Notes under the pieces: generated by a model
Database searches by the model: none
Told to the model about the DNA's origin: nothing
Seen by the model: only the letters and a program-made list of their open reading frames with translations
Assembly (NCBI GenBank): GCA_965219445.1
Contig: CBDCNQ010000005.1
Location: 1,280,001 to 1,344,000, forward strand
DNA from: Longimicrobiales bacterium
Lineage (GTDB): Bacteria > Gemmatimonadota > Gemmatimonadetes > Longimicrobiales > Gaopeijiaceae
Length of the DNA stretch: 64,000 bases
Reading direction: 5' to 3'
Made by a program: the position numbers and the translations under genes
Shown here: positions 1-64,000 of the stretch, piece after piece
Layout of the letters: each line of letters opens with the position of its first letter
Numbering within the stretch: the first letter of the stretch is position 1

Positions 1-217
1 CAGTTCCGGATCGTTCTTCAATCTGGTGAAGAGCCACACCTGGCAGGGGATGTTCGGCGACCCCAAGTACGGAGGCAACGTGAACTTTGCCGGGTGGGAC
101 CTCATCAACTATCCGGGTGTGCGCCTTGGGGTGAGCCCGGAGGAGCAGAGGCGCCTCGAAGCCGACGAGCTGGACCCGGTGCGGCAGTCCGCGTACGACT
201 ACAACCTGTTCGAATGA
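1..217 (+). CDS. Gluconate 2-dehydrogenase subunit 3 (gamma)-family protein, C-terminal part (5' end outside window)
   Basis: HTWQGMFGDPKYGGN..GW.LI.YPG matches the family C-terminal motif; lies directly upstream of a GMC flavoprotein. Confidence 0.8.
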   Translation, partial: SSGSFFNLVKSHTWQGMFGDPKYGGNVNFAGWDLINYPGVRLGVSPEEQRRLEADELDPVRQSAYDYNLFE

Positions 218-265
218 CGCCCGGAATGTCGTTCGACCAGCCTTCCAGGGGAGGAATCTGAGGTC

Positions 266-1972
266 ATGCCGACGCAGCTTCTTGAGACCGATGTCGTCAT
301 CGTGGGAATGGGTGCCGCGGGTGGGGTTGCCGCCTACCCGTTGGCGGAGGCCGGGCTGAACGTAGTGGGGCTCGAGGCCGGGACCTGGCTCGACCAGCGC
401 GACTTCGCCCCCGACGAGATCCGGAACAACTACCGCGATTGGCCCATGCTGGTGAACAAAGCCGAGCTGGAGCGGCCCACCTCCCGGGCTACATCGGCTG
501 ACACGGCCACCCGTGTCGGCAGCCACCCCATGATGAATGCTGTGGGAGGGACCACTCTCCATTACTGGGCCCAGAGTTGGCGGCTCAATCCATGGGACTT
601 CAGTATGGTGACCGAGACGGCGAGGCGCTATGGAGCGTCCAGAATTCCTACCGGCTCCACCGTCGAGGACTGGCCGTTCGGATACGACGAGCTGGAGCCT
701 TACTACGATCGGGTAGAGCGCGAGGTGGGTATTTCCGGACAGGCCGGGAACGTTCGAGGAGACATCGACTCACGCGGGAATCGATTCGAGGGACCTCGAC
801 AGCGTGAGTTCCCCATGCCGCCGCTGCGATGGACGGCCTTCCATGATCGCATGGCCGACGCCGCGCGTTCGTTGGGGTGGAATCCGTTCCCCGGACCGGC
901 CGCCGTCAACAGCCAAGCGTACGACGATCGCGCGGGATGTGGCTATCACGGGTTCTGCAACAAGGGTGGCTGTCCGATCAACGCGAAGAACGCCACGCAT
1001 ATCACGACCATTCCGAAGGCTGTCGACACGGGCAACCTCGAGGTGGTCACCCGTGCGCACGTCACGACGCTCGAGGTGGGCTCGGACGGACGCGTGACCG
1101 GCGTCAACTACGTGGTGGGAAGCAATGAGTATTTCCAGCCGGCGAGGGTCGTCTTGATCGCGTCCTACACCTACGAAAACGTCCGTCTGTTGCTCTTGTC
1201 GAAATCCCGCGCCTATCCCGACGGGCTGGCGAACAACCATGGACAGGTGGGCCGGCACTACTTCAGTCATAACACGCGCGCGGGTGTGGGAGCGCTCTTT
1301 CCGTACGACCTCAAGGCGTGGTACGGCCTGCCGGCGCAGGGCGTCGCGGTGGATGACTGGGCCGACGACAACTTCGACCACTCCGATCACGATTTCATCG
1401 GGGGAGGAAACCTCTGGGTCATGTCGGACCGCCGGCCGATTTCGGCGGCGAACATGAACACGTACGGCCGAAGCCGTAATTGGGGATCCGCCTGGAAGCG
1501 GTTTATCCACGAACACTCCGATCGAACCCACGGCTCCTACATCCAGAAGACGACCCTCCCCTACGAAGACAACTACCTGGATCTGGATCCCCAGGTGACG
1601 GATCCTTTGGGTTTCCCGGTCATCCGCATTACGGGACAGTTCAAAGAAAACGAGATGGAGATCGCCGCGTTCATGCAGGATCGCATGGAGGAGTGGTATC
1701 GGGAGGCCGGGGCCGTCGAGGTCAACCGGAGTGGATTCGGCAGCACCATGGGCGCTTCCACCCACGCTTACGGGGGCACGCGCATGGGCGACGACCCGGA
1801 GACCAACGTGGTCGATCGTTGGGGATTTTCGCACGAAGTGCCGAACCTGGGAGTCCTGGGTGCCTCGGTGATGGGAACGAGCGGGGCGCGTAATCCTACC
1901 CTGACGAGTCAGGCACTCTCATGGCGTACGGCGGCGCATCTCGTCGAGAGTTGGAGGGATATCGCCGAGTGA
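266..1972 (+). CDS. GMC family oxidoreductase (gluconate 2-dehydrogenase-like flavoprotein)
   Basis: N-terminal GMGAAGG FAD motif, CGYHGFC..GGC cluster, C-terminal HAYGGTRMG and NPTLT. Confidence 0.9.
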   Translation: MPTQLLETDVVIVGMGAAGGVAAYPLAEAGLNVVGLEAGTWLDQRDFAPDEIRNNYRDWPMLVNKAELERPTSRATSADTATRVGSHPMMNAVGGTTLHYWAQSWRLNPWDFSMVTETARRYGASRIPTGSTVEDWPFGYDELEPYYDRVEREVGISGQAGNVRGDIDSRGNRFEGPRQREFPMPPLRWTAFHDRMADAARSLGWNPFPGPAAVNSQAYDDRAGCGYHGFCNKGGCPINAKNATHITTIPKAVDTGNLEVVTRAHVTTLEVGSDGRVTGVNYVVGSNEYFQPARVVLIASYTYENVRLLLLSKSRAYPDGLANNHGQVGRHYFSHNTRAGVGALFPYDLKAWYGLPAQGVAVDDWADDNFDHSDHDFIGGGNLWVMSDRRPISAANMNTYGRSRNWGSAWKRFIHEHSDRTHGSYIQKTTLPYEDNYLDLDPQVTDPLGFPVIRITGQFKENEMEIAAFMQDRMEEWYREAGAVEVNRSGFGSTMGASTHAYGGTRMGDDPETNVVDRWGFSHEVPNLGVLGASVMGTSGARNPTLTSQALSWRTAAHLVESWRDIAE

Positions 1973-1984
1973 AGCACCCTCCCG

Positions 1985-2042
1985 GCGACCTGAGAATCAG
2001 TTCCTAGCAGCGATCCTCTGCTCTTCGTCCGTCTTCCGCTCC
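1985..2042. repeat. 58-bp perfect direct repeat, copy 1 (3' end of monooxygenase M1)
   Basis: Identical to 7338-7395. Confidence 0.95.
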
Positions 2043-3391
2043 TCCATGAGCCTGTCGTAACCCTCTTCATCGAGGTGGGTGACGGCGATCCAGGCGTGGG
2101 ACATCTCGTCCGCGGTTCGGCTGCCCCCATCCACCCACTGATCCGGGTCCGGGTTGTTGGGGTTGCCCTCCGTGTTGTCGTACCACTGCTTGATTACGAG
2201 GACCGCACCGGTCGGCACCAGGGGCGCCGAGTCATCCCCATAAATGTGGCTCTGGTGCCATGTGGCGCTCCAGTTGGAGATCATGCTGATGATCTCCGTC
2301 TGTCCGGTCTCCGGATAGAAGATCTCCAAAGACGCAGACCGCAACCGCAAATGCCCGTGGGGCTGGAAGCTGTCGATGCGGACCGGATGGTCGAAGCTGT
2401 GAAAGCCCTGCGTCATGGCCGTCCCGTGGGGGGGCATGACGAGCTCACCTTCACGGATCCTATAGCTCTTCAGGTCCTGCTTGTACTCGTACTCGTAGTC
2501 CGCCGGGTGGAGCCAGATGCCCAGATCGACCACGTTGCCCTCGACCACGTCGTTCGCGGCAGTCGCTCCGAGCCCGCCGGGATACAGGTGGATGCTCCAG
2601 CGGATATACGCATCCACGGGGATCACTCGGCAAACGCCGTCGGGAATGATCTCACCCAGCTTGCCCATAGCGTACTCGGTTGCCCGGTCCCCCGACCCCT
2701 CGAAGCTGCCGTCTTCCTGCAGGAGTTGGAAGGTGGAGTTGGCGTGGTGGACCACCGTCTTGGCGACCCCACGAGGCTTCACCTGAAGGGCCTTGATGCA
2801 GCGCTCCTCGCTATCGGGCAGGCCTTCGATCTTGACGATTGGACTGTGCCACATGTCGAGCCCTGCGGCCGGCACGTCGATGGGGGTCGAGGGGGCGAGC
2901 AGGTCCGGCGGACCGAACAAGGCCGACAGCGACCAGTCGTCGGTGTCGAGCAAGTCCAACTCCGGAATCTCTTCCGCATTGCCCAGAGGCGCGCCCTGGT
3001 CGACCCAGGCAACGATCGTATTGATGTCCTCTTGGGAAAGACGCCAGTCCTCCTTGAGGTCCTGGATGCCGACATCGTTGTCGTAGTAGTACGGCGGCAT
3101 CAGGCGGTTGGCTACCTTGTTCTTGATGAGAGGCGCATACATCTGGACGTCGTCATAGGTCACGAGCTCCATGGGCCCGATTCCGCCCGCGCGGTGGCAG
3201 ACCGTGCAGTTCTCCTGGATGATGGAGGCCACGTCGGCGGAGTAGGTCACGTCCACGTCGTTTGTAGACGCGAAGGTGGCCTGGGCCTGGGCTGAACTAT
3301 GGAAGGTGAAGGTCGCGACGAGTGCGAAAGTGGCGGCTCCGATCCAAGGCGACCACAAACGCGAATGCGGGCTCCGATTCTCCAATTCCAT
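1997..3391 (-). CDS. Secreted cytochrome c / copper type II (PHM/DBH-like) monooxygenase fusion, paralog M1
   Basis: Signal peptide; CTVCH...MPP; VVHH, WSIH, QPHGH and DEM copper ligands; purine-rich RBS before ATG 3391. Confidence 0.8.
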   Translation of the reverse strand: MELENRSPHSRLWSPWIGAATFALVATFTFHSSAQAQATFASTNDVDVTYSADVASIIQENCTVCHRAGGIGPMELVTYDDVQMYAPLIKNKVANRLMPPYYYDNDVGIQDLKEDWRLSQEDINTIVAWVDQGAPLGNAEEIPELDLLDTDDWSLSALFGPPDLLAPSTPIDVPAAGLDMWHSPIVKIEGLPDSEERCIKALQVKPRGVAKTVVHHANSTFQLLQEDGSFEGSGDRATEYAMGKLGEIIPDGVCRVIPVDAYIRWSIHLYPGGLGATAANDVVEGNVVDLGIWLHPADYEYEYKQDLKSYRIREGELVMPPHGTAMTQGFHSFDHPVRIDSFQPHGHLRLRSASLEIFYPETGQTEIISMISNWSATWHQSHIYGDDSAPLVPTGAVLVIKQWYDNTEGNPNNPDPDQWVDGGSRTADEMSHAWIAVTHLDEEGYDRLMEERKTDEEQRIAARN

Positions 3392-3475
3392 GTTTCTCTC
3401 CCTCATGCTCGGGTGGACCACATCTGCAGCTCAAAAGCTGCCCGGGCTCCCTCCTTTGGGGAATGACTCCCCCCC

Positions 3476-3505
3476 AATCTACGTGTCGATCCGAAGGGAA
3501 AACAA
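3476..3505 (-). promoter_or_regulatory. Putative sigma70-type promoter for M1
   Basis: Minus strand TTGTTT-N18-TAGATT; conserved at 6193-6221 while the surrounding intergenic DNA diverges. Confidence 0.45.
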
Positions 3506-3569
3506 TAGGCGGCGGATACGAACCTGCAGGATAAAACTCCTTCTCGAATACTCGTATCGAAGGTGTTTC

Positions 3570-4565
3570 TTACGGTGTTACGTTCACCCTGACGTAACCG
3601 TTGGTCCAGCAACAATTGTCATTATCGCTGCTGTCCGGCGCAGTGAAGTTGTCCACCCGGGCTCGCATGATGTACTCACCCGGCACGGAGAACGTAACAA
3701 TCACGCTGGCGGTGCCCTGCCCCTCCGAAAGTTGGATAATCTGGGGTCCGGAGGCTGCACGGTCTCGTCGAGCAGCGGCGCCAACACCACCACCACCAGC
3801 GGCGGCAGCAGCAGAGGCCGGCTCCTCCTCCTGCTCCTCCTCAGGGTTGGACTCGTGCCGCGTGTACTCCACCCGTCCGGGACCCTGGAGCTGGGACCAT
3901 ATCACGCGAAGGGGAATGTCCAGAGAACGGGCATCGTCCGGATCCCTCTCCGAGGGGTCCGTCGCGTTGACCGAGAGGGTGAGGGGAGATCCTACCGACA
4001 CGGTCTGCGTACGTTCTGCCATGATGCCCGGAGGTCCCCGGCCCACGCCGGACTGCGAGTCGAAGGAAACGCTGGGAGGTAGACCGCCGTGAGGCCGGGG
4101 CACCCAGTCCAATTCGTAGGCGATGGCACCGGTCCGGCCGGGTACCCTCGTGACGTCGCCGTTCGCTTTGGTAAGGGTCCACCAGACGTCCTGGTCCTTC
4201 ATCTCCGCCGGCAGAGTCACCGTGAAGATCCCGCGGTGGTGTCCGGGGAAAAAGATCGTGGACTGCACCCCGTCGAACTGAGCCGGATCGAGGAAATTAT
4301 CCTCTCCCACAGGGATGTACAGCGTGTCCAGGTTGGCATTGCTGTATCCGAAGGAGATGGTGTACGTCCCGTCTTCATTCTCGTACCAGCCTTCCATGAA
4401 GGGGGCGAGGACGTGATTTCCGGGAGAGTTGGGCTGCAGGGGCCAACGGCCATCCGGCCCCGGACCCGTCACCTGGGCCTGGAGTACCGCTGGACCGGCC
4501 ACAGCACCCCAGAGAAGCAGCGCGACGGCCACTCCACCCACGGTCATACGAAACTGGTGCATCAT
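3570..4565 (-). CDS. Secreted hypothetical protein with Ig/PKD-like C-terminus ending CCWTNGYVRV, paralog P1
   Basis: Signal peptide, RBS (AGGAAGGAG), close paralog of 6247-7209 and distant paralog of 16660-17490. Confidence 0.8.
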   Translation of the reverse strand: MMHQFRMTVGGVAVALLLWGAVAGPAVLQAQVTGPGPDGRWPLQPNSPGNHVLAPFMEGWYENEDGTYTISFGYSNANLDTLYIPVGEDNFLDPAQFDGVQSTIFFPGHHRGIFTVTLPAEMKDQDVWWTLTKANGDVTRVPGRTGAIAYELDWVPRPHGGLPPSVSFDSQSGVGRGPPGIMAERTQTVSVGSPLTLSVNATDPSERDPDDARSLDIPLRVIWSQLQGPGRVEYTRHESNPEEEQEEEPASAAAAAGGGGVGAAARRDRAASGPQIIQLSEGQGTASVIVTFSVPGEYIMRARVDNFTAPDSSDNDNCCWTNGYVRVNVTP

Positions 4566-4609
4566 GGACTCCTTCCTGAATGCTCGAGCGTCGCATCGAA
4601 GGCGGGACT

Positions 4610-4670
4610 GAAAGAAGCGATGGGGACCGAAGGAGCCGCGGGTGCTGCGAAGCGTCCTTCGATCCCCATC
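4610..4670 (-). terminator. Putative intrinsic terminator or stabilising hairpin downstream of M2
   Basis: 16-bp stem 4619-4634/4655-4670 whose single mismatch is a G-U pair on the minus strand, followed by GCUUCUUUC; second copy near 7265-7316. Confidence 0.5.
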
Positions 4671-4704
4671 AGTAAAGATCCAGCATGTAAAGCGACCTGC
4701 GCGA

Positions 4705-6105
4705 TCAATCCCTAGAGGCAGTCCTTTCCGCTTCCTCCTTCATCTTCCTTTCCTCGAGGAGCTTTTCGTAGCCTTCCTCATCGAGGTGGGTCACGCCGAG
4801 CCAAAAGTGCGACATCTCGTCAGCCGTCCGGCTTCCATAGTCGACCCACTGATCCGGATCCGGGTTGTTGGGGTTGCCGTCCGTGTTGTCGAACCACTGC
4901 TTCATTATGAGTACCGCGCCGGCCGGGACCAGGGGCGCCACGTCATCCTCGTAAATGTGACTCTGGTGCCAAACGGCGCTCCAGTTGGATACCATGCTGA
5001 TGATCTCCGTCTGTCCTGTCTCCGGATAGAAGACTTCCAGGGACGCGGACCGCAAGCGTAAATGCCCGTGCGGCTGGAAGCTGTCGATACGGACCGGATG
5101 GTCGAAGCTGTGAAGGCCCTGGGTCATGGCCGACCCGTTCGGCGGGATCATGAGGTCGCGCTTACCCTCCATGAAGTCATAGCTGACCAGGTCCTGCTTG
5201 TACTCGTACTCGTAGTCGGCTGGATGGAGCCAGATGCCCAAATCGACCACGTTGCCCTCGATCACGTCGTTCACGGCAGTCTTTCCGAGTCCGCCGGGAT
5301 ACATGTGGATGTCCCAGCGGATATAGGTATCTGCTGGCAGTACTCGGCACACACCGTCGGGAATGATCTCACCCAGCTTGCCCATGGCGTACTCGGTTGC
5401 CCGGTCCCCCGTCCCCTGGAAGCTTCCGTCTTCCTGCAGGCGCTGGAAGGTCGAGTTGGCGTGGTGGACCACCGTCTTGGCGACCCCACGAGGCTTCACC
5501 TGAAGGGCCTTGATGCAGCGCTCGCCATCAGGCAGGCCTTGCATCTCCACCATTGGACGGTGCCACAGGTCGAGGCCGGCCGCCGGCACGTCGATCGGTG
5601 TCGAGGGGGCGAGAATGTCCGGCGGACCGAAGTCGGCCGACAGCGTCCATTCGTCTGTGGGGAGCAAGTCGGCCGGCGGTGGCATATCGTCCGGATTGCC
5701 CAGAGGCGCTCCCTGGTCTACCCAGGCAACGATGGTGTTGATGTCCTCTTGGGAGAGACGCCAATCGTGCTTGAGCTCTTGGATGCCGATATCGTTGTCG
5801 TAGTAATACGGCGGCATCAGGCGGTTCTCTACTTTGATCTTGATGAGGGGCGCATACATCTGGACGTCTTCATAGGTCAGGAGCTCCATGGGCCCGATTC
5901 CACCGGCTCGGTGGCAGACCTGGCAGTTGTTCTGGATGATCAACGCCACGTCGGCGGCGTAGGTGACGGCCACGTCATTCGACGCGAAGGTGGCCTGGGC
6001 CTGTGCCGTGCTCTGGAAAGCAAAGGTCGCGACGATGGCGAACGTGGCGGCGCTGGTCCAGGGCGTCCACAAGCGCGCACGTTGGCTGCGATTCTGCAGG
6101 TCCAT
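4705..6105 (-). CDS. Secreted cytochrome c / copper type II monooxygenase fusion, paralog M2
   Basis: CQVCH, VVHH, WDIH, QPHGH, DEM; highly similar to M1. Confidence 0.8.
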   Translation of the reverse strand: MDLQNRSQRARLWTPWTSAATFAIVATFAFQSTAQAQATFASNDVAVTYAADVALIIQNNCQVCHRAGGIGPMELLTYEDVQMYAPLIKIKVENRLMPPYYYDNDIGIQELKHDWRLSQEDINTIVAWVDQGAPLGNPDDMPPPADLLPTDEWTLSADFGPPDILAPSTPIDVPAAGLDLWHRPMVEMQGLPDGERCIKALQVKPRGVAKTVVHHANSTFQRLQEDGSFQGTGDRATEYAMGKLGEIIPDGVCRVLPADTYIRWDIHMYPGGLGKTAVNDVIEGNVVDLGIWLHPADYEYEYKQDLVSYDFMEGKRDLMIPPNGSAMTQGLHSFDHPVRIDSFQPHGHLRLRSASLEVFYPETGQTEIISMVSNWSAVWHQSHIYEDDVAPLVPAGAVLIMKQWFDNTDGNPNNPDPDQWVDYGSRTADEMSHFWLGVTHLDEEGYEKLLEERKMKEEAERTASRD

Positions 6106-6192
6106 GATGGTCCTCTCCCTCAAGCGAGTGAACTACGCATACTACGTCTCAAGCGACCCAGGTTCCTTCCCCCGGGGATTTACAGCTCTCCG

Positions 6193-6221
6193 AATCTACG
6201 TCCCGATCCGAAGGGATACAA
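6193..6221 (-). promoter_or_regulatory. Putative sigma70-type promoter for M2
   Basis: Minus strand TTGTAT-N17-TAGATT. Confidence 0.5.
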
Positions 6222-6246
6222 TACAGCACGACCACCGGGCTTGATC

Positions 6247-7209
6247 CTACCTGACGTTCACCCTGACGTAGCCGTTGGTCCAGCAGCACTGGTCCCCCGA
6301 GCCGCTGTCAGGCGCACTCCAGTTGTCCACCTGCGCTAGCATGAGATACTCACCCGGCACGGAGAACGTAACAATCACGCGGGCGGTGCCATGCCCCGCC
6401 GCAAGCGGGATAACCTGGGGTCCGCCTGGCTCCGGTCGTCGTGTATCAGCGGCGTCGTCCTCCTCCTCCTCCTCCACCTCAGGGTTGGACTCGTGCCGTG
6501 TGTATTCGACCCGTCCCGGACCCTGGAGCTGGGACCATATCACGCGCAGGGGAATGGCCTCCGCGAAACGGAAATCCTCCTGATCCCTCTCCGAAGGGTC
6601 CGTCGCGTTGACCGAGAGGGTGAGGGGAGATCCTACCGCGACGGTCAGCGTACGTTCTGCCATGATGCCCGGAGGTCCTCGGCCCACGCCGGAATCCGAG
6701 TCGAACGAGACGCTCGGAGGGAGACTGCCGTGAGGCCGGGGAACCCAGTCCAGCTGGTAGGCATTGGAAGTGACCCGGCCCGGCACTCTCGCGACGTCGC
6801 CGTTCGCTCTGCGAAGGGTCCACCAGACATCCTGGTCCTTCATCTCCGCCGGCAGAGTCACGGTGAAGATCCCCCGGTGGCGTCCGGGGAAAAACGTCGT
6901 GGGCTGCATCCCGTCGAACGGAGCCGGATCGAGAAAATTACCCTCTCCCAAGGGAATCACCAACGTGTCCTCATTGGCATTGAGGTACCCGAAGGAGATG
7001 CTGTACGTCCCGTCTTCATTCTCGTACCAGCCCTCCATGAAGGGGGCAAGGATGCGATGACCGGGAGAGTCAGGCTGGAGGGGCCAGCGGCCATCCGGCC
7101 CCGGCCCCGTCACCTGGGCCTCGAGTGCCGTTGGACCAACTGGACCCGCCAAAGGACCCCAGAGCAGCAGCGCGGTGGCCACGCTACACACCCTCATCCG
7201 AAGCATCAT
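6247..7209 (-). CDS. Secreted hypothetical protein ending CCWTNGYVRV, paralog P2
   Basis: Signal peptide, GAGGAGGAG RBS, paralog of P1. Confidence 0.8.
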   Translation of the reverse strand: MMLRMRVCSVATALLLWGPLAGPVGPTALEAQVTGPGPDGRWPLQPDSPGHRILAPFMEGWYENEDGTYSISFGYLNANEDTLVIPLGEGNFLDPAPFDGMQPTTFFPGRHRGIFTVTLPAEMKDQDVWWTLRRANGDVARVPGRVTSNAYQLDWVPRPHGSLPPSVSFDSDSGVGRGPPGIMAERTLTVAVGSPLTLSVNATDPSERDQEDFRFAEAIPLRVIWSQLQGPGRVEYTRHESNPEVEEEEEDDAADTRRPEPGGPQVIPLAAGHGTARVIVTFSVPGEYLMLAQVDNWSAPDSGSGDQCCWTNGYVRVNVR

Positions 7210-7337
7210 GAACTCCTCCTCGAACGTTGGAGGGTCGAATCTAAGGCGGGATTGTGAAAGAAGCGAAGGGGACCGAAGGAGCCGCCGCTGCTGCGAAGCG
7301 TCCTTTGATCCCCATCAGTAAAAATCCAGCATGTAAA

Positions 7338-7395
7338 GCGACCTGAGAATCAGTTCCTAGCAGCGATCCTCTGCTCTTCGTCCGTCTTCCGCTCC
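7338..7395. repeat. 58-bp perfect direct repeat, copy 2 (orphan 3' end of an M1-like gene)
   Basis: Identical to 1985-2042; preceded by a copy of the 4566-4700 intergenic region. Confidence 0.95.
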
Positions 7396-7511
7396 GATGG
7401 AGCCATCGACAGTAGCGTCACAAGTGTGCGTCTTCTTGTTGCGTCGACGGCGAATTACGATACAGTGCGCGAGTGATATCACCCTCGATCACCAGATAAA
7501 GGGAGTTTCCC

Positions 7512-7703
7512 ATGGCGGCATACACCTGCGACAAGTGCGGCATGAGCGTGAACATGACGTGTGGTCAGTGTGGGCAGGAGCTCGTCCATGACACGCTCAC
7601 CACGGACGACGGCAGCAGCGTTGAGGTATCGAAATGTCCCGAAGGACACGGCATGATCAAGTCGCCGATGTGCTGCGCACAGGACATGACCTGCACGGTC
7701 TAG
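7512..7703 (+). CDS. Small Cys-rich putative metal-binding protein (63 aa)
   Basis: GGGAG RBS; CxxC, CxxC, CxxxH, CC and C motifs. Confidence 0.75.
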   Translation: MAAYTCDKCGMSVNMTCGQCGQELVHDTLTTDDGSSVEVSKCPEGHGMIKSPMCCAQDMTCTV

Positions 7704-7796
7704 CCGCCGGCTCGGCATAGCTGCAAGCGTCGGGCGGCAAGGGTTACCGCTCCCCTCGCTGAACCCATCGGAGCTCCGGTATCCTTCTTTTTCCCA

Positions 7797-10148
7797 ATGC
7801 CCTCCATCCTGAACTCCGCCTCTAGTGAGCCAGCTCTGACTGCTCGCTTTTTTTCGTGTTCTAGGTCGATCACGGCCTGCCTCCTGGGTGTCCTGCTTTC
7901 GAGTTCACCGACCGCCGCACTCGGCCAGGCTCAAGAAGCCTCGGATCAGGCTCAAGAAGCCTTGGACCAGGACGAGTCCGTCGACCTCGAGGCCATCCGG
8001 ATTCCCGACAGTCTGAGCATCGATCTCGACGGTCGGCTGGACGAAGAAGCTTGGAGTCTGGCCACTCCGATTTCCGACTTCACTCAGCAATATCCCGACG
8101 AGGGCGGCCTCCCCTCCGAGCGAACCGAGATCCGGGTCGTCTTCAACGAGAACGAGATGTTCATCGGCGCGATTCTCTACGACGACCCCAGTGGTATCCT
8201 CGCGTATCAAAGGCGTCGTGACGCGGGCCTCGGCACCGACGATCGGTTCATGTGGATACTGGACACGTTTCTCGACGGTCGGACGGGGTATTTCTTCGAG
8301 ATCAATGCCGCTGGGCTGATGGGTGATGGACTGATCACGGGCGGCGGCGGCGGTGGTCGGGGGGGAGGTGGGAGGATGCAAAAATCATGGGACGGGATCT
8401 GGGAGACGCGCGTGGCCCGCCGGCCGGACGGATGGTCCGCGGAGATCCAGATACCGTTCCGCACGCTGAACTTCGATCCGGACCTCGACTCCTGGGGGAT
8501 CAACTTTCAGCGCACGATTCGTCGAAAACAGGAAGAGATTCTCTGGAGGGGGTATCGGAGGAACCAAGGAGTCTTCCAGCCCGTCCATGCCGGCCGGATC
8601 ACGGGCTTGCGGGATCTGTCCCAGGGGATCGGGCTCGAAGCGAAGCCCTACGCGGTCGGGAGCTGGAGGACGCAGCCGGCGGATGTCGATCCCACCACCT
8701 ACCCAAGGGACGTCGGGGTGGACGTGAGTTATAGCCTTACGCCGAGCCTTCGGGCCGCCGTCAGCGCGAATACGGATTTTGCGGAGGTGGAGGTGGATCA
8801 AAGGCGGGTCAATCTGACCCGCTTCCCCCTACGCTTTCCTGAGCAACGCGACTTCTTCCTCGAGGGATCGGGCGTGTTTTCGTTTGCGGGAAGGAACGGG
8901 GCTACGCCCTACTTCAGCCGTGACATCGGGCTGGCCGATGGGCGGCCCGTCCCCGTGACCTATGGCGCGCGCCTCGGCGGACAGGCTGGCAAGTACGAGC
9001 TCGGATTTCTTCAGGTGGGGACGGGCTCAATTCTGCCGGATACTCTGACTGGGTTCAGCGGAAGCCCCACCGAGAACTTCACGGTCGCCCGTGTCAAGCG
9101 GAGTTTCCTCGAGCAATCCACGGTTGGCGTAATCTACACGCTTCGTAACCCGGGCAAGGACATAGCGGGCGTGGCAGGGGTCGATCGCCACACCCTGGGT
9201 GCGGACCTGAACTACATGACCAGCCGCTTGTTTGGCGACAAGAACTTTCAGGCCGAGGCCTTTTTCGTCTGGAACTCCAATCCGACGCCGAGCGTGGACA
9301 CGTCCCTGGGGGACCTGACCGCGAGGGGTTTCCGCTTCGACTTCCCGAACGACGTCTGGCAGACGCACCTGTCGTACCGGGAATTTGGACATGAATACGA
9401 TCCGGCCGTCGGTTTCGTCACCAGGAACGGCTTCAAGCGTGTGGAGCCTCGTTTGGCGTGGCGTCCCCTATCCGACATCAGTTGGATTCGGCGCTACAGC
9501 GTTTCCGCGCAGTACCGCAGACTCGCCAATCTCACCACCGGACAAGTCGAGGAGGAGCAGTGGGATCTCAATCTCTTCGGCTTCGACTTCGAGGCCGGGG
9601 GTAACTGGGACATCATCGCCCGCCGTTTGGACGAGTACCTCGACCAGGACTTCGAAATCAGCGACGGCATCGTGATCCAACCGGGACAGTACAGGAACTG
9701 GGAGTGGACACTGACCGCCCGGACGCCGAGCCAGAGGAGATTGTCTGGAAACTTCAACTTCACGGACGGGGGCTTCTGGAGCGGCGACAACTTTCGCTAC
9801 TCAGTCGGGCTTACCTTCCGCCCGAATCCCGGATTCAGCATCTCCACCGATTTTGAACGAAACGACGTCGACTTGCCGCAGGGAAACTTCGAGGTCGATC
9901 TGACCCGGTTGGAGGCCGCGTGGGACATCAGCCCATGGGTGTCCGTCATGGGCAACATCCAATACGACACCCAATCGGAAGTCGTGGGGCTCTTCGCGCG
10001 GGCCCGCTGGATCATCGAGCCCGGGGCCGACTTCTATATCGTGTACACGAACAACTGGCGGAATCTAGGCGCCAGCGTGTTCGATCGGGACTTCCTGACA
10101 CTGTCGCGCGGTGGAAGCGTGAAGGTGAATTACACGTACAGGTTGTAG
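7797..10148 (+). CDS. CBM9-like / DUF5916 family outer-membrane protein
   Basis: Signal peptide; DGRLDEEAW; NTDFAEVEVD..RVNLTRFPLRFPEQRDFFLEG; barrel-like C-terminus VKVNYTYRL; start uncertain. Confidence 0.8.
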   Translation: MPSILNSASSEPALTARFFSCSRSITACLLGVLLSSSPTAALGQAQEASDQAQEALDQDESVDLEAIRIPDSLSIDLDGRLDEEAWSLATPISDFTQQYPDEGGLPSERTEIRVVFNENEMFIGAILYDDPSGILAYQRRRDAGLGTDDRFMWILDTFLDGRTGYFFEINAAGLMGDGLITGGGGGGRGGGGRMQKSWDGIWETRVARRPDGWSAEIQIPFRTLNFDPDLDSWGINFQRTIRRKQEEILWRGYRRNQGVFQPVHAGRITGLRDLSQGIGLEAKPYAVGSWRTQPADVDPTTYPRDVGVDVSYSLTPSLRAAVSANTDFAEVEVDQRRVNLTRFPLRFPEQRDFFLEGSGVFSFAGRNGATPYFSRDIGLADGRPVPVTYGARLGGQAGKYELGFLQVGTGSILPDTLTGFSGSPTENFTVARVKRSFLEQSTVGVIYTLRNPGKDIAGVAGVDRHTLGADLNYMTSRLFGDKNFQAEAFFVWNSNPTPSVDTSLGDLTARGFRFDFPNDVWQTHLSYREFGHEYDPAVGFVTRNGFKRVEPRLAWRPLSDISWIRRYSVSAQYRRLANLTTGQVEEEQWDLNLFGFDFEAGGNWDIIARRLDEYLDQDFEISDGIVIQPGQYRNWEWTLTARTPSQRRLSGNFNFTDGGFWSGDNFRYSVGLTFRPNPGFSISTDFERNDVDLPQGNFEVDLTRLEAAWDISPWVSVMGNIQYDTQSEVVGLFARARWIIEPGADFYIVYTNNWRNLGASVFDRDFLTLSRGGSVKVNYTYRL

Positions 10149-10236
10149 CGGCTGAGACTACGGGTTGACGTGACAGAGACCGGACAGGCCTTATCGACCT
10201 ACCCGGTCTCGTTGCGTTGAACCGCGACGGAGATCC

Positions 10237-12573
10237 CTAGGGGGCTCTGGCCTCCTGGGAGGTTTGAGTCTCCTGCGTGGCTTTGGCCTTCAGGGCGGCC
10301 TGGTCCTCCGGAGTGGTCTTGGCCTCCGGAGCGGTCTTGGCCTCCGGCCCCGCCTGGGTCTCCGCCACGCCCTGGGCCTCCTTCGCCAGCCGAGCCTTCA
10401 CCTCGCGGCGCCGTGCATGTAGGACGGTCTCGGTGTAGCCGTTCGGCTCCTCACGGCCATTGAACACCAACTCCAGGGCGGCCTGAAACTCGGCGCTCGA
10501 CGAGAGATCGGCGGACATGGGTCGGTAGTTTGGGTCTCCTTCGTTCTGCTCGTCGACCACGGCCGCCATGGACTCGAACGTGCTCGTCACCTGATCTGCG
10601 GTGACGAGACCATGGAGGAGCCAATTCGCGATGTGCTGGCTCGAGATGCGCAGGGTCGCGCGGTCTTCCATCAGCGCCACATCGTTGATGTCGGGGACCT
10701 TGGAGCAGCCGATCCCCTGGCCGACCCAGCGGACGACATAGCCGAGGATGCCCTGCGTGTTGTTATCCAACTCGTTCTGGATTTCCTCATCGGTCAAGGG
10801 GCGGTCCCCGAGCAGGGGAAGCGTCAGGATGGCGTCTAGATCGGCGCGCTCCCGTTTGGCCAGCTCAGACTGAACGTCTCGGACGTTTACCCGATGGTAG
10901 TGCGTGGCGTGCAAGGTGGCCGCGGTGGGCGAGGGCACCCAAGCAGTATTGGCACCGGCACGTGGGTGGTCGATCTTCGCTTCCAACATCGCACCCATGA
11001 TGTCCGGTGCGGCCCACATGCCCTTGCCGATCTGTGCCACGCCGGGGAGGCTGCACTCGATCCCCACGTCCACGTTCCAGTCCTCGTACGCGAGCATCCA
11101 GGGGCAGCTCTTGATCTCCGGCTTGGGGATCATGGCCCCGGCGACCATGCTCGTGTGGATCTCATCTCCGGTGCGGTCGAGAAACCCGGTGTTGATGAAA
11201 ATCAGGCGATCTGCGGCGGCGCGGATGCATTGCTTCAGGTTGACAGTCGTCCGCCGCTCTTCGTCCATGATACCGATCTTCAGAGTCCGCTTCGGCATTC
11301 CCAGAGCTTGCTCGATCCGACCGAACAGCTCCACGGTGGCAGCAACCTCTTCGGGACCGTGCATTTTGGGCTTCACGATGTAGACGCTGCCCGTACGGCT
11401 ATTGCGCACGGGGCCGTCGCCGTTGAGGTCGTGGAGGGCGCCCCAAGACGTAATCAGCGCGTCCAAGAACCCCTCCGGGATCGGCTCGCCAGCCATAGTG
11501 GTGACGGCGTCGGTGTACATATGAATCCCCACGTTGCGCACGAGGAGAAGGCTGCGCCCCGGCAGTTTGAGCGCCTTACCGCTCCGGTCTTGATACATGC
11601 GATCCTCATTGAGAGTACGCGTCAGTGCCCGGCCGTCCTTCTCGAGCGTGGCCGTGAGCGTCCCCTTCATGATCCCGAGCCAGTTGCGATAAACGAGGAC
11701 TTTGTCCTCCGCGTCGACGGCCGAGACGGAATCCTCGCAGTCCTGGATGGTCGTGACCGCGGCCTCCATCACGACGTCGTAGACCCCGGCCGGATGCGCC
11801 TTGCCGACGGGATGATCCCGATCGATTCGGATGTCGATGTGGAGGCCATGGTTGCAGAGGAGCACGCTGCTGACACGCCCGCCCTCGAGCTGGAAGCCGG
11901 CGAAAAGGGACGGCTCTGCCGGCGCCGTCCGCCGGTCGTCGGACAGTACGCACACGAGGCGGCTCGGGCCGTCGTAATTTTCCACAACGAATTCGGTGAC
12001 CTCAGAGTAGAGGCCCTGGCTCAGAGGGACGACGTCGTCGAGAAAGCGCTCGGTCCACTCGACAACCCGGGCTCCTCGCACCGGATTGTAGGCGGCCCCT
12101 CGCTCCGCCCCGTCCTCCTCGCCGATGACGTCTGTACCGTACACAGCGTCGTAGAGGCTACCCCAACGTGCGTTGGCGGCGTTCAACGAGTAACGGGCGT
12201 TGTCCACCGGCACCACCAGTTGCGGCCCGGCGATCGAGGAGATCTCCGGATCCACATCGCTCGTGGTAATGGTGAGCGAGCCCTCCTCGGGGAGCACATA
12301 GCCCGTATCCTGGAGAAAGCTCTTGTATTCGTGCGGGTCGAGCGGCTGGCTGGCCCGTTTCTCGTGCCACTCGTCGAGCCCCTTCTCGTGACGGGCACGC
12401 ACGTCGAGGAGACGGCGGTTCTCCGGGCCGAGCTCCGTGACGATAGTCCCCAGGGAGGTCCAAACCGCGTCAGGGTCGAGACCTGTGCCGGGTGCGATTT
12501 CCGACCGCGCCAGGTCGTATAGAGGCTTCGCGATACTCAGGTTCGCGATGTTGACTCGCTCGAGTGCGCTCAT
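10237..12573 (-). CDS. glcB: Malate synthase G with repetitive C-terminal extension
   Basis: [64 protein letters not shown]. Confidence 0.95.
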
Positions 12574-12802
12574 GGCTGCGGGCTCCTGGACCAGGGTTTA
12601 CACCGACGCGTCACACCGTCGGAAAGGCGCGACGCCAGAGGCCGGCGTCCGGGGACAACGCGATGGGTCTGTGGCTCACCGCAACAAAGAATTAACTGCC
12701 GGGGCCCTCCGCTGCAAACACAGGAGCGGCGTCCTTACCGGGGGTCGGTCACTCCGTCCTTGTGGCCTAGGGCCACGCAAGGATTCCCGTCGGGCCCGCG
12801 GC

Positions 12803-15106
<2,304 letters not shown>

Positions 15107-15125
15107 TGGCCCGATCCCCTTTGTG

Positions 15126-15166
15126 GAAAACGCGAGCGGGCGCGCCCTTCGAGAGGGCGCGCCCGC
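15126..15166 (-). terminator. GC-rich hairpin between M3 and the PQQ gene, possible terminator or attenuator
   Basis: Perfect 13-bp stem 15136-15148/15154-15166 followed by a short T run on the minus strand. Confidence 0.5.
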
Positions 15167-15210
15167 GGAAACGAAATGTAGAGCCGTCTTAGAGACGGCG
15201 GCGGGCCGTC

Positions 15211-16572
15211 CTACCTGGCCGCGATTGGCTGTTGGCGCTCCTGTCGCCGCTCCATCATCGTCTCGTACTCCTCCTGCTCCAGATCGGTAATGCCGACCCA
15301 CATGTGAGACATCTCGTCCACACCGCGTCTACCGAAGACCACCCACTGCTCGGGATCGGGATTGAGCGGATTGTCGGCCGTGTTGTCGAAGACGGACGTG
15401 AAGAGAAGCATCGTACCGGCGGGAAGGAGAGGTTGGGCGTCTTCCGCGTACTGGTAGGAAAGCTGCCAGATGTGCCTATAGTCGGAGACCTTGCCGAGCA
15501 TTTCCCTGCGGCCATCCGGGTAGATCGCTTCCATCGACATCTCTTTGCCCCGCATGTGCATGTGCGGCCGGAAGCTGCTGATCAGGGTCGGCGACTTGAG
15601 TACGTGGATGCCTTGGAGGACCTGCCGTCCGTGCGGCGGAATGAGAATGTCGCCGGCCCGCGGCATACCGTTCCTCCGGTCGACCATGAAGGTGACTTCT
15701 CCTCGGGTCTCGACCTCGGGCTGCTCGCCCTCCGGGTAAAGCCAGAGCCCGACGTCGACCACGTCGTCCTCTACGAGCTCACCGGCCGGGAAGTAGTGGA
15801 TATTCCAGGACACCTCAGCTTCCCCGGCGGGAAGCAACATCCCGACACCCTCCGGGAACGTCTCATAGCGCTTTCCGACTCCGTAATGCGCGATTCCGAC
15901 GCCGCCATCGTAGCCTCCGTCCACGCCCTCGTACCGGAGGCTCGCGTGGCCGTGATGGACGACCTTGAGGCCATTCGGATACGCTGGCTTGAACTCATAT
16001 CCTTTGATCCAGCGGTCCTCGTCGGCGCCCACGAACTTCTCCCGGGGCGCCCACCACTGGTCCTGGCCGTTGGCCACCACGTCGTACGCGCCAGAACTGA
16101 CCACCACATCCGGTGGCCGGCCATACATTTCTTCGAGGGCCCAAGCACCCCCCTGTGCGAGCATGGGGGACGCTGGCATGTCCGCGTCATCACCCTTGAC
16201 CGCACCACCGTCTGCCCACCGGACGATCGTCTCGATCTCTTCGTCGGTCAGAGACACGTCGTTCCGGTAATCCTGAATCCCCACCGTCTGATCGAGGTGC
16301 CACGGTGGCATCTGCCGCGTCTGCACCTTGAGCTTCATCAGCGGTGCGTACAGCCGAGCGTTCTCATAAGTGAGGAGCGACATCGGCGCGAACGAGCCGG
16401 GCCGGTGACACGTGACGCAATTCTCGTAAAGAATCGGCGCCACGTCTTTGGTAAACGTGACCTCCTGCGCCTCGAGTGCCCCCATGGGCAGAGCCGACGC
16501 GATGATCCAGGCCGAGGCCAAAGCTCCGGCGGCCCGCAGGAAGTGCGTACGTAAGTCTCCCCTCATGATCAT
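15211..16572 (-). CDS. Secreted cytochrome c / copper type II monooxygenase fusion, divergent paralog M3
   Basis: CVTCH..MPPW, VVHH, WNIH, RPHMH, DEM; AGGAG RBS before ATG 16572. Confidence 0.8.
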
Positions 16573-16659
16573 TTTCTCCTTAAGCCATCCACGGCAACAT
16601 CGCGCGGGAGGTGATGATAACTCCACACTGATAACAAAGCCATCCATTTATCAAGCCAT

Positions 16660-17490
16660 CTATTCGATAACCCTAACTGGGACATATCCGTTCGTCCAAC
16701 AACAATGGAATTCGAACTCAACGGTCCTGTCGATCGACTGCACCCGGATCAGATAATCCCCGGGCTCACTGAACCTCGCCGTGGTGGTAGCCATCCGGTT
16801 TGCCATGTCGACCAGGATCTCCGGTTCGGCGAAATCGACCCTTCCGGGGCCCTGGTGGTGGGTCCAACCCACCCAAGTTTGATCGTCGGGGTGGTCGACC
16901 CAGACGCTCAAGCTGAGCGGTTCATCCACGGACACCGTGCGTGGCTCCCCGGTGAAACCCGTCCGCCCCTGGAATTCGGTTCCATTCCTCTCGAACCTGA
17001 GGATTGGTGCTACGCTCGCGCGGCCATCGGCGACGGGTTCATCCAAGACGTAACTCGCAAGAACCTTCCCGGGTGTCGAGATGTCTTCGCCATCTCTATT
17101 GAGTGTCCAGACGACCTGACCGTCACCGAAGTCCGCAGGCACGTTGACGGTGAAGACACACCAGTGTCGCCGATACCTCGCATCTGGCACCCGATCGAAG
17201 TGCGTCGGTTGTCCTCCGTCGAACTCTGAGGGCACAATGAAGTTGGCCGGTCCGAGGGGGAGGTCGATGTCTTCGTCTGTGTTCAGGTTGAAATACCCGA
17301 AGCAGATCTCGTACGTATCGTCGGGATTCTGATAGTACCCCTCATAAACGGGGACAACGGGCTGCCCGGAGGGCCGAAGAACTTGCTCGTTGAAAATGCG
17401 CTCGGCGAGGGGAGTTATCTGAGCGTGCGCGGCAGACACCGAGAGCGAGACCCATATGACGGCACCGGCGCAAAGACCAAACCTACTCAT
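16660..17490 (-). CDS. Secreted hypothetical protein ending CCWTNGYVPV, divergent paralog P3
   Basis: Shares P..EG.Y.N.D, FGY.N.N, FDG.QPT.F, QGPGRV and CCWTNGY with P1/P2. Confidence 0.8.
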   Translation of the reverse strand: MSRFGLCAGAVIWVSLSVSAAHAQITPLAERIFNEQVLRPSGQPVVPVYEGYYQNPDDTYEICFGYFNLNTDEDIDLPLGPANFIVPSEFDGGQPTHFDRVPDARYRRHWCVFTVNVPADFGDGQVVWTLNRDGEDISTPGKVLASYVLDEPVADGRASVAPILRFERNGTEFQGRTGFTGEPRTVSVDEPLSLSVWVDHPDDQTWVGWTHHQGPGRVDFAEPEILVDMANRMATTTARFSEPGDYLIRVQSIDRTVEFEFHCCWTNGYVPVRVIE

Positions 17491-17868
17491 CTACCCCTCC
17501 TGATTCGACCAACCCTGGCTCGACCGACACTGCTCGACCGACACTGTCTGTGGTCATTCGGAACCGCGTGGCCCCGTACAACGCGCGTGCCTGGGCCGGA
17601 CAATCCGAGGCCGGACAATAAGACCCTGGAGACTCACCGCGGGTCCGTTATGACGGGCGATCATGATCATCGAATTCCGCCAGCGCAAGAGCCCACGGAG
17701 ACAGAGCATGGCTCGCCTGTGGAGCCCTGGGCACCTCGGGCATGCTCCACTATTGTTGTGCCCAGTGCGGGGACTGTCGTGCCGAGTGTGGAAACCAACA
17801 CACTACCGACTCGACGCTCCGTTCGCGGTGGCCCCACAGCCGTAGAAGGGTCCAGAACCGAGGAGTCC

Positions 17869-18285
17869 ATGCCCAGAGTGAGCGTCACCAGAGAAGTCCA
17901 CTTCAGCGCGGCGCACCGAGTCTTCAATCCCGAGTGGAGCGACGAGCGCAACTTCGAGGTGTTCGGGGCGTGCGCTAATCCCAACTGGCACGGACACGAT
18001 TATGTGCTCTATGTAACGGTCGAGGCGGAACTAGACCGGGACACGGGCTTCGTGATGGACTTCAAAGACTTGAAGTCGGTCGTCGAGGCTCGCGTCGTCG
18101 ATGATTTGGACCACAAGAACGTGAATCTCGACGTGCCGTGGATGGAAGGAATCATCGCCTCAGCCGAAAACATCGTAGTCGCGATCTGGGATCGGCTCAC
18201 CGACCGCCTGCCTGACGGGGTGAAGCTGGCAAAGCTCACTCTCTGGGAGACGCCCCGCCATTACGTGGAGTATTCCGGTGAGTAG
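17869..18285 (+). CDS. 6-pyruvoyl-tetrahydropterin synthase (PTPS/QueD superfamily, PTPS-II-type motif)
   Basis: [35 protein letters not shown]. Confidence 0.9.
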
Positions 18286-18868
18286 CGATCTCTCGGGTGC
18301 CGCGTTCGAGGAGCTCGTCGCCGAGATGATCCGGCGGCTCGGCGATGACCCCGAGCGCGAAGGGCTCAAGCGGACACCCGAACGGGTGGCGAAGTCCCTG
18401 GCGTTCCTCACGCAGGGCTACGGCATGAAGTCCGAGGACGTCATCAACGGGGCCCTTTTCGAGGAAGGCCACCGGAACATGATTCTGGTGAAGGACATCG
18501 AGATGTACTCGCTGTGCGAGCACCATCTCTTGCCGTTCTTCGGCAAGGTGCATCTCGCCTACATCCCGAACGGCAAGATCGTGGGGCTGTCCAAGACCGC
18601 CCGCCTGGTCGAGGTCTACGCTCGCCGCCTTCAGGTGCAGGAGCGGATGACGGAGCAGATCGCTCAAGCGATCTGGGAGTTGGCCGAGCCGGAGGGCGTG
18701 GGTGTCGTTATGGAGGCCTATCACCTGTGCATGATGATGCGGGGCGTACAGAAGCAGAATTCGAAGACGATCACGTCCGCCATGCGGGGGTCGTTTCTCG
18801 AGAACCAGATGACACGCGACGAGTTTCTTCGTCTCTGCATGACCGACCACAATCCTCTCTCGCAGTAA
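18278..18868 (+). CDS. folE: GTP cyclohydrolase I
   Basis: [38 protein letters not shown]. Confidence 0.97.
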
Positions 18869-18887
18869 GCCCCTTTTTTGAGTGAAC

Positions 18888-18947
18888 GATCCACTTCAGA
18901 GAGGTCCACTTCAGAGAGATCCACTTCAGAGAGATCGAGTTCAGTGA
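18888..18947. repeat. 15-bp tandem repeat GATCCACTTCAGAGA x3 plus a degenerate fourth copy
   Basis: Units start at 18888, 18903, 18918 and 18933. Confidence 0.9.
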
Positions 18948-19672
18948 GCGATCCACCGCCAACGAATCCCCTCGAGGGTGCGTCCGCTTTGGTGGTCGGT
19001 GCGAGCCGTGGCATTGGGGAGGCCACGTCCCGAGTGTTGGCGGCGGCAGGAGCACGAGTCTGCCTGGCGGCGCGCTCGATGGAGCACCTCGACAAGATCG
19101 CCGAGGAGATCGGGGGAGTGCCCCTCCAGCTGGACCTCGAAGACACTGAGGCGGTGGGGATCGCGATGCAGGCACTCGTGTCCGAGGTCGGAGCCGCTCC
19201 CGACATCGTGGTGAACGCCGCGGGAGTGTTTTCTCTGATTCCGGTAACGGACACCCCGGTCGAGACGTTCGAGCAGGCCCTCGCGGTGAACCTGCGTGGA
19301 CCGTTCGCGGTCATCCAAGCCCTCCTGCCTGCCATGACGGCTCGGGGCTCCGGTTGGGTCGTTACGGTGGGCTCGGTGGCGGGACGGAAGGCATACCCGG
19401 GCAATGCGGCATATTCGTCGACAAAGTTCGGCCTACGAGGGCTCCACGAGGTGCTCAGAGAGGAGCTCCGCGGCACGGGCGTGGGGTGTTCACTGATCGA
19501 GCCGGCCGCAACGAACACGGACCTGTGGGATACCTTGGATCCGGATTCTGACCCGAACCTCCCCGACCGGTCGCAGATGCTTCGTCCCGAGGACGTCGCC
19601 GAGGCGATTCTCTTCGTGTGCACCCGACCCGAGGGGGTTCAGATTCCAGTTCTGGCCATCGAGCACGACTGA
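18944..19672 (+). CDS. SDR family oxidoreductase (candidate sepiapterin reductase); start could be 18878
   Basis: GASRGIG, NAAG, YSSTK. Confidence 0.85.
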   Translation: MSDPPPTNPLEGASALVVGASRGIGEATSRVLAAAGARVCLAARSMEHLDKIAEEIGGVPLQLDLEDTEAVGIAMQALVSEVGAAPDIVVNAAGVFSLIPVTDTPVETFEQALAVNLRGPFAVIQALLPAMTARGSGWVVTVGSVAGRKAYPGNAAYSSTKFGLRGLHEVLREELRGTGVGCSLIEPAATNTDLWDTLDPDSDPNLPDRSQMLRPEDVAEAILFVCTRPEGVQIPVLAIEHD

Positions 19673-19685
19673 CCCGAGTCCACGC

Positions 19686-20387
19686 GTGCATCTCCTGCTT
19701 ACGGACCGGCTGATCTGTCCCCGGTGTGGGCCGGGATTCGGATTGATCCTTCTGGCCGACCGCCTGGAGAACAGGCGGGTGATCGAGGGATCGCTGGGAT
19801 GCCCGAACTGTCGCGACCGTTTCCCGGTCGAGGGAGGATTCGGCGATTTTCGGCCCCCGCCCCGGAGCGCTGGGGACGAAGCTCCCGACATCGAGCCCCC
19901 TGCTTCTCCATCGGCGATGGAGGTCGCCGCGCTCCTGGGCCTCAGCGACGGTCCGGGGAATGTGGCTCTCATCGGCGACATAGCGGGGCACGCGACTGCG
20001 CTCGCGCGGTTGGCTCCGGCCGTCGAGTTCATTGGGATCGCCCCCGGCCTTCGCGGATGGGAAGAAGGAGAAGGTGTGAGCCGGATGACCGCAGGAGCGT
20101 TCCTCCCGTTCAGCAGTGGAAGCTTGCGAGGGGTAGGACTTCTTGCGGACCGCGGACCGCCAATGGCCGCTGGAGCGTCCCTGGCCGGTAAACCATCCCT
20201 GGCCGGTGAACCATCCCTGACCGGCGAGCTGGCTCGCGTGGTGACCGCCAGTGGGCGGATCGCGGTGTGGGGAGCGGTGCACGAGTGGGAGAAGGCGCTG
20301 AGCTCTGAGGGGCTCGATGTGCTCGCGTCCGAGGAGTCCGCCTTGGTGGTCACCAGGACGGCCCCCAAAGGGACTCGTGGCTCCTAG
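19686..20387 (+). CDS. Trm112-like zinc-ribbon protein fused to a degenerate methyltransferase-like domain
   Basis: L.CPRC...EGSLGCPNC...FPVEGG. Confidence 0.6.
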   Translation: MHLLLTDRLICPRCGPGFGLILLADRLENRRVIEGSLGCPNCRDRFPVEGGFGDFRPPPRSAGDEAPDIEPPASPSAMEVAALLGLSDGPGNVALIGDIAGHATALARLAPAVEFIGIAPGLRGWEEGEGVSRMTAGAFLPFSSGSLRGVGLLADRGPPMAAGASLAGKPSLAGEPSLTGELARVVTASGRIAVWGAVHEWEKALSSEGLDVLASEESALVVTRTAPKGTRGS

Positions 20388-20544
20388 AAGCGTGACCCGC
20401 CTCCCCTCTCCGATCACCCATCAAGGGGCGTCGTTGCGCCGAATTTCGGGCCCCTCTAACTTCGACCTGGATCGATACATGTGTTTCGGGACCGAGAAAT
20501 GTTCCGTTTCGCCGCACTATTACTCGTGGCCGAGGTTCCTCTTC

Positions 20545-21012
20545 ATGGCCTGGTGGAAGAAGGTTTTCGGTACCTCCGGCCAGGCCGGACGAGTCGCATA
20601 CTACGACGAGGGCCTCGCGCTTATCGCCGAGGACAAGATCCATGAGGCCCTCACGTCTTTTCGCCTGGCTCTGAAGGCGTCCCCGGGCGACGTCGTGGTG
20701 CTCCAGCAAATCGCGATCGCCTACACGAGAATTGGGATGACCGAAGAGGCCGAAAAGACGTATCAGCACGTTCTTCAAAAGGATCCACAAGCTGCGGGCG
20801 CCCACTATGGGCTGGCCTTCCTGCTCGTCCGGAGTGGCCGCGAATCCGAGGCGATTCCACATTTACGTGCGTTCCTGGAAAACGCTCCGGCGGGGCAGGA
20901 GGCCTCGGAACATGTTTCGCATGCTCGTGAGACGCTTGCCGGTCTGACCGGGGAGGCGGGGCGGACAGGGCGGTCCGAGGGTCTCGACCTGGGGCCGGAT
21001 GAGCTCTTCTAA
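20545..21012 (+). CDS. Tetratricopeptide repeat protein
   Basis: TPR-like helical repeats (AHYGLA, EA...F..AL...P). Confidence 0.8.
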   Translation: MAWWKKVFGTSGQAGRVAYYDEGLALIAEDKIHEALTSFRLALKASPGDVVVLQQIAIAYTRIGMTEEAEKTYQHVLQKDPQAAGAHYGLAFLLVRSGRESEAIPHLRAFLENAPAGQEASEHVSHARETLAGLTGEAGRTGRSEGLDLGPDELF

Positions 21013-21412
21013 GAAAGGGTTCCTCCGCTGGACCGGAGAGGGTCGCGTGTTCTCCGGCCGGATCGGATCCGGACCCACGACTACGATCGACAGTGCTTCG
21101 AAGGCCGGACCGTCGTCTACAGATTCGCTCCTTCTCGGTCTCATGGGATGCATGAGCATCGACCTCCTGGTAGTCCTTCAGAAGGGACGGGTTACGGTGA
21201 ACTCGCTCGAGACCCGTGTAGAGGCAGAGCGAGCCCCCGAACCGCCGAAGTACTTCACGCGAGCGCGCCTCACGTTCGTGCTTGACGGACCCTCGCCCGA
21301 GGACCGCCCGAAGGTGGACCGGGCGATCAAACTTTCCAGCGAGAAGTACTGCAGTGTGCTCCACTCCCTTCGTCCAGATCTCGAGTTCGAGACCGCCGTC
21401 GAGGGCGTGTGA
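20999..21412 (+). CDS. OsmC/YhfA family protein
   Basis: LL.GL.GC...D, LS..KYCSV. Confidence 0.9.
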   Translation: MSSSKKGFLRWTGEGRVFSGRIGSGPTTTIDSASKAGPSSTDSLLLGLMGCMSIDLLVVLQKGRVTVNSLETRVEAERAPEPPKYFTRARLTFVLDGPSPEDRPKVDRAIKLSSEKYCSVLHSLRPDLEFETAVEGV

Positions 21413-21416
21413 GGGT

Positions 21417-23264
21417 ATGAGCGACCACGCTTCCAACCCAGCCGATTTACCCACCGGAACCCTGGCTGAGCTTTTTCTGACGGCGGTCGAGAAGCATGGG
21501 AGCACCCTGGCCTACCGGTATTTTCCAGACGGGGGCAGCGACCTGGAGGACATCACCTTCGACCAGGTCTACACGGTCGTGCGCGCGGCGGCGGCAGGTC
21601 TACAGGCACTGGGACTGACTCGCGGGGAGAAAGTGGCGATTCTATCAGAGAATCGCCTGGAGTGGGCGGTTGCCGATTTTGCCTGCCTGTGTACTGGGGT
21701 TCTCGACGTGCCGATCTACAACACGCTGACGGCTCCCCAGGTCGCGTACATCCTGGAAAACTCTCAGGCGCAATTGGTCTTTGTATCCGACGCTGTACAG
21801 GCCGAGAAGATCCTGGCGGCGTGCAAGCAGGTCGGACGTGAGCTCAGGGTGGTGATGTTCGACGCGACCGTTCCGTCGCAGGAAGGCGTGCTCATGTGGC
21901 GAAACTTCCTCGAGCATGGGCGGAACGTCGCGGCGAACGGTGATCATCGCTTTCGGGCCGGGGCTCTCGAGGCCCTGCCGGAGGACGTGGCGACGATCCT
22001 CTATACATCTGGCACCACGGGCGATCCGAAGGGAGTGATGCTGACACATGACAACCTCTCGAGCAACGTGAAGTCGATAGAGCGATTATTGCCGCCCGTC
22101 TCGGAGGATTCGTCACTCGTGTTTCTCCCCCTGTCGCACGTACTGCAAAGAATGGTCTCTCTCCTCCACTTCTCCGCAGGTGTGACCCAGGTGTTCGCCC
22201 ACTCCATGCACACTGTGGCGGAGGACCTAAGAATCGTCCGTCCCAACGTTGCCGCCTCGGTCCCACGTCTGTACGAGAAGATCTACAGCACGGTCATGGG
22301 GACGCAGGGCCTCAAGAAGATGCTCGTGCAGTGGGCTCGCGAGGTGGGTGGAGCTTGGGCGGACGAGAAGTTGGCGGGGCGAGAACCTACCGCCGTCCTG
22401 AAGTTCGCGTACGCCATCGCCGACGCCTTGGTGTTCCGGAAGATCCGATCGGCGATGGGTGGCCGAATTCGATACTTCGCGAGCGGTGGGGCCCCCCTCT
22501 CTCCGGAGATCAACCGGTTCTTCTTCTCAGCGGGGATCCAGATCTTCGAGGGCTACGGACTCACCGAGACGAGCCCCCTCACGAACCTCAATACACCGGA
22601 GCACCTCAAGATTGGGACGGTCGGAAGGCCGATCCCGGGCACCGAAATCCGCATCGGAGACGGCGGAGAAATCCTGGTCCGCGGGCCCCAGGTGATGAAG
22701 GGTTACTACGAGTTGCCCGAGGCGACGGCGGAGGCCATCGATGCGGAGGGCTGGCTCTCCACCGGCGATGTAGGGGTCCTCGACGAGGATGGATTTCTCA
22801 GGATCACGGATCGCATCAAGGACATCATCGTTACGGCTGGCGGCAAGAATGTGGCGCCGCAACCGATCGAGAACCGGTTGAAGGCCGACGACTTCATCGA
22901 GCAGGCGGTCATGCTCGGTGATCGTGAGAAGTATTGCGTTCTTCTCGTAGTGCCGAACTTCCCCAACCTCGAAGCGTGGGCGCGCAAGAGCGGGATCAAC
23001 GCCCGGGGCTCGAAGGCGTTACTGGCGTCGAGGCCGGTGCAGGAGCATTTGGAGGCCAGGGTCATGGCTCGCCTCGAAGACCTTGCCCGCTACGAGCGGC
23101 CGAAGAAAATCGGCCTCATAGCCGCTCCCTTCACGGTCGAAGACGGCACACTTACGCCCACGCAAAAGGTCAAGCGAAGAGTAGTGAAGGCGCAGCATCG
23201 AAAACTCATCGACGCCTTCTACGACGAGGAGAATTTCGACCAAACGGTCTTCGTGGAGGCGTGA
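21417..23264 (+). CDS. Long-chain fatty acid-CoA ligase (AMP-dependent synthetase)
   Basis: YTSGTTGDPKG, EGYGLTE, TGD, R.KD, LTPTQK. Confidence 0.92.
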   Translation: MSDHASNPADLPTGTLAELFLTAVEKHGSTLAYRYFPDGGSDLEDITFDQVYTVVRAAAAGLQALGLTRGEKVAILSENRLEWAVADFACLCTGVLDVPIYNTLTAPQVAYILENSQAQLVFVSDAVQAEKILAACKQVGRELRVVMFDATVPSQEGVLMWRNFLEHGRNVAANGDHRFRAGALEALPEDVATILYTSGTTGDPKGVMLTHDNLSSNVKSIERLLPPVSEDSSLVFLPLSHVLQRMVSLLHFSAGVTQVFAHSMHTVAEDLRIVRPNVAASVPRLYEKIYSTVMGTQGLKKMLVQWAREVGGAWADEKLAGREPTAVLKFAYAIADALVFRKIRSAMGGRIRYFASGGAPLSPEINRFFFSAGIQIFEGYGLTETSPLTNLNTPEHLKIGTVGRPIPGTEIRIGDGGEILVRGPQVMKGYYELPEATAEAIDAEGWLSTGDVGVLDEDGFLRITDRIKDIIVTAGGKNVAPQPIENRLKADDFIEQAVMLGDREKYCVLLVVPNFPNLEAWARKSGINARGSKALLASRPVQEHLEARVMARLEDLARYERPKKIGLIAAPFTVEDGTLTPTQKVKRRVVKAQHRKLIDAFYDEENFDQTVFVEA

Positions 23265-23605
23265 TGCCGGGCACGGACGTGGTCACCGTCTTCGTGACAG
23301 CACCGGGAAGGGAGTCGGCGCTCGCGCTGGCCCATAAGGTGGTCGAAGAATCACTCGCCGCGTGCGGGAACGTGATACCGAACGTCACGTCGGTCTTCCG
23401 TTGGAATAAAAAAATAATAGAGGAGGAGGAAGTTCTGCTTATCTTGAAGACTAGTGCTGCAAGAAGCGCGGCGCTGATCGCCCGGGTGGCGGAGCTTCAC
23501 ACGTACGAGGTCCCCGAGGTCTTGTCGCTCCGTGTCGAAAACGGCTACGGACCGTACCTTGATTGGGTGCGCGAATGCACGTCGATGGAGTCGCTTGATG
23601 GCTGA
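23264..23605 (+). CDS. cutA: Divalent-cation tolerance protein CutA
   Basis: LAAC, S.F.W, E.LLILKT, HTYEVPE, Y..W. Confidence 0.92.
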   Translation: MPGTDVVTVFVTAPGRESALALAHKVVEESLAACGNVIPNVTSVFRWNKKIIEEEEVLLILKTSAARSAALIARVAELHTYEVPEVLSLRVENGYGPYLDWVRECTSMESLDG

Positions 23606-24272
23606 ACATAGTCCGGAGCAGGATCGGTTCTACGAGCCGGGTGACTTGGAAGCGGCCCAGGACGACAACCCACTTGCCCGGGCGTTCCTCAAGTTGCGGG
23701 AGGGCAGGGGCCGGGAGACCACCAGTCTTTACCAAGACATCGTAAAGCCCAGACAGACCCCCGTGATGGCGCACATCGGTCGGGGTATCCAATACGATGA
23801 GGTCGGCCACCACGAGTTGGCGATCGACGAGTTCCTCGCGGCGAAGAAGTTGGACCCCGACAACGTCGAAGTGTTGACCCATCTTGCGGCGGCATGCGGG
23901 GCGTTGGGCCGGTTTGCAGAGGCGGACCGCGAGATCGGCAAGGCCATTCGCCTCGATCCCGTGAACCTTCAAGCGCGAGTTTGTGAGGCCATCCTCACGT
24001 TCCGAAAGGGACTCTACCCCGAGGCGGAGGAACAACTCAAGGGGATTTGCGAGCGGAACCCGTCGCACGGGCCGGCGCACTTTTACCGTGGTGAGGCCTT
24101 GAACCGGCTCGGTCGCGTCGATGAGGCGCTCAAGATCATGGAACGGACCATCCAGCTTCAGCCGCGGAACTGGCGTGCATACCACACGCTCGGGATGCTG
24201 TTCGACCGAAAGGATGATCGGGAGCGGGCTTCGGAGATGTACCGGCAGGCGAGAGAACTAAACAACCTGTGA
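23598..24272 (+). CDS. Tetratricopeptide repeat protein
   Basis: Multiple TPR-like repeats. Confidence 0.8.
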   Translation: MAEHSPEQDRFYEPGDLEAAQDDNPLARAFLKLREGRGRETTSLYQDIVKPRQTPVMAHIGRGIQYDEVGHHELAIDEFLAAKKLDPDNVEVLTHLAAACGALGRFAEADREIGKAIRLDPVNLQARVCEAILTFRKGLYPEAEEQLKGICERNPSHGPAHFYRGEALNRLGRVDEALKIMERTIQLQPRNWRAYHTLGMLFDRKDDRERASEMYRQARELNNL

Positions 24273-24796
24273 TAGAAGTACGCCGGGAGGATCTGGTGAC
24301 CGCCGACGTCGAGTGCGTTCTCAGGTCCGTCGGTTCGACGCTGGAGCCGCTGACGGCTATCGGGAAGGAAGTGGGAGCTGCAGCGGGCGAGGATATGGTC
24401 GAACGCTTCGAGCAGTTGGGTGACCTTCCGGTCGGGGGAGCGGCGATCACGCCGGCAGGAGATCTGTCCGCCTCGTTCATCATTCATGTGGCCCTACAGT
24501 CCCATGAGGAGCCGGTCAGCGCTGGCGGCGTGCGCAAGGCACTTCGGAACGGACTGAGGCACGCTTGCCGGATGGGCATCGAGACGCTGGCGCTTCCGCC
24601 GCTCGGCACGGGAGCCGGGAACCTCGATGCAGAGGCGGCGGCGGACGTAATGTGCGAGGTGCTACGCGGCCACATGCAGAATGAAGAATACCCCCGAGAG
24701 ATCACCGTAATGGTCACCACGGATTACGAGCTGCAGGCCTTCGCCTCGCGCCTGGAAGAACCGAATACGCGGGTGCAGGAGCAGGCCGTGGATTAA
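24269..24796 (+). CDS. Macro domain-containing protein
   Basis: A.IT.AG.L...IIH, ALPPLGTGAG; the N-terminal NAAN/GGG motifs are degenerate. Confidence 0.8.
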   Translation: MIEVRREDLVTADVECVLRSVGSTLEPLTAIGKEVGAAAGEDMVERFEQLGDLPVGGAAITPAGDLSASFIIHVALQSHEEPVSAGGVRKALRNGLRHACRMGIETLALPPLGTGAGNLDAEAAADVMCEVLRGHMQNEEYPREITVMVTTDYELQAFASRLEEPNTRVQEQAVD

Positions 24797-24856
24797 GCCC
24801 GCCGAGGCTTTGTGACGTCAATGTACAGATCCTGTCATATTGAAGTAGTATAGATC

Positions 24857-26410
24857 ATGAGACGAATTCACGTTTCGGCGCTGGTTTTCGTGACCTGGTC
24901 CGCCCTGATCGGATGGCAGGTTCGGCGCGAGTACTTTCAGCCCGAACTCACTCGATTGGCCGAGGCCGCGCTTTCTCTTGCTCCAGGCGTCAACTTCTAC
25001 ACGCTGAGCATGGGCGAACGCACCGTGGGGCAGGCCACGTCCCGACTGGATACGATCCCGGAGGGCTTCGCCCTCGAGGACGTGATGATTCTGGATCTGC
25101 CGGCGTTGGGTCAGACGGGATCGGCAGTCGTGCGGACGACGGTGCTGCTCAGCCCCTCGTTGGTGATGGAGTCCTTTTCCTTTTCCCTCGATTCCGAGGT
25201 CGGACGCTTCAGGGCCGATGGCGTGTTGGGCGCCGACTCCACACTGCGGGTTTCGATCGATGCCGGTGGAGCAAAGCAGGACGTCTCCTACCGGCTCGCA
25301 GAGCCTCCGATTTTCTCAGCGGCCCTTCCCATCCGTATTGCGATGGCCGGAGAGCTGGAGGTCGGCAATACGTTACGTCTTCCCGTCTTCGACCCCTCCA
25401 CCCTCTCCACGAGGGCAGTAGAGGTGCGGATCCTCGAGCACGACACAGTCGTCGTGCCCGACAGTGCTTCGTTCGACGCTGGGTCCGGGCGCTGGTCGCC
25501 AAGTCGATACGATTCGATACCGGCTTGGAAAATCGCCGAGGTGCATGGAGGGGTTCAGGTGGAGAGCTGGGTCGATGAGGACGGGCGAATCCTCAGTGCT
25601 TCGAGCGCGCTGGGCTTCACGATGGAGAAGACCGAGTACGAGTTGGCCAGCCAAGCTCAAGAAGACGCCTCCGGACAGGCGTCGCTCGCCATCGATGAGG
25701 ACGTGATCTTCTCGACGGCCGTGCGGAGCAACGTCGATCTAGGAGCCGTCGCGGAGCACGACGTGCTGCGCTTCCGTCTGACCGGCGTGGAGCTTTCGGG
25801 CTTTCAGCTCGAGGGGGGCCGCCAGACACTCAGCGGTGACACGCTCACGGTCCGCCGCGAGGACTGGGATGGGGTGGATCCCGGCTTTTCGCTTCCATAC
25901 AAGCTGATGGATTTCCGTGAGACGCTCGAGTCGGAGCCGTTGATCCAGAGCGACGATCCGCGCATCCAAGACGCGGCCCGTGGGCTGGTCGGGCGCTGGC
26001 TGCGCGACCCGAAGAGGGCCGCGGGGATCCTCACGACGCGCGTGGATCGCATGCTCGCCAAACGTGTGACGTTCTCCGTGCCGAGCGCCTTGCAGGTTCT
26101 CGAGTCGCGGCAGGGCGACTGTAACGAACACACCGTCTTGTATGTGGCCATGGCCAGGGCGCTCGGGCTCCCGGCTCGTACCGCGGTGGGCCTGGTCTAC
26201 CTCGACGGATCCTTCTTCTATCACGCGTGGCCCGAGGTGTGGCTCGGCGAATGGGTGGCAGTCGACCCCACGTTCGGCCAGTACCCTGCCGACGCCGCGC
26301 ATATCCGATTCGTGGTCGGCGGCCTGGCTCAGCAGGTCGAGATCATCCGACTGATCGGACGGCTCAATATCGAAGTGTTGGAGTCCACACCTGCCGGGGA
26401 CAGAGCGTGA
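24857..26410 (+). CDS. Membrane-anchored transglutaminase-like protein
   Basis: GDCNEH, HAW.EV, DPT catalytic triad. Confidence 0.88.
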   Translation: MRRIHVSALVFVTWSALIGWQVRREYFQPELTRLAEAALSLAPGVNFYTLSMGERTVGQATSRLDTIPEGFALEDVMILDLPALGQTGSAVVRTTVLLSPSLVMESFSFSLDSEVGRFRADGVLGADSTLRVSIDAGGAKQDVSYRLAEPPIFSAALPIRIAMAGELEVGNTLRLPVFDPSTLSTRAVEVRILEHDTVVVPDSASFDAGSGRWSPSRYDSIPAWKIAEVHGGVQVESWVDEDGRILSASSALGFTMEKTEYELASQAQEDASGQASLAIDEDVIFSTAVRSNVDLGAVAEHDVLRFRLTGVELSGFQLEGGRQTLSGDTLTVRREDWDGVDPGFSLPYKLMDFRETLESEPLIQSDDPRIQDAARGLVGRWLRDPKRAAGILTTRVDRMLAKRVTFSVPSALQVLESRQGDCNEHTVLYVAMARALGLPARTAVGLVYLDGSFFYHAWPEVWLGEWVAVDPTFGQYPADAAHIRFVVGGLAQQVEIIRLIGRLNIEVLESTPAGDRA

Positions 26411-27267
26411 AGCCGCAGTACGGAATGACGGAGCCGGTCCAAGAGCAACTGAGGCGCCTGATGGACGGTGTCGGTCCCGGAGAGGACGCGACTCCGGAAA
26501 TGCTCCAACTGAACGGAATCGTGAAGCGGTACGGGGATTTCGAGGCGGTCAAGGGCGTCGATCTCACGGTGCGTCGGGGTGAAATCTTCGGGTTCCTCGG
26601 ACCGAACGGTGCGGGGAAGACCACGACCATTCGTATGGTGGCGGGTGTTCTGGAGCCTACCGAGGGTAGCGTCGAGATCGGCGGATTTGATCTCGCGACT
26701 CATCCTATGGAGGCGAAGTCCCGGATCGGCTACATCCCGGATCGGCCTTTCCTCTACGAGAAGCTTTCGGGTGGGGAGTTCCTTCGCTTCGTCTCGGGGC
26801 TCTGGGGCAAAGACGAACCCGTCTCGGAAGACCGGGCGGATGGGATGTTGGAGATTTTCAACCTCTTGGAGTGGAAGCACGAGCTCATCGAGAGCTACTC
26901 CCACGGCATGCGTCAGAAGCTTCTCATCACCTCCGCTCTGATCCACCAGCCGGAGCTCATCGTCGTGGATGAGCCGATGGTGGGGCTCGACCCACGCTCC
27001 GCCAGGATTCTGAAGGACCTGTTCAACGTGTTCGTCGAGCGAGGGGGCACGGTTTTTCTGTCGAGCCACACGCTCGAGGTCGTGGAGGCCGTGTGTGACC
27101 GCATCGCCATCATTCGGGAGGGGGCTATCATCGCCCAGGGAACGATGGACGACCTCCGGGGGCAGGTGGATTCCGGCGGGGCGGATCTGGAGGAGATCTT
27201 CCTGAGGGTCACGGGAAACGAGGACATGGCCGAGATCGTGGCCGGCTTGCAGGAGTCACGCTTCTGA
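26407..27267 (+). CDS. ABC transporter ATP-binding protein
   Basis: GPNGAGKT, YSHGM, VVDEP, H-loop; start uncertain. Confidence 0.92.
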   Translation: MKPQYGMTEPVQEQLRRLMDGVGPGEDATPEMLQLNGIVKRYGDFEAVKGVDLTVRRGEIFGFLGPNGAGKTTTIRMVAGVLEPTEGSVEIGGFDLATHPMEAKSRIGYIPDRPFLYEKLSGGEFLRFVSGLWGKDEPVSEDRADGMLEIFNLLEWKHELIESYSHGMRQKLLITSALIHQPELIVVDEPMVGLDPRSARILKDLFNVFVERGGTVFLSSHTLEVVEAVCDRIAIIREGAIIAQGTMDDLRGQVDSGGADLEEIFLRVTGNEDMAEIVAGLQESRF

Positions 27268-27307
27268 GTCCGGTGGGGCGGTTCGTTTCGAGCGGCATCG
27301 CGCAACT

Positions 27308-29002
27308 GTGAACGGCGTCGAAGGTCCCAACGCGGGAATTCTCTGGCTCCTGCGCCCGAAGATCCGCTCGAAGCTCAACCGGAATAAGACCGACGAGGGC
27401 CGCCGGTTCAAGTGGGGCCTTTTGGGCTTCGTGGGGCTGTTTTTCTGGAGCTTCATCTTCGGCATCATCTTCCGGATGCTTCTGTACTTCAGGGGCACCC
27501 AGGGGATCGGCGACCTGCTAGCGGCCAAGCTGCTGGGACTCGTACTCCTCACTTTTCTGATGATCCTGCTCCTGTCCAACGTGATCACGGCGCTCTCGAC
27601 CTTCTTCCTCTCCAAGGACATGGAACTCCTCGTTTCGGCTCCGGTGGATTCCGTGAGGCTCTACGGTGCCCGACTCGTGGAGACCATCGTGGATTCGTCC
27701 TGGATGGTGGCGTTGCTGGCCGTCCCGCTTCTGGCGGCGTACGGAGTGGTGTACGGCGCGGGCTGGCCTTTTTATGGATTGGCGGTGGCCACGATCATTC
27801 CGTATCTGGTGCTGCCCGCCGTGGTCGGCTCGGCCTTCACGCTGATGCTGGTGAACATATTTCCCGCTCGGCGCACGCGAGATCTTCTGGCGCTCATCGG
27901 CCTCTTCGCCGCGGCGGGCGTGGTGGCGCTGTTTCGGTTCCTGCGCCCCGAGCGCCTGGTCCGTCCCGAGGAGTTCCGCGATCTCGTGGACTTCATGGCG
28001 GTTCTGAGGACTCCCACGTCCCCCTGGCTCCCGAACGAGTGGGCGGCCCAATCTCTCATGTCCCAGCTCACGGGAGGGTTCGATCCGTTTCCGTTCGCGC
28101 TCCTCTGGAGTACCGCTGCAGCATTCTTCGTAGGAGGAGCATGGCTGCACCTTCGACTCTTCCGAACCGGCTTCACCCGTGCTCAGGAGGGGGCCGAGCT
28201 TCGAAAGGGACGGGCACGTTCGACGAAGTTGGAGAAGCTGGCCTGGGCAGGCCCGGCCACGCGTCAGTTGGTGTCCAAGGAGATTCGGGTGTTCTTCCGG
28301 GACGCGACGCAGTGGTCGCAGTTGATTCTGTTGGCGGTGCTGGTGGTCGTGTATGTGTACAACATCAAGGTGCTGCCGCTGTATACGGGGGAAGAGGTAT
28401 CCTTCTTTCTCATCAACGTCGTCTCCTTCTTGAATCTCGGGTTGGCAGGCTTCGTCGTGGCCGCGATCGCGGCTCGCTTCGTTTTTCCCGGTATGTCGCT
28501 GGAAGGAAGGATGATGTGGCTTCTGCGTTCTTCTCCGCTGGACGTGCGCACTCTGTTCCTAGCCAAATACTGGATGGGGACGATTCCCCTGCTCTTGATC
28601 GCTCTGCCACTCATCGTCGTGACCAATATCATCCTCGAGGCCTCTCCACTGATCCTGGGAATCACGACGGTGGCCATGATCTGCATGACCTTTGCGGTGA
28701 CGGCGCTGGCGCTTGGTCTGGGCGCCATCTACCCGAATTTTGAGACCGAGAACATGGCCGAGATCCCGACGTCCTTCGGTGGACTCGTCTTCATGATGTC
28801 GTCCGTGAGCTATCTCGCTGTGGTGGTCATTCTCCTGGCCTGGCCTTTGAACGGACTGCTGCAGGCTCGCTTCGCCGGACAGACCGGCGGGGCCGACGTC
28901 ACGCAGCTTATGTTGGGCGCGTCGGGCGCACTGTTGATCACGCTGGCGTGCGTGGTCGTTCCGCTCAAAGCGGGAATACGGAGAGTCCGCTCGCTTCAGT
29001 GA
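27308..29002 (+). CDS. Putative ABC transporter permease
   Basis: Many TM segments in two halves; follows the ATPase. Confidence 0.8.
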   Translation: MNGVEGPNAGILWLLRPKIRSKLNRNKTDEGRRFKWGLLGFVGLFFWSFIFGIIFRMLLYFRGTQGIGDLLAAKLLGLVLLTFLMILLLSNVITALSTFFLSKDMELLVSAPVDSVRLYGARLVETIVDSSWMVALLAVPLLAAYGVVYGAGWPFYGLAVATIIPYLVLPAVVGSAFTLMLVNIFPARRTRDLLALIGLFAAAGVVALFRFLRPERLVRPEEFRDLVDFMAVLRTPTSPWLPNEWAAQSLMSQLTGGFDPFPFALLWSTAAAFFVGGAWLHLRLFRTGFTRAQEGAELRKGRARSTKLEKLAWAGPATRQLVSKEIRVFFRDATQWSQLILLAVLVVVYVYNIKVLPLYTGEEVSFFLINVVSFLNLGLAGFVVAAIAARFVFPGMSLEGRMMWLLRSSPLDVRTLFLAKYWMGTIPLLLIALPLIVVTNIILEASPLILGITTVAMICMTFAVTALALGLGAIYPNFETENMAEIPTSFGGLVFMMSSVSYLAVVVILLAWPLNGLLQARFAGQTGGADVTQLMLGASGALLITLACVVVPLKAGIRRVRSLQ

Positions 29003-29101
29003 GGCGTGCCCCTCGCGCCTTGCCGCATCCGCCGCCTCGGCACCCTCGGTGGCTCGCGAACTTCTGAGACACTACACTGGGGTCCAGCCAAGGAGCGGTC
29101 C

Positions 29102-29578
29102 ATGCTTGATGCGATCAAGTCCTTTTTCGGTGCTACCATGGAGCTCGCGTCGCCGGAAGAGGAGGTGGAGGAGCCGGACGTACGCCTCGCAGCGTGCGCC
29201 TTACTGATCGAAATCGCCCATGCCGACGACGAATTCACGGAAGACGAGCGTCAGCATCTCTTGTCGGCTGTACGCCGGCAGTATGGGCTCGACGCCGCAG
29301 AGTCCGAACAACTCATCGAGCTGGCCGAGAGAGCTCGTTCGGACGCGGTCGATCTGTGGCAGTTCACGAAGCTGATCAAGCAGAACTACTCCCTTGGCCA
29401 GAAGATGGTGCTGGTCGAGGTGATGTGGGGACTCGTGTATTCGGACGGCGAGCTGTCGAGTCATGAGGAATCGCTGATGCGCAGGGTGTGCCATCTCCTA
29501 GACCTCGCGCCGGGGTACCTCTCCCACGTTCGAAAAAGGGTGGAGAGCGGGAGGGATGAGCCCGACGACCCATTGTAG
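29102..29578 (+). CDS. TerB family protein
   Basis: ALL.EIAHAD....E, MW..VYSDG....E. Confidence 0.85.
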   Translation: MLDAIKSFFGATMELASPEEEVEEPDVRLAACALLIEIAHADDEFTEDERQHLLSAVRRQYGLDAAESEQLIELAERARSDAVDLWQFTKLIKQNYSLGQKMVLVEVMWGLVYSDGELSSHEESLMRRVCHLLDLAPGYLSHVRKRVESGRDEPDDPL

Positions 29579-29665
29579 AGGCATCGGCCGCGGTGCATAT
29601 TGAGCGTGCTGTCACGAAGAAAAGCTTTCAATCCTTTCAATCAAGGACCCGTAGGGCATAGCGTG

Positions 29666-29812
29666 ATGGATCTTCTTCCGGGTGGTTATAACTTCATCCA
29701 CGTCGTTTTTTGGTTCGTCGTGGCATTGGTTACGGTAGGCACGACCGTGGTGGCCAATATTCTGGTCGCCGGCCTGGCCTTGTTGTTCTTGGAATCCGTG
29801 GGAAGGGGCTGA
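29666..29812 (+). CDS. Small hypothetical membrane protein
   Basis: Hydrophobic 48-aa ORF in operon-like position. Confidence 0.45.
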   Translation: MDLLPGGYNFIHVVFWFVVALVTVGTTVVANILVAGLALLFLESVGRG

Positions 29813-29821
29813 CGGTTTTCG

Positions 29822-30070
29822 GTGATCCTCTTTCTCAAGATCCTCGGCGGTCTTGGCGCCGTCGCGCTCGGTATCTTCCTCGGAGCCGGCCGTTACACAC
29901 AAACCCCGGAGGAGATCGAGGCGCGCTTCGTTAGTGGAAAACCGCGGCGGGCCAAGCGTCACTTCATGTGGCTCGATTTTCTCAAGGCGGAGAAACGGGG
30001 TTCCGAGCGCCGGCGCTCCAGGGAGCACTTCAGGACTGCGGTAGCCCGTGACGAGGATGAACGGGACTGA
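29822..30070 (+). CDS. Hypothetical protein with N-terminal TM segment
   Basis: Hydrophobic N-terminus and basic tail. Confidence 0.55.
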   Translation: MILFLKILGGLGAVALGIFLGAGRYTQTPEEIEARFVSGKPRRAKRHFMWLDFLKAEKRGSERRRSREHFRTAVARDEDERD

Positions 30071-30103
30071 GACCCTACGGCGCCGTTCAGCCCAGGATTC
30101 CGT

Positions 30104-31672
30104 TCAGCCAAGTATCAAGTTCATGATTACGAGGGCTGTCCCGATGAAGGCGCCCAGGAGGTAGCCGAGTCGGACGATAATGCGGAGCTCCTTATGGGTG
30201 ACCTTCCGCACCAATTCCTCCATCCTCTCCGGCGGAAATTCGAGGACCTTTTGCTCGACCCGGCCTGCGATGTCGATTTGCTCGATGACCGAGGGAACCT
30301 GGGTTTGGAGCCACTCCCAGACCGGGTCGCCCATCGCTTCTTCCAGCTTTCTCGCGGATCCCTCCGGAAGCCAATTCGCCGGCGTCCCGATGGGTCGATC
30401 CGGCAGGCTCGATGAGAGGCGGGTGGCCGCCTCGCGGCACAACGTCTCCGCCGCCTCGCTCTGCGCCCCACTGACCAGCCACTCGGCTACCCGATCCGGC
30501 GGCACTTTCTCGAGCACTTGGCCCCAGGTCCGCGCACCCACGCCCTCCAGCGCCACCTCCAGCTTCTCCACGAGAAATTCCCGAGAGGTCGGGTCCTGGG
30601 CGATGTCGATGATCCACTCGGTGACAGTTTGACGAGCGTCCACGACGCTCTGGTCTTCTTCGCCTCCCACAACGGATGCCACGGGCCTACGCAGAAAATC
30701 CACGATTGCGTCGTTGATCCCCTTTGCCATGGCGTCCTGCATGGTCGGGTCCCGGAGTACCTCGGCCAGTCGTTCGGCGCCTTCCTCTTCAATCGTGTCG
30801 AGAACATTGTCGACGGACTCTTCGGTGATGACGAGCTTCGCGACCACACGTTGGTGGAACTTGAGGTCTCCGAGGAAGCGGCGCAGGAGCTCGTGAATGA
30901 AGGTCTTGAATCTGGCACGCGCCTCGTCGTCTTCCAGCGTCGATCCCACCTTGCCAATGGCGATCGGGAGGTAGGCCGCGATTCCCTTTTCCACCGCCCC
31001 GACGAGCCCGAGCGGCAGCACGTCTTCGAACGTGCGGGTCGGCTCGAGGAGCCTATGGGTGGCCCGGCTCAGGTAATCGTCGATGGCCCTGCCGAAATCT
31101 TCGCTCTCCACCGCATCGGTGAGCCACTCCTCGACGGCCTCGGAAATAGCGCTTCCACGGGCCGGCGTCAGGATCCCGGCCACCGGCTCGTCAGCGATCG
31201 ACTGGACAATCTCCTGAGCGCGTTCCGTGAGCGAATCCGCGAAACGATCGGAGTCCAGGTACTCCCGCAGGCGCGCCAGCCCGAAGTCGGCGACCTCCTG
31301 GAGGATCACTTCGGTTTGGTCGTGCATGCGCTCGGGGATCAGTTCCCTCAACGATCCGCGCTCAGTGTGTAGAACGGCGTCCAGAAATCCTGAAAGCTGT
31401 TCGTCGAACGCCTGCCGGACGGATTCGTCGCTGAAGGTCTTTCCCAAATCTTCAGGCGTGAGCAGGCGTGTGCCGACCGTTCGCCCGATCGCCGTCGCGA
31501 GACGCGCCTGGTTCTTGGGAATCGCCCCCTGAAGCATCTTCAAGGGCCGCTTCCCCAGGCGGGGGGACTCGTACGGGTGGAAGAGCATCCAAATGGCGAT
31601 CGAATTGGTGAGGCCGCCCGCCATGGCGCCGAATAGGATCGTGATTAGGGCACGGATCAGCTCTTCCGGCAT
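30104..31672 (-). CDS. DUF445 family protein
   Basis: GGLTN.IAIWMLF.P, GAIPK, C-terminal EL..I..LG..LG..IG. Confidence 0.88.
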   Translation of the reverse strand: MPEELIRALITILFGAMAGGLTNSIAIWMLFHPYESPRLGKRPLKMLQGAIPKNQARLATAIGRTVGTRLLTPEDLGKTFSDESVRQAFDEQLSGFLDAVLHTERGSLRELIPERMHDQTEVILQEVADFGLARLREYLDSDRFADSLTERAQEIVQSIADEPVAGILTPARGSAISEAVEEWLTDAVESEDFGRAIDDYLSRATHRLLEPTRTFEDVLPLGLVGAVEKGIAAYLPIAIGKVGSTLEDDEARARFKTFIHELLRRFLGDLKFHQRVVAKLVITEESVDNVLDTIEEEGAERLAEVLRDPTMQDAMAKGINDAIVDFLRRPVASVVGGEEDQSVVDARQTVTEWIIDIAQDPTSREFLVEKLEVALEGVGARTWGQVLEKVPPDRVAEWLVSGAQSEAAETLCREAATRLSSSLPDRPIGTPANWLPEGSARKLEEAMGDPVWEWLQTQVPSVIEQIDIAGRVEQKVLEFPPERMEELVRKVTHKELRIIVRLGYLLGAFIGTALVIMNLILG

Positions 31673-31726
31673 GCCACTACCTCTCCGGGCACGCCGCCAC
31701 GTCCTCGGGCCCGGGCCGCTCTCTCG

Positions 31727-32674
31727 TCAACGCTGCACGTGGCGCACGAGCCCCCGTACTTCGAGCGAGTCTCCGGCCAGGACCACCGTACCGGTGACTT
31801 GGTAGAGACCGTTGACCGGAAGGATGGGCCCCTCGCCCACCTGCGCCCGGAGCTCCATGCCGGCACTGGCCAGCGTGAGTTCCATCTCGCCGTCGGGCGA
31901 TCGGACTCCCCACTCGACGGGTACGTCTCTGCGCGCCTCCTCGAACGACCTCACCGAGTGCCACACCACATGCACGTCCGGCCATCGAAACTCGTCTTCT
32001 CCTATTCTGCCCCAGGCCGTATAGGTGGGTGAGCCCCCCGGGGACTCGACCACAATAGCCAGGCGCCGGAGGCCGGTAACGAACATCCACTCGCCCGGTT
32101 GGGGACCCTCTCTCAGGCGTGCCCGGTTCATGTCCAGCACCAGTCCTGGAACCCGTTGGTCCCCGAAGATGGCCGCGCCCTGATGTAGCCTGAACGTTTC
32201 CCCCCGATTCCCGCTCCAATCCGACACCCCCTCATCGATCACGACCTCGAGTTGCCTCTGTCCCTCCTCAAACAGGATCCGCTCCAGGGTGCCGCCCGCA
32301 CCGACGACGAGATCCATGGGGCCTCGCGGTTGAATTCGGAACGGCGTCCGGGTCGGCCCGGCAGTCCACTCATCGTGGAAGAAAGGCTCCCATAGTCCCG
32401 CTCGAGCGAGCCAGCCCTCCGTCGACCGCTCCACACCTTCCGCGGAGGAGGAGGTCTGGAAAAACCACGGCACGACGATGGCGCTATCGGCGTCCACCGT
32501 CATGAACACTACGTTCCTTTCGTAGAGGCCGTCCTCGATGTTCCGTTCCGCATTCGCGCTCGGTTGTAGACCCGGCTCGGTTACCGGTGGCGCGGGGGCA
32601 TCTCCGCGGCAGGCGGACAGAAGTGCGCAGAGTGCGAGGGAGGCACGACCGTGAATGGCCAACCCTTCCCGCAT
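31727..32674 (-). CDS. Hypothetical lipoprotein
   Basis: LSAC lipobox; coupled to upstream gene. Confidence 0.65.
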   Translation of the reverse strand: MREGLAIHGRASLALCALLSACRGDAPAPPVTEPGLQPSANAERNIEDGLYERNVVFMTVDADSAIVVPWFFQTSSSAEGVERSTEGWLARAGLWEPFFHDEWTAGPTRTPFRIQPRGPMDLVVGAGGTLERILFEEGQRQLEVVIDEGVSDWSGNRGETFRLHQGAAIFGDQRVPGLVLDMNRARLREGPQPGEWMFVTGLRRLAIVVESPGGSPTYTAWGRIGEDEFRWPDVHVVWHSVRSFEEARRDVPVEWGVRSPDGEMELTLASAGMELRAQVGEGPILPVNGLYQVTGTVVLAGDSLEVRGLVRHVQR

Positions 32675-33123
32675 CAGGCCTGTCGGGTCAGGCGTGCGGT
32701 TTCCCGCGGATCAAGGATCTTGCCGTGCCCGGCGTCGAGTAACCGATCGAGTTTCTTGAAAAATCGCCCGACGCGGCGGGCGTTCATGCCCAGATCCCCG
32801 CGACGCTTCTTGGAGCCGGCTCGAACGTCGACCCGAGTCAGCCCGTTCTCGTCCAGCCCGACACGAATTTCGAGAATGTCTTCGAAGCGGAAGACCAGGG
32901 TGGTACATCGAACCCGAATAAAGCCCACGAGATCGTCCGCCTGCAGCAGTCTCCAGCGGTTGTGCTCGGCGACGAATTTCAAACAGGTGCGCCAGACTTC
33001 CTCGAACGGGATGGCGTAGGTTCGGCCGATCAGCCGCGGGTCCTCGGACCAGGGGTTGGTTTCAGCCCGATACTTTGTCAGAGCTCTGGCGAGGCGTGAC
33101 GTGAACAAACGCTTACCCTCCAA
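32674..33123 (-). CDS. DUF1499 family protein
   Basis: T..FRF.D, VDVR..S....GDLG.NARR. Confidence 0.8.
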   Translation of the reverse strand: MEGKRLFTSRLARALTKYRAETNPWSEDPRLIGRTYAIPFEEVWRTCLKFVAEHNRWRLLQADDLVGFIRVRCTTLVFRFEDILEIRVGLDENGLTRVDVRAGSKKRRGDLGMNARRVGRFFKKLDRLLDAGHGKILDPRETARLTRQA

Positions 33124-33221
33124 TGCGATAACGAATGGGGGTCGCTCTCTTGACCCGGACTCGCTGCCAGTGTTCCATAGTGTCTCGACGGTCCTCGTTC
33201 GTAGAAACCATAGCCATATTC

Positions 33222-34223
33222 ATGAAAGCGATTATTCCGCTCGCTGGAAAGGGTACTCGTCTCCGTCCGCACACGCTTGTCACGCCCAAACCGCTGATTC
33301 GTGTCGCCGGACGGCCGGTCATGAGCTACATCCTCGATGACCTGGCCGAGCTCGGAGTGAACGAAATCGTCTTCGTGGTCGGTTACATGCGAGAGGCCAT
33401 CGAGAGCTACGTTGCCGAGGCGTATCCGGACATCACGGCTCACTACGTTGTCCAGGAAATTCAGGACGGGACCGCCGGCGCCGTACAGCTGGCGGAGCCG
33501 TACGTGGACGAGGATGTCCTCATCCTCTTCGTGGACACCCTCTTCGATGCGGATCTCGGGCTGGTTCACGGCGTTCCCGAGACCACGGGGGGCATCATCT
33601 GGGCCAAGGAGGTCGAGGATTACCAGCGCTACGGTGTGATCCTCATCGACGAGGAGGGCCACATGCTCCGAATCGTCGAGAAACCCTCGGAGCCGATCTC
33701 CAAGCTCGCCAACATCGGCCTCTATTACATGAAGGACTGGCAGCTCCTTTTCGAGGGAATCCACCACACACTCGACGCCGACCCCGGACCGTCCGGGGAG
33801 TTCTATCTGACCGACGCCTTCCAGTACATGGTCGACCACGGCTCGAAGATCCAGGTCGCGCCTGTAGCGGGCTGGTACGACTGCGGGAAGCCGGAGACCC
33901 TACTCGACACGAATCGGCATTTGCTACTCGGAGGGCGGGGGGGAATCGCGGACTCTGCGACCGTGGAGGGCTCGACGGTGAACGATCCCGTTCGCGTGGA
34001 GCAGGGTGCCGTGGTGCGCAACACGTTGCTCGGGCCTAACGTGACGGTTGAAGCGGGAGCCCAAGTCGAAGACTCCACCGTGTCCGACACCATTCTGGGC
34101 TCTGGCTGCACGGTCATCGGCTCCACGCTCCGCGGCTCTCTCGTGGGCGCGGAGTCGAGGGTCATGGCGTACCGGGGACGGCTCAGTCTCGGCGACCACT
34201 CGGAGGTGGAGGGGGAGGGCTAG
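33222..34223 (+). CDS. Sugar-phosphate nucleotidyltransferase (glucose-1-phosphate thymidylyltransferase-like, long form)
   Basis: LAGKGTRLRP.T...PKPL, EKP, WYDCG, C-terminal hexapeptide repeats. Confidence 0.9.
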   Translation: MKAIIPLAGKGTRLRPHTLVTPKPLIRVAGRPVMSYILDDLAELGVNEIVFVVGYMREAIESYVAEAYPDITAHYVVQEIQDGTAGAVQLAEPYVDEDVLILFVDTLFDADLGLVHGVPETTGGIIWAKEVEDYQRYGVILIDEEGHMLRIVEKPSEPISKLANIGLYYMKDWQLLFEGIHHTLDADPGPSGEFYLTDAFQYMVDHGSKIQVAPVAGWYDCGKPETLLDTNRHLLLGGRGGIADSATVEGSTVNDPVRVEQGAVVRNTLLGPNVTVEAGAQVEDSTVSDTILGSGCTVIGSTLRGSLVGAESRVMAYRGRLSLGDHSEVEGEG

Positions 34224-34232
34224 AGCGGGCTG

Positions 34233-35444
34233 TCAGGCCAGCCCGGACACCAGCAGAACAGTTTGGAGCGCCCGCTGGATTCCCACCGGACCGCCTTCGT
34301 TGCGATACCACTCACGGGTGGTGTGGACTTCTCCCGCCGAACCGCCGGCTCCCAGAGTGATCGCCGGGATTCCCAGCGACATTGGAAGGTTTGCGTCGGT
34401 CGAGGCAGCCGTGACCTGTGGCTCGACCCCCGACGCGCGTGTGGCTGCGAGCGCGGCCTCCACGAGCGGGGAATCCAAGTCCGTGGCGCCGGTCGGTCGG
34501 TGGCCCACCATGCGCACCTCGAGGGCGAGCCGACCATTCCGCCCGGTCACACCGGAGTTCTCCTCGGCCAGGGACCGATCCATCACTGCCCGTAGACGCT
34601 CTTCGCCATCGGCGAGATGCCGACTCGATTCACTCCGAAGGTCCAATTCGGCCCAGGCCTCGGCCGGGACCGCGTTGACGCTCGTCCCTCCCCCCCACCT
34701 TGCTACCGTGAGACTCAGTGGCGGATCCGTCGGTGTCGGCCACGACGCCAGGGCGCCCACTGCACGCCCGATCGCGTGAATCGGATTGGGTGAGCTCCGG
34801 TCGATCCACGAGTGTCCCCCCCGACCGCGGAGGGCGACCCGAAAGCGCCGTGCTCCCAGGCCTTTCGTCACCACGTAGTTGAGTCCAGCTCCGTCCAGAG
34901 AGATGAAGCCGGCGGCCGCCGACGCCAAGCCACCGGTACGGAAGAGGTGGCGCACACCGCGGAGGTCTCCACTCCCCTCTTCCCCGACCGTAGCGGCGAA
35001 CAGGATGGGATGGCGGGTGGTGATGCCCGTCTGCGACAGGGCCCTAGCGACCGTCACCAGGGCGGCAAGGCCCCGCGCATCGTCGGAGATACCCGGAGCC
35101 CGCAGCACCTTGCCGTCGGCGTGTACCGTCAGGTCCGTGCCGGCCGGGAAAACGGTGTCCAGGTGCGCCGACAGGACCAGCGGCTCTCGATCCTCCACTC
35201 CAGGACGGAGCGCCAAAACATTACCCACCGCGTCCCGCTCAACGTTGGTCAGGCCCGCCTCACCGAGGAGCTCCGCCAGACGGCGCCCTCGGGTCTCCTC
35301 GCCGAACGGCGGGGCCGGGATCTGTGTGAGATCGATCTGGTGGACGAGCGTCTGGTCGTCCGTGGCGACGATGTGCTCGTTCGCCGCTCGGACGTCCCCT
35401 TGCTCCAGCAGCTGGGTAACGGACAGCATCGTGTCGGGCAACAT
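34233..35444 (-). CDS. M20/M25/M40 family metallopeptidase
   Basis: AHLDTV, DD, GEEG, GGHS, STDAN, H...E. Confidence 0.9.
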   Translation of the reverse strand: MLPDTMLSVTQLLEQGDVRAANEHIVATDDQTLVHQIDLTQIPAPPFGEETRGRRLAELLGEAGLTNVERDAVGNVLALRPGVEDREPLVLSAHLDTVFPAGTDLTVHADGKVLRAPGISDDARGLAALVTVARALSQTGITTRHPILFAATVGEEGSGDLRGVRHLFRTGGLASAAAGFISLDGAGLNYVVTKGLGARRFRVALRGRGGHSWIDRSSPNPIHAIGRAVGALASWPTPTDPPLSLTVARWGGGTSVNAVPAEAWAELDLRSESSRHLADGEERLRAVMDRSLAEENSGVTGRNGRLALEVRMVGHRPTGATDLDSPLVEAALAATRASGVEPQVTAASTDANLPMSLGIPAITLGAGGSAGEVHTTREWYRNEGGPVGIQRALQTVLLVSGLA

Positions 35445-35553
35445 CAAGGGAAGCTCGGGGCCGACTCCTGCTCCGTCAAACTCGGGGGCGTGGGCGAGTG
35501 CCGTGACGCCGTGCGTTCCTGTATCTTGAGCTCCCCCGATCGCGGAGGTGACG

Positions 35554-36252
35554 ATGAAATGCTGGGTCGGTACGAGTGGCTTTTCCTACAAGGAGTGGAA
35601 GGGCTCCTTCTATCCGGAGGATCTCTCCAATGATCGGATGCTCGCTTATTACGGAGAGCGGCTGAACGCCGTCGAGATCAACAACACCTTCTATCGAATG
35701 CCCAAGCGGACGACGCTCGCCGATTGGGCGGGTAAGGTTCCGGACGACTTCTCGTTCGTGCTCAAGGCATCCCGCAAGATCACGCATTTCAAGAGGCTCA
35801 AGGACACCCAGGACGAACTGGGTTATCTCGTGGATGTGTCCACTGAGCTCGGCGCGCGCCTAGGCCCCATCCTCTTCCAGCTTCCGCCCAACCTGAAGAT
35901 CGACGTGGAGCGTCTACGGGACTTCGTGTCCCTCTTTCCGGCGGGGCTCCGGGCCGCCTTCGAGTTCCGGCACGACTCCTGGTTTGCCGACGAGACCTAT
36001 AGCGTACTCGGTGACGCGGGGGCGGCCCTCGTCACGGCGGACACGGGGACGGATGAGCCGGCGGACGTGGTCGCGACGGCTCCATACGGGTACCTGCGTC
36101 TGCGTCGAGAGGCCTACGAGCCGGGTGACGTGGCCCGCTGGGCGCGCGTCGTCTCGGATCAGGAGTGGGAGGACGCCTTCGTCTTCTTCAAACACGAAGA
36201 CGCGGGTGCCGGTCCCGCGCTCGCGGAGCGCTTCGTGGCCGAACTCGCGTGA
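35554..36252 (+). CDS. DUF72 family protein
   Basis: GTSGFSY.EW...FYP, VEINNTFY, LFQLPP, EFRH.SW. Confidence 0.92.
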   Translation: MKCWVGTSGFSYKEWKGSFYPEDLSNDRMLAYYGERLNAVEINNTFYRMPKRTTLADWAGKVPDDFSFVLKASRKITHFKRLKDTQDELGYLVDVSTELGARLGPILFQLPPNLKIDVERLRDFVSLFPAGLRAAFEFRHDSWFADETYSVLGDAGAALVTADTGTDEPADVVATAPYGYLRLRREAYEPGDVARWARVVSDQEWEDAFVFFKHEDAGAGPALAERFVAELA

Positions 36253-36298
36253 CTCACCGGCCGCCCATCGCGACCCGCCCCCCTTTCCGATCACCCTT

Positions 36299-37090
<792 letters not shown>

Positions 37091-37102
37091 TCGTTCAACT
37101 CC

Positions 37103-37474
37103 CTAGCCGCGCAGATAGTCATCCGCCCCCGTCAGCCAGTCCTGCCTGGGAGGCACGAATATGTCCAGATCCAGGGTGTCCTCCAGCGCCTCCGCGCTGT
37201 GAGGGACGTTGGACGGAATATGTAGCACCTCTCCGGCGTGCACGACCACCTCCTCCGATTGATCGTCTCCGATCCGGAAGAGCAGGGCCCCCTCGAGAAC
37301 GTAGGCGAATTGCTCGTTCTCGTGGCTGTGCTTGGGCACAACGACTCCCTTGTCGATGTAAATGTGGGCGAGCATGCCCTTCTCTCCGTTCACCCAGTTC
37401 CGGCTCAAACCGGGTTTGAGCTCCTCCTTGGGGAGGCTCTCCCATGAAACGTGTCGAACAGGGGAATCACTCAT
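37103..37474 (-). CDS. Cupin domain protein
   Basis: HSH.NEQ, G....IP..VPH, DIF.P.R.D. Confidence 0.9.
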   Translation of the reverse strand: MSDSPVRHVSWESLPKEELKPGLSRNWVNGEKGMLAHIYIDKGVVVPKHSHENEQFAYVLEGALLFRIGDDQSEEVVVHAGEVLHIPSNVPHSAEALEDTLDLDIFVPPRQDWLTGADDYLRG

Positions 37475-37659
37475 GTTGGGATCCGGTCGGGGTTGGCTGG
37501 TCGCAGTCCAGCGTTGGGCGCTGATGATCAGCGTTGGGAGCTAATAGAACCGCCCTGGTTTGGTGGGGGCAAGATGGCCTGCGGGGATGTGGTTGGAACA
37601 GCCTCCCGGGGTGAAGGATTTGCTTGGAGTCGCTACCTCTCCTCTCCCAAGGATATGCA

Positions 37660-38727
37660 ATGATCCGCGTCTCTTCTAAACCCGTTCGGACTCTCATGAT
37701 GAGCCTGACTGTTGCGGTTCTATTGCAGCCGCTCGAGACACAGTCGCTGGAGGCTTCTACACAGGAACGTCCGAGTATAGCGGGGTCCGATGCGTGGAAG
37801 ACCGATTTCAGCAGGCACACGGTGCCCTTCGAGGAGTTTGTGTCCGGTGGCCCACCGAAGGACGGCATCCGTTCCGTTGATAATCCGTCGTTCATCACGG
37901 TCCGGGAGGCCGATGGGTGGCTGGCCGACCGGGATCCGGTAGCCCTGATGAGCCTGAACGGGGAGGCCAAGGCCTATCCACTTTCGATCCTGATTTGGCA
38001 TGAGATCGTGAACGACGAGATCGGTGGACGCCCCGTGAGCGTCACGTACTGTCCTCTTTGCAACACGACCATCGCGTTCGATCGGGAATTTCGGGGTAGG
38101 ACCTTGGACTTCGGTACCACGGGCCGGCTTCGTCACTCCGACCTGGTCATGTACGACCGGCAGACCGAGACCTGGTGGCAGCAGGCCACGGGTGAGGGGC
38201 TCGTAGGGGAGCACGCCGGAGAGCAGCTCACCTTCATGCCCATCACGGTCATGAGTTGGAGAGCCGTGAAGGAGCAGAGACCGTCGGCTCGGGTGCTTTC
38301 TAGGGACACGGGATTTCCCCGAACCTTTACGCGGCGTTACGGCACCAGTCCGTACGAGGGCTACGATCGCGGGAGCGGTCCCTGGCGGCAGTTCTTCCGC
38401 TTCGGGCGGGAGGACGGACGGCTCCCCGCCATGGAGCGTATCGTCGCTCTAGAAGACGGCAATGAGCATCTGGCAGTGCCGTTTTCGGTCCTGGCCGAGA
38501 AGCGCGTCGCCAACGTCGAGGTCGGTGGTCTCGATGTCGTGGTGTTCTGGGCTCCCGGAACGGCCAGTGCCGTGGACAACTCGACGATTGCCAGGGGTCG
38601 AGACGTGGGTTCGTCCAGCACGTTCTCTCCCGAGTTCGGCGGGCGCCGCTTGACGTTCGAGCCGGCGTGTTCCGTCCCGAGACGGAGATTTGGCGGGGGC
38701 GTTAGGAAGGCCTCAACAGCCTTCTGA
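37660..38727 (+). pseudogene. DUF3179 family protein with apparent C-terminal deletion and frameshift
   Basis: GGPPKDGI, YCPLC, L..SDLVMYDRQTE..W.Q; family-like ending VFRPETEIW lies in another frame (38667-38705). Confidence 0.65.
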
Positions 38728-38798
38728 AGTTCCCTAGCCCGGTGCGGCCGGTTGTGCGATCCTTGATTTCACCGGGTTGGTGGAATCGAGGAGAACTC

Positions 38799-39227
38799 GT
38801 GTCCGACAGATCCAACATCTCCGAGGCCCGCTGGCGAGAGATTCTCACGCCAGAGCAGTTCGAGATCCTGAGAGAAAAGGGCACCGAGCGGGCCTTCACA
38901 GGCGCCTACTGTGACGTCAAGGATCCCGGAACCTATCGATGCGCGGGCTGCAGCGAGGCCTTGTTCAGCTCGGAGTCCAAATTCGATTCGGGCAGTGGCT
39001 GGCCGAGCTTCTACGAGGCGATCGAGGGCGGACGGGTCCGGACAGAGGAGGATCACACCCTCGGGATGCGACGGGTGGAGGTCCTGTGTGCTAGCTGTGA
39101 CGGGCATCTGGGGCACGTCTTCCCCGACGGCCCGGCCCCAACGGGTGTCCGTTACTGCATCAACTCGGCGGCGCTGGCGCTGGACCCGGAAGAAGCGCCG
39201 GATGAAAAAGCTTCCTCCGAGGAGTGA
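38799..39227 (+). CDS. msrB: Peptide-methionine (R)-S-oxide reductase
   Basis: GTE.AF, KFDSG.GWPSF, HLGHVF.DGP, RYCINS. Confidence 0.97.
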
Positions 39228-39231
39228 GCCC

Positions 39232-39819
39232 ATGAAGGTAGGCACGCTGCTTGCAGCAGTCTTGGCGTTCGGGTGCGGTGGAAACGCCCCAGCCCCGGTC
39301 GCGGGAGATTCCGAGGGATTCGTACCGGATCTACGCGGCAGGCAGGTGATGGTGTTCCCCGTGCAGATCCAGGCGGGCGTCCCGGGAGACGCTAACCCTG
39401 AAATCGTTTTTGCGCTTCAGGCCAGAGGGGCGGAGGTCGATTGGATTTTTCCGAACGAGCTCGAGGCCCTTCTGGCGCGCTCTCCGTCGGTCGACAGCGC
39501 GGTGAGAGGACTGCCCGTGGGCATCTTTCTCAGGGCCGAGGTACAGCGGATCGGTGATCCGCTGTACGGTCAGCTTCGCCGACTGGCCGCGCTGACAGGC
39601 TCGGACATCGCCTTGATTCCGGTGGCGGTCCGCCCTGGAGCGGAGGGGGTGGGAGGGGTGTCGGTCGTTGAGATCGCCGCGACCCTCTTGAATGTACGGA
39701 CCGGACAGGTGATCTGGTTCGGGATCGTTGCGGGCAGGCCGGGCTCGGTCGCCGACTTCGGGTCGGTGGCCTCCGCGGTGGAGGCCTTGGCCGAAACGTT
39801 GTTGTGGTATCTGCAGTAA
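39232..39819 (+). CDS. Hypothetical lipoprotein
   Basis: GGAG RBS, AFGC lipobox. Confidence 0.7.
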   Translation: MKVGTLLAAVLAFGCGGNAPAPVAGDSEGFVPDLRGRQVMVFPVQIQAGVPGDANPEIVFALQARGAEVDWIFPNELEALLARSPSVDSAVRGLPVGIFLRAEVQRIGDPLYGQLRRLAALTGSDIALIPVAVRPGAEGVGGVSVVEIAATLLNVRTGQVIWFGIVAGRPGSVADFGSVASAVEALAETLLWYLQ

Positions 39820-39878
39820 GAAGTGACACAAGTTGGAACAGAGTGACAACGATAATTAAATAGCGACGGGATGTTTCG

Positions 39879-40385
39879 ATGACCCTTGAAGCGATTATAG
39901 ATGTGCTGGCCGTGAGCCTCATCCTTGCTCCCCTAGGGTGCGGGGAGGCCGATCTTGCCTTGCCCTCTGAGAACGACGTGGGGGCTCACTACGTGAGTGC
40001 GTCCGACGTATCCGTCCGCATGAGCGGCAACATCGCGGAGCTCACGGTCGATCAGCCCCTCCGGCAGGTGCGCAGGGGCGGCTCTCTTTGGGCCAAGGTC
40101 GGACCCTACATCTACCTTTTCTCGGACCAGACGGAGACTCTGTTACGGGAGTACCCTGCGTTGTCCGGTGTTCGGGTTATCACACGTACGGGCCGGGACG
40201 AGACGGAAGTGGCGCGAGCCTTTCTCCACAGGGATTCGTTGAACGAGCTCACCTGGAGACGTGCGAGGAACATCGCAGGGAAGGCCCGGACGGAGGGGAC
40301 CCGGCGTCCCGTGCTGTTGGAAGACCTCGTCGAGTGGGGTCAAGAACATACAGAGTTCGGGTACAGCGAGGAGTTCATCAAGTAG
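39879..40385 (+). CDS. Hypothetical protein, possible lipoprotein
   Basis: LGC lipobox-like segment; start uncertain. Confidence 0.6.
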   Translation: MTLEAIIDVLAVSLILAPLGCGEADLALPSENDVGAHYVSASDVSVRMSGNIAELTVDQPLRQVRRGGSLWAKVGPYIYLFSDQTETLLREYPALSGVRVITRTGRDETEVARAFLHRDSLNELTWRRARNIAGKARTEGTRRPVLLEDLVEWGQEHTEFGYSEEFIK

Positions 40386-40406
40386 GCTTGTGATGAAGGC
40401 GCTGAT

Positions 40407-40745
40407 GTGATTCGCAAGGACCTCCACGCCCTCGAGGCGACGTGCCGGCGTTGCCGTCAGACCAAGCCCCGGCAGGACCTCGATCGGCTGCTCTGGTGCG
40501 AGGCCTGCGTGGCGAAGGCTCACGCCCGTGCCGTCTCTCAGAGCTGGTATGTCGGCCTCGTGGTTGCGGTGGTGCTGGCGCTGTGGATCTGGCTGTACAT
40601 CCAACCCTCGAACCTGGTGATCGGCGGGTGGATCGGAACGGTCGTGGGCGCCCTCTACGTGAGTTCGCGGGTGGCGCGCGAGGTGATCTACGCAGTTGCG
40701 CGGATACGTGGCGGTCCCGACGTGGAGGCGGTCCCTCCCGAGTAG
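40407..40745 (+). CDS. Hypothetical membrane protein with two CxxC motifs
   Basis: CRRC...CEAC followed by two TM helices. Confidence 0.65.
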   Translation: MIRKDLHALEATCRRCRQTKPRQDLDRLLWCEACVAKAHARAVSQSWYVGLVVAVVLALWIWLYIQPSNLVIGGWIGTVVGALYVSSRVAREVIYAVARIRGGPDVEAVPPE

Positions 40746-40805
40746 GGGATGTACTAAGTTTCTCCTTCTGATTTCGGGCGCTCGAACCCAGAGTGAGGCA
40801 CACGT

Positions 40806-41990
40806 ATGGTCGGCAAATTCCAGGGGACGGACTTCTACGACGTGGACTCGCTCCTGAGTGAGGAGGAGCGCATGATCCGCGACACGGTCCGTGAGTGGGT
40901 CGAGGAGCGCGTCATACCCCTCATCGGCCAGGCGTACATCGAGCGGCGCTTCCCCAATGAGCTCATCCCCGACTTGGGTGAGATGGGCATGCTGGGCGCG
41001 AATCTTCCGGAGGAGTACGGGTGCGCCGGCCTCAACAACATGGCGTACGGTCTCATCGCCCAGGAGCTCGAGCGGGGCGACTCCGGTATCCGTTCCTTCG
41101 TTTCGGTACAGAGCGGTCTGGTCATGTATCCCATCCTTGCCTTCGGGAGCGAGGAGCAAAAGCAGGAGTGGCTGCCCGGGCTGGCTGCGGCTGAGAAGAT
41201 CGGCTGTTTCGGACTCAGCGAGCCCGACTACGGGTCGAATCCGGCGGGCATGATCACCACCGCCAAGAAGACCGACGACGGGTGGCTGCTGAACGGCACC
41301 AAGATGTGGATCACCAACGGGTCCATGGCGGATGTCGCCATCGTCTGGGCGCAAACAGGTGAAATCGGCGACGCCAAAGGGATCCGCGGATTCGTTGTCC
41401 CCACGGATGTCGACGGTTTCTCCGCCCGAGACCAGAAGGGAAAACTGTCGCTGCTGGCGTCCGATACGAGCGAGCTGCATCTGGAGGACATCCACCTTCC
41501 CGACCGCGCCCTTCTGCCCGAGAGCGACGGGCTCAAGAGCCCTCTCGAGTGCCTCACCCAAGCCCGCTTCGGCATCGCCTTCGGTGCGGTGGGCGCCGCG
41601 ATGGCTTGCTTCGACGAGGCCAGCAGCTACTCAAAGGAGCGGGTGATGTTCGACGGTCCCATCGGGGGCAAGCAGATCCAGCAAATCCGGCTGGCGGATA
41701 TGCTGACCAAGATCACGCAAGCCCAGCTCCTGTGCGTACAGCTCGGCCGGCTCAAGGACGCCGGCACCATGACGCCCCAGCAGGTGTCCCTCGCCAAGCG
41801 CGCCAACGTCGACATGGCCTGCGACATCGCCCGGGAGGCCCGGCGGCTCCTGGGCGCCAACGGCATACTGATCGAGTATCACTCGATGCGGCACATGGCC
41901 AACCTGGAATCGGTTTACACGTACGAGGGCACGCACGACATCCACGGGCTGGTTCTGGGGCAAGCGGTGACGGGGATCGCGGCGTACTGA
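40806..41990 (+). CDS. Acyl-CoA dehydrogenase, glutaryl-CoA dehydrogenase-like
   Basis: ELERGDSG.RS, GCFGLSEP, KMWITN, LGANGI, YEGT.DIH. Confidence 0.9.
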   Translation: MVGKFQGTDFYDVDSLLSEEERMIRDTVREWVEERVIPLIGQAYIERRFPNELIPDLGEMGMLGANLPEEYGCAGLNNMAYGLIAQELERGDSGIRSFVSVQSGLVMYPILAFGSEEQKQEWLPGLAAAEKIGCFGLSEPDYGSNPAGMITTAKKTDDGWLLNGTKMWITNGSMADVAIVWAQTGEIGDAKGIRGFVVPTDVDGFSARDQKGKLSLLASDTSELHLEDIHLPDRALLPESDGLKSPLECLTQARFGIAFGAVGAAMACFDEASSYSKERVMFDGPIGGKQIQQIRLADMLTKITQAQLLCVQLGRLKDAGTMTPQQVSLAKRANVDMACDIAREARRLLGANGILIEYHSMRHMANLESVYTYEGTHDIHGLVLGQAVTGIAAY

Positions 41991-42018
41991 GGGGGAGGGG
42001 AGCCGATCCGGTCGACAC

Positions 42019-42046
42019 TTGACCGCCTCTGGGGGTCGGGTAGCTT
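42019..42046 (+). promoter_or_regulatory. Putative promoter of the tRNA
   Basis: TTGACC-N16-TAGCTT about 25 nt upstream of the tRNA. Confidence 0.5.
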
Positions 42047-42070
42047 TTGACGCTCTCCCTTTGGGGAGAC

Positions 42071-42143
42071 GCCTCGCTAGCTCAACTGGCAGAGCAACTG
42101 ATTCTTAATCAGTAGGTTCGGGGTTCGAGTCCCTGGCGGGGCA
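42071..42143 (+). tRNA. tRNA-Lys (anticodon CTT); CCA not encoded
   Basis: Acceptor GCCTCGC/GCGGGGC, TAGCTCA D-arm, ACTGA-TTCTTAA-TCAGT anticodon arm, GGTTCGAGTCC T-arm. Confidence 0.95.
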
Positions 42144-42583
42144 CTGCAAGGGGCTCCGTGATCCACCCTCCGGGCCGCCTCTCTCCTGTTATCCATACCA
42201 GCTTCGTGGCGGGAGAACGGGACACTAGACCTCCTGTGAAGGGCGGCCGCCGATAGATGGATCGCCCCTCTCCCCGTCCCTTCGGCCGGCGATTCCACTT
42301 GACCCCTTGGGCGACGACGCCTGTTATACCGTAGTGACGCGCCGGAGTTCGAAGCCGTCGCCAGATCCAGATAAGGTGGTCCAACATATTGTACCGAACT
42401 CGCTTAGTCGTTGACATGGAGTGGTTCATTCGCCCTGGCATGCCAGCCCGCCAGCACAGTGCGCGCGCGTGAAGGAGGTTCCCATGCGTCTCAAGGCTTG
42501 CGCGCGATCAGGCTCTATCGGACCAGTCGGTCGCGCTTATCGAGACAGGGCGGGTCAAGGGGAGTTATCGAGAGGGGAGACCA

Positions 42584-43366
42584 ATGAACGAATCGCAAGA
42601 CAGCTCACTATCCTGTTCGTTCACCAATCTCGCGAGTGCAATTGAGGAGCCGGATTCACTCGTGCGCGAGATGACATTTACGAATAGGGAAATCCTCTTT
42701 CAAATTCCGACAGTCGACTTTGCATTTCAGGTGCTTGAAGCAGCAAAGGCTACCCTCCTCCTGCAACTGACTGCTGTGCCGAGGACAAATTGGGCAACAG
42801 CTCGACTTGCGTTCGAATCAGTGCACGACCTGTTCTATCTCATGAATCTTTGTCCTGATCGCCAAGCTGCAGGCGCGAAGATCTACGTGGGAGCGATGAT
42901 CGCGAGGAAACGGGCTCATGACAGGTTGCGCGGTTTGGCAGAGATTCAGGAGGAGGACGTCGAGAGCGAAGTGCCGGGACTCCGGGACTACGTCCGGGCC
43001 CAAGCGAAGGAGATAGAGGAGATCGATCCGGGGGCTGAGGAAGCTATCGTGCGGGCCCTCGAGGAGAGACTCCGCGGCGGAGACCATCATTGGTCGGGAT
43101 TACCGAGACGCCAGATGACCAAGCGTATCAGAGACGAGCTCCACAATCGTGAACTCGCGGAGATGTTCGAAGCCTATTATTACGTGCTGTCCGTCAAAGC
43201 GCATCCAAGCCTACGTATTGGTGATGCGGTAAGGCTCGAACGAGGGCATCTTAGAATCATCCCAGATCCGCCGGATGACGCTACGTGCGGGGTAGCGTGT
43301 GCCGCAGTGCAAACCGCTGTGCAATTGCTGAAGGATCACTCCGATGGGTCTTCCAGTCGTCCATAA
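42584..43366 (+). CDS. Hypothetical protein, DUF5677-like helical fold
   Basis: AR..FE.....YL and Y..LS...HP pattern; GAGGGGAG RBS. Confidence 0.55.
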   Translation: MNESQDSSLSCSFTNLASAIEEPDSLVREMTFTNREILFQIPTVDFAFQVLEAAKATLLLQLTAVPRTNWATARLAFESVHDLFYLMNLCPDRQAAGAKIYVGAMIARKRAHDRLRGLAEIQEEDVESEVPGLRDYVRAQAKEIEEIDPGAEEAIVRALEERLRGGDHHWSGLPRRQMTKRIRDELHNRELAEMFEAYYYVLSVKAHPSLRIGDAVRLERGHLRIIPDPPDDATCGVACAAVQTAVQLLKDHSDGSSSRP

Positions 43367-43469
43367 GCCCGCGTCGGCACTCGAAGAGGTCGGTGCACCG
43401 TCCGGATGGCCGTGGCCACCTCGCGATGCGGCAATGCCCGCATGTGTTGCACGACGTCATGCTGGGACC

Positions 43470-44616
43470 TAGTGTTATGTTACAAAAGTCTTTAGCCCCT
43501 GAAGCTGGCAAGCGATATATTCAGGTCCATGGCCAACGAGACCAAGAAGTTGCGACTGCGTCGGGGGGACCTAAAGGTGCTGGAGTCCTGGGTTCGCTCG
43601 CGGACGCTGCCTCGACGTCAGGTGGAGCGAGCGCAGATGCTGCTTGCCGCTTCTCACGGGGAGTCGAGCCGAAGTATCGCGGAGGCGCTTGGCGTCGCTC
43701 GAGACACCGCTCGGCTGTGGATTCGTCGTTACGGGGAGGGCGGACTGAAGAGCGTCGCGAAGGACCGCGAGCGCGCCGGCCGGCCGCGCAAACTCACTCC
43801 CGCGCTTGAAGAAGAGATCGTGGCGAAGACGGTGAGCGAGAAGCCGCCGCCGGAGAAGTCTACGCACTGGAGCAGCCGCCTTCTGGCGGACGAGATGGGC
43901 CTCAATCATGTCGATGTTTGGCGTACATGGAGCAAGTTCGGACTCAAACCCCACAAGGTCCGCCGCTTCAAGCTCTCTCGCGACCCCCGCCTGGTCGAGA
44001 AGCTCAACGACGTGGTGGGCGTGTACCTCAATCCTCCCGACAACGCCGTCGCTTTCGCCTTCGACGAGAAGAGCCAGATCCAGGCCCTGGACCGTACTCA
44101 GCCGGGGCTGCCACTGAAACGGGGCCGCGCCGGCATCATGACGCACGACTACAAGCGCCATGGCACAACGACGCTTTTCGCCGCTCTTGACGTTGCGACG
44201 GGTCACGTCATCCATGACTGCATGCCCAAGCATCGCCATCAAGAGTTCCTGAAGTTCATGAAGACGGTTGTACGCAGCGTCGAACCGGAGCTTGAGGTCC
44301 ACGTCATCCTCGACAACTATGCGACCCACAAACACGAAGCCGTGCGCAACTGGCTGGCGCGAAACCCCCGCGTACAATTCCATTTCGTGCCCACCGGTGC
44401 CTCGTGGGCCAACATAGTAGAGCGCCTCTTCAGCGAGCTCGATCAGCGCCAGCTCAAGCGACTGGCCGTCCATAGCGTGCCCGAACTCATCGAAGCCATC
44501 GATGCCTATCTCGAGCAGCGCAATGAAGACCCCACGCCGTTCGTCTGGACTAAGTCCGCCCAGGAGATCCTCGACAAAATCGCGCGTGGGCCAAGAACTT
44601 TAGATACGGTACACTA
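43470..44616 (+). mobile_element. IS630-family insertion sequence, intact copy
   Basis: TA flanks in CTAG context; imperfect terminal IRs TAGTGT...AAAGT; full transposase. Confidence 0.93.
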
Positions 44617-44617
44617 G
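43529..44617 (+). CDS. IS630 family transposase
   Basis: [28 protein letters not shown]; the stop TAG uses the flanking TA. Confidence 0.95.
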   Translation: MANETKKLRLRRGDLKVLESWVRSRTLPRRQVERAQMLLAASHGESSRSIAEALGVARDTARLWIRRYGEGGLKSVAKDRERAGRPRKLTPALEEEIVAKTVSEKPPPEKSTHWSSRLLADEMGLNHVDVWRTWSKFGLKPHKVRRFKLSRDPRLVEKLNDVVGVYLNPPDNAVAFAFDEKSQIQALDRTQPGLPLKRGRAGIMTHDYKRHGTTTLFAALDVATGHVIHDCMPKHRHQEFLKFMKTVVRSVEPELEVHVILDNYATHKHEAVRNWLARNPRVQFHFVPTGASWANIVERLFSELDQRQLKRLAVHSVPELIEAIDAYLEQRNEDPTPFVWTKSAQEILDKIARGPRTLDTVH

Positions 44618-45010
44618 CTGGCTGAGTTCTCTCTGTCGGTCGACGGACAGGAGTACGCGATCCGGGCCGAGCCGGCCGAGGTTTTCGAGCGCGAGGAAGA
44701 AGTGGACCCGCATGCAGGGCATAGCCACGGGAAGAAGAGGAGCCGGCCACGGGGCTCGTCACCCTGTCCAAGGAAGAACCGTGGTCGTTTCCATGGGCCG
44801 TCTCCGCAAGATACCGGCTTGGTTTCCGGGCCCAGGTAAGCTGGTGGCTCCCCCTGAGGTCTCGTACACGTGTCTGCCCCGGTGGCGCGACTTGTGCAGG
44901 TGGATGGACCCTCACTGGGACCGGGTGACTTCGTCCGCACCGGGCGTGTCTTGGCTCTGATCGCGCTCATCAGCCTGGACAACTCGTACGCACGCACCCG
45001 TACCGGTGTT
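44618..45010 (+). pseudogene. Degraded RND efflux periplasmic adaptor (CzcB/CusB-like) fragment
   Basis: Frameshifted pieces DPHAGHSHG, VTLSKEE.WSFP, LVHVSAPV..LVQ, GDFVRTGRVLALI. Confidence 0.45.
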
Positions 45011-45095
45011 GTTGATGAACCGGGCGAGGAGTTCGGCGAAGAACCGGAATTCACTGGGTTCACACTGGGACGTTGGCTTAGAAAGTGAGGCTACA

Positions 45096-45935
45096 ATGGG
45101 CAACACGAAGGCTGGGCTACCGCACCGACCGCTTGAGGACACGGCGGCACCGATGCGGAGCAAGATCAGTAAGAAACAATACGAAATGGCACTGGCCAAA
45201 CTTCAGATCGAGTTGGTCAAGCTACAGAAGTGGATTCAAGATAAGGGGTTAAGGGTAGTCGTCATCTTCGAAGGACGGGATGCGGCGGGAAAGGGTGGTG
45301 CCATCAAACGGATCACACAGAGCCTCAATCCCCGCATCTGCCGAACCGTGGCCCTGGGAAAGCCCACGGAACGAGAAAAGAGCCAGTGGTATTTCCAGCG
45401 CTATGTCGTTCATCTTCCCGCTGCCGGCGAGATGGTACTGTTCGATCGAAGTTGGTACAACCGAGCCACCATCGAGCGGGTCATGGGCTTTTGCACTGAA
45501 GAAGAGTACGACGAATTCATGCAATCTTGTCCGACGTTCGAGCGCTTGCTCGTTCGCTCGGGGATCAAGTTGATTAAGTATTGGTTCTCAGTAAATGACG
45601 CGGAACAGGAGTATCGTTTTTTGCAGCGCATTAATGACCCGATTCGCAGATGGAAGATCAGCGAAATGGATCTGCGGTCACGTGAGAAGTGGATCGACTA
45701 CTCCATTGCCAAAGATGAGATGTTCAAATACACGGATATCGACCAAGCACCATGGTATGTCGTGGAGGGGGATGATAAGAAGCGAGCTCGACTGAATGTC
45801 ATGACACATCTTCTGAGCCTCATTCCGTATGACGAACTCAAGGCCCCAGAGCTCGAGCTCCCGCCTCGCCAGCCTGACTACGGCTACGTACGCCCACCGA
45901 GGAGCGGCCAGACATATGTGCCGGAAGTCTTCTAG
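45096..45935 (+). CDS. ppk2: Polyphosphate kinase 2 (single domain)
   Basis: FEGRDAAGKGG, WYFQRY, FDRSWY, WK.S..D. Confidence 0.95.
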   Translation: MGNTKAGLPHRPLEDTAAPMRSKISKKQYEMALAKLQIELVKLQKWIQDKGLRVVVIFEGRDAAGKGGAIKRITQSLNPRICRTVALGKPTEREKSQWYFQRYVVHLPAAGEMVLFDRSWYNRATIERVMGFCTEEEYDEFMQSCPTFERLLVRSGIKLIKYWFSVNDAEQEYRFLQRINDPIRRWKISEMDLRSREKWIDYSIAKDEMFKYTDIDQAPWYVVEGDDKKRARLNVMTHLLSLIPYDELKAPELELPPRQPDYGYVRPPRSGQTYVPEVF

Positions 45936-46805
45936 TGTTATGTTACAAAAGTCTTTAGCCCCTGAAGCTGGCAAGCGATATATTCAGGTCCATGGCCAAC
46001 GAGACCAAGAAGTTGCGACTGCGTCGGGGGGACCTAAAGGTGCTGGAGTCCTGGGTTCGCTCGCGGACGCTGCCTCGACGTCAGGTGGAGCGAGCGCAGA
46101 TGCTGCTTGCCGCTTCTCACGGGGAGTCGAGCCGAAGTATCGCGGAGGCGCTTGGCGTCGCTCGAGACACCGCTCGGCTGTGGATTCGTCGTTACGGGGA
46201 GGGCGGACTGAAGAGCGTCGCGAAGGACCGCGAGCGCGCCGGCCGGCCGCGCAAACTCACTCCCGCGCTTGAAGAAGAGATCGTGGCGAAGACGGTGAGC
46301 GAGAAGCCGCCGCCGGAGAAGTCTACGCACTGGAGCAGCCGCCTTCTGGCGGACGAGATGGGCCTCAATCATGTCGATGTTTGGCGTACATGGAGCAAGT
46401 TCGGACTCAAACCCCACAAGGTCCGCCGCTTCAAGCTCTCTCGCGACCCCCGCCTGGTCGAGAAGCTCAACGACGTGGTGGGCGTGTACCTCAATCCTCC
46501 CGACAACGCCGTCGCTTTCGCCTTCGACGAGAAGAGCCAGATCCAGGCCCTGGACCGTACTCAGCCGGGGCTGCCACTGAAACGGGGCCGCGCCGGCATC
46601 ATGACGCACGACTACAAGCGCCATGGCACAACGACGCTTTTCGCCGCTCTTGACGTTGCGACGGGTCACGTCATCTCATCGAAGCCATCGATGCCTATCT
46701 CGAGCAGCGCAATGAAGACCCCACGCCGTTCGTCTGGACTAAGTCCGCCCAGGAGATCCTCGACAAAATCGCGCGTGGGCTAAGAACTTTAGATACGGTA
46801 CACTA
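45933..46805 (+). mobile_element. IS630 second copy with a 274-bp internal deletion (transposase pseudogene 45992-46783)
   Basis: Near-identical to copy 1 but lacks the equivalent of 44213-44486; both ends are retained. Confidence 0.93.
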
Positions 46806-46832
46806 GGACCGGGGCGATGCGGTCGCACACAC

Positions 46833-46964
46833 GGGTTGTCGATCCGCAACGCTACAGCATTATTCTGTCCGCCCTGGGCATCGTGACACTACGGTGGCAC
46901 GCCGAGTTTCAACGTGGACCTCGGCGGCGAGGGAGGAATGCCTAGAATGGTGGATCGACAACCC
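46833..46964. mobile_element. 132-bp MITE-like segment
   Basis: 13-bp perfect terminal inverted repeat GGGTTGTCGATCC with extended imperfect similarity; no TSD seen. Confidence 0.45.
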
Positions 46965-47240
46965 TGCCTTCACGTAGATCCCGTCCGCCCATACGTAGAC
47001 GACCTCACGGCCCTCCAGGCGACGCTGGCTCCATTCCTCGAACTCCGCCGTCCATCCCGCCCGCAGTCTCCGAATCGAAGACTTCGACAGCGGTGCCCCC
47101 TCGGAAGCAGAGCGCCCAGCTCCTTCGTCCGCCTCGCGAACAACGGCAGCACCCGACTCTCGAACCGCTCCTCGACGCCCCGAACCCGAGGGCGTCGTAG
47201 TGTGATCGTGCCCGAGCTCATCGCCAACCGCCTCGGCAGA
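46960..47240 (-). pseudogene. IS256-family transposase fragment
   Basis: GTITLRRPRVRGVEERFESRVLPLFARR, then shifted APLSKSSIRRL...VYVWADGIYVKAG. Confidence 0.8.
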
Positions 47241-47468
47241 GTACAGATGGTGTGAATCACGGCAAGGAATCGTCTAAGTTCAACCAGAACTTTGCTGATG
47301 ACGTTCCAAGATGGCCCGTAACGACCCGTAGTGACCCTATAACCTCTGAAATTACAGTGTGTTGCGTTACACAAGCTGTGCCAGTTCGTCTATTACTGTG
47401 CCGGGACACCTATTGTATTCTCCCTTGAATAGTGTCCTATAAAGTGATCCACAGCACGGGAGAATACG

Positions 47469-48604
47469 ATGACACGGCGACCGGCAACCCTTACTGCCGC
47501 CTTCGTACGGACGGTGAGCAAGCCCGGCGTTTACGGCGACGGACGCGGCTCGCGCGGCCTGAGCTTGCGCGTTCACCGGATGAAGAGCGACCGGCTCTCG
47601 CGCACATGGAGGCAACGGTTGCGGGTCGCGGGGCGGCTGACGACGACCGGGCTCGGCCGGTTTCCCGAAGTCTCGTTGGCGGAAGCCCGGCACAAGGCCA
47701 TTGAGAACGCGCGGGCCATCGGCCAGGGTGTGGACCCGCGCGGCGGCGGCGTCCCGACGTTTCGCGAAGCCGCCGAAGAGACGATCCGGCTACACGCCGA
47801 ATCGTGGAAAGCCGGCTCGCCGCTCCCCGGGGAATGGCACTCGACGTTGAGGCTGTACGCCACGCCGATCCGGGACAAGCCGGTGGACCGGATCACGTCG
47901 GGCGACGTGCTGGCGTGTCTCCGGCCGGTATGGAACGTGAAGCCAGCCGCCGCGCGGAAAGCCCGGAACCGGCTCCGCGCGGCATTTCGCTGGTGCGTTG
48001 GACAAGGCTACATCTCGACGAATCCCGTGGACCGCGCAGTGGCTGCGCTCCCGAAGGTCAACGGCAACGGCACGACGCACCATCGCGCGCTCCCGCACGG
48101 TGAGGTTCCGGACGCGCTCCGGCGCATTCGGTCGGCCAACACGCAGGCATCCGCGCGGCTCGCCGTCGAGCTGATCGTCTTGACGGCGGCGCGCTCCGGC
48201 GAAGCGCGCGCCGCGACGTGGGACGAAATCGACACGGCGGCGAAGGTTTGGACGATCCCGCCGGCGAGAATGAAAGCCGGCCGGGAGCATCGCGTGCCGC
48301 TGTCCAGCGGCGCGCCAGCGAGCTTGCCGACGATTCGCCGTTCGTCTTCCCGACGCGGGCCGGCCGCGCGCTGTCCTCGAAATCCACTTACCGGGTGCTC
48401 CAGCTGGCCGGTGTCACCGGGACGACGCTGCACGGTTTCCGAACGTCGATTCGTGTCTGGATGGCCGAGACCGGCGTGGACCGCGAGACGGCGGAAGCCG
48501 TGTTGGCTCACGTCGTGCGCGGCACCGAGGGCGCGTACATGAGATCGGACCTGCTGGCGCGCCGGTGCGAAGTCATGCAGACATGGAGCGACTATGTCGC
48601 ATAG
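47469..48604 (+). pseudogene. P4-like tyrosine integrase with Arm-binding domain, frameshifted near 48315
   Basis: YGDG...GL.LRV, LG.FP.VSLAEAR, TAARSGE, RMKAG.EHRVPL; HGFR, LAH and AY.R lie in another frame. Confidence 0.85.
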
Positions 48605-48842
48605 TACGCGGAAGGATGGACCAGGGTGGCGCTCAACGTAGACGACGTGTTCATGGGACTCCGACCCCGAACGGCCCTCGGTCGAGTTGCCGGTATCGCC
48701 GAGCAAGATTGAAGCCGATGAGCGGGTCCGCGCCCGGTCCAATGATCCTGCTGGAAGGCCGCTTGCTTGGCCCATCGAGACACGCTCGCCCGAATCTCCT
48801 ATAATCAGGCGACAAGTCTGAGAGGACAGTACGTTCCGGGCC

Positions 48843-48955
48843 TTGGACATCCCTCCGGAACGGATGACGCCGCACGGCTTCCGAGCGATGGCGCGCACCA
48901 TTCTGGACGAGGTGCTGGGCTTCCGGCCCGACTTCATCGAGCACCAGCTGGCCCA
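48843..48955 (+). pseudogene. Second tyrosine integrase fragment
   Basis: MTPHGFRAMARTILDEVLGFRPDFIEHQLA. Confidence 0.75.
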
Positions 48956-49070
48956 GCGGGCGATCTGGTTGAGGTTGTTGCCGATGCGCGCGACCTGCCG
49001 GGTGCGCTCGTGCTCGACCTCGGCTGCCGCGGCCTTGGCCTTGGCCCGCCGCCAGGACACAAGAACGGGC
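48950..49070 (-). pseudogene. mobC: MobC-like relaxosome protein fragment
   Basis: RQVARIGNNLNQIARW. Confidence 0.7.
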
Positions 49071-49103
49071 GAGCCAGCCGCCCGTGACCTCCGCCCGAGT
49101 GCG

Positions 49104-49200
49104 GGCCTCAAGGGGGGATCGAAGGGGCGGAGTCCCTTGCCAGCCCCTGCCGGGGACCCGCGAAGCGTGGCCCCAAGGGGTAGGCTGGCTCTTGCACCGT
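49104..49200. other. Possible oriT-like region
   Basis: Upstream of the mobC relic; GCCAGCC...GGCTGGC inverted motif enclosing hairpins. Confidence 0.3.
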
Positions 49201-49258
49201 AAGGTGCTCCGAGCCAGCCCGGCGGACGCCGCCGAAGCAGCGGGGGAGGGCTTCGGCT

Positions 49259-50068
49259 GTGACCCGTCCAGATAGGCCCGCCCAAGCTATCTGCCGCAGT
49301 AACGCGGCTGCGGACTGCCGCAGACCCGGAACACGGCACTCCGGTTCGAAGATTCCCGGCATCGGTCGAGTGTGCCGAATCCACGCGCGCCGGATCTACC
49401 GGGCGCTCGGCGCCGGGAACCGCCGCCGCCGGATCACCTCCACGGAAGTGCTGATGCGGCGCCTGCTCTCGCTCGACTATGTGCTTGATCATTCCCGCCT
49501 GCCTTGGCTCCCGACCGAGCCGGAGAAGGTGGCCGCCTTCGAGGCGCTCGGCATCGAGCGCCCGCTCCTGCCGCAACGGGTCTACCGGGGAGCGGCCGGG
49601 AACCTCCGGCGCTACTTCCCGCTCCGGATGACGGTCGCGCTGGACGCCCGGCGCGCCGTTTTCGTCTACCTCGATCCGGGCCACGAGACAGCGACGGCAC
49701 TCCGCTCCTGGGGTGCGGCGCACCGCGAACTCTGGAAGGCGCTCTGGGATCGCGGCCGATCCGTCGAGGTCGTGGCCATCGTCCGGACACCGGAGGAGGA
49801 CAGCCGGGCGGAGACCGTGCTCGCCAACTGGGCGCGCGATCCCCGCCCCTCCGAATTCGACCACGGGATCGGCCGCGAGATCGACCTTATCGACCAGGCC
49901 ATCATCAAGGGGGATGTCCCGGTCCTGATGGAGTACGGAGGCTTGCAGGCCGCCATGAAGCGCAGCGTCGCGCTGACGAAGCGGGCGCGCAGGCAGGCAG
50001 GGCGGGGGCTGATGCAACGCACCGACACCTGGCGGACGGTTCGGCTCGCGGGGGCACGCTTCCGATGA
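49259..50068 (+). CDS. Hypothetical mobile-element protein, probably N-terminally truncated
   Basis: Long ORF with coding-like composition (RRLLSLDYVL..P..PWLPTEPEKV); no clear start. Confidence 0.55.
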   Translation: MTRPDRPAQAICRSNAAADCRRPGTRHSGSKIPGIGRVCRIHARRIYRALGAGNRRRRITSTEVLMRRLLSLDYVLDHSRLPWLPTEPEKVAAFEALGIERPLLPQRVYRGAAGNLRRYFPLRMTVALDARRAVFVYLDPGHETATALRSWGAAHRELWKALWDRGRSVEVVAIVRTPEEDSRAETVLANWARDPRPSEFDHGIGREIDLIDQAIIKGDVPVLMEYGGLQAAMKRSVALTKRARRQAGRGLMQRTDTWRTVRLAGARFR

Positions 50069-50599
50069 GAAGCCCACGCCTTGTGCCGTACTGGAGCGTG
50101 CATGAGACGTTGGGGGTCGATGCACGCATGGCACCCGTGAAGATGCGCAGACGCCGGATTCACCTATCCCGTGCGGGCGCTTGGAGTTGCGGTCGCTGCC
50201 ACCCGGCCGCCGGTGCCGCACTGGGCAGCACCGACGTGGAGGGGAGCGACCCCCCCTGTTGACGCCCTAGTAATGGCGTGGGGCGGTGCGGATTTTCACA
50301 AACCTCGCACCGCCTCCGGGGGGGTCGCTCCCGGTCCAATGATCCCTGGCGGGAAGGCCATAAGAGTGCCGCCGACAGGCGGATTGATGGGTCTGGCCTC
50401 TGGGTCTGCTCTCACCGGCCGCATGCGCTCTACAGTCGTCCGTGAAGCGGCGCCGATGCCCGAACTGGTCCGTGCGCCGACGGGCCGCCTCGACTTTGGT
50501 GCCGCTCCAAGGTGCATGAACTTCGCCTGCTCAGCCTCTCGGGCCACCTTGGTTCCCAGAGGCACGATTCTCGTATACCGCCATGCGTGGGGGGCTCTT

Positions 50600-51349
50600 G
50601 GTGGACCGATGCAATGTTAGGATCGAGCTGGTCTGAAGCTTTTCAGCGAGGAGGTCAGGATGGGAAGGAAGCGACCCACTCCGGAGCAGATCATCACTGC
50701 ACTGCGGGAGGCAGAGGTCGGTCTGGCCCGCGGCAAATCCGTGAAGCTGATCAGCCGGGAGCTCGGCATCACCGAGCAGACGTACTACCGGTGGAGAGGA
50801 GAGCGTGCCGGGTGCTCGGGCAGCCACGCACGACGGGCGTGCGCTGAAGCTGCTGACAGTGCTGGACGAGCACACGAGGGAGTGCCTGGCGATCGTGGTG
50901 GCTCGCAAGATCCGAGCCCACGACGTGCTCGAGGTGCTGGCCGATCTGTTCGTCCGACACGGGCCTCCCGAGTATCTGAGGTCGGACAACGGACCGGAGT
51001 TCACCGCGAAGCTCGTGCGGCGGTGGTTGGGGCGCGTGGGCGTCGAGACGCTCTTTATCGAGCCGGGCAGCCCGTGGGAGAACGGCTACAACGAGAGCTT
51101 CAACGGCAAGCTCAGGGACGAGCTGTTGAACGGGGAGATCTTCTACTCGTTGGCGCAGGCGGCCGTGCTGGTCGAGCAATGGAGGCGCGAGTACAATACC
51201 GTCCGACCCCACAGCGCCTGCGGCGGCTTTCCCCCGGCCCCTGAGGCGATTAAGCCGTCGCCCTGGTTCCTGAGGATGCCCGTCCTTCACGGCCCTCCAC
51301 AGGTGCTGGGACTAACATAGGATGTGGTACCGCTCTCGGGGGCAGGTCA
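50600..51349 (+). mobile_element. IS3-family element, internally deleted, left end truncated
   Basis: orfA N-terminus at 50660 (EQII..LRE..TYYRW) joined to orfB rve core (SDNGPEF, PGSPWENG..ESFNGK.RDE); right end GGGGGCAGGTCA. Confidence 0.85.
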
Positions 51350-51388
51350 AGACAACCACGGTGCAGAATGACAGTATGTGCTGACGAT

Positions 51389-52387
51389 ATGCCTCTGGGC
51401 CTTCAAGACCTAAAGTCTCATCTCTGGGATTGCGCCGAGATCCTGCGCGGCAGTGCCGTCGATCGGACGGACTGGAAGGCGTACATCCTGCCACTACTCT
51501 TCTTCAAGCGGATCTGCGACGTGTGGAACGAGGAGGCGGCGGAGGCCACGTTGGTGTACGGAGATGCCGACGCGGTGAACTTCCCTGAAGTGCACCGTTT
51601 CCATGTCCTAGAGGGTTGCCACTGGAAAGATATCCGTGAGACTCCGGCTAACGTCGGCGGGGCGCTCTCGCACGCCATGCGCGCCATCGAGCGCGCCAAT
51701 CCCGACACTCTCTACCGCGTCTTCGGGGCTGTGGATTGGGGCAACCGCGAGATGCTCACTGACGAGATCCTCAAAGACCTGATCGAAGGGCTCTCGGAGG
51801 TTTCGCTCGGTAACAGGGTCGCCAGCTCGGACATCCTGGGTGACGCCTATGAATACCTGATCGGTAAGTTCGCCGATCTCACCAAGCGCAAGAAGGCCGG
51901 AGAGTTCTACACGCCGAGAAGCGTGGTTCGCCTGATGGTCGATCTCCTGGATCCCAAGGAGGGCGAGAGCATCTACGACCCGGCCTGCGGCACGGGCGGC
52001 ATGCTGCTCGGGGCGATCGAGCACGTGCAGCGCGCCGGCGGTGACCCGCGTACCTTTTTCGGCAAGATCTACGGCCAGGAGAAGAACCTCACGACCTCGT
52101 CGATCGCCCGCATGAACCTCGTGCTCCACGGCATCGAGGACGTCCAGATCGTGCGCGAAGATACGCTACGGAGCCCAGCTTTCACGGACTCAAGCACGGG
52201 CGGGCTCGCAACCTTCGACTGCGTGATCGCCAATCCCCCCTTCTCGCTCAAGGAGTGGGGACGCGAGGTGTGGGAAGCTGACCCGTGGGGCCGGGCCGCC
52301 TTCGGCCTCCCGCCGGACAACTACGGCGACTTTGCCTGGATTCAGCACATGGTCGCATCAATGGCGGCAGGCACGGGCCGCATGGCC
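51389..52387 (+). pseudogene. hsdM: Type I restriction-modification M subunit, 3'-truncated
   Basis: LW..AEILRG, GDAYEYLI, GEFYTP, DPACGTGG, NPPF; similarity stops at GTGRMA; no hsdS or hsdR follows. Confidence 0.85.
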
Positions 52388-53375
52388 CACACCGCTGCGC
52401 GCCTTAGTCTGTGTCACGGGCGAGTGCACCGCAACCGCCGCACCTGCCCTCCAATCCGTGGCCCGCGAGCGACGTCTCATTCTCCGAACGGGCGCGCGCA
52501 CGTGCCTGTGCCGAGCACCGGCACAGACCGACTCTCGCGTGTCGCTCTGAAACCTTCTAACCTCCCCCTGCGTGGCCCCCAGCGTTACGAGGAGGGATGA
52601 TGGAGTCGCGGTTCCCAGATCTAACGTCGGGCTCGCCCCGTCACCCGTTACAGCGAGCGTTGGCCGTAGCGTTGGCCCTCGTGCCGGGAACTACCCTCCA
52701 TGCCGACAGCACCTTCCCGGCCCTTCCCGCCACTCAGGACCAGAGCGTCGAGGTCTTCGAGGCCTCGATCCCTGACCTCCAGGAAGCGATGACCGAGGGG
52801 CGCGTCACGTCACTGGAACTCGTGGACGCTTACCTCTCCAGGATCGGTGCATACGACCAGGGGGGTCCTGCGCTGAACAGCATGGTGTACCTGAACCCCA
52901 ATGCCCGGGCTCAGGCGGCCGCACTCGACCAGGAGCGCGCCATCCGCGGAGCCAGGGGACCGCTGCACGGTATCCCCATCATTCTGAAGGACAATTACGA
53001 CACAGCGGACCTACCGACTTCAGGCGGATCCATCGCGCTGGCCGGGATGATCCCCCCGGACGACGCCTTCCAGGTCCGCAAGCTACGGGAGGCCGGGGCG
53101 GTAATCATCGGAAAATCCAACATGCACGAGCTGGCGGCCGGCATCACGACCATCAGTTCGGTTGGAGGTCAGACCCGAAACCCGTACGACCCCTCCCGAA
53201 ACCCGGGCGGCTCCAGCGGTGGGACCGGAGCGGCGATCGCGGCCAGCTTCGCAGCCATCGGCTGGGGTAGCGACACTTGCGGATCCATTCGCATCCCGGC
53301 ATCGCACAACAACCTCTTCGGTCTCCGTCCGACTAAGGGCCTCTCGAGCATCGATGGGATCATCCCACTGTCACA

Positions 53376-55275
53376 ATCGGGATAGGGGAGGACCGGCGAT
53401 CCCGGTCCTTCCCCTCCCACACCACCAGGCATGCGGGTCCGCACCTGGCGGTTCGGTGAGTTGAGGTCAGTACGGCGTGAGCCGGGGCACACCCAGCTCG
53501 TCGAAGTACGCCCCTGGCAAGGCCGTGTGCAGGGCGTGGTGCGCGGCCACGTGCCACCAGCTTCGCGCGAACCGAGCAGCTCGCCAGGCGAGGTTCTCGC
53601 TCACACCGCGAGCCCTCAACTCCCGGTACGCTGTCCTTCCCCGTTTCCACTGGCGTAATTGCAACGTACGCAGCCGGCGGTGGATCCATTGGTCCAGGTC
53701 TCGGAAAACCCCCGGTGTATCCGCTAAGCCGAAGTATGCCTTCCACCCCAGCACGTAGCGCCGTAGCTCTTCTGCCACCTGTTGCAGGCTCCGCCCGCCA
53801 CTCCGGCTTGTAATCTGCCGGACTCGCTCCTTGAACTTCGTCAGGGCCTTCTTGCTGACCCGGCGCTTCACGACCTTCCCTGCCGCTACCCAGAAGCTGT
53901 AGCCCAGGAACTGTCGATCCCACACTCGCGCCACCGCGCTCTTTTCCTCGTTGACCTGAAGCCGAAGTTTCCCGTACAAGTGCCTCAGCGCCTGCATCAC
54001 ACGTTGTCCTGCCCGCCTCGACCGCACGTATACATTGCAGTCATCGGCGTACCGGACAAACGCGTGTCCGCGTAGCTCCAACTCCTTGTCCACTTCGTCC
54101 AGGAGCACGTTCGCCAGCAACGGCGACAACGGTCCGCCCTGAGGCGTCCCCATGTGCCGCTCCATCACCACCCCGTTCGCCATGACTCCGGCTTCCAGGT
54201 AGCGACGGAGGATCCGCAGCATCGCCTTATCCTCGATCCGCTTTGCCAGCCGCCCCATCAGCACGTCGTGGTTCACCCGGTCGAAAAACTTCTCCAGGTC
54301 CACATCCACCACCCATCGTCTCCCTTCCTGGATGTATTGCTGCGCTTCGCGCACCGCATCGTGTGCTCGGCGCCCAGGCCGGAAGCCGTGGCTGTGCCGA
54401 CTGAACGTCGGGTCGAACCTCGGTTGCAGCACCTGCAGGATGGCTTGTTGGATGAACCGGTCCAGCACGGTCGGAATCCCCAACTCCCGGACCCCTCCCC
54501 CACTCTTCGGTATCTCCTGCCTTCGTACCGGCTTCGGTTGGTAGGTCCCCGCCAGCAACCGCTGTCGGATCTCCCCCCAGTGCCTGCGCAAGTACTCTGG
54601 CAGCTCCTCCACGCTCATCCCGTCGATGCCCGGACTGCCCTTATTCTGCCGCACGCGTTTCAACGCTCCTACGAGGTTGGCACGCCCGACCACCTCCTCC
54701 ATCAGGAGATGCTCGCTTCCTGAGCGCTCGTCTCCATGGGCCACCGTTCCGGCTTCGCCACTCCCCTCTACCTTCGGGGCTTCACCCCTATCCTCCAGCG
54801 GGAGCTCCAGTTGCCTGGACTCCTGGCGCATGGCCTTCTCGAGATCCACGGTCGTCACACTCTCCTCTCCGTTCGGCCCTTCGTCCGACAAAGCTGGGTC
54901 CAAGCGCATCATGCACTTCGTCGGCCTACTATGGCCTCTGCTGACTTCTCGCTCCGCCGGCAGGCCCAACAGCGCAATGCCGGCGTCGCCCTTTCAGGCG
55001 TCAGGCGAGACCTCCCCGGGTAAGAACGATGACCTTCCCCGCACAATCGCCGGATCTACGCCGCTTCCCCTTGGTCGCAGGAGCTTCGCGGTCAGTGGTC
55101 CGCTCGCCCCGGTCCGCAACGCCTCGTATCCGGTTCCTGTTCGTCGACTCACGGGTTCGTTTCACGCTTCGTTCAGCGTACGCCTCACGACGAACGCCTT
55201 GCGCTTCCCTTCGGTCCCTGCGACCAGGTTCCGGGAGGACTTTCACCTCCAAGTCATCGCCCATGCCGGGCCCAC
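53376..55275 (-). mobile_element. Group II intron, class C (IIC), 1900 nt
   Basis: 5' GTGGGCCCGGCATGGGCG; domain V with CGC triad near 53421-53454; 3' end CCTATCCCGAT; precise excision restores the host frame. Confidence 0.93.
53467..54831 (-). CDS. ltrA: Group II intron reverse transcriptase/maturase without endonuclease domain (start uncertain)
   Basis: PGIDG, R.LGIPTV.DR, GTPQGGPLSPLL, RYADD, FLGY, domain X. Confidence 0.95.
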   Translation of the reverse strand: MRQESRQLELPLEDRGEAPKVEGSGEAGTVAHGDERSGSEHLLMEEVVGRANLVGALKRVRQNKGSPGIDGMSVEELPEYLRRHWGEIRQRLLAGTYQPKPVRRQEIPKSGGGVRELGIPTVLDRFIQQAILQVLQPRFDPTFSRHSHGFRPGRRAHDAVREAQQYIQEGRRWVVDVDLEKFFDRVNHDVLMGRLAKRIEDKAMLRILRRYLEAGVMANGVVMERHMGTPQGGPLSPLLANVLLDEVDKELELRGHAFVRYADDCNVYVRSRRAGQRVMQALRHLYGKLRLQVNEEKSAVARVWDRQFLGYSFWVAAGKVVKRRVSKKALTKFKERVRQITSRSGGRSLQQVAEELRRYVLGWKAYFGLADTPGVFRDLDQWIHRRLRTLQLRQWKRGRTAYRELRARGVSENLAWRAARFARSWWHVAAHHALHTALPGAYFDELGVPRLTPY

Positions 55276-56693
55276 CACACAGGACGTAGGTGGCCCACTG
55301 GCCCGCTCCGTGACGGATCTCGCCATCGGGTTGGACGCGACCATAGGGGCCGACCTGGCGGACCCGGCCACCCGGATTCTGACGGATCGGCCGCACCCCG
55401 GATTCGTGGACGGGCTCGATGCCGAGGCCCTTCAGGGGGCTCGGCTCGGGGTGTTGACCATGCTGTTGGGCGACCCCGCGGAGGATCAGGAGCACTCTCG
55501 GCTTGTTCGAGAGGCTCTCGACCGCATGAATGACGCCGGAGCGGAGATCATCGACATCGAGATCCCCGGTTTGGATTCGATCCTTTCCGGGTCGAGCCTG
55601 ATTGGCCACGAGTTCAAGTGGGACCTGATCGGTTACCTGGCCGCCACTCCAGGCGCACCGGTCGGTTCGCTCCAGGACATCCTCGATCGGGGTCTCTATC
55701 ACGTTCAGTTGGAGGCCACCTTCCGGCGCCGTGCTGCGACGGCGCAGAGAGACAGCGCCGCCTATCAACAGGCCTTAGGCAAACGTGCCGCGGCACGAAA
55801 TGTGGTGCTCGAGACGATGGACGAGCGGTCCCTCGACGCGATGGTCTACCCCACGATACGACGCAGGGCATCCCAAATAGGGGGATCCCCAACGGGGCTC
55901 GAACTGCCAATTGAGCGCAACGACAGGGCTTCCGGCACTGAGCGTCCCGGGGGGATTTACTGAAGCGGGGCTTCCCATCGGCATAGAACTCCTCGGGGGA
56001 CCTTTGGAGGACGCCCGACTGTTGTCGCTGGGCTTTGCATTCGAGCAATCCACCCAGCCACGACGTGCCCCAGCGCGAACCCCGCCGCTGGAAGACGGCA
56101 GGGCTCCTGACCCCGTCGCGTTCGAAGTGGCCGTCCAGGGGGGGCGTGCAGCTGCTTTCGTTCTGTTTTCATGGGATATCCCCACGAGCTCTTTGTCGTA
56201 TCAAGCGACTGTCTCAGGAATAGCGGTCGAAGAAATCATGGGGATGGGCCTCCACCGGGCCCAAACGAACCAGGAGGGCGGAGTGATCTACCGGCTCTCG
56301 GGCCCGGTCGACCAAGGAGCATCCGGCACGATTACGTTGAACGCTGGGGAACGAGAAGCGTTGATGGAGGGTGACCTCTATCTACGCCTGTACACGACGG
56401 AGGTCCCCTCGGGCGGGCCACGTGCTCCACTTCCCGCCCCGTGACGCCTCGACTTTGCGTCGACCCTTGATGACGCAGGGCTTCACCATGATCGTCGTCC
56501 TGTTAAGCGTCTGGATCCCGTCGCCGACAGCACCAGGTGCTATCCACGTTCCCGAGACGCCCAACGACCCCTGACCGCCAGTGAGTCGCACGCGCGCCCA
56601 GCCCCCCCCAGACGGGTGTACTTCTGGCGGCAGCCCGAGTATTTTACGGGGCTAACACAAGCCGATGGACCGTCCAAGAGTGAATAATAAGTC

Positions 56694-57098
56694 ATGGCCA
56701 AGCCCCCCCTACCGCTGATCGTCAAGTGGAGAGACCTCGCTCAAGAGGGTCAGTTTTACACCGACATAGCCAAGGATTTTCCTGATTACACGGCTAGTCA
56801 GATCCGCCATTATTGTCTCGGACACTCCGGCGCCAAGGCTCCGGGTCCCATACAAAAACGCAGGCGTTGGTCCGACAACCCATGGCTCCAGGGGGAGAAG
56901 TCACCGCACGCCCTTTTGGACGAAAAGCAGGTCCGGGAGGTCTTGGGCGACTGGGATGAAGAGAAGGGCTATTGGCGTAACGCCGCCGGACACTGGGCCA
57001 AGCTTCTGAGAGTCTCACCGAGCACGATTCTGGCGGTCAGGCGCGGCGATACGTGGAAGCACCTTAACCACCCCAACGCCGGGCGCAAGAAGAAGTAG
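56694..57098 (+). CDS. Hypothetical DNA-binding protein with two HTH-like segments
   Basis: GEK.PHALL.EKQVRE...AKLL.VS.STI..V..G.TWKH. Confidence 0.6.
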   Translation: MAKPPLPLIVKWRDLAQEGQFYTDIAKDFPDYTASQIRHYCLGHSGAKAPGPIQKRRRWSDNPWLQGEKSPHALLDEKQVREVLGDWDEEKGYWRNAAGHWAKLLRVSPSTILAVRRGDTWKHLNHPNAGRKKK

Positions 57099-57135
57099 GG
57101 GACCGCCGCGGGGCCCTCGCAGGATTCGGCCAGGG

Positions 57136-58203
57136 CTACATACTGCGGCAGTCTTCCTCAAGGCGATCCCTGGCCCTTTCCGGGGACTGGATGTCATCGT
57201 AGAAGTCGTAGAGATATTCCACCGCGTCCCTTCGATTGTCCTCCTCTAACCCCTCTTGGCCCATGTACAGCGCCTCGAGATCCGCGCGAATCTCTACGAA
57301 CTGGGCATAGACGAACTGGGCATAGACCGTGGAAAAGTCGAAGTTGGGGCGACAGAATCCCCGGTAAATCCGCTGCCGGACATTCCTGATGGGTAGGCCC
57401 TCGGTGGGCCTGGCGTACCTCGCCGACACAAAACCCGTCCAGTCGAAGTCGTAAGGGACCGGAACGTAAACACCTTCCGAATTCTGCAAGATCTCCGCAT
57501 TGTGGAATTGCACCATCGACCAGTCGGTATTCCCGACCATGTACTGAAAGACTGCGAAGCGCACGGCCTGTTCAGTACCGAAGTCTCGTGGGCTAGCCTG
57601 GCGGACCTCCAGGTACGTCCCCCCCAACCGCTCGGCCATCGCCTCGCCTTCCTCCCTGAAGAACGCGTACCGAACTACTGGATCGTCGTCGTCTTCCCCG
57701 TCGGCGTACGTGACGAGGGCCAACCGCACACGGAAACTCTCATCGGTGAGGAGATTGAACGTACGGTAGACCAGATACTCCTCGAGAACGTTCTGTTCAT
57801 CATCATCTCGGTCCCGGCAATGACTGACCAGCCTGATCCCGTTCTGCCCATCGAAGACCGTTCCGTCCATGCTATTCCTGGGAAAGTTGACTCGCAGGGG
57901 AGGGAACCGGCAATTCTCGAGCCTGTAGAGCCCACGGGTTCTGACCCGGATATCGATCGTGCGAGCCGTTCCTTCATCGTCGGTCAGCCTCAAGATCGCC
58001 GGTCGGTATTCGCTGTCCCGCGTCCGGTCACCCCGAAGGGCTCCATAGTCAGTCTCGATCGTAAATTCGATCAGCTCATGGGAGGAGAACAGACGCGGAA
58101 CCTCTCGTTCGACGGGCGCCGAAGCTTGCCCGGCTGCCCTTCCCGCGGTGATCGAAACGAGGGCCGTCACACAACAAAGCAGAACGAGTTGGGCGTTTTT
58201 CAT
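57136..58203 (-). CDS. Secreted hypothetical protein, CotH-kinase-like
   Basis: Signal peptide; VRTRG..R, EYLVYR.FN, GNTDW, HN, PYDFD. Confidence 0.6.
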   Translation of the reverse strand: MKNAQLVLLCCVTALVSITAGRAAGQASAPVEREVPRLFSSHELIEFTIETDYGALRGDRTRDSEYRPAILRLTDDEGTARTIDIRVRTRGLYRLENCRFPPLRVNFPRNSMDGTVFDGQNGIRLVSHCRDRDDDEQNVLEEYLVYRTFNLLTDESFRVRLALVTYADGEDDDDPVVRYAFFREEGEAMAERLGGTYLEVRQASPRDFGTEQAVRFAVFQYMVGNTDWSMVQFHNAEILQNSEGVYVPVPYDFDWTGFVSARYARPTEGLPIRNVRQRIYRGFCRPNFDFSTVYAQFVYAQFVEIRADLEALYMGQEGLEEDNRRDAVEYLYDFYDDIQSPERARDRLEEDCRSM

Positions 58204-59309
58204 ACTGGTTTCCTCCGCTTGGTTCGACTCCTGAGTGACCGTAACTCGGCGGCCTCAACGTGGTCGCCACCCTCGTCGCGAATCTTGTCCAGCATGACGC
58301 CGGGCTGCACACCGGGCTTGAGCCGGACCAGGTACTGGAGGATTGAAGCACCGTCCTGCCCTGGGATGATCTCGGCCAACCGCCACCGCAGGGTCATATC
58401 GTTGAGCGGGCCCTCCACCACTGCCTGTGCCTCGCCGGCGAGACTCGCGTGGATGAGTGAGAGCGCGTAGAGCTTCTTCTCCGTGTGAACGTCCGTCTCC
58501 TCGTCCAGGTATGTCTCGAGGCGAGCCACCCGGCCAACCATCTCCTGGAGATCCGACTGCGGCGTCGCGGCGAGGAGTGCCTCATCTCCGATCGAAATCG
58601 CCGTCCTGGCAGATCCCGGCCCGGCCAACACGTCTCCGAGCCCAAGAGAGGACGTACGGTGCAACTGATCCACATAGATATTGCCGAACTTCATCTTCCA
58701 CAGAACCAGATTCACGGTATTGAATACCATTGACGCGAGAAGGGCCGTCCCCAGCCTTTGGCTTCCGGCCGCCAGGCCAACGCCGATGGCGAGAAAGACG
58801 TAGACCGCGTCTTTCGTGTCCTCCAGGGTTGTCCGGAACCGCACTGCAGCGACGATTCCGGCAAGGCTGAAGGCCAGGGCCACACTGGTCTTGACGATGA
58901 TGACGATCCCAGTCACGGCGACCGGTAGGATGATCAACGTATGTACGACCGACTGGTCGTATCCGCCTCTTCGCTTGATGATGATATAGGTCCAAGCCAC
59001 CGGAATCATTATGGCGAGCGCTCCAAGCAAAGAAAGGCCCTGGACCGCCAGGCCGGCCCAACCTTGAACATCTGCGTCTTCTTCCAGCGGGACACCGGCG
59101 AACGTCCGAGTGATCTCGTCAGTGAAGACCCCCTCACCGCCGGCTTCGATAATCGCTTGGGTCAGCCAAGGGTACGTCCACAGGAGAGCCGCCGCGGCGC
59201 CCAAAAGAACCACGTAATAGGCGAGAATTCGAGTCAGCGTCCGTGTGACTCCACCCCCACCTGGCGCCTTCTTCTTGGAGGTTTCCCCATTCCCGCGAAT
59301 CTCACTCAC
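58200..59309 (-). CDS. DUF4956 family membrane protein
   Basis: AFSLAGIVAAVRFRT...D.KD..Y.F..IG.GLA.G. Confidence 0.85.
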   Translation of the reverse strand: MSEIRGNGETSKKKAPGGGGVTRTLTRILAYYVVLLGAAAALLWTYPWLTQAIIEAGGEGVFTDEITRTFAGVPLEEDADVQGWAGLAVQGLSLLGALAIMIPVAWTYIIIKRRGGYDQSVVHTLIILPVAVTGIVIIVKTSVALAFSLAGIVAAVRFRTTLEDTKDAVYVFLAIGVGLAAGSQRLGTALLASMVFNTVNLVLWKMKFGNIYVDQLHRTSSLGLGDVLAGPGSARTAISIGDEALLAATPQSDLQEMVGRVARLETYLDEETDVHTEKKLYALSLIHASLAGEAQAVVEGPLNDMTLRWRLAEIIPGQDGASILQYLVRLKPGVQPGVMLDKIRDEGGDHVEAAELRSLRSRTKRRKPV

Positions 59310-59311
59310 CG

Positions 59312-59725
59312 TCAGTTCCCGGCACCGAACTCGGCGAGTAACTCGTCGTCCAGCTTATCGGCATACTCTGACGTCCAGAGGATGAGATCGATGAGCTCGC
59401 CCGGATCCAGGTCCGTGACAGGTCGCCCTGCAGTGAGGAAGACCACGTCATCGGCGTCTATGGAAAATGCCGCTCGGCCGAGAGAGTCATGAGCCAACTC
59501 GAGAAGGCGCTCATAGAAAGCGGACCCTGCGGTTTCGGGAACCCTCATGAGTGCGAGGCGGACCACGACGAGGCTTTCGGGACTCTCGGGGTCCTTCACA
59601 ACGCTCACGGAGCCGGAGGCCGAACCCCGCTCGATCGGCTCCTCGAAGCCCACGGCGAGTGTCCCGTCCTCCAGCCCGTCCAGAATGCGGTCGACCAGTT
59701 CCATCAACGACATGATCTTGGGCAT
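59312..59725 (-). CDS. YbjN/CesT-like chaperone-fold protein
   Basis: Acidic 137 aa; FY..LLEL, AF.ID, AD.LDDEL...FG. Confidence 0.65.
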   Translation of the reverse strand: MPKIMSLMELVDRILDGLEDGTLAVGFEEPIERGSASGSVSVVKDPESPESLVVVRLALMRVPETAGSAFYERLLELAHDSLGRAAFSIDADDVVFLTAGRPVTDLDPGELIDLILWTSEYADKLDDELLAEFGAGN

Positions 59726-59773
59726 GACGCAACTTCCATACTGCCCGCGTGCGTGGCAAGCAGCCAGACGGCC

Positions 59774-60829
59774 CTACATCTCCTCCCACCAGGTACTGCC
59801 GACAGGCTCGAAGTGGCTCAATCGCTTGCCCGCCTGGAAGGCGTAGCAGCGATGGTAATCGATGTGGGTGCCGTCGTCGAGGGTGGTGCCGGTTCCGTTG
59901 CCGTCCAGGCCACCCACGACCAGCCCGTCGATCCTGTAGTTGTTGGGGGTGGTGACGATGTGGCCGGCGAGCAGAATGCCATTCCACTGGAGTCCGGCGG
60001 CCCCGGTAAAGTCCCCCGTCACAATCAGGATGCCCTGGCCGCAGGGGGGGGAAGAACTCAGGTTTCCGTTGAAGCGAGTCACAGTGAACGAATCCACCGG
60101 CAGAGCGCAGGACGGCCACGTATCCTCGTAGTCGACCGGGAAGGCAGGGTCGGTAAGGACGGCCCAGTCGATGCCGATTGCGTCGAGTGCCGCCGCCGCC
60201 CCGAGGGACACCACCTCGGGGTCTGGTCCATCGATCGGATCGGGAGGCTCGATGGTCACCGAGCCGGAGCCCATCATCAGGGCGGTGAGGTCCACGGAGG
60301 TCTGCGCGCACGCAAGCGCGCCCGCACCGTCGGTGCCGTCGATATGGGCATCGTGATCGACGTAAAGATCTCCGGTCACTTGGGTCATCATCGCCACATG
60401 GTTCAGCGCGACTTCCCGCTTGACGGCGTACTGATAGACGGTCCGGCGTGCCGCGGATCCAGTGAAGGTCGGATCGGTGTACACCCCTTCGGACCCGAGC
60501 AGGTAGAGCGTCTCAAAGTCATCGATCTCAGACACCAGCCGCGCGGTGACCACGGCGTCCCCACCCGCTATGGCGTACGTGGCGGTGTCTTCGTGAACGC
60601 CGATCTGCTTCCCGACGTAGGACCGCAGGCCGGCCCGCGCGATGGCGAGCGCAGTCTGCGTCTCCTTGGCGTGGACGGACAGGAGTGCCTCATTGAACAC
60701 CACCTGGTAGCCGGCAGCGCCCGCCACCCCGATGCCAAAGAGGAGGAGGACGACCAACGCGAGCACGAACCCGCCCCTGGGGTCGTCGCCGACCTCGAGT
60801 CCACTGTTGCCGGTGTCGCGCCGGCTCAA
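59774..60829 (-). CDS. PilX-like minor pilin
   Basis: GF-VLALVVLLL without Glu5, A..ARAG; TTG start overlaps the upstream stop. Confidence 0.75.
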   Translation of the reverse strand: MSRRDTGNSGLEVGDDPRGGFVLALVVLLLFGIGVAGAAGYQVVFNEALLSVHAKETQTALAIARAGLRSYVGKQIGVHEDTATYAIAGGDAVVTARLVSEIDDFETLYLLGSEGVYTDPTFTGSAARRTVYQYAVKREVALNHVAMMTQVTGDLYVDHDAHIDGTDGAGALACAQTSVDLTALMMGSGSVTIEPPDPIDGPDPEVVSLGAAAALDAIGIDWAVLTDPAFPVDYEDTWPSCALPVDSFTVTRFNGNLSSSPPCGQGILIVTGDFTGAAGLQWNGILLAGHIVTTPNNYRIDGLVVGGLDGNGTGTTLDDGTHIDYHRCYAFQAGKRLSHFEPVGSTWWEEM

Positions 60830-61656
60830 TTCTTGTTCCTCAGAGGAATGCCCACTGTCCACTCATAGGAGTAGGACTCGATGCCCCCGATGGAGTCGGT
60901 GGCGATGCCGGAAGCTATCACGCGAATGTTTTCAATATTAGCCACTGGTGCACCTGCGATCGAGTTTTGGTACGTGGAACTCGGCAGTCTGTACTGGAAC
61001 TTCGTGTCGGGCGTGATGCCAGTCGCAAACTCCCGAAGCGTGTCTCCCGTAACCCCACGGTAAACCGCCAGCGTGATCGGATCGAGCTGCGATTCATCGA
61101 TCTTGAACTCCACCTCCCGGTAGATCATGATGACCTCACCGAGTGTCGTGCCGCCGGCGATCAGGAGCCGCCCGAAGTCGTCGATGGCGCCCACCGTGTC
61201 GGCCGCGTTGAGCGTCAGGCATTGGTTGGCGTCGTTGGCGCCCGACGACACGAGGAGATTGGTCCAAGTGTCCGCAGTGTAGGTCCAGTTTCCGCCGGCA
61301 TCCTGCCTGGCGTAGCCGGCCACCTCGGGTCCATAGATTTCGGAGAGGCCCGGCATGTACACGCGACCGTGCGTGATCTCGTCGTGGCAAACGCCTCCCA
61401 TCGCGATCGGAAGGCGCACCACGAAGCGCCGGCTCTCGGCCGTGGTGACCCCACCGCCCGCCACCCCCCGGACTTCGGAAGCAATCAGGTCGGTCACCAC
61501 GCGGAGATTGTCCTGAACACGCGTCCGTTGAACCACGGTGCGGTAGAAGTTGTTCTGCGTGAGGAAAACCGAGGCCACGAGAGCCACGATGACCGACGAA
61601 AGGGTGAGGGCCACGAGCGCTTCGAGGAGGGTGAAACCGGCCTCGCGACCTACCAG
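60826..61656 (-). CDS. PilW-like minor pilin (start approximate)
   Basis: GFTLLEALV prepilin motif. Confidence 0.8.
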   Translation of the reverse strand: MVGREAGFTLLEALVALTLSSVIVALVASVFLTQNNFYRTVVQRTRVQDNLRVVTDLIASEVRGVAGGGVTTAESRRFVVRLPIAMGGVCHDEITHGRVYMPGLSEIYGPEVAGYARQDAGGNWTYTADTWTNLLVSSGANDANQCLTLNAADTVGAIDDFGRLLIAGGTTLGEVIMIYREVEFKIDESQLDPITLAVYRGVTGDTLREFATGITPDTKFQYRLPSSTYQNSIAGAPVANIENIRVIASGIATDSIGGIESYSYEWTVGIPLRNKN

Positions 61657-62042
61657 GGGCGGCCCACGAAGGCGACACCGCTGAAGGACGGCCCCGAGCC
61701 ACTCGACGGGGTGCCCGATACCTGCACGTGCCGGATGATCGCCGTCGAGTCGCTCACCGTTACCGACCAGGTATACGTCCGTCCCCGGATCGACGACGAG
61801 GAGTTGGTCGTGCCGACGGTTAGGGTGGCGTAATCCACCAACTCCAGGCTGTCCAACCGCTCCTGTCCCACGACCGCGAGCTCGGACCGCAGAGCCGCTC
61901 TCTCCATTTGCACAGACAGGGTTCCCGCCAGCCTCACGACGGCCAGCACTCCCATGGAGAAGATTACGAGGGCGCCGATCAGTTCGATCAGCGTGAACCC
62001 ATCCGGCGATAAACGTTGAGTCTTGTGACGTCCTATGCTCAA
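61650..62042 (-). CDS. PilV-like minor pilin
   Basis: GFTLIELI prepilin motif. Confidence 0.8.
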   Translation of the reverse strand: MSIGRHKTQRLSPDGFTLIELIGALVIFSMGVLAVVRLAGTLSVQMERAALRSELAVVGQERLDSLELVDYATLTVGTTNSSSSIRGRTYTWSVTVSDSTAIIRHVQVSGTPSSGSGPSFSGVAFVGRPW

Positions 62043-62545
62043 CGCGAGTCGATCCTTGAGGCTCCCATGATGTTGAAAAATACATCGTATACTGTCACTC
62101 CAGCGGCGAAGCTGGCCGTCCCGAGCGGAGACGCCGAGCCGCTCAGGTCACCTACACCCCGAGCATCGAAAGCTACACTGTCCCCGGTCAATTGAAGATT
62201 CAAAGAGTCGAGCGGAATCTCGTTGTCTCGACCAAACTCTCTCTCTACGAGCGTATCGCCCGACTCCCGCCTGATGAGGTAGCTCCCTCCAGTTTCATCA
62301 AAATCCACGATGACGACCTCCCTGCCCCTCACGGCACTTGTCCGTGCAAGACTCAGGTCCATCGCAAAAACCTGCGCCGCCCGTCGGGCTGCTGTTCGAG
62401 ATTGGTAGCCCCAAAACATGGTGATGGCCAACATAAGCGTGATCGTGTAGAGAATGAGTGTGACAAGCATCTCGACCACAGTAAACCCCAACCGGGTCGA
62501 TGAATCCTCACGACTCGCCACGACATCGCCGCCGATATGCCTCAT
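62039..62545 (-). CDS. FimT/GspH-like pseudopilin
   Basis: GFTVVEML, L.LAR..AV, FDARG. Confidence 0.8.
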   Translation of the reverse strand: MRHIGGDVVASREDSSTRLGFTVVEMLVTLILYTITLMLAITMFWGYQSRTAARRAAQVFAMDLSLARTSAVRGREVVIVDFDETGGSYLIRRESGDTLVEREFGRDNEIPLDSLNLQLTGDSVAFDARGVGDLSGSASPLGTASFAAGVTVYDVFFNIMGASRIDSR

Positions 62546-62652
62546 GTACTTGACCGCTAACGCTCCTCCCGGTGCCGAGTCTCGTTCTAAAGATCGGCAG
62601 CCAACCGCCCCGACTCAACCATTTCGTGATCCCATTGCACGGCCGGACCGTC

Positions 62653-64000
62653 TCATTGTGAGGGCCCCGCCGCCCCGGGGCCACCCGTGGCCCTACGCGT
62701 AACTTCGCGCACGACGACAGCGAGTCCAGAAATAGAGACAGCGTCCTCCGCCCGTATCTCCTCCATGAGATCGCGGAAACGAGCGAAGTCACTCGTGCTC
62801 GCGTCGATCCCCCCGTTCCCGTCGGACGTCAGCGCCCGCCACGTCAAGCTATAGTGGGCGCGGCTCAGATCGTCAGCCAGGGCTTGAGCGGCCCGCTGTT
62901 CCCACCTTCCCTCCCCCGCCGAACGCAGGATTGCCTGCCGTAGCCACGGAACGTGGAAGAGCTCTGCTACTCGGAAGTATTCACGCCCTGCCAACAGCGG
63001 GCTAGCACCTGTTTCCTGGGCCACCCGCAGGATCTCGAGAAGTTGATCGAGAAATCGAAGTGTGATGAGGTTATTCGCAAGATCCGGCTCCGCGCCGTGC
63101 CGCTCGATCTCGGCCTTTCTTCCTTCGAATACGACTCGGTCATCCCCGGCCACGAACTCCTCGAAGTCGGCACGCAGCTTCCCCAGTCCGTCCCGGTGTC
63201 GCTCGATGATCGCGGTCGTGTCTAGATTCACCTCCACGTTGAGGAGAAGCCAGCGCGTCGTACGTTCCAGCACACGAGCGAGTCCCAGCAGCCACCGATA
63301 GGCGATACCGGACGACAGCCCATCTCCTGCGCTGTGGACGCGTCGGACCAGGGCAGTGTGGTCGGCAAGCCTCGCGGCGACCAACCAAGCCCAAGCGACC
63401 TCGGAAGGGGTACACCCCGTATCTCGCGCAACGCGATTCACGAACGTGGAGCCCATGAGATCGACGAGGTCGTTCGTGAGTTGGCAGGCGATGATTTGGC
63501 GGCGCAGCCGGTGGCGGCGGAGCCCCTCTTCGCCCGCCGCCTCCAATGCCGCGGCTGGAAAGTAGCTCCGTAGGTAATCTTCGGCCGCCGGATCGTCCGG
63601 GAGGTCGCTGCTCAGCACGCGACCCATCAGGTCGATCTTGGCGTACGCCAAGAGCACACAGAGTTCAGGGCGTGAAAGAGACTTGCCGCGCTCTTCGATC
63701 CGAGCCCCCAGCACCTCCCAAGTGGGGAGATTCTCGGCGGTCCGGTCGAGGCCCCCTGTCTTCTCCAGCGAGGACATCACATCACGAAAATCATCCAGAG
63801 AGTCCTTGGTTCGGAGTTCATCCAAGGATATTGCTAGGCTCTGGGCCTCGTTGTCCGCCACCACTAGTGTGGCAACAGAGTCAGTCAATTCCTCCAGAAG
63901 GCGATTGCGGCGCTCCTCATCCATGCCCCCGGATGCGACCGAGTACCCAAGGAGGATCTTCAGGTTGACCTCGCGGTCGGAGAGGTCCACCCCCCCGGAG
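62653..64000 (-). CDS. Large NAD-specific glutamate dehydrogenase, C-terminal part (5' end outside window)
   Basis: GVD.SD.EVN.KILL, L.RPEL.VLLAYAK, YFP, H.LRR.II. Confidence 0.9.
   Translation of the reverse strand, partial: SGGVDLSDREVNLKILLGYSVASGGMDEERRNRLLEELTDSVATLVVADNEAQSLAISLDELRTKDSLDDFRDVMSSLEKTGGLDRTAENLPTWEVLGARIEERGKSLSRPELCVLLAYAKIDLMGRVLSSDLPDDPAAEDYLRSYFPAAALEAAGEEGLRRHRLRRQIIACQLTNDLVDLMGSTFVNRVARDTGCTPSEVAWAWLVAARLADHTALVRRVHSAGDGLSSGIAYRWLLGLARVLERTTRWLLLNVEVNLDTTAIIERHRDGLGKLRADFEEFVAGDDRVVFEGRKAEIERHGAEPDLANNLITLRFLDQLLEILRVAQETGASPLLAGREYFRVAELFHVPWLRQAILRSAGEGRWEQRAAQALADDLSRAHYSLTWRALTSDGNGGIDASTSDFARFRDLMEEIRAEDAVSISGLAVVVREVTRRATGGPGAAGPSQ

Follow-up and report, generated by a model that had tools for sequence, protein, structure and literature searches.

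In animals, the copper enzymes peptidylglycine alpha-hydroxylating monooxygenase (PHM) and dopamine beta-hydroxylase (DBH) make amidated hormones and noradrenaline, respectively; both are known from eukaryotes and draw on ascorbate, and PHM carries several disulfides. LPMOs, in turn, are monocopper enzymes with a histidine brace and a fold unrelated to that of PHM. In the accessible part of PMC9064607 ascorbate is the reductant of PHM; the accessible parts of PMC12164859 and PMC9064607 present the second-electron crossing of the 11 Å cleft as still debated (fixed open site versus open-to-closed motion), together with the question whether ascorbate is also an activator. A c-type cytochrome is able to drive a bacterial copper monooxygenase, an LPMO (PMC8981238, accessible part), and dehydrogenases that bear a cytochrome can likewise feed LPMOs. 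The bacterial protein M described here would share with LPMOs the reduction of a copper oxygenase by a heme protein, but in M, unlike in the LPMO systems, the cytochrome is fused to a PHM-like core. Among the known systems closest to it are bacterial cytochrome c-Cu2_monoox_C proteins, a superfamily of 25,535 clusters at E ≤ 1e-3 and 5,154 at 1e-30, with which M shares the heme and the dicopper core; among 8,000 candidates scored, 4,916 were M3 homologues of near-full length. Most members of this wider superfamily have no fused P, the partner protein of M, and carry redoxin, TPR or other domains instead, which suggests that P is dispensable for the core chemistry in places. The P-paired M proteins form a branch of their own, with P in place of the redoxin or TPR domains. 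As the preliminary description had supposed, a full-text literature search, outside which most subscription papers and supplements lie, yielded no characterised system of this architecture, no publication dealing with P or with a bacterial PHM-type enzyme that carries a fused cytochrome c, and no characterised member of either the P-paired clade or the redoxin/TPR-fused proteins. The M–P system is likewise not described in the accessible parts of PMC8812541, PMC12912966 and PMC12665527.

The window (the whole analysed stretch of 64,000 nucleotides) carries three P/M pairs, with all six genes on the minus strand: M1 (1997..3391, 464 aa) and P1 (3570..4565, 331 aa, the CC pair being its sole Cys), M2 (4705..6105, 466 aa) and P2 (6247..7209, 320 aa), and M3 (15211..16572, 453 aa) and P3 (16660..17490, 276 aa). 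We recovered all six open reading frames along with the N-terminal hydrophobic stretch, CxxCH, MPP, HH..H and HxH..M of each M, and the CCWTNGY of P, which stands 5–6 residues before the C-terminus. The third pair had been called divergent, which is correct as to sequence (M3 is 39–40% identical to M1 and M2, and P3 30–33% to P1 and P2; M1 and M2 share 80% and P1 and P2 74%) but not as to strand. A 91-nt intergenic element (4609..4699, minus strand), of which a 95% identical copy lies at 7255–7345, sits after the M genes in the array. No Rfam match was found across window positions 1–20000, and promoter and terminator scans scored at chance level.

M joins a cytochrome c to a PHM/DBH-type fold in which the six copper-ligand positions are conserved. 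When the M3 model (pLDDT 84) was searched with Foldseek, ranks 1–29 among the matches listed were all PHM or DBH (best E 6.8e-11). VIA matched it to PHM (PDB 1sdw) with Z 17.6, rmsd 3.5 and 247 aligned residues and to DBH with Z 15.2, the next family reaching Z 8.1. The PHM-like core covers residues ~150–433, and residues ~36–126 match the monoheme cytochrome PccH (VIA Z 7.0, rmsd 2.1, 77 aligned). The latter domain has class I c-type cytochrome features, a helical fold included, with C52, C55, H56 and M88 invariant and a Pfam score just below the cut-off. Predicted structure and ligand conservation thus bear out the proposed heme c fused to a two-copper core, with the ligands mapped by spacing, while the HMM evidence is divided: one paralogue passes the curated Cu2_monoox_C cut-off, but M3 reaches E 0.076 and M1 and M2 have no match to the family. 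Cu2_monoox_C was found at E ≤ 0.01 in 30 of 102 homologues, the N-terminal family Cu2_monooxygen being absent from the matches listed. NCBIfam holds no model for M or P, and PDB sequence searches with M3, a solo paralogue and two M profiles returned no PHM or DBH match.

The heme of M3 would be attached at C52, C55 and H56 (16405..16419, minus strand), as judged from motif and alignment, with M88 (16309–16311) as the putative axial ligand. The candidate CuH ligands (15796..15957, minus strand) are H206 and H207 (15952–15957) and H259 (15796–15798), and the candidate CuM ligands (15310..15570, minus strand) are H337 and H339 (15556–15564) and M421 (15310–15312). Their PHM counterparts were assigned from the order and spacing of the residues and from the aligned range, not from superposed coordinates; for CuH these are H107, H108 and H172 of PHM (PMC12164859, accessible part). 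In 93/93 aligned relatives the ten ligand positions, for heme and copper alike, show no variation, and all ten are kept in 122 of 131 full-span distant representatives. In an alignment of 17 of the 21 M paralogues of this genome (omitting two near-identical copies, a contig-end fragment and one protein without Cu ligands), only 27 columns are invariant, the ten ligands being among them, at a mean column identity of 33%, and the pattern is therefore not due to chance.

Compared with PHM (PDB 1sdw, 1phm), M shares the two-domain fold, the order His-His..His and His-x-His..Met, probable export and, in most copies, an Arg two residues before the first CuM His (position 335, set by its spacing to PHM R240; 79 of 93 relatives, M3 included). 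It differs in being bacterial, in its N-terminal c-type cytochrome, in its separate or fused P, in lacking a fused PAL and in having 15–18% structural identity to PHM and DBH; the only Cys of M3 are the heme pair, in contrast to the several disulfides of PHM. At the position of that Arg, M1 and M2 carry Gln, which we take to match the Gln of DBH, and M of the class paired with CC-less P carries Glu. The DBH group (DBH, tyramine beta-monooxygenase and MOXD1; PDB 4zel) is alike in its core and in having an accessory N-terminal domain, but M has cytochrome c where DBH has DOMON and is predicted to form a heterodimer with P, as opposed to a homo-oligomer.

P could be assigned to no known family: it has no Pfam or NCBIfam match above cut-off, its Atlas clusters are unnamed, and a P profile found nothing significant in the PDB. 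Its fold is a two-domain beta-sandwich, whose best structural match (Z 7.7, C-terminal domain only) is at the level of generic Ig/PKD sandwiches. Common ancestry of M and P was considered and dropped (hhalign probability 0.6%).

P is a genetically fixed partner of M, as the preliminary description had proposed. In 80 loci collected with P3-type patterns, one of which included CC, P adjoins M in 78, across three phyla, with kin counted as if independent in this and all other locus and genome counts; in further loci P stood beside M in 10/10. M was present in 13/13 P-bearing genomes and 0/18 P-lacking ones, and the copy numbers of the P classes match. Of 58 supported splits in the M tree, 51 reappear in the P tree (90 pairs). 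Intact P–M fusions make up 21 of 28 long P proteins, a count that leaves out five long proteins in which an incomplete M precedes P and which may be frameshifted; M–P fusions and P split around M also occur. In ten genomes, P is surrounded by long open frames; these were rejected as fusions, M and P simply lying next to each other. The CC motif is present in 87 of 90 P in a sample biased towards CC and absent from 3 of the 15 full P genes of the genome, and the CC-less class pairs with M as well.

The predicted M3–P3 complex reached an ipSAE of 0.89, compared with 0.00 for the best of three controls. The mark used for this score was reached by 116 of 157 solved pairs versus 2 of 215 mismatched ones (rough counts, with own alignments and ligands riding along). 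Prediction runs agreed in at least 70% of contacts, with a partner pLDDT of at least 88. The predicted interface of ~100 contacts involves M residues 405–418 (the loop before the CuM Met) and 163–175 (a segment of the CuH domain) as well as H262 and C263 of the P3 His-Cys-Cys (262–264; 16699..16707, minus strand). In the prediction, P thereby binds M on the rim of its copper cleft.

The three pairs of the window had been taken for a three-copy module, but the genome as a whole has 21 genes of the M type along with 15 full P genes, each of the latter adjoining an M, giving 15 pairs. Similarly, the P-then-M order holds for the three pairs of the window but not across the 80 loci, where M–P order occurs in 48 and P–M in 30. 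A 58-nt stretch at 7338..7395 (minus strand) repeats the M1 3' end (1985–2042) exactly, and four congeners carry M-first arrays; together these suggest that a leading M was lost here and left the repeat as a relic, and indicate that the P-then-M order of copies 1 and 2 arose by this loss. An assembly artefact was rejected as the source of the repeat: in contigs of run X1, none of which spans the array and which possibly stem from the source sample itself, the repeat is joined to unique DNA and both junctions are unchanged.

Two dehydrogenases had been put forward as electron donors. The GMC flavoprotein gene (266..1972, plus strand) converges on M1 across a gap of 24 bp, is found in 0/80 loci and is kept beside the array only in congeners; we discard it as donor and exclude it from the module. 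The second candidate, Qc (12803..15103, minus strand), begins 107 bp after M3 on the same strand and combines a cytochrome c with a PQQ-type propeller in one protein. It aligns over the whole propeller with solved PQQ alcohol and sorbose dehydrogenases (PDB 7wmd, 4cvb, 4mh1; E ~1e-90 to 1e-93), from which it differs by the N-terminal cytochrome c fusion and a host in which pqqC was not detected, and it keeps Arg, Trp, Asp, Lys and Asn-Trp positions that we take to be PQQ/Ca contacts. Of the 80 loci, 21 have a Qc-type gene as an immediate same-strand neighbour of the pair. PQQ-type genes also occur near the pairs more often than expected: within 1.5 kb of 5 of the 12 clusters of the genome, compared with 113 of 4098 genes, 1 of 24 DUF5916 genes and 3 of 37 NHL genes, and within 2 kb in 3 of 20 loci versus ~0.2 expected in 13 genomes chosen for lacking Qc. 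On the other hand, the Qc subfamily is found in 7 of 20 P-bearing genomes (0/18 P-lacking), leaving 13 without a match, Qc is not beside M3 in the congener G206, and a PQQ gene adjoins the pair in 0/10 further loci. Hence the proposed donor role stands in part: going by gene neighbourhood and sequence, Qc is a frequent but optional associate of the pair and likely supplies it with electrons. Since no pqqC was found in the genome or in the 24 family members searched, donors of the Qc type would need scavenged PQQ.

We put at about 60% the probability that M–P is a periplasmic, heme-fed dicopper monooxygenase heterodimer serving catabolism. Both proteins would be exported via Sec, which for M is inferred from the hydrophobicity of its N-terminal stretch, and the heme would be put on M by the cytochrome c assembly proteins that the genome encodes. 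Electrons would reach this heme from periplasmic quinoprotein dehydrogenases, i.e. Qc if present and otherwise the cytochrome pool, and pass singly to the coppers, replacing ascorbate. CuM would then activate O2, and an aliphatic C–H next to N, O or S would be hydroxylated. With Arg at what would be, by spacing, the carboxylate-binding position of PHM, M3 and most copies would bind an anionic, probably carboxylate, substrate; M1/M2, with Gln, and the CC-less class, with Glu, would take others. The purpose would likely be catabolic, with small organic molecules being opened up for the hydrolases and dehydrogenases whose genes surround the 15 copies. A more tentative extension, possible but doubtful, has P clamping both copper domains, with His-Cys-Cys as an electron or copper relay at the cleft, and cytochrome c-PQQ dehydrogenases closing a loop by oxidising the hydroxylated product and returning two electrons; the 15-copy expansion would then amount to a major, so far unrecognised way for uncultured Gemmatimonadota, Vicinamibacteria and Pseudohongiellaceae to activate C–H bonds of dissolved organic matter in the periplasm.

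The same cofactors could serve other chemistry, with the copper site exporting substrate electrons via the heme, much as thiocyanate dehydrogenase exports them through a separate cytochrome, or acting as a sink that reduces O2, peroxide or nitrite and serves the many periplasmic dehydrogenases. A fused cytochrome says nothing on direction, an association with dehydrogenases suits a sink equally, and extra conserved His (M H423 in 87/93, M H209 in 58/93, P H262 in 71/90) could alter the metal site. We nevertheless regard this reading as unlikely, given that the exact His3 and His2-Met set of PHM and DBH is kept everywhere, that cleft-lining positions differ among the M paralogues as substrate specificity predicts, and that a plain sink needs no 15 diverged copies.

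Amidation, also raised in the preliminary description, would have M–P hydroxylate the C-terminal glycine of a peptide or acyl-glycine and a PAL-like NHL protein cleave the product to amide and glyoxylate. The Arg at PHM R240 spacing would fit, as would the ~37 NHL genes of the genome (4 of the 12 clusters lie within 1.5 kb of one), the NHL gene after Qc in several M3 orthologous loci, which matches rat PAL (E 3.4e-18), and malate synthase G, a glyoxylate user encoded downstream of Qc. However, a PAL-like NHL gene stands immediately beside the pair in only 5 of 80 loci; among 20 genomes PAL-like genes also occur in 4 of 7 that lack P, and their neighbours are PQQ genes, not M–P. The M3-linked NHL protein gives a better score against TRIM71-type propellers, and the catalytic Tyr of the PAL motif is replaced in it by His; no NHL domain was found in 150 representatives, 28 long P proteins or the span of the P/M/Qc module. 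The malate synthase link was rejected as genus-level only (0/80 loci), and neighbour clusters (ORFs ≥70 aa) hold no recurrent precursor-peptide gene. Amidation is thus improbable.

Lower still do we rate the idea that M–P makes or installs a quinone cofactor for PQQ-type propellers in bacteria without pqq genes. In a search of one phylum sample, in which 45 of 201 genomes had matches, pqqC was above cut-off in 1 of 35 P-bearing and 44 of 166 P-lacking genomes, largely a family-level split; PQQ propellers occur in all 13 P-bearing genomes tested, and Qc was found only in P-bearing genomes. Against this, genome G186 has pqqC plus at least 11 P, a propeller is still present in 4 of 7 relatives lacking both P and pqqC, Qc matches solved PQQ enzymes over its whole propeller (E 6e-93) with the presumed PQQ/Ca contacts kept, and aliphatic hydroxylation is the chemistry of PHM. 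Finally, P as a transient copper-loading or folding factor that passes Cu(I) via His-Cys-Cys to an M that is still a monooxygenase, as the prevalent CC, the modelled H262/C263 contacts and the many superfamily members functioning without fused P would allow, is highly improbable: M and P occur one to one and their trees match, some are permanently fused, in part with M inserted into P, ~100 contacts are predicted, and CC-less P also pairs with M.

As a bacterial PHM-type enzyme that has its own one-electron heme and in which the partner is predicted to touch both domains, M–P would offer an ascorbate-free, optical test of the cleft-crossing question. The M family is large and annotated as 'hypothetical' or 'cytochrome c', and it may supply biocatalysts for C–H hydroxylation. 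Since uncultured bacteria with many secreted catabolic enzymes carry it in amplified form, it may point to oxidative chemistry that has gone unrecognised.

The six genes of the module lie where the preliminary description had placed them, all on the minus strand: M1, M2 and M3, cytochrome c proteins with a core resembling peptidylglycine alpha-hydroxylating monooxygenase (PHM) and dopamine beta-hydroxylase (DBH), at 1997..3391, 4705..6105 and 15211..16572, and their partners P1, P2 and P3, which carry CCWTNGY near the C-terminus, at 3570..4565, 6247..7209 and 16660..17490. M1 and M2 are 80% identical, and M3 shares 39-40% with them. In the HMM searches that had been proposed, Pfam gives a faint Cu2_monoox_C match for M3 (E 0.076) and otherwise only sub-threshold cytochrome c matches for M, and no NCBIfam model matches M or P. 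The AlphaFold model of M3 (pLDDT 84) comprises a helical N-terminal domain followed by two beta-sandwiches. In a Foldseek search with this model, ranks 1-29 among the matches listed are all PHM or DBH, while VIA places model residues 150-433 onto PHM 55-327 (Z 17.6), with DBH at Z 15.2 and the next family falling to 8.1, and matches residues 36-126 to the monoheme cytochrome PccH. PMC12164859 gives the PHM copper ligands as H107, H108, H172 and H242, H244, M314, and R240 as a substrate-binding residue. Judged by order, spacing and aligned range, the M3 counterparts of the ligands are H206, H207, H259 and H337, H339, M421; R335 sits two residues before H337. These six positions, together with C52, C55, H56 and M88, are invariant in 93/93 aligned proteins (90 P-paired and three solo). 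Of 150 distant representatives listed, 131 span the full length, and 122 of these have all ten ligands. Fold matches and invariant ligands support the proposed dicopper core fused to a cytochrome c.

At the cleft, M is variable: among the 93 proteins, residue 335 is Arg in 79, Gln in eight (including M1 and M2) and Glu in three, residue 423 is His in 87, and residue 425 is Trp in 73 and Arg in 14. In PHM, the residues corresponding to 423 and 425 have a role in the cleft, and we interpret the variation as substrate diversification. Elsewhere in the source genome (L001:4269-5429 and 5436-6476; G000:C3), an M-like protein retains the heme motif without the copper ligands and may be a non-catalytic offshoot; the gene before it shows a weak heavy-metal-binding-domain match.

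P1 and P2 are 74% identical, P3 is 30-33% identical to either, and Pfam returns only a faint PKD match. The P model (pLDDT 86) consists of two beta-sandwiches; the C-terminal one, on which the fold comparison mainly bears, resembles many Ig/PKD-like folds with no clear best (Z at most 7.7). The CC directly precedes the last strand and is found in 87 of the 90 P proteins of the aligned pairs, but this set was retrieved with patterns of P3 type and is biased towards CC. A class of P lacking CC accounts for 3/15 P of the source genome and five further loci.

M and P belong together. In the source genome (91.8% complete and, to judge by the names of homologues, of Gemmatimonadota), all 15 full P genes adjoin one of 21 M-like genes, some of which are solo. 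A set of 80 P loci covers Gemmatimonadota, Acidobacteriota and Gammaproteobacteria; M is adjacent on the same strand in 78, one lacks M and one lies at a contig edge. P was found in 35/201 genomes of the source genome's phylum; when 31 of the 201 were re-searched, M was present in 13/13 P-bearing and 0/18 P-lacking genomes, and the P-class copy numbers agreed. The shared P-then-M order noted earlier for the three copies holds for these minus-strand genes as placed; across loci the order varies (48 M-P, 30 P-M); despite these repeated flips, 51 of 58 well-supported splits of the M tree recur in the P tree. Long P-containing proteins (n = 28) include 21 intact P-M fusions, one P split around M, five with a partial M, left out of the fusion count, and one without M, and a distant-homologue search added a further split protein and two fusions in the M-P order. 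The predicted complex of M3 and P3, the sole pair folded together, scores 0.89, and the best of three controls 0.00; the score mark, a calibration that is only rough here, is reached by 116/157 solved and 2/215 mismatched pairs. Runs share at least 70% of contacts with a partner pLDDT of at least 88, and the predicted interface comprises P 260-263 and three stretches of M, 163-175, 307-310 and 405-418; this third stretch forms the loop preceding the Met of the CuM copper site. The proposal of a dedicated partner linked to M across genomes is supported by neighbourhood, fusions, congruent trees and predicted complex.

Positions 1985-2042 and 7338-7395 carry the same 58-nt sequence, which is the end of M1 including its stop codon; a 91-nt element after the second copy is also found after M2. 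In the congeners G204-G207, arrays start with M and contain between two and four M genes alongside three P genes, the leading M of G206 terminating in the same 58-mer. Given the M1-end copy and the M-first congener arrays, a leading M was likely deleted from the array of the source genome, and the P partner of M1 or M2 consequently cannot be read from gene order. The exact repeat would mark this loss of a copy as recent; congener copy numbers vary. A P-M-P-M-M array of near-identical copies (L005:7854-14063; G000:C2) may have arisen by amplification very recently or may be an artefact of the assembly.

As to the electron source, the Qc gene after M3 (12803-15103, (-)) encodes a cytochrome c fused to a propeller whose closest matches are PQQ alcohol/sorbose dehydrogenases; its predicted N-terminus (15041-15103, (-)) opens with a Gln run, and the true start may lie downstream. 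Qc adjoins the M-P pair in 21/80 loci, on the same strand every time (P-M-Qc, M-P-Qc, Qc-M-P or Qc-P-M), and lies somewhere within the locus in 33/80. In the source genome, a PQQ-type gene lies within 1.5 kb of 5/12 M/P clusters; the corresponding shares are 3% for genes overall and 4-8% for two further families that are also expanded. Where the Qc subfamily is lacking (13 genomes), a PQQ-type gene still lies within 2 kb in 3/20 loci (~0.2 expected). The suggested cytochrome c-PQQ donor is thus a frequent same-strand neighbour, but a dedicated role is counted against by a Qc match in just 7/20 P-bearing genomes (0/18 P-lacking), by the lack of a PQQ neighbour in ten further M-P loci and by G206, which has no Qc after M3. 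We did not find pqqC in 24 family members searched or in the source genome, where three families are expanded in parallel, with PQQ-type propellers at 37 counted places, 37 NHL proteins and 24 DUF5916 genes (one at 7797-10148); it occurs in 1/35 P-bearing and 44/166 P-lacking genomes, mostly a family-level split.

The GMC flavoprotein gene beside M1 (266..1972, (+)) is not supported as the other suggested donor: it converges on M1, and GMC genes occur in 0/80 loci. Both GMC genes of the source genome lie within ~3.1 kb of an M-P pair, each with a Gluconate_2-dh3 gene (window 266-1972 and L015:11499-12218; L012:2941-5208), and no cytochrome subunit gene was seen beside either. Malate synthase G (10237-12573, (-)), downstream of Qc, is near the module in congeners only. 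The genes directly upstream of P3, at 17383-18868 (-) and 18878-19672 (+), presumably encode, to judge by their motifs, a QueD/PTPS-like pterin synthase, a GTP cyclohydrolase I-like protein and a short-chain reductase-like protein, the first two types recurring in six orthologous loci. Divergent from the array, a 63-aa ORF with eight Cys (7512-7703, (+)) has faint zinc-ribbon matches only and could encode a small metal-binding protein; single-copy in the source genome, it occupies the same place in four congeners (86-94% identity) and is absent from the genes called in the 80 M-P loci. In 11 gammaproteobacterial loci (L073:4127-4357, L074:3226-4107 and nine more), a redoxin/DsbD-N gene, called as two pieces (~76 + 293 aa) that an in-frame stop, such as a selenocysteine codon, might separate, diverges from M-P, and many distant M relatives carry fused redoxin domains.

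By analogy, the core, which shares both fold and ligand set with PHM and DBH, would work like them. We favour, with a probability of about 0.6, a periplasmic M-P heterodimer whose heme would take up electrons singly, either from quinoprotein dehydrogenases or from the cytochrome pool, and hand them to the PHM-type dicopper site. In this reading that site would hydroxylate small organic substrates, anionic in most cases, in the service of catabolism, and P would close the copper cleft at its rim. Reverse or electron-sink chemistry is improbable. Amidation, raised in the preliminary description and taken here to involve a PAL-like NHL protein, is less probable still: such genes are abundant in the source genome (~37) and lie near 4/12 M/P clusters, but an NHL gene adjoins the pair in just 5/80 loci and PAL-like genes accompany PQQ genes in 4/7 P-lacking relatives. 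We rank this reading as minor; M-P is not a PAM system. A function in cofactor biogenesis is very unlikely, and P as a transient chaperone marginally more so.

We found no published characterisation of a cytochrome c-PHM/P system in the full-text literature searched, which covers few subscription papers, nor a description in passages of PMC8812541, PMC12912966 and PMC12665527. M-P is one branch of a bacterial cytochrome c-PHM superfamily of 25,535 clusters (E ≤ 1e-3), in which redoxin, TPR and other fusions occur among 46 members scanned.
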